Below are positions 1 to 45,266 of a DNA stretch of 45,266 bases, piece by piece. The translations under genes were made by a program, and so were the position numbers. Under the pieces are notes generated by a model that did no database searches, had not been told where the DNA came from, and worked only from the letters and a program-made list of their open reading frames with translations. Source of the DNA: Craspedostauros australis (lineage: Eukaryota); contig JALAGF010004746.1 of the NCBI GenBank assembly GCA_030167865.1, positions 1-45,266 of the forward strand, in the 5' to 3' direction. Every line of letters starts with the position of its first letter. Positions within the stretch are counted from its first letter, which is position 1.

Positions 1-162
1 TCAGAAAAGCAAGTCAGGCGCACGGAAAGGAACCCCTGAGACATGACCAATGACGCCGTGCTGCATCGCGAGGTTTTTTTTTTTTAAATCGCCAAATAAA
101 TGTGTTACTCGAAGGAGTCAGAAAAAAAAACAACCCACTTTCGGGTTTCGGACCGAAATCGG

Positions 163-224
163 NNNNNNNNNNNNNNNNNNNNNNNNNNNNNNNNNNNNNN
201 NNNNNNNNNNNNNNNNNNNNNNNN
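163..224. other. assembly gap (62 N)
   Basis: Run of N seen directly in the sequence. Confidence 1.
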
Positions 225-242
225 ATTTTCGGCGAGCTTGCA

Positions 243-344
243 TTTGCGTCCCCACGCAAATTGGCCCAATTTGCGTCCGGACGCAAACTGAGCGTTCAAT
301 TTGCGTCCGGACGGAAGCTACGTAGAGAATGCGTCCGGACGCAA
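243..344. repeat. array of four palindromic ~18-bp units (consensus TTTGCGTCCGGACGCAAA) at 27-30 bp spacing
   Basis: 243-260 tttgcgtccccacgcaaa; 270-287 tttgcgtccggacgcaaa (perfect palindrome); 300-316 tttgcgtccggacggaa; 330-344 tgcgtccggacgcaa. Confidence 0.9.
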
Positions 345-1735
345 GAAAAACGTCATTATGGATATCTCCACGTCTCGAGAGAGCTGGTCGGGACGCTCGA
401 CTCCGTCATTGTTGTGCATGTGTGGTGGTGCATTGTGGGAGTGGGAAAGATGGGGAGCATGCCACGGATAAGTATGCTCACGCGGTGTTACCTTCCATTC
501 TATTTCCAATGCCGCAGGAGCGCGGAGAGGGAGAGCATCGCTTGCAACTTGTGACGCACTTCCCTCTATTTGGAGGCATCTGGGCGCGTTGGAGTCTGTG
601 ACATCTGCACAACAGGGGAAGCTGCAAATGGGTTGGCTCTTCATGCTCGCGCAGTTTTCGATAGTCATTGGAGACGAGAACAGAGCAGAGGAGAGAAGGC
701 GGTTGGATCGACTTGGAACATCGAGAGGGTTTATCAGAGCGCAGAGAAGTCGAGAGAAAGATGCAAATAAGGCTGTCTCTCAAGAGAGAGGGAGAGTAGA
801 TCGCCGAGTCCTCCTGGCTGCGGTGCGTGTCTTCGAATGTCGGAAACGTTGGGAACAGCATCCGCAATCGCAGTGGCAGCCGCCGTGGGTTTGGCGCAAC
901 CAGACCGATTCACCAAGAGCATCCTGGAAGATGATCGGTGGTTTGGAGGCTGATCTTGTTCCTTCACGTCACCGATCTCTCTCTCTCTCTCCTTCCTCTC
1001 CCCGCGCGCAGGAGACATCACGACATCTGTGATGCTGTTCCGTGAAGTTGCATGACAACGTGTGAAGAGCTGTGTTGGATGTGTGATAGTGCCAATCGGA
1101 CAGAGACGGTGGTCATGTTTGCCTGTGGCGTTTGGGCTGTTGTTCCCTGTGTTGGACATCACCTCGCCGTGCAATGCGCAGGCACTTTGCCCGGATGCAC
1201 CTCTCAGGTACTCTCGCTCTTTCGCGGCTCGCACAGCAAAAGCGTGTGCAGGTTGATACTGGAGGGGCTCTTGGCTTGAACATCTTTGAACATCTCCGAA
1301 GCGGTTTTTCGTCCCCTCTCTTGGGTACGGTGACACCGCTCTCTCAATCATGCCTGGGACGACAAGAATGCGACTTTTCCAGTGCCCACGCGCCGTCCAT
1401 TTGCGTTTACCCTCTTCCTTCGATGTTGGTTGGGGCAAAGAAGGCGGGAAAGGAACAGTCAGGATTTCCGTCGACTGCTTCCTTCCCAAGCGAACTCGAA
1501 CAACAATGAACAAATTCGACGCGTAGGATGTCGCAGGATTCGCAAGAGACACAATTGCCAGAGACACAGGAGTTCCATCGTCATAACTGCTCTCCACACA
1601 CAACGCGATTAGTACGTGTAAGTGTACGGTCAAGTCCCCTTGCGATGTGACGGGGAACAGCGCCGAAATAGCACTCGTGCAACTCTCGTTCGGTTTGTCG
1701 GCGAAGTGGAACGAAAGTGAAGTGATAACCGGAAA

Positions 1736-1776
1736 TGGACGCGACCTCTCGTGGACGCGACCTCTTGTGGACGCGA
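1736..1776. repeat. 16-bp tandem repeat, ~2.5 copies (tggacgcgacctctyg)
   Basis: tggacgcgacctctcg tggacgcgacctcttg tggacgcga seen directly. Confidence 0.85.
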
Positions 1777-2499
1777 ACATTGGTGCAGGCGCTTGATGGG
1801 TGACACGCGCTGACTACCGAAAGAGAGCACAGAGAGCACCCACGAACACGGAGAGAGGTCCACGTTTGTGCCTCCAGGACCATCGTGGATCACTGTCTCC
1901 GTACACCCCGTCACGCTCTCCCTCGTGTTACGGTTACCACTTTTCAATGCGACACCACAGCCCAATGAGTTCGACAAGGGGGACAGACACGAACGAAGAA
2001 ACGAACGACCACGAACAACGCACACATACAAGGTGTTTTCGCCCACGACATGCGCCCCCAAAACCACATCTGGTGACGCTGACACGGCAGTTCAACACGA
2101 ACATCCTCATTGATCCGTTGTGCCGCCCTCTCGAGCATTCGATAAATTTACCGCCCCTCTCGGCCTCGCCACAACAAACAGCTGCATTCCACGGTCGCTT
2201 CGTTTCCGCAAACACAACCACCTCCACCCCACACAATCAACATAGGCATCAACATAGACATCGACCTGCGGCGCCGTTCACGACAAAAACGCCATCTCTC
2301 TCCAATCTTGTGCCTCCAGCCTCAACCATCATCAAACCACAAGCACTCACAAAATCAAAACACTCACAAACCAAAACCTCACAAAAACAAAATCACACCA
2401 AAGCCATCCAAAGCAAGCATAAACTCGAGCAACGCGAACACAACAACAACAACAACAACACAAAGCAACGCAACCACCATCATTCCACAGCATCCCAAC

Positions 2500-3273
2500 A
2501 TGTCATCCACGCCAACATCACCAGTTCAATCGCCGGCCGCTTCGCCGACGATGTCTCCACGCCCGTCGCCGTCGCCCACACGATCGGCGACGACAGCGAA
2601 GACAGCGACCAAAGCGCATCCCAACAACGAACGCAAGAAGCAGGCCGTGCTCAACAAGTTCCTCACGAAGTCGTACCACATGATCGATCAGTGCGATCCA
2701 GAAATCGCGGGGTGGTCAACCTCGGGAGACAGCTTCACCGTGAGGGACGTGGAGAGCTTCGAACGCCAGGTGCTGCCGCAGTACTTCAACCACTCCAAGT
2801 TCTCCAGCTTCACCAGGCAGCTCAACTTCTACGGCTTCCAGAAGATCAGGCTGGATGCTGACCTGCAGCGCAACAACTCCTCTGTCCGGTTCTACCACGA
2901 GAACTTCCAACGCGGCAAGCCAGATCTGCTGCAGAAGATCAGCCGCACCACCGCCAAGGTCGCCATCCAAGCAGCATCGTCCAACGATCAGATAGAGGCC
3001 CTCAAGACTGAGGTGGCGCAGCTCCACGAGCAGCTCCATGACCTCAACAACAGACTGGATGAGAGAGTGGACATGATGGCAGCGGCAATCAAGACGGACT
3101 ACGCCATCCGCATGCAGAAGATGGAGGCGGCATACGCCGACCTTTACGCCTCCATGATGCTGCGATCTGCCCCCATCACTATCGCCTCCTCGCCCGTGCT
3201 GACAACCACAGCGCTCCCGAAGACAATGAAATCAGAAGACATCGCCAGATACCTGCGATCGACACGAGCATGA
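2500..3273 (+). CDS. HSF: heat shock transcription factor (HSF DNA-binding domain plus coiled coil), 257 aa
   Basis: FLTKSYHMID..IAGWS..GDSFTV..VLPQYFNHSKFSSFTRQLNFYGFQK..FYHENFQRGKPDLLQKISR is the HSF DNA-binding signature. A heptad region follows (IEALKTEVAQLHEQLHDLNNRL). ATG at 2500 was chosen because the upstream part of ORF 2308 is A/C-rich, UTR-like sequence with a GTG start. Confidence 0.95.
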   Translation: MSSTPTSPVQSPAASPTMSPRPSPSPTRSATTAKTATKAHPNNERKKQAVLNKFLTKSYHMIDQCDPEIAGWSTSGDSFTVRDVESFERQVLPQYFNHSKFSSFTRQLNFYGFQKIRLDADLQRNNSSVRFYHENFQRGKPDLLQKISRTTAKVAIQAASSNDQIEALKTEVAQLHEQLHDLNNRLDERVDMMAAAIKTDYAIRMQKMEAAYADLYASMMLRSAPITIASSPVLTTTALPKTMKSEDIARYLRSTRA

Positions 3274-5096
3274 ATGTTGGAGGGGACGTCTCTCTCTCTC
3301 TAGAGTAGGGCAGATCAAGGCAATTCAGCATCATATGATACATACATAATGGTATATTAAGATTACCGGTAACATATTTCACGATTACCGCAGTACCTGT
3401 ACAACACTTCATACCGTTGCTGCGTAAGCTGTCGGCAACGCCTCTTCTCCGCTCCTCCATGTGCGGTAGCAACACGCTTACGAACACGCTTTCTCTCTCT
3501 CTCTCTGGGCTGGCGCAGATCGCACGGCTGGCTTCTGGTTGCGGCGGAGTCTCATGATCATGTTGAAAGTACAACCGCAAGGGAGGAGATCAAGAGCGAG
3601 TATCCCAGCTGCTATCCGCCGAGACACAATGCTTCTCATTGGACCTCTCCCAAGACAGACTTCATGCTGTCAGGATGCTTCGCAAGAAGCCGAAGCCTTG
3701 GTCGGATGGAGGAGGCATGAGATTCAAGAGAGAACGAGAGCCATCGAGATTCGAGGAGACTGTTGCATCTGCCGCACTCTGCGACCCCAGCGCCATACAT
3801 ACCTACACACATATCACCAATCTTCGTGATGTTGGTGGCGATTTGGTGCCTCCTCTTGGTTGTGGACAGGCGTGGTAACACGAATCAGTCCACGCGTGTT
3901 TCGGCCACGGAATCGTGTTTGTTCTTGGGAAGCCAAGTGAAGTCGCAAAGGATCCGCGCGTGGGACCTTTCGACGATGGCGGTGTCCAAGTACAAGAATT
4001 ATACATAGTCCAACGTACTGGGCTGTACCTGCCCATAAACGATGTCGCAGCATTCATGGTTGAGACGCGCGGAACTGTTGGGATCAAGTCGTGCCTTTGT
4101 TGTCCGTGATCATCACTCTTCTTCTTGGTTGCAAGTGAAGGTGTTTCCTTTCAGGCGTGCCTCCTCACACAATTGAGATGCGGCCGCAGTGAATAGCAAC
4201 TGTTGCGAAACACGAATAGAGCATGTAACGACCAGCGCAGTTATTGCACAAATCGTGCCAATGGATTCCTCCATGTTGTTTTGGTTGCATCAATCTTCGG
4301 TCGGGAGGCACAGCATGGCAGCAGTAGGCAACCAAGTATGTTTGGCTCACACGAACTACACACGTGATGCTCGCTGACTCCCGCCCCCAAAGCGGCTCTT
4401 CCGTCTCTTGGACAGGAGGTCTCCCATGCTTTGCGACGCGCAGCAGCATCACATGAAAATGCAACCACACGAATGTTAGATATCCCTGCTCTTGCAGTGA
4501 CCTCTTCTCATCACGCTGCTGCAGTTGATGCATCTTGAGGCGTGCTTGTGTGCAGTTTGCTTGCTAATCTGCTGTTCATGGGTACGTGGCTGAAGCACGA
4601 TGTGTACTATTGCAAGATGTATGTTTGCATTGCGAACAGATAGCCGAGCTCTTCGTTTGAGACACTCCCTGGCGTCATTCGCTGTCAGATGTCAAGTGTC
4701 AAGTGTGCGGATGGCCTTCGCAGCAACCCTCTTTCCGCCTCTCACTTTGGTAGAACAATATCTTGGATGATCTCGCTATCTCCTGCCACACCATTCGCTT
4801 TGCAACATGTAATGACATCATCATGGCCGCCATTTCCACGTTGTTCCTTGGCCAGCACAAGAGAACAGCAAGAAGAGTGTAGGCACGAGCATTGTAGTTC
4901 GTACCCGCGCAGAGAGCCGGATCGCAAATGGTGTGCAGAATGGACCAATACAACGGAACATGAGCAAACTACGAGCACACTGCGAGTCTGTATGGTATGG
5001 CAGGTATAGACGGAACAGGCGCACTTGTACATGTCCATGGTTGTGTCCGTACGTTTGTGTGCTACCGCAAGTTCTCTGCTCTAAACATTAACCACT

Positions 5097-6926
5097 CTAC
5101 AGGAAGAAGTTCTTGGCGCGCACCTTCTGCGGGTAGTCCTTGCGCTGCAACCCCTTGAGTGAGAACAACCGCTCGGCACGTTCGGTGAGCGATCCGCCGC
5201 ACTTGACGCGCAGGGCGAGCAAGGCGCTCTTCAGCCGATCCAGACCCAAGGCTTCGAGTTGCGCAACCGAATCGATCTCATCCAGATCCAACAGTTCGGG
5301 TTTGGCTTCGGCTTTGACCTCCGTCGTTGTCTCAGCGCGGGCCTTCTTGTTGGTGCCTTCTTGTGGCGGAGGTGTGGCGCTGCTGACACTCGCTTCTTCC
5401 GCCTTTTTATCACTTGGCGTGGTGATCGCCAAGAATTCTCCAACAGCCTTGACCATCTTTGCACCCTTGCCGGATTTGCAGTACTTGCAATCCTTCTGCG
5501 TTGTGCGAACCTCGAGGGCGACTTCTTGATTGCAGCTGAAGGCAGGGAACAGGATCTGCGCTCCCTGTCGCTGCTGCTGTTCCTTCTTCGTGCTCGTCTT
5601 CGTACCATCATCGACGGTGAAGGCCGTTCCCAGATGCTTCCCGTTGACGGCGAACGAGATGGTGCCGTCGGAGATGCTGTAGTAACAACCCAGGACGTCG
5701 CCTGGCTTGGCGGGATTCTTGAGCTGCGCGCCGTAGGCTTCTTCCGATCCAGCGTGGAACTTGAGCTGCCTGCAGGGATCGAAGCCGTAGCTTGCGGCAT
5801 CGTCACCCACCCCATCGCCTGTTTCATCGTTGGGTGAGAATCGTCCCTTGCCCGCATCCGATGATGACGACGACGATGATGCGTCAACACCACTCGCGGA
5901 AGTTGTAGCAGCAGTTGTCGAAGGGCCACCCAACAACGACGCCCAACCGATCTGCGCAAGTCCACCGGTGATGAGCTTGACCTCGTAGTACAGGGTGACG
6001 TTGTTGGGGATCTGCTTGTCAAGAACCAAGGCTGCGGTTCCGAATTCAGACTTTGATTGGACATTGAGAATGGATGCAGGCGAGGCGGTGGCTTTCTGCT
6101 CGCCATCATCCAGGACGACGACATCGCCGGAGAGGGTGACGAGAGAATCGGGCTGATCGGTGTCCTGCACGGCCGGGTAATCAGAGCGATCAACGCCGTC
6201 CTTGCCGTTGCCGTTCGCATCGGCATCCAGACGCTTTCGCTTCTTGGAGTCCAATCCCTGACGGATGGCGTCCTTCAAGGAGGTCTGCATGGAAGTCGAC
6301 GCCGTCTTGGCCTGATCGGCGTAATGGGTGACGGAGTCCTGATACACCCGCTCCTTGTCCTTCTTGCGCTGATTCCTGGCATCCTCCTCCTTCTGGATCT
6401 GCTGGAACTGGCGCTTGATGCGCGACGTGGCCTTGTTGGAGATGTCTGCCCATGTGGGCACCATGAGATGCCAGTTGTAAATGCCGGACGGCGTCTTCCA
6501 CAGATCCTCCTCGTCCACCTTGATGCCGTTCTTCTCCTTGCGCTGCCGCTCGCGCCATCGACGCAGCTTGATCTCGTCGTTGACATGACGCAACCGACGG
6601 CCCTGCAGATCGCGGCAGGCACCAAAGTCGGTCGTGAGGTTGGCTCCGGCCTGACGCGACTGTCCCTTGAGCAAGGTCCCGAATCCGCCCTTGCCACCGC
6701 GCACGCCCGACTTGACGCGCACGGTGCAGAACGGGTCGCTGACATGCGTCACCTCCAGCAGATGGGCCGGCCATCCCGTGCGTTGCGCGATCTCGCGGAT
6801 CGCATCGGACGCGAATGCGATGGCATGTGTGCGGTCCTGAAAGCGCACGAGCAGCTGTCTGTGCGGGGCGTCCGCGAATGCCGTCGTCGCCGCGGTTGGT
6901 GTGGAAATCGCGACCGTCGCGCTCAT
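5097..6926 (-). CDS. SDE2: Sde2-family protein (N-terminal ubiquitin-fold, GG|KGG cleavage site, C-terminal SAP-like domain) with internal SPRY domain, 609 aa
   Basis: VRGGKGGFGTLLK..TTDFGACRDLQGRRLRHVN is the Sde2 N-terminal signature. C-terminal LEALGLDRLKSALLALRVKCGGSLTERAERLF is the Sde2 SAP-like region. The middle part YYEVKLITGGLAQIGWA..GVGDDAASYGFD..GDVLGC..ISFAVNGKHLGTAF..LFPAFS is SPRY. Start placed at MSATVA (6926). Confidence 0.9.
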   Translation of the reverse strand: MSATVAISTPTAATTAFADAPHRQLLVRFQDRTHAIAFASDAIREIAQRTGWPAHLLEVTHVSDPFCTVRVKSGVRGGKGGFGTLLKGQSRQAGANLTTDFGACRDLQGRRLRHVNDEIKLRRWRERQRKEKNGIKVDEEDLWKTPSGIYNWHLMVPTWADISNKATSRIKRQFQQIQKEEDARNQRKKDKERVYQDSVTHYADQAKTASTSMQTSLKDAIRQGLDSKKRKRLDADANGNGKDGVDRSDYPAVQDTDQPDSLVTLSGDVVVLDDGEQKATASPASILNVQSKSEFGTAALVLDKQIPNNVTLYYEVKLITGGLAQIGWASLLGGPSTTAATTSASGVDASSSSSSSDAGKGRFSPNDETGDGVGDDAASYGFDPCRQLKFHAGSEEAYGAQLKNPAKPGDVLGCYYSISDGTISFAVNGKHLGTAFTVDDGTKTSTKKEQQQRQGAQILFPAFSCNQEVALEVRTTQKDCKYCKSGKGAKMVKAVGEFLAITTPSDKKAEEASVSSATPPPQEGTNKKARAETTTEVKAEAKPELLDLDEIDSVAQLEALGLDRLKSALLALRVKCGGSLTERAERLFSLKGLQRKDYPQKVRAKNFFL

Positions 6927-7682
6927 TGTTGTTGTTCTTGTTGCTTTGCTACTGTCAATGCTGCTGTTGGTCTTGGTCTCTGGAAGTCGGTGGTGGACGT
7001 GTCGTTCGGGCAGTGGGAACAATGGTGTGATGCGCTCTGGGTGCACCTGAGGAACATGTTGTCATGTGTGGTTATCGCAAAAAATGTTGTTTTGGTTTGG
7101 TTGGTTTGTGTTGGTCTGATGAGAATTGGTCGAAGTAATCGATAATGTGCAAGTGACTCACTCATCAACAAGACTGAGCCTCCACGGGTTAACGGTTTCG
7201 GTTACTTTCGGGAAACAACCGATGTTTCCAATTCGCCAAAATGACGAGATGAAAGACCAAGGACGAAAGACAACGATGAGTAGCGACGACAACGATGAGC
7301 AACGACAAGAATGTAGCACGAACAAGCAAACAGGCGAACTTCCACACGAAAGCAAAGCGACAAGCAAGATCCTCGGGCAGACCGCAGCAGAGGCACATCC
7401 CAACACCTGTCCTCCTCGGCACGAGTAGCGTATTCAGCTGCAGCATCGTGCCTACAACCAACCAGTGCTTGTGACATCTCTTCGCCGTCCGAGTTGCACA
7501 TCTCTGATCAAACCAGCAACAGAGGAGACCAGCAACGGAATCAAGAAGGATCCGCATTGCATTGAATCTCGGTGCATCGCATTGGAAACTTGTTGACAAG
7601 CCAACCTCCTGCAAAGCACAGACCGCATTGCGCAAGGAAGCATTCGCACGACTCCAGCGGAGTTACAAGCAACATAGCCACC

Positions 7683-10379
7683 ATGGATCGCCAGCTGCTT
7701 GCCCGTGCCACCGAGAGCACCGATGCCCCAACCCCAGGGTACATGTACCTGGACATCGCGAAGAACGCAGCCTCCAACCCGGCCGTGTGTCAGGAGGTCG
7801 CCGTCTTCCTCACCAGGAGGCTCAGCAACAAGAACAACCCCAACGTCAAGTACAAGTGCCTCAAGGTCATCGCCAAGACGGCGACGTCGCCCTACCTGCG
7901 CGGCCAGTTCAAGAGGGCCGTGAGCCAGGACCCGTCCGCCGTGGGGGCCATCCGCGAGGCGCTGCAGTTCCGAGGTCGCCCGGATCCCGTGCGCGGCGAT
8001 GAGCCATTCGAACGTGTGCGCACGGCTGCCAAGGAGGCGCTCGATGCCATCTACAGCGACACTCCTGCTGACAACGGTGGCGGCAATCCGCCGTTCGCCA
8101 CGTCCATGTCGGGCTACGGCAGCCAGTCGCAGGCAGGAGGCTACGGTGGTGGCTACGGCGGTGCCGCGGGCGGCGCCCCACCTCCCAGCAGCTCCATGCC
8201 CGGCAGCTCCGGTCGCCGCATGGAGGGCATCGGAAATCCCATGTTCCAGGATCCGCGCCTGCAGCAGACCAGTGCCGGTGGCGCTCCGGGCATTAGCGGC
8301 GTCACGATCGGCGACGTCGTGCGGGAGGCCAAGGATACGGTCGTGGGCATGATCAAGGATCCGCTGGCAAAGAACGCCAACGTGCATGGCGGTGGACGTG
8401 TCGGCAGCATGCCCAGGCCGGGTGGTGCTGGTTCCTACGCGGGCGCAGGTGCCGTAAGTGTGATTGCTCTTCTCCATGTTGCATCCTTTGCAGCATTCTT
8501 TTCGATCATGTCACGATGTCACCACGCAATCTGCAAGCAAAGACCAGGACAGTCACATCTGTTGCTCACACTCATTTCTCTTCATTGCGCTGTTTCATCC
8601 ATTCACTCATGTTTTTGCCTTCGTTTGGATCTGAACCATGCTCGTTCATACTCCAATCCTGGAATGATTGAATTATCCATTGTTCACTCCAATCAATGAC
8701 CTCAGCTTCCACCTGGACGCAACGAATTGGCGAATCAGACGGGTGGTCAGTGGACGATGGCGTCAAACCGCGGACCAAACGCCATCACCGCACCTGACAA
8801 CTTCAACTCGACTCGTGATCAGGCCTACTTCAAGGCCAGAGACGGCGGTGGCAATGCATACGCTTGGGCGCAGGGCTCTGGTGCGGGCACCGGTACAGGT
8901 ACCACGGGCGGTGTCGGTGGCAGCTGGGCATCATCTGGACCGGGCGTTGCGGCGCAAGCACGAGAGCCTTCCTATTCGACCGCATCGTACGGCAACACCT
9001 ACCAGGCAACGCCATCGATCGGAATCTCCGGAGGAGCGGCAGCACCATCCGGCGGAGGAGGCAGCGCGCTTTCTGATGGTTCCTACGAAAAGAACCTCAT
9101 CATGGAGCTCTGTCCACCAGGCGGCATGAAGGCAGAGCCACCGCAGGACAAGCTCAACACATTCTCGCGATCCGTGTCCAACCTCAACGCCGATCTCGTC
9201 TGCCCAGCTCTCCTGGATTGCCTAGAGGAAGGACAGCCATGGATCATCCGTGCCAAGGCGCTGTGCGTCATCGAGGCTTGCATCAAGTTCGGTCAGAAGC
9301 CGGGAGCGCAGGTCAACGCCTACGCAGACTTCTTCCACGCATGTCAGGGCGAAATCACGCCGCTCATGTCGCACAATCGCGCTGCCATCCGCGATCCAGC
9401 AACCCGCGTGGCCAAGCTGCTGGGAGTGGACGCATCGACGCAGCCAGCATCGGCGGCGCCATTGCAACCACAGGCCGCGCCCCCTCTTGCCGCTCCACCA
9501 GCAACAGCTCCACCGCCGCCAGCCGCCCCCGTCACCAACCTGCTTGACTTTGACAGTGCACCTCCCGCTGTTCCGACAGCGCCACCGCCAGCTGTGGCAC
9601 CACCGGCGGCGGCACCACCTGCTGCGAGCTCCGCCTCGTTGTTTGGTGGATTGACCATGTCCGGAGCACCACCAGCGGCCGCACCGCCTGCCCCCGCGGC
9701 TCCTGCACCTGCGGCGCCACCGGCTGCGCCAATGAGCGGCAATCTGCTCGACCTCATGGGGCAATCGGCCCAACCAGCTGCCGCAGCAGCGCCAACCCCA
9801 GCAGCAACCAGTGCACCAGTGACGCAGACAGCCAGTATGTTCGACAATATGTCTCTGAAGACGGCCGATGCGGTGGCACCAGCAGCTCCGCAGGCAGCCG
9901 AAACAATCGCAGCATCAGCGGCACCGACCGGTTCAGCTTTCGGATTCATCAACCAGGCTGCACCGGCGGCAACTGCACCAGCGCTTGCCGTTCCGGCGGC
10001 AGCAATGGCACCGGCGGCAACCGCAGCAGCTCCAGCTGCTACTGCCACTGCAGTGAATTCGTTTGATCCATTGAGCGGCGCAGCCACGCCAAACACAGCC
10101 CAGCGCATGATGCAGGTCTCGCCAGAGCAGATGCAGGCCATGGCCTACCAGCAGATGATGATGCAAAGGCAGATGCAAATGATGGCCTACCAGCAGCAGA
10201 TGATGACGGCGCAGAAACGCGGATCGGGTGTCATGATGCCACCAGGAGGCATGGCGATGCCAAATCCTGGCATGAACATGAATTCATTCAACTTTGCGGC
10301 GCCTGCCAATACGCAGAGGCAGGACGACAAATCGTTCGACTTCGTCAAGGACGCCATCACGAGCGAGAAGAAGAAGTGA
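7683..10379 (+). CDS. TEPSIN: tepsin / MTV1-like AP-4 accessory protein (tENTH + tVHS domains, long disordered tail); exons 7683-8453 and 8706-10379, 814 aa
   Basis: LLARATESTDAPTPGYMYLDIAK..KYKCLKVI..FRGRPDPVRGDEPFERVRTAAKE matches the tepsin ENTH domain. YEKNLIMELCPPGG..LNADLVCPALLDCL..RAKALCVIEA matches the tepsin VHS-like domain. The two ORFs join in frame through a phase-0 intron. Confidence 0.88.
8454..8705 (+). other. spliceosomal intron (252 bp, phase 0) of tepsin
   Basis: GTAAGT donor at 8454 and CTCAG acceptor ending at 8705, with a T/C-rich interior. Splicing joins ..GAGA|LPPGRNELANQ in frame with ORF 8727-10379. Confidence 0.8.
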
Positions 10380-12374
10380 GCGTCTCATACGTATTGGTTG
10401 GTTATTGGTATGCGTGATTGAGCTGCTGCTTCCATCGCCGTATCAATGATACCACTGCTGACAAATTTGAACGATAGCAATGACGGCGGCGGTGTGATGA
10501 CGAATAGCGACGACCTCATGAACACATCCCCATGTTATTGATGGAAGGAGCGAGAGCAAGCACCAGTCGAGTTGAGAGGTGGCGAGAAATGAAGCTGGGC
10601 CTTGTTCGTCTACCGCAGAATGAGGTTGAACTTGAGTAATGGAGATGGTATGTCTACTATAGAGAGCGATTGTCATCTGAACACGACCCCATCCCTTCAT
10701 TTGTGTTGCTTTTGTTGCTCTCCTTCTCTTGCTGCAACATGATATTGAGGTCAGATTTATGGTGGTGGAAGATGAGGATGGAGTAGCTGGTTGCGTCGCG
10801 AAATGTGTTGTCATGTCCGTGCCGCTTTGCAGCATGGCCGAATGATCAGGTTCGACCTTGTCCTCTTCAACTCACACAAGGGCACGACCACGACCACAAT
10901 CGTCAGGCAACGGATCTGTACAGACGTGTGGCACATGCATCCGCAAAAGGTCTGTAAAGTACTGACCGGGAGGAAAGCCAACGGCGGCCTCGAGGCGTTC
11001 TGCGCACAGCGGATGTCCATGGCAGTGAGGAAGAAGCAGTAAAAAATGGAACTGATCAAGGAGGTTCCACTGTTGGGGATGGTGCCGAAGAGGTGATTGT
11101 CCAACAGCACAGACGATGAATTTGGGGACCCGTTGATGCTGTCGTCCCCCTCTGTTGCAATTGCCTTCATTCATCTCTTGACGAGTTTGCCGCTGTGCGT
11201 ACACAACACAACCATTGGTGGGTGGTATTCTATTATGATGCACCATTGATGCTGTCAGTAATCGCATCATGCGAGAGGAGGCGAAGTGATGTACGAAGAT
11301 GAAGCGAGGAGAATGTTATGCCCCAGTTTGGCGTTTGCGGTATTATGACCATTGACGTTATCGCCAAAAATGAAAAACCTTACGAAGTGACAAAAGGTGG
11401 AAGCTGATCGATTGTTTGTTCCGCCTTGTGGGCGTGCTGGTAGCACCATGCGAAGTGGTCGTAGTTCGCGGATGCCCGCAGCGGGTGGTTGTGCGCCACA
11501 TTTGTGTTTTGGTTGGACTATTCCGCCGTTGACGTGTTGTGCGGGGCAGCTGGCGTGGGTCCCTTCTGCGTTACTTTGTGTTGTGGCGTGTTACGTCACG
11601 TGCGACATCAAAAGCGTTTCTCCGCCGACGAATCTTCGGCGCACTCATTCCGTCGCGTTCCAGAACTGTGGGCGAATCTCCTCCTTTGTGAAATTTCAGC
11701 TGTCACACGTTGCGCGAAAAGCACAGCCAGCGCCTTGTTCTCCCATGTCCAACAGTCGATGAACAGGAAGACAGCAACAGCGGATGAAAACAGAGTCACC
11801 AAACTCGTACCCAACATACTCTGCTCTACGAGCTACTCTATTGGTGTTCGCCCACCAAACCAGACGACTCTCTGGGAGTAGAGTATTGATCGGCGTTGCC
11901 GCAGACTGACTTCTGACGAACGATACCAGCACAGATACCAGCACAGATACCGGAACAAGCACCCAACACTCAACACTCAACACTCAACACACGACATTCA
12001 CCATACCCAACAAACGAGTACGGCTTTGCGAACGTCCAAACAAGGCACATGTTCTACATACCATACGAGTAAAGAGCAAGGAAACGTTCATACTCAGAGA
12101 GCAAGAAGGAAGCAACAACTTACTGGACGCTACGAGCTATCGAAGGCCCCGTGTACGCAAGGACGCTCTGCACTGAAAACTGCAACAACGCCACAACGGC
12201 CTATTCGTCACTAGACGGTCGTTGGTCCCATCGAAGGCTCAGGCGTCCACACATCGAAAGGGTTAGTGAAGTCGCCGCTGCTTAGGAGCATCATCACATT
12301 GCAATTGCCATTGCCATCACTATCATTGTTTTTGCATTGATGCGCATGTTGCTTGTCCAAAGTCAGGAAGGTCC

Positions 12375-14732
12375 ATGATGAAGACGGCTGATGACGGTGA
12401 AACATACTCACCCAGTCGCTCTTCGAACGCCACCCAGCACACAGCGCTCGGTGACAGCAGTCCACAGCACATGACGTTCAAGAGAAGACGATCGAGTCAA
12501 CAGAGTGCGGCGTTGGTGTTCGATACAGACCAGAACGACATCGACTCCGTTCAGCCATCCAGCGTAGTTGGTCGCTCAGATAGCACGGTGGTAAGCAGTG
12601 GCAGCGCAAGCATGGGTTCTTCGAAACGATTGAAGGCAGCATCTGTCCGTTCCAAAGCTGATGATGGAGGGGAAGATTCAAAGCATCAGCACAATCGGGC
12701 TTCGTCTGAACAGTTCCATGGTCCCCATGAGATCTATTCGCCACATGAACAGAAGCAAGATCAGCAACCGCAACATCAGCAGAGGCAACAGATCCAACAG
12801 CAGGAGCAGCATTCAACACAGAATGAGATGCTCGATCATGAGACTAAACAAAACATGGAAGCTGAGATGCCATGGTCGCAAGAACTGCACAAATCGTTTG
12901 TGGATGCCATCTTCGAAGTTGGCATGATCCATTCGTCGCCGTCCGTCATTGCGGAGAAGATGCAGACAAAGCCGACCAACCTCACGAGCGAACGGCTCAA
13001 ATCGCATCTGCAGAAGTTCCGACAATCCCGGGACAAAGAGAAACGCAAATTCATGGAGGAGTACGAATCGAATCTGCACACCTTTCGGCAAATGAGATCG
13101 ATACTGTTCACCGATCCCGGCGCCACGCGCTCCATGCTGGGTAATCAGGGCAAGATACTCGGTGGGAAGCTGCCTGCCTTCCTCACGCACATCGTGCTTG
13201 AAGAAGCCAGGTCTGTGCGGCGCAGCAAGATGATCGCTGCTGCGACATCATCGCCAGAGATGATGCGGCAGATTCCACAGCAGATCAAGACATTCACAAC
13301 AACCGATGGGTCTCAGTGTGCCTTCGTTCCTTTTCCGAACCTCACAGAGGCCGAGACAGAGGGGCATCTGGGGGCTTCGTTGACTCTCGTTCGCGGCTTG
13401 ATCCAGAACATGGGCGCCTTCTTGCTCAATCAACGTAGTTCGGATCTGAGCTTCCATAACGCCCATGCAGGCCAAAGGCCGCAGCAACGACAGCATCAAC
13501 AGCATGGGCGTGTACCTTGGCCTCCTTCACATTCACATTCGCGTTCGTCATTGCCGTTGCCACTGTCACTACCACCACCATCACTACAACAGCGATCGCA
13601 AGATTCACAGAGCCCACGGCAAGCAAAACGATCTGGGCCTTCGCATCTCATGCGCGTATCCGAGCATGAACATGTAGAGTCACAGGAGCGTGTTGCAGAA
13701 AGCTCGAGCATTGGCGGCGATGGCAACAGCAGCAGCATGACGAAAGGCATCGACTATCGCTTGACAAATCGAATAAAGGCGGACGCTTCCCCAGTTACCG
13801 GCGCTGTTGCTTCCTCCTCTCCTCATGGCAGTGCAAAAACGCCACGCAACTCACCACAATCGTTGCCCTGGGCTGCAGACTCTTCGCAGCAAGCCAATGC
13901 CATCACAAAACCATTGCAAATGCCCGGTACTTCTGGCAACATCTTGCATCCTTCGTCTCTGCGGGAGACTTTTGTTCCACCCAAAACAACACACCTGCTA
14001 TTGGACTATCACAACCACCAGAAGCAGCCAACACTGCAACCAACTCAAGCAGGGCGTGTACCAGATCGCAGCGAACAAGAAGCACAAGGTCAGACCGAGG
14101 TAACAAAGCCAGATGATGAACACCACGGCCTGATTGGAATGCAGCCACACGATTCAGGGTTGTACCACCATCCGTATCTGAATCAGCGGCAACCACATCA
14201 CACAAGACGTGCCTCCACTTCTTCCTTGCCAATATCAACGTCAATGTCAATGGCTAGATATCATGCCCACAATCATCAGTACCCAAACCTTGGCAACCGG
14301 TTGCTATCAGATGCACTCAATGTGAGCATGCAACAAGATGCAAGTGCTGGCATGCTATCATCAGAGCATGCATCTCAACCATACCCTCGCAACCACGCCA
14401 GACGCATGTCTGATGTAATCAATGCCGCCGGGGGCCGAATATCGATGGCAAACAATCATGATCAAAATTCCCGTCCGCTCAAGAGGCAGGAATCGGATGA
14501 ATTCCCCCACCTCGGACAAGCCTCCTATCGGCAACTCGATGACGCAATGCAAAGCTTGCGTGGCTTGTCACCTCCGCCCAACCGTGATGACTCAGGATCG
14601 GAGGCATCTCAAAACCATGAGATATCACCCCTCACATTTCGGCCCATGATGCTGACACACGAGGGAATGCCATCTTTGCCAGCGTCACCAAGAAAGCACG
14701 AAGACTCAGGACAATCAGATGACGAAAAATAG
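12375..14732 (+). CDS. GARP / SHAQKYF-class single-repeat Myb transcription factor, 785 aa
   Basis: MPWSQELHKSFVDAIFEVG..SPSVIAEKM..LTSERLKSHLQKFR (~12865-13025) is the GARP signature. The rest is Q/S/H-rich low complexity. The 5' end is not verified. Confidence 0.88.
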   Translation: MMKTADDGETYSPSRSSNATQHTALGDSSPQHMTFKRRRSSQQSAALVFDTDQNDIDSVQPSSVVGRSDSTVVSSGSASMGSSKRLKAASVRSKADDGGEDSKHQHNRASSEQFHGPHEIYSPHEQKQDQQPQHQQRQQIQQQEQHSTQNEMLDHETKQNMEAEMPWSQELHKSFVDAIFEVGMIHSSPSVIAEKMQTKPTNLTSERLKSHLQKFRQSRDKEKRKFMEEYESNLHTFRQMRSILFTDPGATRSMLGNQGKILGGKLPAFLTHIVLEEARSVRRSKMIAAATSSPEMMRQIPQQIKTFTTTDGSQCAFVPFPNLTEAETEGHLGASLTLVRGLIQNMGAFLLNQRSSDLSFHNAHAGQRPQQRQHQQHGRVPWPPSHSHSRSSLPLPLSLPPPSLQQRSQDSQSPRQAKRSGPSHLMRVSEHEHVESQERVAESSSIGGDGNSSSMTKGIDYRLTNRIKADASPVTGAVASSSPHGSAKTPRNSPQSLPWAADSSQQANAITKPLQMPGTSGNILHPSSLRETFVPPKTTHLLLDYHNHQKQPTLQPTQAGRVPDRSEQEAQGQTEVTKPDDEHHGLIGMQPHDSGLYHHPYLNQRQPHHTRRASTSSLPISTSMSMARYHAHNHQYPNLGNRLLSDALNVSMQQDASAGMLSSEHASQPYPRNHARRMSDVINAAGGRISMANNHDQNSRPLKRQESDEFPHLGQASYRQLDDAMQSLRGLSPPPNRDDSGSEASQNHEISPLTFRPMMLTHEGMPSLPASPRKHEDSGQSDDEK

Positions 14733-16021
14733 GTGGAGTAGTAGTACGGGCTACACGTACCAGATGTAAAGGTGGGTCATCTCGATCATGAATTAGTCTG
14801 CTCCAAGGGGCACAACAAGATGAATACGGACAACGCATACATGGTACAGTTTGAGATGCAATAATGTGGAGTGTATCGTAGTACGAGACGAGTATGTCAC
14901 AATTGTAGAGACAACATTCTTGCGCATAGCACACTCCGTCTTCCAGTCAACCAAACCAATAAATCCATAGCATACGAGTCCAAGTGCGGGTGCGAGGACG
15001 AGCATCTCTCTCTCCCGCAAGTCAATCTCTATTCTTCTCCCAACAAGTTCGAGATGGCGACGATTCTGCACACATCCCAAGCCCACAGCATACGTCTGCG
15101 CCGCAAATCTGACAGAGCGTTCACGGTGCGTTCTCTGCCGGAACGAATCTCACCGTTGGTTCCGAAAATACAGTGTCGTCGTGGAGAATCTCTGTTAGGG
15201 AACCGACGCGATCACCGAAACAGCTTCTTGGTAAGAAGCGCGACTAGTTGGACTATGACCTCTTGCTAGCAACGGGAGATGCAAGGACGTTATATTGTAC
15301 ACATTTTGGTTTGGTTCATGACGAACGAAAACACAAACGGGATTAAATCATGTAACGGACAAGTATTTTAACGGACATGTACACATTCCAACTCGTGTTT
15401 CGCAATCGTGTTCACGTTTGGGGCGATATTAGTCGGATGAGACATAGATGCGACATGTTTGTCATCACAAAATGGAGCGCAAATCGAGGGCGAAACTGGG
15501 AAAGATCGTGCGCGTGTCTTCATCAACAGTTCTCATCTGTTGATGGCGCGTAACGCAAGGTTGATGAGCGTGTTCAACAGCACAACCACCATCTTTGACT
15601 TTTCTTCTCTCTGCGATCGGCCTTTCCGCTACCATCATGAACAACAACGACACAACAACACTGCGTGGCCAATCCAACAGAAACATGCGCACGTGTTATT
15701 ACGAGCTACGAGCATCTACTGGCACCCATCAAAGATCGGCCATCAACCAACGGCATCAGCAATCGCGACTCAACTGCAAGTGCACCATCGATGGCTTCAC
15801 CCACCGCCATCGTGCGTCTCGACAGTGTGCCATTCACACCTTCGTACGCCTGCGTCTTTGATGATAGCGACAGCTTCACTTGCTTCACTTCCCTCCTCGT
15901 CTGTCTTCATCCCATCCTGGTTCATTCACTGTCATTGGCTTGATCTGATCATCCAGCATCCAGCATCAATCATCAATCATTGAAGTCCTCTCTCCAGTGT
16001 GATAACTATCAACCAGCCATC

Positions 16022-17113
16022 ATGGAACAACTGCAGTATATCCAAGATCACACCAAGTGCCTCTGCTGCCTCAAGGCATTCCACTTCCAACCAAAAGCCG
16101 ACGTTGACACCATGCAACATGGACAAGGGTTACACTGTCACTCGGCTGTGCCCTCGGATGCATCTCGCACATGTGGCATGGATATGAAGCGCACGAAACA
16201 GAGTGGCACCACCGGCTCTCACCGGTATCAGCGCACCGCCAATCATGCGCGTGGCATTCGAGAGGCCATGGCATCGTTCAAGGCCAAGCACAAGGCTCGA
16301 CGTAAGAACATCGGGACCAAGACTAACAAGAAGATCAAGAACAAGAGCGACAGCAGCAGGAACAACAAGAGCAATAACAGGAACGAACCGACCCAGCCTC
16401 GATACCCCGTGACTTCATGCGCTTGCAATCACATCATCTGCAAGCCATGTCTCATTCAACATGATGCACAATCCGCCAGCAACCGCGATGGACGCAGTCG
16501 TACATCATCTCGGTTCATGGCATGCCCACTGTGTCATGCTGCGAAGGCATTTTCCAAACGCCTCACGCTCGACCAATCCCTCATGGATGGGTTGAAGGAC
16601 ACGAGCATGTGCGCAAGCGAAGTTGTGATCCCGGCAAACAGCTTTGGTTCCATCTCCGGTGTTGGCCAATTGGGTGCGCACAGCGGACATAGCGAGATCA
16701 AGGCAGCATCCAAGACCCGATCGCAATCCGATGATGCGGTCAGCGCTGATGCCGAAACTAACTCCGGAACAGACAGTGGTAAGGGAAGCATTGACAGCGG
16801 CTCTTTCCGCAAGGGGTACTTAACGGTCGGGAATGATCCAATGAGCGTCCCATTGACGGCATGGCCGAATGTGCTGAATCGTGTCAATAGCATGTTCCGA
16901 GACGAAGGCCGTGGTAGTCCTCTGGTTGGAGCTGAGAATAAAACGAAAGCGAACAATGAGGAGGCAACAGAGACGATCGCAACAGTTGCTCCGTCCACAA
17001 TGCCTGCGCTGTCGGAATACAGTATGATCTTGCGGTTGAACATGTTGCATGACATGATCCGCTTGGGTGTGACGCAGAACACGGAGTTGTATTCTTGTGC
17101 GCAGGCCCACTAA
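16022..17113 (+). CDS. RING-HC-like zinc finger protein with long loop insertion, copy 1 (363 aa)
   Basis: CLCC ... CACNHIICKPC ... CPLC. It is paralogous over its whole length to 37790-38767, with the same start MEQLQ(Y/F)IQDHTKC and the same end LRLNMLHDMIRLGVTQNTELY. Confidence 0.78.
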   Translation: MEQLQYIQDHTKCLCCLKAFHFQPKADVDTMQHGQGLHCHSAVPSDASRTCGMDMKRTKQSGTTGSHRYQRTANHARGIREAMASFKAKHKARRKNIGTKTNKKIKNKSDSSRNNKSNNRNEPTQPRYPVTSCACNHIICKPCLIQHDAQSASNRDGRSRTSSRFMACPLCHAAKAFSKRLTLDQSLMDGLKDTSMCASEVVIPANSFGSISGVGQLGAHSGHSEIKAASKTRSQSDDAVSADAETNSGTDSGKGSIDSGSFRKGYLTVGNDPMSVPLTAWPNVLNRVNSMFRDEGRGSPLVGAENKTKANNEEATETIATVAPSTMPALSEYSMILRLNMLHDMIRLGVTQNTELYSCAQAH

Positions 17114-17444
17114 ACACAGGATAAGACGCAACACGGATAGGGCGCCGTGCTTTACATGTTCGTATGACCGCCCGAGACGACGACATTGCAACGACTAGCA
17201 ACTAAATGATCCACGCTACTAATATTCTTGAGTATCGTGAAGGGAAGCAAGCACACGATGCGTGAAAAAATGAAACTATATTCTCTCCAGAGGACTGCAA
17301 GATTCTCTCTCTGCTGTGGCAAGTTTCGCATTGATTCGCACAATATGTAAACAGATACTTAATTGTTGCAATGCTACTTTTTAGATACTGGTATGCTCTC
17401 CTCGTATGTCTATGGTATGGAATGGTACGAACGAAACCGTACCA

Positions 17445-20400
17445 TCACTTCTTGTTCGCCTTGACGCGCGCCTTGCGTTGGATTTCTCGGTTCTGCGCCA
17501 TCTTCTTGTCCAGCTTGATCTTGGCGAGCTGGCTCCGGATATCCAATCCCAGTTTCACCAGCGTCGTGTTCCCGCCAAGCAGGTCACACAGTTCGTCCTC
17601 CGTCGCAGAGCTTGTGGGCTTCGACTGGTGGCGTATCTGCAATTCGATGACGGTGGAATTCTTGGACATGCTGGCCATGATCGCGCTGAGGCCTTCATCA
17701 GCGATCGCGTTGCTGTCAAGCAGAACTCGCTCGATGGTGCTGTTGGATTCCAGAGACTTTGCCAGCGCGACCGCGAACTTGCAATCCAGCTTCAGCGTGC
17801 TCATTTGCAAGGTCGTGACATGGGTGTTGTTCTCGAATGCCGCGCCCGACTTGACCTTCTCTTCTTGATTCAACGACAAGAACCGGTTGTTGCCGACAAT
17901 CTCCACATCCGTGATTTCAGGATCGTTGGCAGCGATCTTGTCAAAGTACTGTTCCATCTCGTTACGCTTGCGCTCTTGCAGCGTCCCGGTCTTGATGGCG
18001 TGATGCCGGCGCGCCTGTCGTAGGAAGTCCACGTTGCGTTGGATGTACTTGTTGATCTGTTGCCGTTCCAGGAGATTGCGGACGCGCAGGCTGAATCGGA
18101 CGACGCTGCGGTTCACGCACAGCGCATGCGCCAACTTCAGCTCGGCCTTGCTGCTGAGCAACGCCTTCTGATTCTCCAGTCGCAGCACCTGCAGGTACTG
18201 GAAGGTGGTGGGGCTGCCAACGCACTTGGCGATTGCCACGGCGCCCTTCTCGGTGATGAAATTGGTCTCAACGTTGAGCGTGTTCAACTTTGGTAGCATC
18301 TTCTCATTCTCAAAGCAACGGTCGGCCAGGGCCTCGAAGAAGTCGTTGTCGCAACATGAGTTGGCCATGTTGATGCTGATGATGTTCTTCATCTGCGGAT
18401 GGCTGAGCAAGGCATCGACAAACTTCTTGACAATGAGAGGCCGGGCCGGGTCGGTCTTGGGGAAGCGCTTGAATAGCTTGAACTGATTGCAGAAATCAAA
18501 CACGAGCGATCCCTTCTCTTCTTTCTCCACCAGGAAAGACGAGATGAATTCCTCATCCAGGAATTCTCCGTCGGCGGTCATCGGCATCGCAAAGCCAGTG
18601 GTGCTGGCGGTGTCCATGGATTTGCCGTCTGACGATCCGCTGTACGCGCGGCTGGGTGCACGCCGACCCGTGGAACCGGCCTTGCTGGCTGTGCCATCAT
18701 CGTCGTCGTCGAGCACGACCATATCGCCCAGCTTGTATTTGTCAAAGAGCTGGGAGAGTTCGTAGAGGTATCCCCAGTCGTCGTCCTTCACGACCAGGAT
18801 GGTTTCCTCCGCCTTGCGCTGTTCAAAGAGCTCCTCCGCACGTTCCATCTCGAATTGGAGGAACTTGAGCAGCTGGTCGTCACCAGCCACTGGCGATTTG
18901 TTGGCGTTTTTGTTGCGTTCCACGAACTTCTTGAGACGCTTCGGTCCGGTCTTGGTCTTGAAGTCCAGAGAGAATTGCTTGACGATGTCGTTCTGCTCCA
19001 ACGCCTCGAATACCGACTCCTCTGCATTTTCGAAGATGGGGGAGTTCTGCTTGCTGAGCTCCACCTTGAGGAGGGACTTGTTGGATGGCATGGATTGACA
19101 GAACTCGATGAGCGCGTCGTTCGTGAAGCTGTTGTTCTTGAGGTTGATCTCGCGTAGCGTGAAGTTGGTCTCGATGCTGGTGGCCAACGACGAAAGGAAC
19201 TGGTTGCCCAGATCCACGCCCTGGATGGAGATCTTGGTGATGTGAAGGTTGGATCGCAGCGACTCGGCGAAGGCATCGACGAGGGCCTTGGAGACGTGTT
19301 CGAAGCGAGGATCCGTGTCCACGATGATCTCCGTGACGGTCGGGTCATTGTGAATGGCCTTCGTCATGTTGCTGACGAGGTCGTTGTCTCGCACCGAGAG
19401 GCGTCGCGTGACCGGGAATCCGCCCGCGTTGTCAATGCGCTCGATCAGCCCGCGCACCATGTCCGACTTCGACTTATCCTTGAGCTTGTCGACCGCCGCC
19501 TGTGCACGTGTGTCGGTGGAGGCATCCGTGGACGTCTTGGTGAGGAGGTTGGCGTTCTTCTTGGGAGGCGGGGTTCCGGCATTCTTGTTGGTCGAGGTGT
19601 ACTTGCCAGGAGTATTGGGTTTGAAGTGCGACGCGCCCTTCAACTTGCCGACCTTGCTGGGCGTACCTCCACCGAACGGAGTCGTGGTCTGTGATTTGAA
19701 GTCGTTGGCTTTCTTGCCGATGGAGCCGATCTTCTTCGCTCCCTTCTTCTTCTTGGGCGACGGGGTGACGGTCTTGGTCTTCCCAAACGGACTCGACCCC
19801 TTGATGCTTCCGACCTTCGATTTCTTTATCTTGCCCGGCGATTTCGTGGCACCGTTGGCAGCCGAAGGAGATCCAAATTTCTTGGCCTTGACAAAGCCGC
19901 CTGTCGTCTTCTTGGGCGTCGGTGATGTAGATTTAGATGCGGACGCTGAATTCTGAAACGCAGCCGATCTGTCCTTGAGAGTCTTGCCACCGCTGCCATT
20001 GCCGGTTGCCTTGGACGCTCCAAACTTGCTGGCGGCGGGCGAGGAAAATGTTTTCTTGCTAGGCGATGACGTCTTACTGGGCGATGGTGTCTTGGCACTG
20101 CTGCTGCTGCTGCTGGCACCGAATGGTGATGCCTTGGACTTCAATGATCCGACCTTTTTGGTTTTGGGAGAAGGTGTCACTGCATTGGACTTTGCTGCTG
20201 GTGACCCGGCTGCCTTTTGGAACGCAGCGCTGCGCGACTTGAGGCTGTTGCCGTTCGATGTTGTGGGACCAGCGTTTGATTTGTAGCTGTTTATCCGGTC
20301 TTTGATGCTTCCGGTCTTGGGACTGGCACCACCAGCAGCTGCACTAACACCACCTGCAGCCTTGAGATCGGTCTCGTAGTCCTGTAGCTTGCTCTGAAGC

Positions 20401-20507
20401 TTTTTGTAATCTTTGTGAGTTATTCCCTTCTCGGCCTTCGTGTCCTCCATCATTGACTGGATCTTCTTGATCTTCTTCTTCAGGATGCGGGGCGAGTATT
20501 CCACCAT
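17445..20507 (-). CDS. 1020-aa protein with K/S/P/G-rich repetitive N-terminus and three tandem tropomodulin/leiomodin-type LRR domains
   Basis: There are three units (~18900-19350, ~18000-18500, ~17445-17945). They carry Tmod LRR hallmarks NDP..E, LAxxLxxNxTLxxLNLxxNxI, LNTLNVETNFITEKGAV, ELQIRHQSKP..E..LCDLLGGNTTLVKLG and the end helices RNVDFLRQARR / QNREIQRKARV. Start placed at MVEYSP (20507), because the upstream ORF part crosses (GATAC)n repeats. Confidence 0.8.
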   Translation of the reverse strand: MVEYSPRILKKKIKKIQSMMEDTKAEKGITHKDYKKLQSKLQDYETDLKAAGGVSAAAGGASPKTGSIKDRINSYKSNAGPTTSNGNSLKSRSAAFQKAAGSPAAKSNAVTPSPKTKKVGSLKSKASPFGASSSSSSAKTPSPSKTSSPSKKTFSSPAASKFGASKATGNGSGGKTLKDRSAAFQNSASASKSTSPTPKKTTGGFVKAKKFGSPSAANGATKSPGKIKKSKVGSIKGSSPFGKTKTVTPSPKKKKGAKKIGSIGKKANDFKSQTTTPFGGGTPSKVGKLKGASHFKPNTPGKYTSTNKNAGTPPPKKNANLLTKTSTDASTDTRAQAAVDKLKDKSKSDMVRGLIERIDNAGGFPVTRRLSVRDNDLVSNMTKAIHNDPTVTEIIVDTDPRFEHVSKALVDAFAESLRSNLHITKISIQGVDLGNQFLSSLATSIETNFTLREINLKNNSFTNDALIEFCQSMPSNKSLLKVELSKQNSPIFENAEESVFEALEQNDIVKQFSLDFKTKTGPKRLKKFVERNKNANKSPVAGDDQLLKFLQFEMERAEELFEQRKAEETILVVKDDDWGYLYELSQLFDKYKLGDMVVLDDDDDGTASKAGSTGRRAPSRAYSGSSDGKSMDTASTTGFAMPMTADGEFLDEEFISSFLVEKEEKGSLVFDFCNQFKLFKRFPKTDPARPLIVKKFVDALLSHPQMKNIISINMANSCCDNDFFEALADRCFENEKMLPKLNTLNVETNFITEKGAVAIAKCVGSPTTFQYLQVLRLENQKALLSSKAELKLAHALCVNRSVVRFSLRVRNLLERQQINKYIQRNVDFLRQARRHHAIKTGTLQERKRNEMEQYFDKIAANDPEITDVEIVGNNRFLSLNQEEKVKSGAAFENNTHVTTLQMSTLKLDCKFAVALAKSLESNSTIERVLLDSNAIADEGLSAIMASMSKNSTVIELQIRHQSKPTSSATEDELCDLLGGNTTLVKLGLDIRSQLAKIKLDKKMAQNREIQRKARVKANKK

Positions 20508-23263
20508 CTTTACTGTCACCTTGTTGGTGTTGTGTGTATCTATAGTGCGGGGAGTGTCACAATATGATACTATTGAGTGGAGTACGGTATGGTATGGGAT
20601 GATACGATACGATACGATGGATGGAGCACTCGCACTCGCACGAAAACGAAGACGAGCACGAAGACGAAGTTGCCCAGCCTTCTCCACTCTTCACTTGACT
20701 TGGCTTGACTTGACGTCGAGTCTTTGGCAATGCCGAAGATGCTGAAGATACGTGAAGGCAGCCAATCTTGTGATCAATCGGATGATCGTGATCAAAGTTT
20801 GAGGACACTACAGAGAATGGTACAATGCTTCAAGCTCTTCTTGCACCAACTTCGCAGGCCTCCGCTTTGAGATCTCTGACTCCGTTCCACTGCTGCTGGC
20901 ACTCCACTCTTGGTTGCGTTTTCGATCGTTGGCGTCGTCAGTGCCACCACCAAACGTACTCGAATAGAGTATGGTACAATCGGTGCTTTGATGATGATGA
21001 CGACCAGCTTGCTCTGAGCTCGTTGCTCGCAGCTCGTGTGTTGATACCGACGCTGATGTTCTGATGTCCGTGCCAATACCGATGCCTCCAACAGTCCAGA
21101 GAGGGAGTGAGTGCCGTGTCAATCCAGTGACTCCTCGTGTGATTCCACGATGACCTCTTGTGCTCTATCCTCCGTTCTCTCGCTCTCGCACTCTCACATT
21201 GGCGCGAGCTACTGGCGTCACTTTCTTGCCCATACCTTCCTCTGCGACCATCGCACAAAGGGAGGTGTCTTGCCGGTACCCACACGCCAAAGCCATTGGG
21301 ACTTTCTTCCGCCGCCGGCGGGTGCAAAAATCCGGATCGGATTGGGTGTGTGACCTTTTGCCAAAGATACCATTTGCTGATGAGTCATGATGGTCGTGAA
21401 ACTGACCACTTTGACCACAAGCAATGACTTCAACCATGTCGGTCTTGTTTGTTCGTGTTTCATGGTCCGACCTGCGTACGTGTGGCGGCTTATGTTGACA
21501 TTTTGAGATGCAGTTGGTGGTCGCGTGAGAGAAAAAACGTGTCACCAATCTCTGTTTGTTGTTCTGCGAACAGTTTTTGTCATTGGTCGGTGTCTCGACA
21601 TTCCCAAAGAGTTGGGAGACCTCTGTGTGTTTTGGCGTGGGTGTTGGCGCGGTACAGGCAAGGTGATCAACGATGTGCTCCATGTTGTGCGGGCGACAAG
21701 GCTGGCGACGATGTGAGGAGGGGATGATAATGACGATGATGCTTCCTGCCGAAGGCTGTGTGGGGAGGGGAGCAATACCATAGACGTTCGGATACCTCAT
21801 ACCGGTACGACTATGAGCCGTGGGCTGCCTGGCAGGCCCCGTTGGTCGAAATAGAAGCCTACTGAGCATGGAACGAGGGCGGGACAGTCTGGAGAGAGAA
21901 CAAGGGAGAACCATGCCACTTTCACACTGAGTGAACGGCCTCCCCAGACGGCACCGTTTGACATACCTCGGTTTTGCCACAACGATGCACGAAACAGAAG
22001 GCATTCCGACCACGCGGGGGAGCATGTTCTGTACCTCTCAACGTGCCTATGGCAGCAGAGAGCGCTGTCTGGAACCGTCTTCGTGAATGGTATTGTTGGC
22101 ACTTGTCGCAGTTTCTACTTCCATCGTCTTCTGAGTTGACGGCCAAGTCAGTTCGAAGTTGGCTGTCGGGTCTGGTTGTTTCTTCCCATGTCTACGTATC
22201 CCAGTGTTAATCATGGTGGATAGAGCGGCTGCCACGAAGGCCTTCCGCAGGTCGAGCGCGCAGAAGAGCACGACATTCATTTTTCTGATTGCGCTGACGA
22301 TGGTGGAATCTGTATTCGCGAAACATAACCGCGTCCAGCAATGCCTGGTGGTGGTCTTTCGGGCCCTTCTTCCGACTTTCGCCTCCAATCGAAACTCCCC
22401 TGCTCTGGGTGTCTTGTGGTGGGTGGGCACTCAAGGCTCCCTCCCCTCTCTCTGTTGGTGTGAGGTACAAGAATAAAGAGCAGCAGCAGGGGTATGTAGC
22501 AGAGTAAGTAGCAGAGCAGGTGAGGCCGTCACCTCTGCGACGCTGTTCGTTGTTGCACGAATTGGACACGTTCTCCCGCAGAAATGAATGCGGTTGGGGC
22601 GTTGCAGCGTTCGTTGGGTTGGATCCTGGTCGCTGACCTCCAATTCCTTTTTACTACCTATCGTGGAAGGCTGGATCGCACTTAGCCTTCCCACGTTTTC
22701 GACCTTCGTGGTCTCTGTTTTGGGAATGTCCCAACCTCTTCCTCTTGACACCTCGTTATGTAGGTATGTCCACTGAAGCGGCGGGACGTGCAGCATCCGC
22801 TTCCTCAGCAATCAGCGGTGGGATGGTGCCGAAATGCGAACGTGGACTTTTGAGTCCGGGTCCAGTGGATGACGTGATTGCAAAACAAACATGAAGGGAG
22901 AGCATCAAAGATCGACCCGCCAATGCACACGTGGCCGTGCTTTCTATCCTGAACTTTTCGACTCTTCAATTGTTTGTTCTGTTGTGGCTGTGGCTGGCTA
23001 CACATCTGTCGTGGTTGGCCGTTGCTGCTCTGTGCGCCACCCCATGGCTCCTGCCCCAAGCACCACCATCGCCGCGCTCACTTTTCGTAAAACCGCCCTC
23101 GTGTGGCCACAACAAACGAAAGACCAACCTGGGACAGCTGCATCTTTCAATTGGTACAGCGAACATATCATCATCAGCATCTGCGCCTCCTTCGTCACAC
23201 CAAGTGCCAGTATTGCATTGTACTGAAGTTGACAAGTTGGTACCGTCCGCCTTGATTGCACAC

Positions 23264-23291
23264 TACCATACCATACCATACCATACCATAC
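23264..23291. repeat. (CATAC)n microsatellite
   Basis: taccataccataccataccataccatac seen directly. Confidence 0.9.
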
Positions 23292-23505
23292 AGCGCTCCG
23301 CTCCACTCTACACGAGTGCAACAGGTATCATCATCCCATCTCCGACAGCGATCGATACCCATTCCATCCACTCTTCTACGAGTACGATCTGCTCTACCGA
23401 TACATCGCACTGCCTCACAAAGAAGCCAAACCTTCCAACAGCAAGCTACTCGTACCTGTCCATACACTGGCTCGATTACACGCACGCGTACATCGGAGTC
23501 TCCAC

Positions 23506-24672
23506 ATGCAGCCTTCATCCATCATCCACCACCAGTCCGCCATGCCCGTTGCTCTCCAACCAACGGCATCACCAACTCTATCACCCAGCACCATGCCATC
23601 GGTGGACAGAAGAGAGCAACAGACCCAAGAGTTGTCGCCCCGCCAACCGACGAAGCTGTCATCCATCTGCTCCGTTGTCTCCACAACGTCTGCTACCTCT
23701 GCCACCTCTGCGACGTGCACGTTAGCGCCAGCTTCTCCCATGCCGGTGGCGAGCGCCAGAATGACGACGGCTGTGGGGAAGACCACGAGCACGAATACGG
23801 ACATGTCCTCTTCCGCAATCAATACGTTCCTTGACAACCTCCTCCTTAACTCATCCGCAACATTAGCATCACGAACGCGCAGCCACCATCCAAGCAAGCA
23901 ACAGCCTCATACCTCACGATGCCTCCAGGTCGTCGTGGACAACGCCAAGAGCAACAGCGACGTCCGCCGCAAGTGGAGAATCTCTGCCTCGCACGACGAT
24001 GATGACACGCGCAGCATCGGCTCCAGATGGAGCGACAGCTCTTGCTGCGTCACGTCCGAGTCCATGGTCATCCCCCGCAGGGCCGTCAGCTCTCTCATCG
24101 CCACGAACGCGGCGTCACCAGCCTCCGTCACGAGGACGACACAGTCGCTGCCGTGCCCGCCTCCGCTGATCCCCATGTCCCCGTCGGCCCGGTCCACCAC
24201 CGACAAAGCGCCCGATACGGAATGCCGCGACATTCCTCTTGCCGTGCCCATCCGGTTCCTGAGCGACAATGAAACGGACGATCACTCCTTGCCCGACGCG
24301 CCGCAACTCCACGTGTCATCCAACCCGGCGCTGAGTTCGGCGCTGATGAAGACCGTCGAGAAGCTGTCCGTACGCGCCGCTCTGGCCATGTCACGTCCCT
24401 GCGCCACACAAGGTTCGCGCATGGAGACGCTGGGTGTCATCGAGGAGGCCATCGAGCTGCTGCCATCGCGTGGGGCCGTGACGGACGTGTTCGGGACGCG
24501 GAGCCGGTCCACCGTGCTGGAGCATCCCGCCGAGAGCGCGGCCGATGCACGTGCTCTGTCCGACGCCATGCTGGCCGCGATCGATCGGCTGTCGGTGCGA
24601 GCAGCGTTGACGTTGACGAATTTTGATACGGTACATTCGAGTTCGGAATCCACCGGCACAGCCGGCGAGTGA
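23506..24672 (+). CDS. hypothetical Ser/Thr/Pro-rich protein with duplicated C-terminal helix, ~388 aa
   Basis: Long ORF with coding-like C/G third positions. It has an internal repeat ALSSALMKTVEKLSVRAALAMS / ALSDAMLAAIDRLSVRAALTLT and an AT-rich 3' flank. The start codon is uncertain. Confidence 0.6.
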   Translation: MQPSSIIHHQSAMPVALQPTASPTLSPSTMPSVDRREQQTQELSPRQPTKLSSICSVVSTTSATSATSATCTLAPASPMPVASARMTTAVGKTTSTNTDMSSSAINTFLDNLLLNSSATLASRTRSHHPSKQQPHTSRCLQVVVDNAKSNSDVRRKWRISASHDDDDTRSIGSRWSDSSCCVTSESMVIPRRAVSSLIATNAASPASVTRTTQSLPCPPPLIPMSPSARSTTDKAPDTECRDIPLAVPIRFLSDNETDDHSLPDAPQLHVSSNPALSSALMKTVEKLSVRAALAMSRPCATQGSRMETLGVIEEAIELLPSRGAVTDVFGTRSRSTVLEHPAESAADARALSDAMLAAIDRLSVRAALTLTNFDTVHSSSESTGTAGE

Positions 24673-25061
24673 AGTAGAGTGTCGGTGTTGGGATCCGCAT
24701 TCACATCGACATGTAGAGTACATAGAGCACGAGTAATACCATAGACCACAATACAGTGTACTGTAAGCAGTATTATATAATACATTGCAATGTGACAGCT
24801 AATACAATTAACACTAGCTATTGCATGAGGCAGAGACAGAGAGACCATTTAGAATGAGCAGTGCAAGGCAACAACCAAACACTGTACCACTCAATTGCAC
24901 GTCTTGTGTGATTGGAAACCTGAACGATCTATTAGAATACTGTGGAAGTCTCTATCGGTGCACCTCAAGCATCGTTTCCTTATGACTGGGCAGACGACAT
25001 ATGTGCTTCCTTTTTTGTGAGTGTGTTTGTGGCTATATGCGCGTGAGTACTCTAATCTACT

Positions 25062-26504
25062 CTATCTCGGACCCACAGCGTACGACGATGGCAACGCAAA
25101 GTTGGGACCATCGTCTTCGGTATCTTGAAACTGCTGCTGCTGCGGTTCGCCAACCCGCATGACGTTCATGCCGCCATCGCGCACGACGGTGCTGCGCTTG
25201 GCCTTCTGGATCATGTGGGCCGAGGCCAGGATCTTCTCGACACCTTCCGTCGTGACCAGTCCGCCCTCCATCTCCTCCTTTTGCTCAGCATCCTCGAGAC
25301 GGATGCGCCTTCGCTTCTTGGCGAGGCGGCACAGGCAGAAGAGTGCCATGGCGCTCATGACGAGGAGGGCGGCGCCGGCGAAGCGCAGGGCGTTGGGTGG
25401 CACGTTGGATTCGAGGTCGTTGGTGTAGTACTCATCATCGTAGCCGTCGTCGTTTTCCGTGACAGTGGTGTTCTTGACGAAGACGTCGGCCTCGTTGCCC
25501 GGTATGCTGAGCTGGGTGCCTGGGTAACGGGTCTTGAGGCTCTTCTCGAGCTCTCCGGACTTGATGTACTTGTCGAGGGTGAATTGCGTGGAGGTTGTGA
25601 GACGCAGCAGAGCCTCGTCCTTGCGGGTCTTGTCTCCATCCTGAATGTGCTCCTGGTCCACGTCGACCACGGGGTAGCGCAGGGTCCAGGCCGTGTACCT
25701 GATGCTGGCGCTGGTCTGTCCCGGATCCACGACCGCGAAGGGCGTCTTGAGGATGGCGGAGCGGTCTCCGGCGATCTCGCCGAGGTGACGGCGGGCGTTG
25801 GCATCCTGCAGCGATGCCGTTCTTCTTCGAGCCTGCGTGCAGATGTCTACGTCGGTGGTGGAGATGGACTCGTAGAGCTCGAAGTCCCCGGTCTCGCAGA
25901 GGACCTCCTGGAAGCTCTCGATGAGGCCCTTGGAGAGGACGACGTCAGCCTCGGCCGGATCGACGTCCTCGTTGAAGATGGAGACCCTGAGGGCCATGTC
26001 ACCAACCACGGCGGCGCTGTACTCCGTGGTGGGCGTTGAGGTGGGCAAACCGGTGGGTTCTGTGGATGGCTGGACCGTGTCCAGCGTGGTTGGAGCCGAT
26101 GACCTGGTGATGGATGGCTTGGACGTTGGCATGGAGGTGGGCGTTAATGTGGGAGCGCCGGTGGGCTTGTAGGAAGGAGAGGTGGTCGGAAGCAGCGTCG
26201 GCGAGACGGTTGGCAGGTCCGTGGGGGACGCTGTTGGGTTGCTGGTTGGCATGCGCGTTGGCCTCCTGGTCGGTCGGCTTGATGGAGAGCCCGTTGGGCG
26301 ACTTGTGGGCCTGCTGGTTGGTCGTTGGGTTGGGGAGCTGGTGGGAATCGTTGTGGGGGTGCTCGTCTTGTCCTTGTCATTCTTCTCATCCTGGGGGTCG
26401 TCGATGACCTCATCCTTGTTTTCCAGCACAATGTCCTTGTCATCCTCCAGGAATCGCACTGCGTCGTCCCTGTCTCCGTCTCGTTCTCTGCCTGCTTGCG
26501 TCAT
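25062..26504 (-). CDS. type I membrane protein with PT/PS mucin-like tetrapeptide repeats, extracellular globular domain, single TM helix and cytoplasmic tail (5' end uncertain)
   Basis: About 25 PTxx/PSxx units (PTSSPTQRPTSRPTSRPTGSPSSRPTRR...). TM segment ALRFAGAALLVMSAMALFCLC is followed by the stop-transfer RLAKKRRRIR. No signal peptide is visible, and there is an in-frame stop just upstream of the ATG. Confidence 0.72.
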   Translation of the reverse strand: MTQAGRERDGDRDDAVRFLEDDKDIVLENKDEVIDDPQDEKNDKDKTSTPTTIPTSSPTQRPTSRPTSRPTGSPSSRPTRRPTRMPTSNPTASPTDLPTVSPTLLPTTSPSYKPTGAPTLTPTSMPTSKPSITRSSAPTTLDTVQPSTEPTGLPTSTPTTEYSAAVVGDMALRVSIFNEDVDPAEADVVLSKGLIESFQEVLCETGDFELYESISTTDVDICTQARRRTASLQDANARRHLGEIAGDRSAILKTPFAVVDPGQTSASIRYTAWTLRYPVVDVDQEHIQDGDKTRKDEALLRLTTSTQFTLDKYIKSGELEKSLKTRYPGTQLSIPGNEADVFVKNTTVTENDDGYDDEYYTNDLESNVPPNALRFAGAALLVMSAMALFCLCRLAKKRRRIRLEDAEQKEEMEGGLVTTEGVEKILASAHMIQKAKRSTVVRDGGMNVMRVGEPQQQQFQDTEDDGPNFALPSSYAVGPR

Positions 26505-27852
26505 GGTCAGTATTGGTGGTGATTCGATGGTCGCTCCGTGGTTCAGTCAGAGTATGTGGTAGGGCAAGGGGAGGCAGAGCGGTGCTTGTACTCGACCCAG
26601 CAATGATCTCTGAGAGTCAGCAGAGATTCAGAAATGAGGCAATGCTGCGGCTTTTGTGTGATGTGTGATGGCACCTCGTTCTGCCGTCCTTCCAGTTGCG
26701 TTGCGTTGCGTTGCTTCCCTGTTGGGGGCGTTCCTGCGTCTGTCTTTGTGATCAGAACCCTGCAAGTGACGATCGTTCGTCCCTTCGTTTGTTGGTTGCT
26801 TGATCGATTGATTGGTTGGATGTTCTGCTTCCGCTTTCTTTCAATGGGATGCACAATGCTCAAAGATGCTTTCGTCGCTCGACTCAGGTCCGCCGTCTTT
26901 GCTTGACTTTGCTCGGCCAATGCTGCTTGCCCTTCGATGGAGATCGATGCGGCTTGGCTTCACTTGGAGTCGATGCGGAGTGGTGTGGAGTGATGTGGAG
27001 TGATGTGAAGTGGAGTGGGATGGAGGCAATTGATTTCAACTGAGATGATCCAGAGAAGTTGAGCGGGTTGAGCCGACTTCGTTTGTGTTTGGGTTGAATC
27101 GGACTCGCTTTGGCGCTCTCGTCTCCACTCACATGAACTGCACACAAATCAACGAAGGACGACTACTTTTGGTGGCAACAACGCGCACGCCAAAATTTCA
27201 AGAGTTGTGACGGTTGACCCATCCAACACACTTTCTCATGTTGTTGGAACGCGCCGTGCCGAACGTGCGCGTTGAGTTCCAGCCATTTAGCAGCAACGAC
27301 CATGTACATCCGTTATAAACGGTTATTCCGTCTTTGGTGTAAGATTCCCACGAACTCGCAACCGATACGTAAAACGTGTTTCGAAGTACCTCGAGTCACG
27401 GATAGTATAAACTCACAATAGGAGTCTAGACTGACAAGAAGCGATTGCTTTGAACACAACAACGACGATGAACACGTTTTGGATCCACGATACGAGTACG
27501 AACGCCAACACATCAACAACCAACTCAACACTTTTGGGGCAAAACAGAACCAAGGCGCCACCACCATGGCCGATCAGAGTCAGCAGCGTCAACATCTCGC
27601 TGACTGGCCATCACCGTTGCTCTTGGTTGCCATTGAAGGAGTGGAGTATTGGTAGATAGTATAATACGATCTGTTCTGGGTTATATAATATTCTATTATA
27701 ATACGATCTACAGCATCCTCGTCTACTCGTACACACGAAGTCGAGAGCAAGCAGTGCCACAGGCCATCCATCGCTATCCGCCACACAATTTCAAGCCAAA
27801 CACACGCACAGCCACACGCACAGCCACACGCCAGATACACTATTCCGCAACC

Positions 27853-28380
27853 ATGAAGTTCGCCTCCTCCCAACCCGCAACCCTGCTGGCCGCCGTCATG
27901 ATCGCCCAGCAGACCACGGCATTCGCACCACGACAGATGCCATCCTCTGCGGCCACACAGCTGCAGGCATCCAAACAATCCTTTTGGGCACCCGTCGCTG
28001 GCGCCCTCGTGGGACTTTCCCTCGCATCACAAATCGCCGGTGCCGAGATGCCGCCAGCACCCATGCCATCCATCGTGGTGGCCGACAATCTATCATTGGA
28101 TTTCTCCATGCCGTCCTACAATCCCACCAGCAAGTCCACAGGATTCGGCGACGGCACGGAGGCCTACCTGTCCACCAAGACCAGCGACGGCAGGCTGACG
28201 GATCCAGGATCGGATGAGCGTCAGAAGCAGATGGAATCCATGAAGAAGGCCGAGGAGGCACGCAAGGTGAGGTTGGCGGCCGAGAAGGAAAAGCAGAAGG
28301 AGCGCGAGGCGGAGGACAAGATCCGCGCGGCAGCCAAGAAGGCCGAGCGCGAACGTCGTCTCAAGGGGATCTTCGATTAG
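27853..28380 (+). CDS. plastid-targeted, probably thylakoid-lumenal protein of unknown function, 175 aa
   Basis: Signal peptide MKFASSQPATLLAAVMIAQQTTA|FAP (ASAFAP-type site), then transit peptide ..ATQLQAS. A second hydrophobic segment FWAPVAGALVGLSLASQIAGA|E follows. The mature part has LDFSMPSY and an E/K/R/A helical tail. Confidence 0.8.
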   Translation: MKFASSQPATLLAAVMIAQQTTAFAPRQMPSSAATQLQASKQSFWAPVAGALVGLSLASQIAGAEMPPAPMPSIVVADNLSLDFSMPSYNPTSKSTGFGDGTEAYLSTKTSDGRLTDPGSDERQKQMESMKKAEEARKVRLAAEKEKQKEREAEDKIRAAAKKAERERRLKGIFD

Positions 28381-29624
28381 AGTTGCGCTGGGTATCGCAA
28401 TCACAGCTACCATGCATATTGCCTACCCGTATTGCCACGGTCAGTCGATGGGCGCAATGGACACTGCGCTCGTTTCCTTCCTGCAAGCACAAACCCTTCG
28501 CTTTGCTCCATTCTGCGAGCACGTCACAGCAACTGGTCACGAACCAGCGAACGCAAAACAGTGTGGATTTTAAGAGGAACCAGCACGATCAGCGGATCGA
28601 TGTGGATGGCATGGAGGGCAGAGACGAGCGCGTTGGACAGAGTTCCTTCGTCCACCAGCATGTCGATCAATTGGTTCTTGAGATTCCAGCTACAATGACC
28701 AAGGACCCTTTATGGGTAGAGCACGACCTACTTACAAACAGTTGCCTCCCCGAGAGCATTGATACCTATTTTAGGCAACGAACTTGTGGAGTACTCGGTG
28801 CTCCATGCTTTCATGAAAATCAGATCCGTTGTCGCATTCATTCGTGGACTTCAAGCTGTTGTGCTTTGAACGAAGACCGCGGCATCGTTACCATTCTCGC
28901 ACCAGCACCATCCAACTTGCTGTCCACACCAAATTCATCAAGGCACCCTTCCGCTGGGGAGTCTACAGCGTATCCTTCTTCCTGGTTGCCGCTGCTGGTG
29001 TCGCGCACTTTGGCGAGATTTGAATTTCTTTTGCAGCTGTGGATTTGATGAGAGACGTGGCGAAGAAACCATGCTCCGGATTCTGACGTCCTGTCTGGTG
29101 TTCTTGCCCATCGCCGTGATCGGTTGCATGTCGAACAACTACCTCATTTTCTGCCTGGGCATACTGGGATTTGTGGTTGAAGGTGCCGTGGTCGTCCTGC
29201 GTATCGCAAGGCACTCGCCCAACCTTGTGCAAGGGCTACTAGTGTTGTTGATAGTCCTGGTGCTTGATCTGATCGACGCATTCATCCTGCGCAAATGGAA
29301 TACCATCCCAGCCAGGATCGTCAATTGGTCCAGCCGATGCGCGGAATGGACTGCTGCTGGACGAGGAGGCGGGGCTGACTCGAGTTCCGCATCCCTGACT
29401 CTCCACTCTGCGTTGTCCATACATCATAAGCTAGCCTTATTTTTACCTCAGTTCCTGTCGGATATTTTATTATTTGAGAGAGTATGTAGAGCAGAGCAGA
29501 GAGAAGCATTTGTGTGCTGTCTCTTGTTTTGGTTGATGCACTGCCAACGCCAGCCCACACAGTATGTGTTGCTCAATCTATCGTTGCATCACTCATTTCT
29601 CTGCACGCCACCGTGTTCTACCTA

Positions 29625-32450
29625 TCAACGATAAAAGTTGGGCGAGGACATCGGGATGGGGCTCTCTTCCGGCATCGCCCGTTCACCTCTGCGCGAGGAT
29701 TTCGTTGGCGTGGATGCGATAGATGCCGAGCAGAGACTTTCATCACCGGGCGACATCTTCAATCGCTTGGAAGAGATGGTGGCATGCTGCTTACGATCAT
29801 TTTCGTTCGCGCACTTGAATCTGGCCGGTGTGTTGGTTGCATCACCATCGATGTTCTCGCTGCTCCTGTTGTTGTTCTCGCCGTCATCATCGCTGTCTCC
29901 GTCTACGTCACTCTCCTGCGTACACCGAATGGGGTACATGGAAAGATCGTCGTTGCGCCCTGGTATGTTCGCATCTCCCCGGCTACTCTCGCTATCGTAC
30001 CCAGCGACTCCCCTGCTTACATCACCATGATTGGAATTCCCATCATCGCTGAGATCGTAATCGAATTCAGGCGCTGGCGTGATCTGCAGACCGCCCACGG
30101 CATTGACACCACCATCGCTCTTGCGCTTGAGCCCGCTTGCTGTCGAGGTGGCGGCGCTATCTTGCGAGCGCGCAGCGACGTCGGGGCACCCCAGCTGCTC
30201 ATCCAGCTGGTTTTGCCAGTCTTCGCAGACGTGGCGCAGGAGATCGACCTTCTCCGGCGTGCGGCAGTAGACGCGCACCGCGCACTTCATGTGGGATTCC
30301 GGGATGACAGAGCGATGGTCCTTTTCGTCCACGACCTCCGCGAGTGGCAGATCGTCCAAGGACGATTTGCGATTGAGATTGGTTGCGCGGCCCACGAATC
30401 TCAGAAGGGACAGCGGGTTCTTGTTCTTGTTGCCGTAGTGTATGCACACTCTCTCGACCAGGATATCTTGCTTGGTCAGCTGGATGATGACGCCTTCGTC
30501 ATTGCCATCCGCGCGGCCTACCTTTCGGCGACCTGCGCCGGCGTGAGTGGGAACACCGCGCCCAGCACCGCTGCTGCTGCCTGGCACACGATGCTTTCCG
30601 CGAATGCGCAGGAGGTCCCGAACGATCTCCACCGTGGGCGCATCCCACAGCTTCTTCGCTCGCTCGTCGTCCACGTCGACGATGCGCTCGGCAGCGAACT
30701 TGTAAATGTCGTGACGGTCCAACCGCTCAACGAGATCTCGCGCGGCCTTCATCTCTGGCCGTTGGTCTTCGCGAATCAATGCGAGGATGTTGTCATCGAG
30801 CCGCTGGTAGGAATCAGGATCGGCACACGCACGGCTGATGGGCATGCCATTGTACAGCATTTTGGTATCAGCGAGTCGCAGGATGTCGCACATCATGGCC
30901 GACGCCGCCTTGACGGTCTTGTGCTGGTACACCGTTTCGTGCATCTTGAAGCGTTCTTGGAAGGCACCCAGAGCGGATGCCACGTGCTTGATTGGGTAGC
31001 AGATCATGCAATGGGTATCTGTCGGGGCACCGGGCTCGGTGGGGTAGCAACGCAGACAGCTCGGCTTGGAGCATTTGGCCCTCGCTACGATGGCATCATT
31101 GATGATGGGTATGTCCACGTTTCCGGACACGCCGAAGGCGCGACGCTTATCGCGCGCGAAATAGTCGAGCTTGTCCACGTCGAGGCCGCTGTGCTTGTTG
31201 GCAACGATATCATACAGCCACTCCTTGTGCGACTCCATGCGGCCGATGCATCCCGTTGTGCCCAATTTCTCCTTGGCTTCGGGGATTGGTCCACCCAAGA
31301 TGCATTCCTTGACGAAGATCCAATCCCGCGATGTAAGGATGTTTTCATCAACGGCTCTGTGGTGATTGTGGTTGCGGCTGCCAACGCTGTTGCTGCCAAC
31401 GCTTGCATTGACGAACATGGATGCTCCAAACACCTTCATGGTGTGAACGTCAACACCATCGCCAATCTGCTTCAACGGTTTATCCAACGCCTCCCATCGA
31501 TAGTCGATGGCCATGCCCAAGTCCGCCAACGCGGCATCGATCATCATGAGGGACGCACTCTCATGGGTCCATCCCTTGGGAATGTCGTCAAACCGTTCGT
31601 ACTCTCGCCGGACCTCAGGATCAAGCTCGATCTCCTCATTGACGCGACTCCGGAACTGCTCGTAGAGATGCGATCCCGGACCGTGTCCAATGTCATGCAG
31701 CAGGCCCGCCAAGGTGACGCACAGGACGTCCTTGTCGGTCGTGCGCAAGTTGGGCTGATGAAATTGGATGCGGCGCGCCACCTGACGCGCCAAATGCGCG
31801 ACGCCCAACGAGTGCTCGAATCTCGTGTGGTTGGCACAGGTGAAGACGAGAGCTGCCGGACCCAGCTGCTGGATGCGTCGCAGTCGCTGAAAGCGCTTCG
31901 TGTCGACCAGCGCCTTCATGACGGGACACATGTCGATCGTCTGATGCACCTCGTCGTTGGTGCGCGTCAATTTGGCATCCGTGAGCTGCGTGAGCTTGAA
32001 GGGGCGCTGCTTCAGATGGTCGTGCGGCTGCGACATGGATTGGGACTGCGTGGCCACATGCGGTTGCGACAATGGCACGCGGCCGGCGATCTGCGGATGC
32101 GCCTCCGCATCGAAGTCCCTGTCGAGCGAGAGACGCGAATTCTCGAGAGGCGCTCTCTGCGAGTGCGTTCTGGCACGCGGCACGCCTGCGTCGTTGAAGG
32201 CGCGTTGGCTGCGGGCTGCCGCAGGTGGCTGGTGGTTGGGCGGAGCCTTGCGATTCTCCTTCTGGCCCAACGCATGAGCTGCTCGCACAGACTTGCGCTG
32301 CGCGTTGGATGCCTTGCTGTACGGGTTGTGGACGGCCGTGGACACTGCCGGAGCGGGCTTGCGATCGTGCTGCGTGCGGCATTCGGATGCCCTGTCCTCT
32401 GCGCCGCTTGATTGGGTCTGGGGCATGGTCTGTTTGTCAGGAAGCGCCAT
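29625..32450 (-). CDS. SAMHD1: SAMHD1-like HD-domain dNTP triphosphohydrolase (no SAM domain), ~941 aa
   Basis: NDEVHQTI..LVDTKRFQRLRRIQQLG..ANHTRFEHSLGV..AGLLHDIGHGPGSHLYE..WTHE..LYDIVANKHSGLDVDKLDYFARD..RFKMHETVYQHKTV all align with the SAMHD1 catalytic core. Start placed at MALPDK (32450); the ORF is open to 32876. Confidence 0.92.
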   Translation of the reverse strand: MALPDKQTMPQTQSSGAEDRASECRTQHDRKPAPAVSTAVHNPYSKASNAQRKSVRAAHALGQKENRKAPPNHQPPAAARSQRAFNDAGVPRARTHSQRAPLENSRLSLDRDFDAEAHPQIAGRVPLSQPHVATQSQSMSQPHDHLKQRPFKLTQLTDAKLTRTNDEVHQTIDMCPVMKALVDTKRFQRLRRIQQLGPAALVFTCANHTRFEHSLGVAHLARQVARRIQFHQPNLRTTDKDVLCVTLAGLLHDIGHGPGSHLYEQFRSRVNEEIELDPEVRREYERFDDIPKGWTHESASLMMIDAALADLGMAIDYRWEALDKPLKQIGDGVDVHTMKVFGASMFVNASVGSNSVGSRNHNHHRAVDENILTSRDWIFVKECILGGPIPEAKEKLGTTGCIGRMESHKEWLYDIVANKHSGLDVDKLDYFARDKRRAFGVSGNVDIPIINDAIVARAKCSKPSCLRCYPTEPGAPTDTHCMICYPIKHVASALGAFQERFKMHETVYQHKTVKAASAMMCDILRLADTKMLYNGMPISRACADPDSYQRLDDNILALIREDQRPEMKAARDLVERLDRHDIYKFAAERIVDVDDERAKKLWDAPTVEIVRDLLRIRGKHRVPGSSSGAGRGVPTHAGAGRRKVGRADGNDEGVIIQLTKQDILVERVCIHYGNKNKNPLSLLRFVGRATNLNRKSSLDDLPLAEVVDEKDHRSVIPESHMKCAVRVYCRTPEKVDLLRHVCEDWQNQLDEQLGCPDVAARSQDSAATSTASGLKRKSDGGVNAVGGLQITPAPEFDYDLSDDGNSNHGDVSRGVAGYDSESSRGDANIPGRNDDLSMYPIRCTQESDVDGDSDDDGENNNRSSENIDGDATNTPARFKCANENDRKQHATISSKRLKMSPGDESLCSASIASTPTKSSRRGERAMPEESPIPMSSPNFYR

Positions 32451-34187
32451 GGTGGTAGTGGGAGGAAGTTTGATTGCGCTTGGCGGCTTCTTTTCGTTCG
32501 ACAGAGGACTCGTGTGTCGCGATGCTGGTGGAAGCTTGCTGGTGGAAGCTTGCGTCGTTTTCGAGCAACCAAGCTCGACGAATGGGTCTGCTCCACGGTA
32601 TGGAACGAGGATGCGCACAAGAGGCGGCGATGGCTGCGATGTCAACAACGTGGATAATGTGGATAATGCGGATGGCGTGGGTTGTGTGGAGTGCAGGGCA
32701 GTTGCGGAGATTGGGCTCCGAGAGATTTGTGGGACTTGCAAGGTGTTGCCGTTGCTGTTGAGGCGTTGAGATGTTGTGGTGTAGGTCTTTTGTGGTGCAT
32801 TTCTCTTGCTTTTGATCACGAAAACTGTCTCTGGATTGTGTGCGAAGTTCCCTCCATCTTTGCCAAGTGTCGTCATTCGTGATTGGATTCATCCGACCTG
32901 TGTTGTTTTCGCAAAGTGAATAGTAGCATGTACAAAGTGAACGGATCCCGTTTGACGTCATCGCCAGCGTCCAACAACTTCGACTTGTTGTCGTGTAAAA
33001 CACAGCGAATGGTTCTCCTCCACACGCACCAGCGCGCACATCCCGCGTTCATGCGCACCTGCGCGGTTCTCTCAGGCCATCACTTCGCGAGATGAAAGGG
33101 TGACGATGATTGGTTGGAGGTCGTGTGTAGCGAGGCATCGTATCGCATTGGTGGATCATGCCTTCCTTTGCCATGAGTGCGTCAGTCTCTCTCTCTCTCT
33201 CTGTCTGTCTGTCTCTGGAGAGTGCTCGTCACAAGATGGTTCGCAGTCTGGTACGACTACTGCATCTACACCCATCACACGAAGCGGTTGAGTTTCAAGG
33301 ATCAACTGAGAGCAGGCGTGACCAGTCAGTTCAACGCCTTGCAGCACTCTCAGAACAACGTGAATGCGGAACGAATGACATGGGTAGTTGCTTTGCCGCA
33401 TTGGCGATGGTGCGCGACGAACCGAGGAGCATGTCGTGATCATCATCAGAAGGCGCAACAGCGACGCAGAAGAGCACATCAGTTGACAAAATCCATTGCT
33501 TGCTCAGTACTACTGTCGTACGAATGTGGTTGTTGCTGTAGAGTGTAATAAGTCGTTGTTTATCGGTGCTGTGAGAACGGGCATTGAATGAGTACAGAGT
33601 GGCGGCGATCCTCCTGTTGCGAGGTGCGCGTAGGCACTTGCATGGTGGAGCAAGTGCATTGATTCTTAGTTTGAGACCACAGAGAGCAGATCGTGTTGGA
33701 CAGCGTTGTCGGTCGCGCGGAGGAATGGGTGAAATGAATTGATTGATTGCTTTGCGTTGATGGATTTGACAGAGAGAAAGGCGGCATGAGGGTCTCTTGC
33801 ATTGGAGCAGATCGACTTCCATTTCATCTTCTCTTTGAAGTTGGCCGAGGAGATGGATTGCTTCGTTTGGTACTATATTCGGTATGGTCGTCTCCAATAA
33901 TTGAATGGGAATATGCTTCCCCCAAGCCATCACACTGTGCATTCGTCACAAAGTTGCGGTTTGGTAATGGATCATCGTGTTGTTTCGCCGCTTCAGATCA
34001 TCGCATCTGCGCTTCGCATATACGATGTTGCGGCATCGCCGAATCAACACATCTCCATACCTCGGGCAATTCCATCCCATCTCCCTCGACCATACGTATT
34101 TCCTGTAATCTAGTGTATTCGATGTGCGTGAAGCAGAGAGAAGACAGAAGCGATGCACGCCAACCCGAAACCCCGTCGCGCGACGTC

Positions 34188-34544
34188 TCACTTCTTCATT
34201 TGACCGAGCTTGCAGAGCTGCTTTTGTAACCGCCCGCCCATGGTGTTGGCGGCGTTCTCCTTCTTGGATCGCTTCGCCAGCTGACGCTCGTTCTCCTTCT
34301 TGCCCTTGGAGCACAGATCCGACATGCGGAAGGTGTCATTGCCGCTGATCGTCAGAGCCTTGCCGGCGATGATGCGCTCGTTCTTGCGATTGATGGCCTT
34401 CGTGACGGCGACGACGTCCTTGCTGCGTTCCGAGCAGTTGCCGCTGCCACCCTTGCGCTTCAGCTTGGCGGTCTTGTTCACCTTCCTCCTCTGCGAGCCT
34501 CTCGACTTTCTGGCCTTGCCCAGATTGTGCTTGCCTTGCGCCAT
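34188..34544 (-). CDS. small basic UPF0390/DUF2462 (C19orf53, Leydig cell tumour 10 kDa-like) protein, 118 aa
   Basis: Starts MAQG, is Lys/Arg-rich, and carries RKGG and VTKAINRKNERIIAGKA, as in that family. Confidence 0.7.
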   Translation of the reverse strand: MAQGKHNLGKARKSRGSQRRKVNKTAKLKRKGGSGNCSERSKDVVAVTKAINRKNERIIAGKALTISGNDTFRMSDLCSKGKKENERQLAKRSKKENAANTMGGRLQKQLCKLGQMKK

Positions 34545-35168
34545 CTTGGTATTTACTATACTCTATTCCACAATAGTATGATATGATGTCTGTAAGCACA
34601 GCTGGGCTACGGATAGAGTCGAGTGGTGTGGTGTGAGACAGATTCCCTCTTCCGTGAATGGGAACGAGGCAGTGCTGAGAGTGTAATTGTCTCTCTCTCT
34701 CTCTCTCTTGTTCTTGATTTGGCGAAAGATGTGATTGTGTTACGGCTGCATGGAACTTGGGGTTCTTTGTTGGTTTTTGACCGTTTGTGCCGTTCGTAGT
34801 CGTACCAGTTTGCCCTTGTTGCGCCATTGTCGCAAATTCTGGTGGCTGTTGTTGGTGCTGGTTGCCTGTTTCAGGTTCAAATTCAGGGCTAATCGTATGA
34901 GTCAAATGGATGGAAGATGCGCAAACAAAACAAGAAAAAGCGCCATCTGCCCAGGGGACACAAAACAAGAGGGGACACCATCCTGAGGAGACACAAAGCG
35001 ACTGAGGCTATCTCCTCCAAGGCTATTGGTGCCACACCATGTTCATGATTTGTGGAGAGGTGACGATGCGAAGGCTGATGCGGTGCCAGCGAGAGGGAAC
35101 AAGGGAGGCCAGCGGCCCCCGTCCTCCCATGCCATAATCATGGCCCAGAGCAAGCAGCGAGCGAGAGG

Positions 35169-37303
35169 ATGAGCATTGCCACCGTGATGAAGACGTGGCC
35201 GCGGCCGATGATCGGGTCCAACGGTGACTATCGCGAGGGGCAGCACATCGAGCAACTCATCGGAGGACCGCTGTACCAACATCAGCGCGGCATACCGAGA
35301 CTCCATCGAAGACACCATCGAAGACACCATCGAAGACACCATCGAACGATTCCTCCCAACCGCATTGCCTCTGGCCAGAACACCGAATGAACGACAAGCA
35401 CTCAAACAGGCATGTCACGACTTTCCATACCAAGCACAACAGCTGCAACAGCGCCTCATTCAAAGACGCGAAGATGAAGAAGATGAAGAAACCAAGGACT
35501 CCTCATGGCTGCAACTATGGTGGAGCCAGATGGAATACCTGCAGGTGAGAGATCCTGTGGCGGTCAACAAGTCCTACTTCTTTCACTTTCTCGACGATCC
35601 CACCCTTTGTTACTCTAATGGCAACAGCAGTGACAGCAACAGCCGTGGCGGCAAGGTGAACGTCCAACGAGGCGAGGCCCTATTGTACGGCACCGCGGAG
35701 TTCCGAAAGATGGTGTGCACGGGACAGCTCATAGCCGAAGTCATCGGGAGCAAGGCCAGAGGCAACCAAACCCCGTTATGCTCCGTTTTCCTACAAGTAC
35801 GTGTTCAACTCCTGCCGCGTTCCGCATCGACAGCAGGACACGTACCACATGTACGATCCCAGCCGGCACACCCACAGCATCGTCAATCGCAAGGGGTACT
35901 TCTTCTCCATCGAGCTCGTCGACGCTGAGAGTCAGGATCCGTTGCCCATCGAGGTATTGGAGGCCCAGTTGGAGCGTTGTATCGAAATGGCAGATGATCT
36001 ATCATCCGTTGGAATGGTGGGCATGATATCGCCACCACTGTCAGCACAACCAGCGTTGCCAACACGGGCCAAGCTGGGTTTGCTCACCAGCCAGAACAGA
36101 GACGATTGGGCTGATGGCAGACAGCGGCTCCTTGACATTGGCGGCGATGCATTCCGCAAGGATCTGGAGCGTTTGGAGAGCGGGGTCATCCTTCTCAACC
36201 TCGATGAACACTCGCCCGTGTTGCGGCGGGAGTGCGGGGAGACGTTCTGGACGGGAGGGATGAAGGGTGGTCACAACCGTTGGTTTGACAAACCAGTTCA
36301 GGTGTGCGTAGCTGAGAATGGGAAGGGTGGGTTCTTGGGCGAGCATTCGATGATGGATGGCACGCCATGTGTGAGGTACGCAGATTGCATAACTGGAGTG
36401 ACGTACGATGAGGCCAAGCGTCGGTCGCATGCCAAGCATGGATCAGCAGCCTTGTCATTGATCGATACGTCATCGCTGGTGAATGAGTTGTTTGGTGAGA
36501 TCCTGCCTTCAACCGGCGTCAGCGCCAGTTTTGATAGCAAAATCATCGTCGATCTTGTGGATACTGCGCAAGAGGCCTTCTACGCTCTCATCAACAACCA
36601 CGATGTGCGCGTGCAAAGTTTCCGCGGATACGGGTCCAGATGGATGAAAGAGAGCGGCCTTTCGCCGGATGCATTTGCTCAGGCGGCGATGCAGGTGGCA
36701 TCGTGCCGTCTGTTTGGTGAGATGGTGGGGACGTACGAGGCCACGCAGGTGCGCCGTTTCTTGCATGGCCGCACGGAAGTATCCCGTACTGTGTCGAGCA
36801 GCATGGAGGCATTCGTCAAGAGGATGAGTCCCAGGGCAAAGCTCGCAATGGTCGACGTATCCCGGAGCTCCGAGACAAAGAAAGCGCTGAAGATGGCAGT
36901 TGCGGATCATAACAAGTACATGCGGGACGCTGCAAGGGCGCAGGGTGTGGACCGTCACTTCCTCGTACTGTCAATGATGCTGAAGGACCATGAAGCGGCA
37001 CCAGCCCTCCTGTCGGACGAGGTCTTTGCTCGGTCCAGACGCTGGACTGTCAGTACGAGTCAGCTCAGCCATCCACGATTTGCCATGTGGGGCTCCGGAG
37101 CCCTTGTTCCGGGCGGGGTTGGAATCGAATACTCTGTCCATGCCGAGTCCTGCATGTTCTGCGTCACGGCACTGAAGCATCTCGAATGGGCGGATAAGTT
37201 GACGGAGCTTCTGGAGGAAGCCTTGCTCGAGATGAGGATGATTGTCGAAGCCACAGCGGCGGCAGCGGTGGTGGTAGCAGGAGAACAGATCAGCAAGTTG
37301 TAG
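35169..37303 (+). pseudogene. choline/carnitine O-acyltransferase (carnitine acetyltransferase-like) with two frameshifts; C-terminal SKL
   Basis: Family motifs are spread over three frames: PLYQHQRGIPRL (frame of 35169); EDTIERFL..SWLQLWW..YLQVRDP..PLCS (frame of 35224); YKYVFNSCRVP..LLTSQNRDDWA..NRWFDK..GEHSMMDG..TYE..RRFLHGRTE..GVDRH..STSQ..SKL (frame of 35801). Frameshifts lie at ~35303 and ~35790. Confidence 0.8.
35303..35346 (+). repeat. 12-bp tandem repeat (ccatcgaagaca) x3.7 inside the acyltransferase
   Basis: ccatcgaagaca ccatcgaagaca ccatcgaagaca ccatcgaa, giving IEDT IEDT IEDT IER. Confidence 0.95.
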
Positions 37304-37789
37304 CACTTGCATACTGCCCACGTGGATGGTGTGGGTGTGAGTGTGCATAGATGTGCAGTATATCATAATCATAAGAGCTACGCTTTATTTTCAGTGCAGG
37401 AGGTTTTGCGATGCATGCAGAGACTAGTGCCTCAAACAAACAGCTGTAGCCAAACAAATTGGCGATTTTTGGATCACAAGAAAATTGCCGTGAAGAACGT
37501 GGTACACTTTGTACATAAATCCCGAACAAAAACAGGCCAATAACAGCATCAATCGTAGTCAAGCTCTCCGGACTTAGCTCGTATGCGTGTTCCTGTACTC
37601 ATCTTGACATTGTGGCATCATATATCATAGTGTATGTAAGTGCAAGCATTGTCCTAAAGATATGACGGATCAGTTATCTTCGCCATCAGTTGATCAACAA
37701 CCAGTCCTCCATGCAGTCGCTAAATGGCTGTTGCAGTATTGCTGCGCATTGCCTCGAGCATATGAGGTGCTTCCGTTCCCGCCTGATGT

Positions 37790-38767
37790 TCAGCGGGCCT
37801 GAATACAGCCATAGAGCTCCGTATTCTGCGTCACGCCCAAGCGGATCATATCATGTAACATGTTCAACCGCAAGTTCACGCTGTAGTCCGACAGTGCAGG
37901 CAATGCCGCTGTCGTGACCGTCTCCGCCGCCTCCTCACGATGCGTGGTCTTGTCGTCTTCAGTCGCAGTAGGACAACTACCGCGGCCGTCGTCTCCAAAC
38001 ACGCCATTGATTCGATCCAGCAAAAGCGGCCATGTCGTCAATGGGACGGTCATTGGATCCGTCCCAGCCTTCATGTATCCCTTGCGGAAAGCGTCGCTGT
38101 CGACACCTCCATTCTCAGGATCTGCGTCCATACCGGCCGCATCACGAGATTGCGATCGGATCTTGATTGTGGCCTTCACACTGCCATGTCCGCGGTATGC
38201 GCCGACGCTGGAAATGGGACCGCGGCTGCTGGTCGGGGTCGTATCTTCACTTGCGCTCGTGCTCGTGTGCTTCAACCCATCCATGAGGGATTGGTCGATA
38301 GTGAAGCGCTTGGAGAACGACTTGGGAGCTTGGCACAGTGGGCATGCCATGAACCGGGATGATGCACGACGGCGGACATCGCAGTTGCTGGCGGATCGCA
38401 CGTCGTACTGAATGAGGCACGGCTTGCAGATGATGTGATTGCAAGCGCATGAAGTCACGGGGTATCGAGACTTGGCGGGTTCGATCTTCTTGTTGCCGCT
38501 CTTGTTCTTGATCTTCTTGTTCGTCTTGGTTTTGGTATTCTTCTGACTGGCCTTGAATGAAGCCATGGTCGTTTGGATGCTGAGAGCATGCTGATAACGA
38601 CGAGAGCTTGCGCTGGTGCCAGGTGCGCGAGATCCGGTCATTGGCGCCACGGAGAGACGATGTGGCTGTTGCTGCGTGGCATCATCGTCCGTTTGGGGTT
38701 CGAAATGAAATGGATCGAGACAGCAGTCGCACTTGGTGTGGTCTTGGATGAATTGCAGTTGCTCCAT
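37790..38767 (-). CDS. RING-HC-like zinc finger protein with long loop insertion, copy 2 (325 aa)
   Basis: CDCC ... CACNHIICKPC ... CPLC; collinear with 16022-17113. Confidence 0.78.
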   Translation of the reverse strand: MEQLQFIQDHTKCDCCLDPFHFEPQTDDDATQQQPHRLSVAPMTGSRAPGTSASSRRYQHALSIQTTMASFKASQKNTKTKTNKKIKNKSGNKKIEPAKSRYPVTSCACNHIICKPCLIQYDVRSASNCDVRRRASSRFMACPLCQAPKSFSKRFTIDQSLMDGLKHTSTSASEDTTPTSSRGPISSVGAYRGHGSVKATIKIRSQSRDAAGMDADPENGGVDSDAFRKGYMKAGTDPMTVPLTTWPLLLDRINGVFGDDGRGSCPTATEDDKTTHREEAAETVTTAALPALSDYSVNLRLNMLHDMIRLGVTQNTELYGCIQAR

Positions 38768-40119
38768 GGTGCTTGATGTCTATTATAGATGTTTGATAAT
38801 CGATGCTTGTTCCGGTGCGAGTATGGATGGCACTTGGTTGATGTTCAAGCCAATGACAACGAAGAATTATTGGTATGAAGATGGGATGAAGACGAAGCGA
38901 AGAGGCAGGCGAGGACGTACAGCTGCGACAGAAGGTACGTGTGTGGACGATTCTGAGGAGACCAAACAATGCCAATTTATGATGGAGAAGCTGCAGATGA
39001 TGTTGCTGTTGATCGGTGACCGATCCTTGATGGCCAACGCCGTGTGGCCAGCGGTGGGATGTGTACCGACGAGTACCGTGTTTGACGATGAAGATTTTGA
39101 GTACGTGGCCAATCGTGACGTGATGTTGGTTGTCTTTGGATGCCAGTACTTGGCTTTTGTTCTGCTTTGCATTTGTTCTTTTTTGCATTTTCATGGCCAA
39201 CGATCGCTCTGTGTGTGGTGATACGTTGGTTGATGTGTTGGTTGGTGTGTTGATGTGCGAAGGTTGAAGAAAGAAAAGACGCTCGGAGGAGGAGGAAAGG
39301 GCAAACAAGAAGAGAAGGGGCGAAAAGAAAAATGACCGGCTCGTGAACAATGGCTGGTTGTGAAGGTGGCAGCGGAGGCGAGAGTGCCAAGGGAGGAGAA
39401 GAGGCCCACGGATGGTCTAATTCGTCATCATAAGTACCGCACGAACATCGGTGCGCGCAACGAAGGATCAGAAGTTGGAGGCGACGCGAAGGGGACAAGG
39501 AGACGGTTTCCATTCTACGGCTGTGAGTACTCAAGAGTGAGTAGTCGTGCTTCTATCATGCTCCCAGCATCTCCAGGGATGCCGCAATGACCAAATCTCT
39601 ATGAGTAGTTCACAATGACGCGGTCCAGCCAATGCCATCACCACTCTGTTCTTGCACGGAGTCTTTCTGCTCGACGGTGAAAGTATCTTCCGATGGTGCA
39701 AGGGGAGTGTTGGCACACGTTTCGCTTTTGGCTGCGCGCCGTCGAATTCCCGAACTGTCGTTTCGATGTTGTTCGTGGCAGCAGCTCGTACTTGGTGCAA
39801 AGCGCACCATCACAAGGAACCACAGTTACGCACATCGTCATTGCAAAGTCAGATTGATCAAAGTTCGCCTTGAATGGAAACGCCGATGATGCATTGCTGT
39901 TGCCACGCCATAGGAACATAGCCGAGCTGAGGTGATCGGTGCAAAGGTGAGTGGAATAGTAGAGTGATGTCAGAATTACGGTCCTCAGTTCTTGAATCTC
40001 TTGTTCTTGATGGCGTACCCGGAGAGTCTGTTTCAGCCCCTCAAGTCTTGTCAGACACTGCTCCTTCTCACTACCATCATCGGAATAATGATAGCATACT
40101 CGTGGGCATAGTACTATGG

Positions 40120-41061
40120 CTACAGGAGCAACTCGTTTGACACTTCGTGCACAGCTTCATGTGAGGAGGCAGATGCGCCTGTGGCGCGGTCAGCGCTACT
40201 TCGGTGCTGCTCTTGCCGGCACCACACCTCCGCATCCTTCCAGCCTTCTTCGTATACCCCGGTCAGCTCCTCCCTCGAACTGGCCTGCGTCGCTATCCGG
40301 ATCAATCGTTTCACGTCCTCCTCATTCTCAACACGAGGTGATATGCAGTCCTCGTCATCAAAGGCGTCAATCTTGAACACATTCTTTGGGAATGCTGCGA
40401 TGCCGACGGTGCGATCGACAATCGGTTGGCGAGTTGATGTGTCGCCGCTCTGAATATCGCTTCTATTCCAAGCGTCGCCATCGGCACCGCCATCGTTGGC
40501 GGAGGTTGGATTCACCATGTCAAAGTCAGGACAGCCAAATCGATCCCTTGGAACCGAGAAGTACCCGTCCACCATCAACCTCGGATAGGAGTTGGACCAA
40601 TCCAAGATGCACGGGAAGTTGGTGGAGAAGAATGGGAACATGCACGAGAACTGCGTCGCTCGGAACAAGTCCTCTCGCGATTCGAATGTCGTTTGCAGAT
40701 AGTCGCGACGTGTCGGAAAGATTTCTTTGTATCCCAATCCGATGATGCCGGGGCGGTTTTGAATTGCGTCGAACTCATTCTCCTTCACCAACCCCTGCAG
40801 CTGCTGTTCCAGCAACGGGAGCAATCGTCCTCGGGCGCCGCCCAATGCCGCACAACCGTCGGAGACTTGGATGGTCGCCTCCAGCACGCGTTCGGGATGG
40901 ATACCGCATCCGTACGACACGGCGGCGATCGATCCGGCCGAGGAACCAGCGATCGGCGTGTTCTGAGGATGCAGCATTCCATTGTACTCCAATGATGCCA
41001 ATGCGCCCAGATGATACGGCAGCATCAGACCGCCGGGAGATAACGAAAAGCCGACCTTCAT
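40120..41061 (-). CDS. patatin-like phospholipase (PNPLA/ATGL-like), 313 aa
   Basis: FSLSPGGLMLPYHLG (oxyanion Gly loop), IAGSSAG (GxSxG nucleophile) and LMVDGYF (catalytic Asp, DG motif). Confidence 0.9.
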   Translation of the reverse strand: MKVGFSLSPGGLMLPYHLGALASLEYNGMLHPQNTPIAGSSAGSIAAVSYGCGIHPERVLEATIQVSDGCAALGGARGRLLPLLEQQLQGLVKENEFDAIQNRPGIIGLGYKEIFPTRRDYLQTTFESREDLFRATQFSCMFPFFSTNFPCILDWSNSYPRLMVDGYFSVPRDRFGCPDFDMVNPTSANDGGADGDAWNRSDIQSGDTSTRQPIVDRTVGIAAFPKNVFKIDAFDDEDCISPRVENEEDVKRLIRIATQASSREELTGVYEEGWKDAEVWCRQEQHRSSADRATGASASSHEAVHEVSNELLL

Positions 41062-42474
41062 GATTGCCGCTGTTTGTTGCTATGCTTGCTTTCTTCGTTT
41101 GAAACGTGTGACTATTGGTGTTGGGGTTTGGTGTTGGCAGAGTACTCGTAGTCGTATGTGTGAGGATCCTTGTTGCTACAGGTGTCTCACTGCGACGACC
41201 CCCCAAGGCATGGATAAGATCCAGGTCAGCGAGTGGAATGAACAGTGCTTCTCTTCCCACAGATACGCACGAGGAAGTACAACGAAAGCAGCTGATTCAG
41301 CATCAAACACAACGCGAACAGAGGCAGAATTTGTGGATGACACCGAACACGATTCTTCAAACCGTCGCCAAAAAATGAGGCCATGACGTATGGATTCGTG
41401 ACGTCACGTTTGGGATTGAGATGAAGCCTCATTCCCGTTTTCTTCGTGGCTCATGGCATGATGAGTCGTGGGCAATCTATCCAGACTTGTCGATTTGGCC
41501 AGAACGAGAGAGCGTCCCATTTGAATCTCGGCGGAGACGGTGGATGTATCCCAAACCCTGTCTCTCCCATGTATTATATTATAATATATTATATAATACA
41601 CATGAGTTCAGGTGATCATCGTGCATCATCACAAGGTTGGGAGGAGAGTAGGCAAGGCAAGGGACGACACCGAAAAGCAAAGGGGGAGGCAACCTCCAGA
41701 AACGAAGATACGAATAGCGTACAACATTGATGATTGGACATGGGCGTCATCATCGGACTACTATAAGAGAGACTAAAAACCTAGGTTTTGCCATGGATAC
41801 CTGCCGGCACCTGTTTGTTCAAAGCAAGAGGAAAAGATGGTGTGCGCAGCTGAGGTGCGCAAAGTGTGCGGTGTATGCGATGTTACGATTGTAGCTTCGA
41901 GCATGCTGTTGACTCTGCAAGTCATTTGCCTTGCCTTGAACGTATGTAAGTGAAGAGTCTGGAGTATCAGTCCTCCATCGCACACGAGGGCTTGCTACCG
42001 CTACCGCTGCTGATGTTGAGTTTGATTGCAACGGCTGTGTTCGACATTCTCGCTCGGGCGCGGCTTGGTGGATGTGGCAACCTATGGGAATTCGTAATTT
42101 GCCACTGCGTCGCAAGAGTTGCCAGTGCGATGGCCGATGCTGCCAATGATTCATGATTGAATGGATGGATGGAAAAAGATGGCAGGATATGCATTTGTAC
42201 CGAGACCGATTGATCCAAGAAGTCGGCATGCATGTCTGCACGGTTTGTGTATGAAATCGAGGGTTGCACAAGTAGAGCAGAGTTGGTGGCTTCGGTCCCA
42301 TCGTGACGCTGTTGGAAGACAGCGGTGAAAGGGAGAGATCCGGTCGTCCGTTTATCCATACTCACACGTAGGCCCCTCGTACTGTCAGGTGCATCTCTAA
42401 ACATGGAGAGCACGTGCCTCATACAAATACGTACGAGTACGATGGCACGGTGCAATACTCGTAATTTGCGCATA

Positions 42475-42999
42475 TCATCTCATGTTGAAGCCCTCAACAA
42501 TGCTTGCCATATCCAGTTCGGTATTTGCAACATCCAATCCATGTAAGTTGCTTGACGCAAACAGAGCATCAGTCGGAATGCTGCCGTCAGCCCAGAGCCT
42601 CCCAAGCGTCGCGAATGCTGCTTCTTGCCGATCGAGAGTGCTCAATTCGTTCTTCCTGCTTTCGCCTTCGTCTGTCCCATCAGCGCTGTCAAGATCGAGA
42701 TCAAGTTCGTCCGGTGGGCATAGACATTGCTTCTTCTTTGGTTTGCTGGAGTCCCATTCGATGGACCGTCTGGTTTGTTGCCGAGTCGATTGTATCGTTG
42801 ATAATGGGGTTTCCTGCTTGTGTTCTTGCTGCTGCTGAACATTCTGGGGTGACATATCGGCTGCCCCAGTGTTGAATGTCGCTGTCGCTGTTGTCATGGG
42901 GGCACCGCCTTGGTATGCCTCCACCATCAGCGAACACTGCGACAGACATGCGAGGCAAGCAACTGCTCGTACTAGTACTGTCACCCACAGCGGCTTCAT
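42475..42999 (-). CDS. hypothetical secreted or plastid-targeted protein, 174 aa, possibly C-terminally truncated
   Basis: Signal-peptide-like MKPLWVTVLVRAVACLACLSQCSLMVEA|YQG with an aromatic +1 residue. A T/A/Q-rich linker follows, then DRQEAAFATLGRLWA. The 5' flank is CA-rich on this strand. Confidence 0.45.
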   Translation of the reverse strand: MKPLWVTVLVRAVACLACLSQCSLMVEAYQGGAPMTTATATFNTGAADMSPQNVQQQQEHKQETPLSTIQSTRQQTRRSIEWDSSKPKKKQCLCPPDELDLDLDSADGTDEGESRKNELSTLDRQEAAFATLGRLWADGSIPTDALFASSNLHGLDVANTELDMASIVEGFNMR

Positions 43000-43834
43000 T
43001 TGATCGATGAACATCTTGGAAGAGCAATCAAAGTTGTTGGTTGATGCTTTCAATAGCGAGCGTAATGCACATGTGCGTGTCTTGTGTTTGTGTTTGTGTG
43101 CGGGTTTGTGGTTGTGTGTGGGTTTGTGTGGGTTCGTGTATTTGCGATCTCGATGTTTCTCCCACTCTCTTTGGTTGTCACAGCTGCGGTGATCTATTTT
43201 TTCTGAGGAAATTCATTAAGACCCGGGTGAGTGAGTCGACCAACCTTTGGTAAAGTAGAGTGGCAATTTTGCTTCGATTTCAACACAACCAAGCATATAA
43301 ACCAACTCATTATAGTGTCTATAGCAACAGGAAAATTACCCAGAATCTTAAACTTTATGGTTTAAGTTTTATGGACCATCAAATATTTAGAGTCGTATGG
43401 GTCAAACGTAGCCTTCCACGATGTAGTTTCGTCGAAGGTTCTTTGGTGTTCCGAGTTAATAACGATTGGTGTGCATTCACGTTGGTGTCTCCAGCTTTTT
43501 CCTTCCTCCTCGTTCGTTTGGAACACGTTATACACCGTTAGCTGCTCCGGAATCGATTGACATTTTCCGCTTGTGGACATCACACACATCATCACATGCG
43601 CACGCACACATCGTCGCCACGCAGACACAAAACCCCGTCACATTTTTTGCTTCATTCCAAAGGTGCCTCCGCCAATGCGATGCTCATTGTATCTGTTGTG
43701 CTGCGGTTGTAGTATGAGTAGTGAGAGCACTAGTGACATTGGCGGTTGTTGTTCTCGCTGCTGCATCCAACACCTCTATTGGCATCACCTCCTCCACCCG
43801 CTTTCATTCAGCGTTCTACAGTGCCATTCATCGA

Positions 43835-43862
43835 TCAATCAATCAATCAATCAATCAATCAA
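43835..43862. repeat. (TCAA)7 microsatellite in 5' UTR
   Basis: Seen directly, 23 bp upstream of ATG 43886. Confidence 0.9.
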
Positions 43863-43885
43863 CGTCCTTTGCTACCATCAACACC

Positions 43886-45266
43886 ATGTCCTCCATCCCT
43901 GCCAAAGCAACAATCAAGGGCGAAAACCCATCTCCTCGTAAGAAGCCTCGTTCCTGTGCTGCCCCTCTCGATTCTCCTTTTGATTTGGATGGCAACTTGG
44001 CACCTACTCGTGAGCAGCTGTTGCCTGACAAGCTGTCTGCTGGATTGCAGAAGCCCACCAACATCACTCACGTGATCGAGGTGAAGTTGATGCTTCCAGT
44101 GGACAGCAACCTTGTTCCAACTTTGGCGCATGTCGATGCCGCCAACCTGCGCGTCGACGTGCGCCTGTCCAGTGCGGCTGGTGTCATTTTTGACACACCA
44201 ACGGTCACACTGCGTACAGTTGGACAAGGTGTCAGTGCTATCACAGTGGTAGACGTCAGCGTGAACGTGCCACCTCCTGTTGAGTCTCCTGCCAAACCAA
44301 CTACCCGCGCAAGCACTGCACGACACGCAAACACTGTCGCTGGAGGCGCTTCCGAGCAAGTTGATGTTGACAGCAACGACGACTACGTGGACGGCCGTGA
44401 TCGCAGGAAGAAGCGAACAGGCCGCAACAGAATCATCAAGAAAACGGTGAGAGGATGGCGTCGCGATGCGTTGGTCCGCGTTGCAGGATTGGTTAAGTCT
44501 GGGCTACCTCCAAAAGTGTTCGACTCCATGCCGAAGACGGGATTCACACTTGGTGGAAAACACAACAAGCAAGTCTGGTGCAACATCAAACGGCTGTGGG
44601 CGCCAATTGCTTCTGCGCTCTGGGATGTGTTGCTCCCAAAAGAAGCGACACCAACTGGCCAGATGCATGAGGTGGTGCAATTTGTCCGGGCAGGGCAAGC
44701 ATTTCCACCACTGATGCTTGCACCAAATTTGTACCGCATATGTGTTGGAGGGAGCAAACTGATGCACCTCTGCGCGAGAGCTGTTCTCGCAGAGTCTGCC
44801 TCTCCAACAGCATGCACAGATATTCTCACTGGGTACGCCAATGGATTGCCGGAGGAAGAACGCGTGCATGTACATAGAAATCGACAAACCATCACTAAAA
44901 GCCAACAGAAGACATTGCAGCGCTACTACGACATGTTGAGTGATGGGGAGACCATTCCGCCCAAAATTCTCCAATACCGTGTGACTGCGTGTGCTTTGTC
45001 TGGTGTGGTGTCGTTTCTCTGCACTACAACCACGTACAAGGCTGGCCTGTGCCACGCAGTGGAGTGGGAAGGAGTTGTATTCGAGAAAGTTCTGGTCTTT
45101 GATCGTGGAGGCAAAAGCATCAAGGCGCTATTCGACATGTACAAGACTACCACCACCAACCCAGTAGGCGAACCAGCATTCAAAGAGATGACGAAGCTAC
45201 TAACACGACGTGGCAAAGTGAACACAGGGCTGTCTTCCTTCGAAAGCCACTTTTTGTTGGCAATGC
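43886..45266 (+). CDS. partial ORF (>=460 aa, open at window end), possibly the N-terminal part of a Sola3-type transposase
   Basis: Manual translation from ATG 43886 (MSSIPAKATIKGENPSPRKKPR...) shows no stop up to 45266. It is absent from the ORF track because it is incomplete. It has NLS-like RKKPR and RRKKR, and ends ..GVVSFL..YKAG..VEWEGVVF..FDRGGKSIKALFDMY..VGEPAFKEMTKLLTRRGKVNTGLSSF. Confidence 0.65.
   Translation, partial: MSSIPAKATIKGENPSPRKKPRSCAAPLDSPFDLDGNLAPTREQLLPDKLSAGLQKPTNITHVIEVKLMLPVDSNLVPTLAHVDAANLRVDVRLSSAAGVIFDTPTVTLRTVGQGVSAITVVDVSVNVPPPVESPAKPTTRASTARHANTVAGGASEQVDVDSNDDYVDGRDRRKKRTGRNRIIKKTVRGWRRDALVRVAGLVKSGLPPKVFDSMPKTGFTLGGKHNKQVWCNIKRLWAPIASALWDVLLPKEATPTGQMHEVVQFVRAGQAFPPLMLAPNLYRICVGGSKLMHLCARAVLAESASPTACTDILTGYANGLPEEERVHVHRNRQTITKSQQKTLQRYYDMLSDGETIPPKILQYRVTACALSGVVSFLCTTTTYKAGLCHAVEWEGVVFEKVLVFDRGGKSIKALFDMYKTTTTNPVGEPAFKEMTKLLTRRGKVNTGLSSFESHFLLAM

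Follow-up and report, generated by a model that had tools for sequence, protein, structure and literature searches.

The 45,266-nucleotide window of Craspedostauros australis DNA analysed here (assembly GCA_030167865.1, contig JALAGF010004746.1, positions 1 to 45,266) carries on its minus strand an apparently single-exon coding sequence, an ATG-to-stop ORF of 1020 codons plus stop at 17445..20507. The frame is open from stop to stop across 17445..20690 (1081 codons), and its first ATG gives the 1020-residue ORF. The encoded protein has a disordered N-terminus (residues 1-371) followed by three leucine-rich repeat (LRR) units on the same strand, U1 (residues 372-545, 18873..19394), U2 (residues 655-842, 17982..18545) and U3 (residues 843-1020, 17448..17981), each built of five repeats followed by a long, basic helix at its C-terminus. 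A first-pass annotation of the DNA had reported three LRR units with basic closing helices, and they are present both in the ORF and in a structural model of residues 360-1020; the span it gave, 17445-19350, corresponds to residues ~386-1020 and takes in all three units save the first ~14 residues of U1. All four strings it quoted also occur in the translation: U2 contains NTLNVETNFITEKG, VLRLENQKALLSSKAELKLAHALCVN and RNVDFLRQARR, and U3 contains ELQIRHQSKPTSSATEDELCDLLGGNTTLVKLG. One public run contains a 706-nt contig that spans 17364-18069 with 0 differences; that the run is RNA is a guess. No tandem DNA repeats were found across 17000-21000, and the LRR units are old protein-level duplicates, not recent DNA repeats. 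No actin gene was found among 39 of the 42 ORFs of at least 200 amino acids in the window, the other three being the LRR gene and two ORFs that lie within it in antisense.

The AlphaFold model of residues 360-1020, built from a 47-row alignment, has a mean pLDDT of 86.8 and a pTM of 0.66. It contains three blocks of five strand/helix repeats, each closed by an extended helix, at protein residues 520-535, 812-840 and 993-1019. The basic C-terminal helix of U2 continues straight into U3, and that of U3 ends 3 residues before the stop. U1 and U2 are joined by a linker (residues 546-654, 18546..18872, minus strand) in which model secondary structure, pLDDT and the family consensus delimit two conserved helices, at about 542-570 and 577-590 (consensus DWxYLYELxxLFDKxKL), followed by an acidic, Ser-rich disordered loop at residues 594-638, the only part of the model with pLDDT below 50. 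The N-terminal region (19395..20507, minus strand) is rich in Lys, Ser, Pro and Thr, has no Pfam domain and starts helical (residues 1-50). It carries short recurring motifs, IKDRINSY at 68 and LKDRSAAF at 177; N-termini of homologues differ in length and sequence, yet have these motifs in common. Motif 1 occurs in 9/96 N-termini and motif 2 in 17/96, against 0.0 and 0.2 expected from shuffles for motifs that were defined post hoc. A Pfam hmmscan of the protein at E up to 10 gave no match to the tropomodulin N-terminal family PF03250 or to WH2, and returned just LRR_6, DUF3829 and Tn7_Tnp_TnsA_C, each below its cut-off. The LRR_TMOD-LMOD family PF27087 was not returned either, and the Pfam copy used apparently lacks that model.

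When the units were compared with PDB sequences by phmmer, tropomodulin (Tmod) or leiomodin (Lmod) was the best solved-structure match of each, which bears out the Tmod/Lmod specificity claimed by the annotation. U1, the first of the Tmod/Lmod-type domains (piece 360-536), matches tropomodulin 1io0_A with E 1.1e-13 and 54.5 bits over chain residues 23-167; its best match outside Tmod/Lmod is ribonuclease inhibitor (E 5.3e-10), which covers the piece in part only. U2, the most divergent of the three (piece 650-842), is closest to Lmod2 4rwt_C (E 2.5e-8, 36.0 bits), and outside Tmod/Lmod to RSP15 (E 1.7e-4). U3 is the nearest of the three to vertebrate Tmod1: the best match of the whole protein is again 1io0_A, at query residues 845-1014 and chain residues 18-184/185 (E 2.6e-17, 65.3 bits), compared with E 9.9e-6 for the ribonuclease inhibitor (RI)-like match in this region. 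U3 also matches the Lmod1 ABS2 domain 4z79_A with E 3.6e-17, and among Atlas clusters it lies nearest to 'tropomodulin-4-like' (score 0.94, 183 shared features). Identity with Tmod/Lmod amounts to about 20-30%, and the matches to ABS2, the Tmod/Lmod LRR domain that binds actin, span nearly the entire domain, the non-LRR C-terminal helix included.

The fold of U2 gives the same result. In its model (pLDDT 95.2) a Foldseek search, one of the checks that the annotation had proposed, places Tmod/Lmod structures at ranks 1-12, with E 2e-8 for Lmod against 4e-5 to 1e-3 for RI-like LRR proteins. VIA-align gives Z 17.2-17.8 for Tmod/Lmod (for Tmod, Z 17.8 and rmsd 2.9 over 158 residues), 14.9 for NLRP3 and 13.2 each for RanGAP and CARMIL; axonemal, NLR, RanGAP and CARMIL proteins as a set lie at Z 12-15. 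U2 has a conserved aromatic N-terminal cap, invariant columns N95, G101, Q126 and E135, and the nearly invariant basic C-terminal helix RNVDFLRQARR. Neither by sequence nor by the fold of U2 do NLRC3-, CARMIL- or RanGAP-type LRRs score better, the outcome that had been named as counting against a Tmod/Lmod assignment, and the units are specifically of the Tmod/Lmod ABS2 type rather than generic RI, NLR, CARMIL or RanGAP LRRs. The bit scores to vertebrate Tmod/Lmod given above each exceed the score of the same unit against its siblings (about 46 bits between U1 and U3, and about 13-15 bits between U2 and either of the others). The units, old duplicates, have thus each retained the Tmod consensus, and such retention points to a shared constraint. 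On pairwise scores, common ancestry of the diatom units and the animal ABS2 is probable.

Tropomodulin and leiomodin have been studied as animal regulators of the slow-growing actin end, largely in muscle and erythrocytes. Tmod owes its capping power, and Lmod some assistance, to ABS1, the two tropomyosin sites and the WH2 extension, none of which the diatom protein has. The ABS2 domains of vertebrate Tmod1-4 (PDB 1io0, 4pki, 8f8t) have the same fold as the diatom units, five alpha/beta LRRs and a long, basic-ended helix at the C-terminus, and are the best sequence match of U1 and U3 and the best fold match of U2. However, Tmod has one ABS2 after TMBS1-ABS1-TMBS2, whereas the diatom protein has three such domains behind a basic low-complexity N-terminus without PF03250. 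Unlike Tmod, it is not expected to have a tropomyosin partner; tropomyosin is not known outside opisthokonts. The ABS2 domains of Lmod1-3 (PDB 4rwt/5wfn, 4z79, 9zzj) are the best sequence match of U2 and near-best of U3, and the diatom protein resembles Lmod in the absence of ABS1/TMBS2-type capping elements and in an acidic stretch ahead of an LRR domain. Lmod differs in having a proline-rich/WH2 C-terminal extension, where the diatom protein ends 3 residues after the U3 helix, and in achieving multivalency through several different actin-binding sites rather than through repeated LRR domains in one chain. With neither the N-terminal tropomyosin/ABS1 region nor WH2, the protein is not a true tropomodulin, and with three copies in a single chain it is unlike any characterised Tmod/Lmod. 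The RI-like LRR proteins (ribonuclease inhibitor, NLRP1/3, RanGAP, CARMIL/LRRC16A, axonemal DRC5/LRRC34) belong to the same subclass, with alpha/beta repeats of 28-29 residues, and form a second tier of matches that cover the repeat core but not the capping helices.

The domain has been characterised in animals, as a single copy per protein. Neither is the domain type restricted to animals nor are tandem copies restricted to diatoms: the hypothetical protein CYMTET_44536 of the green alga Cymbomonas tetramitiformis carries two tandem Tmod/Lmod-type LRR domains, and the diatom family has two to five units. The CYMTET_44536 units match Lmod2 with 83.7 bits and Tmod with 82.4 bits, more strongly than the diatom units do. 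It differs from the diatom protein in having two units rather than three, another N-terminal region and a place in another eukaryotic supergroup, and, with units that score 41 and 58 bits against U3, it is no orthologue of the diatom family. Among 20 distant representatives the named sources were a Leptophrys vorax transcriptome, Cymbomonas and C. fusiformis. A search with the sister-group protein gave 7 matches, namely itself, five generic LRR proteins (one of Lithocolla, two named 'RanGAP' and two without a name) and one Drosophila 'mucin-5AC' record, in which Pfam found a sub-threshold LRR_1 match alone and not PF03250.

Across residues 360-1020 the protein has 62 homologues with 36-61% identity and E below 1e-98, which align over 97-100% of this region. 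Its nearest relatives are diatom proteins, in agreement with the diatom origin that had been guessed from the letters alone. Unit number among the homologues varies from 2 to 5, with three or more in 51/62, and U1 is conserved in 56/62. Members from Seminavis robusta, Fistulifera solaris and Mayamaea pseudoterrestris (45-50% identity over 96-99% of 360-1020) have the same U1-U2-U3 core; the Mayamaea member (MPSEU_000456900), the one from that diatom among the 62, has an additional U3-like unit, and the Seminavis member an additional divergent unit. Conservation within the family peaks in the basic helix where U2 joins U3; there R465, N466, D468, R471, Q472, A473, R474, R487, R489 and N490 (360-based numbering) are near-invariant. 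A distribution limited to raphid diatoms, which the annotation had suggested examining, fits every organism-named member, all of them raphid pennates, but named sequences make up just 11/62 homologues and 3/57 short matches. PF27087 is precomputed on 62/62 homologues and 55/57 short matches; proteins with a RanGAP or NACHT annotation carry it too, so the label alone is not specific. The family as such is already recognised, and the annotation's word 'novel' goes too far: NCBI records of the Seminavis and Fistulifera members are named 'tropomodulin', 'tropomodulin 2 (neuronal)' is also in public use, all 62 homologues already bear PF27087, and a Mayamaea paper lists such a gene (PMC9724779, in excerpt). 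In the literature searched on tropomodulin, protists and diatom gliding or raphe actin we found no description of its multi-domain architecture. The architecture is a different form of a known domain, in a family that is already publicly labelled.

The domain identity, architecture, conservation and, among named members, taxonomic pattern that we observe are best explained if the protein is a member of a raphid-diatom family and most likely a multivalent, tropomyosin-independent actin binder with three ABS2-type domains, a reading to which we give about an even chance. We infer from these features that it binds actin, acts at pointed ends and may be linked to raphe actin bundles; capping, nucleation or bridging of actin, which the annotation had put forward, are putative roles. 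U1 stands apart, followed by the helical and acidic linker, with U2 and U3 held head to tail by one conserved basic helix. Like the ABS2 of Tmod/Lmod, each LRR domain would sit in the groove that terminal actin subunits form between them, and two or three such domains per chain could hold three or more actin subunits together. The outcome might be Lmod-like filament seeding or high-avidity clamping and stabilising of pointed ends, while the basic N-terminus may bind filaments or membranes non-specifically or serve as a regulatory region. In excerpts from the vertebrate work, Tmod1 actin contacts extend to Arg-343 in the equivalent C-terminal helix (PMC4571291), ABS2 is disrupted when Tmod1 loses its last 15 residues (PMC6190845), and the ABS2 of Lmod alone is the main nucleating element and touches three subunits (PMC4571291). 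One pointed end can carry two Lmod2 LRR domains, at actins 1-2 and 2-3 (preprint 10.64898/2026.05.14.725239, in excerpt), and this offers a structural reason for placing such domains in tandem within a single chain. The cell-motility section of the Mayamaea paper (PMC9724779, in excerpt) reports up-regulation of a 'tropomodulin' gene (MP_004515-T1), a candidate member of the family, along with genes for actin, myosin, coronin and capping protein. A simple side-binding bundler is the less likely form of such an actin binder.

LRR surfaces switch partners easily, and the most serious competitor to actin binding, less probable though by no means far-fetched, is that the protein serves as an LRR scaffold whose partner is not actin but, for instance, a motor, a small GTPase or a complex with a regulatory or microtubule-associated role, with the fold kept for structural reasons and its surface re-used. 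The next-best sequence and fold matches are of such a kind as to permit this (axonemal DRC5/TCTE1, LRRC34, RSP15 and MOP84A, NLRs, RanGAP and CARMIL), identity to Tmod/Lmod is just about 20-30%, and PF27087 is precomputed on proteins of quite varied annotation; in an excerpted preprint, a Thalassiosira rotula protein with LRR_6 and TMOD/LMOD is found among chitin-related genes (10.64898/2026.07.09.737548). Against a re-used surface, Tmod/Lmod comes first for all units by a clear margin, at least 4 orders of magnitude in E (U2 and U3) and, in the U2 model, Z 17.8 versus 14.9, the match includes the C-terminal basic helix that is part of the Tmod1 actin site, and each unit is still nearer to Tmod/Lmod than to its siblings.

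That the protein is instead a canonical tropomodulin orthologue, capping pointed ends in dependence on tropomyosin, is very improbable; the public names of the Seminavis and Fistulifera records and the strong ABS2-type matches of the units would suit such an orthologue, but PF03250 is missing even at E up to 10, the N-terminus is basic, of low complexity and variable between homologues, and there are three ABS2-type domains here versus one in Tmod. Least credible of all is a chance or compositional likeness of generic leucine-rich repeats, or an ORF that is not a real gene. LRR proteins do cross-match widely, as the 4917 representatives found with U3 at E up to 1e-3 illustrate; however, full-domain alignments at E 1e-13 to 1e-17, models of high confidence, 62 full-length homologues with E below 1e-98 and the identical 706-nt contig refute it.

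Actin binding by Lmod-like ABS2 domains in tandem could, more specifically, be a raphid-diatom invention that builds or end-stabilises raphe-associated actin bundles for gliding, though we think this unlikely in so specific a form. Two or three ABS2 domains would then fill successive pointed-end grooves, between actins 1-2 and 2-3, like two Lmod2 molecules, and the protein would nucleate or clamp filaments independently of tropomyosin, in cells that reportedly have neither Arp2/3 nor profilin; differences in unit number (2-5) might adjust, from species to species, how filaments are seeded or how stable their ends are. According to PMC11420354 (in excerpt), Arp2/3 and profilin are missing from many diatoms, and what the raphe actin bundles are made of is not known. 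Diatoms thus possess the Tmod/Lmod actin-binding LRR domain, of which a green alga has a clear relative; chains of the diatom family carry two to five copies of it and none of the tropomyosin-dependent parts. The public name 'tropomodulin' is misleading for these genes, and 'Tmod/Lmod-type LRR repeat protein' would be better. If actin binding is true, these proteins would be the first in stramenopiles to be put forward as pointed-end regulators, and a natural experiment on nucleation or capping by ABS2 alone, multiplied within one chain. For the factors by which the raphe actin bundles of gliding are assembled and given their polarity, the family is a concrete and testable candidate.

A minus-strand open frame at 17445..20690 (stop to stop) encloses the span in which the first-pass annotation had reported three tandem tropomodulin-type LRR units, and from its first ATG a coding sequence of 1020 codons, 17445..20507 (-), encodes the protein called here P0001; all four peptide strings quoted in that annotation are present in the translation. 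A repeat scan of the locus found no DNA tandem repeats beneath this ORF. The only public sequencing run that matches the window does so at 17364-18069, and we guess that it is RNA. The flanking ORFs are ordinary nuclear genes by Pfam scan: an HSF-type DNA-binding domain ORF (2146-3270, +), a 654-aa SDE2/SPRY protein (5100-7061, -) with SPRY placed between the N-terminal and C-terminal SDE2 domains, a 1087-aa HD-domain protein (within 29490-32888, -), a choline/carnitine O-acyltransferase (35212-37300, +) and a patatin-like phospholipase (40123-41079, -). Other ORFs encode a PT-repeat protein (25065-26546, -) and an 820-aa product without a Pfam match (12270-14729, +). A plus-strand 973-aa open frame with no family match overlaps the HD-domain ORF almost wholly and is probably a by-product of composition. 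The acyltransferase lies in two overlapping frames, one with profile positions 6-129 and the other with 133-573, consistent with either a short intron or a frameshift.

P0001 begins with a Lys/Ser/Pro/Thr-rich region that has no Pfam domain match (residues 1-371; 19395-20507, -), followed by LRR domains U1 (residues 372-545), U2 (655-842) and U3 (843-1020), all on the minus strand. All three are tropomodulin-type. In phmmer searches of all PDB sequences U3 matches chicken tropomodulin Tmod1 (1io0_A, chain residues 18-184 of 185) with an E of 2.6e-17 and the actin-binding site 2 (ABS2) domain of leiomodin Lmod1 with 3.6e-17; U1 matches 1io0_A at 1.1e-13, its top match outside Tmod/Lmod being ribonuclease inhibitor (5.3e-10, covering part of the unit); and U2 matches Lmod2 at 2.5e-8, followed outside Tmod/Lmod by RSP15 at 1.7e-4. 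For a model of U2 (60-row alignment, pLDDT 95.2), Foldseek ranks 1-12 are all Tmod/Lmod (E 1.8e-8 to 1.7e-6), above NLRP1 (4.2e-5) and CARMIL (9.1e-4), and VIA-align against all representatives gives five Tmod/Lmod chains Z scores of 17.2-17.8, the next being NLRP3 (14.9) and RanGAP and CARMIL (both 13.2). The reported triplet is thus borne out, by phmmer for all three units and by Foldseek and VIA-align for U2; better scores to NLR, CARMIL or RanGAP proteins, sought as its refutation, were not seen, since Tmod/Lmod come top by sequence for each unit and by fold for U2. Within P0001, the U1-U3 score is about 46 bits and both scores that involve U2 are 13-15 bits, whereas U1, U2 and U3 score 54.5, 36.0 and 65.3 bits to vertebrate Tmod/Lmod. 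Each unit is therefore nearer the animal domain than its siblings, and on these scores we read the units as probable old duplications under shared constraint.

Residues 360-1020 were modelled with AlphaFold from a 47-row alignment (mean pLDDT 86.8, pTM 0.66). In the model each of the three units is a block of five strand/helix repeats that ends in a long helix, and the terminal helix of U2 continues straight into U3; no columns of the family alignment are more conserved than those around this junction. The U1-U2 linker (residues 546-654; 18546-18872, -) is more than a mere spacer. Two helices in it are conserved, and its acidic/Ser-rich loop (residues 594-638) is the sole long stretch of the model with pLDDT below 50. 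DWxYLYELxxLFDKxKL is the family consensus of a linker helix, after which come an Asp run and the Ser-rich disordered loop; the acidic stretch loosely echoes the acidic region that precedes the Lmod2 LRR in a 2026 preprint (10.64898/2026.05.14.725239). Two short motifs recur across disordered N-termini (19395-20507 (-) in the window and homologues P0002, P0004, P0006, P0010, P0026, P0034 and P0057): [LIV]K[DE]R-M/S-A-A-F, frequently at the extreme N-terminus, and (V/P)GKLK..Y/W. Defined post hoc, they occur in 9 and 17 of 96 N-termini, where shuffles expect 0.0 and 0.2.

A word-indexed search with residues 360-1020 returned 62 homologues, all with E <1e-98 and 36-61% identity. The organism is known for 11 of these (Mayamaea, Seminavis, two from Fistulifera, four from Cylindrotheca, a Bacillariaceae MAG, Entomoneis filed as Amphiprora, and Amphora), and the lineages checked among them are all Bacillariophycidae, that is, raphid pennates; across the 14 sequences of known organism the family appears restricted to raphid diatoms. 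U1-U2-U3 is the arrangement in 32 of the 62; a fourth unit is present in 18 and a fifth, partial one in a single protein, six consist of U2-U3 only, and five appear truncated. Of 57 matches in a search for shorter proteins, 55 are family members or fragments, and two-unit forms occur in Nitzschia sp. Nitz4, Cylindrotheca fusiformis and a Bacillariaceae MAG, so two-unit and three-unit paralogues coexist within one species. The Mayamaea-type fourth unit is a close copy of U3, whereas Seminavis-type members have a divergent one C-terminal to U3, a difference which suggests two separate gains. Seminavis-type members P0011, P0013-P0015, P0017, P0019 and P0021 also carry an extra degenerate LRR unit before U1 (N-terminal ~100-250), and units per protein range from 2 to 5 across the family.

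Searched exhaustively with HMMER, U3 matches 4917 representatives at E <=1e-3 and 75 at <=1e-30. Ranked after the family are giant generic LRR proteins matched in the repeat core alone, and some two- and three-unit proteins are also among the matches; for the 20 representatives checked, the organisms found were Leptophrys vorax (a transcriptome), the green alga Cymbomonas and C. fusiformis, with one sequence each. The hypothetical protein P0168 of Cymbomonas tetramitiformis has tandem domains (residues 455-633 and 639-812) that match Lmod2 at 83.7 bits and Tmod at 82.4 bits (both about 1e-22), more strongly than the diatom units do. By sequence match, then, the Tmod/Lmod domain type is neither confined to animals nor tandem in diatoms only. 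P0128, P0188, P0189, P0118 and P0124 are further two-unit relatives.

In the family sense, P0001 does not qualify as a tropomodulin: a Pfam search yields neither a Tropomodulin N-terminal region nor a WH2, the N-terminus differs among homologues, and the protein has three ABS2-type domains against the single one of Tmod. The LRR domain is the sole basis of the public names "tropomodulin" and "tropomodulin 2 (neuronal)". Precomputed Pfam PF27087, named LRR_TMOD-LMOD (TMOD/LMOD) in its annotation and in a preprint (10.64898/2026.07.09.737548), is on all 62 homologues. The first-pass annotation identified the domain correctly but overstated its novelty.

Whether P0001 binds actin we judge to be about an even bet. 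In earlier reports, Lmod nucleates mainly through ABS2, which uses its ascending loops and its C-terminal helix as far as Arg-343 (PMC4571291), and Tmod1 shortened by 15 residues at its C-terminal end has a disrupted ABS2 (PMC6190845); one pointed end is reported to carry two Lmod2 LRR domains, across actins 1-2 and 2-3, and no Lmod2 LRR binding to the sides of mature filaments is reported (10.64898/2026.05.14.725239). Two or three ABS2-type domains per chain, two of them rigidly joined, might hold at least three actin subunits together, and such a chain could seed or clamp pointed ends with no need of tropomyosin. The main rival is that the LRR surface has been re-used for a partner other than actin. 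As context, one paper describes raphe actin bundles that accompany gliding, with filament length and polarity unknown, and says that Arp2/3 and profilin are missing in many diatoms (PMC11420354); in another, a Mayamaea "tropomodulin" gene, possibly that of the family member P0008, is reported to be induced together with genes for actin, myosin, coronin and capping protein (PMC9724779). No account of the multi-domain architecture turned up among the open-access papers searched. P0001 arranges an already known domain in a new way, and it does so in a lineage in which that domain has not been studied.
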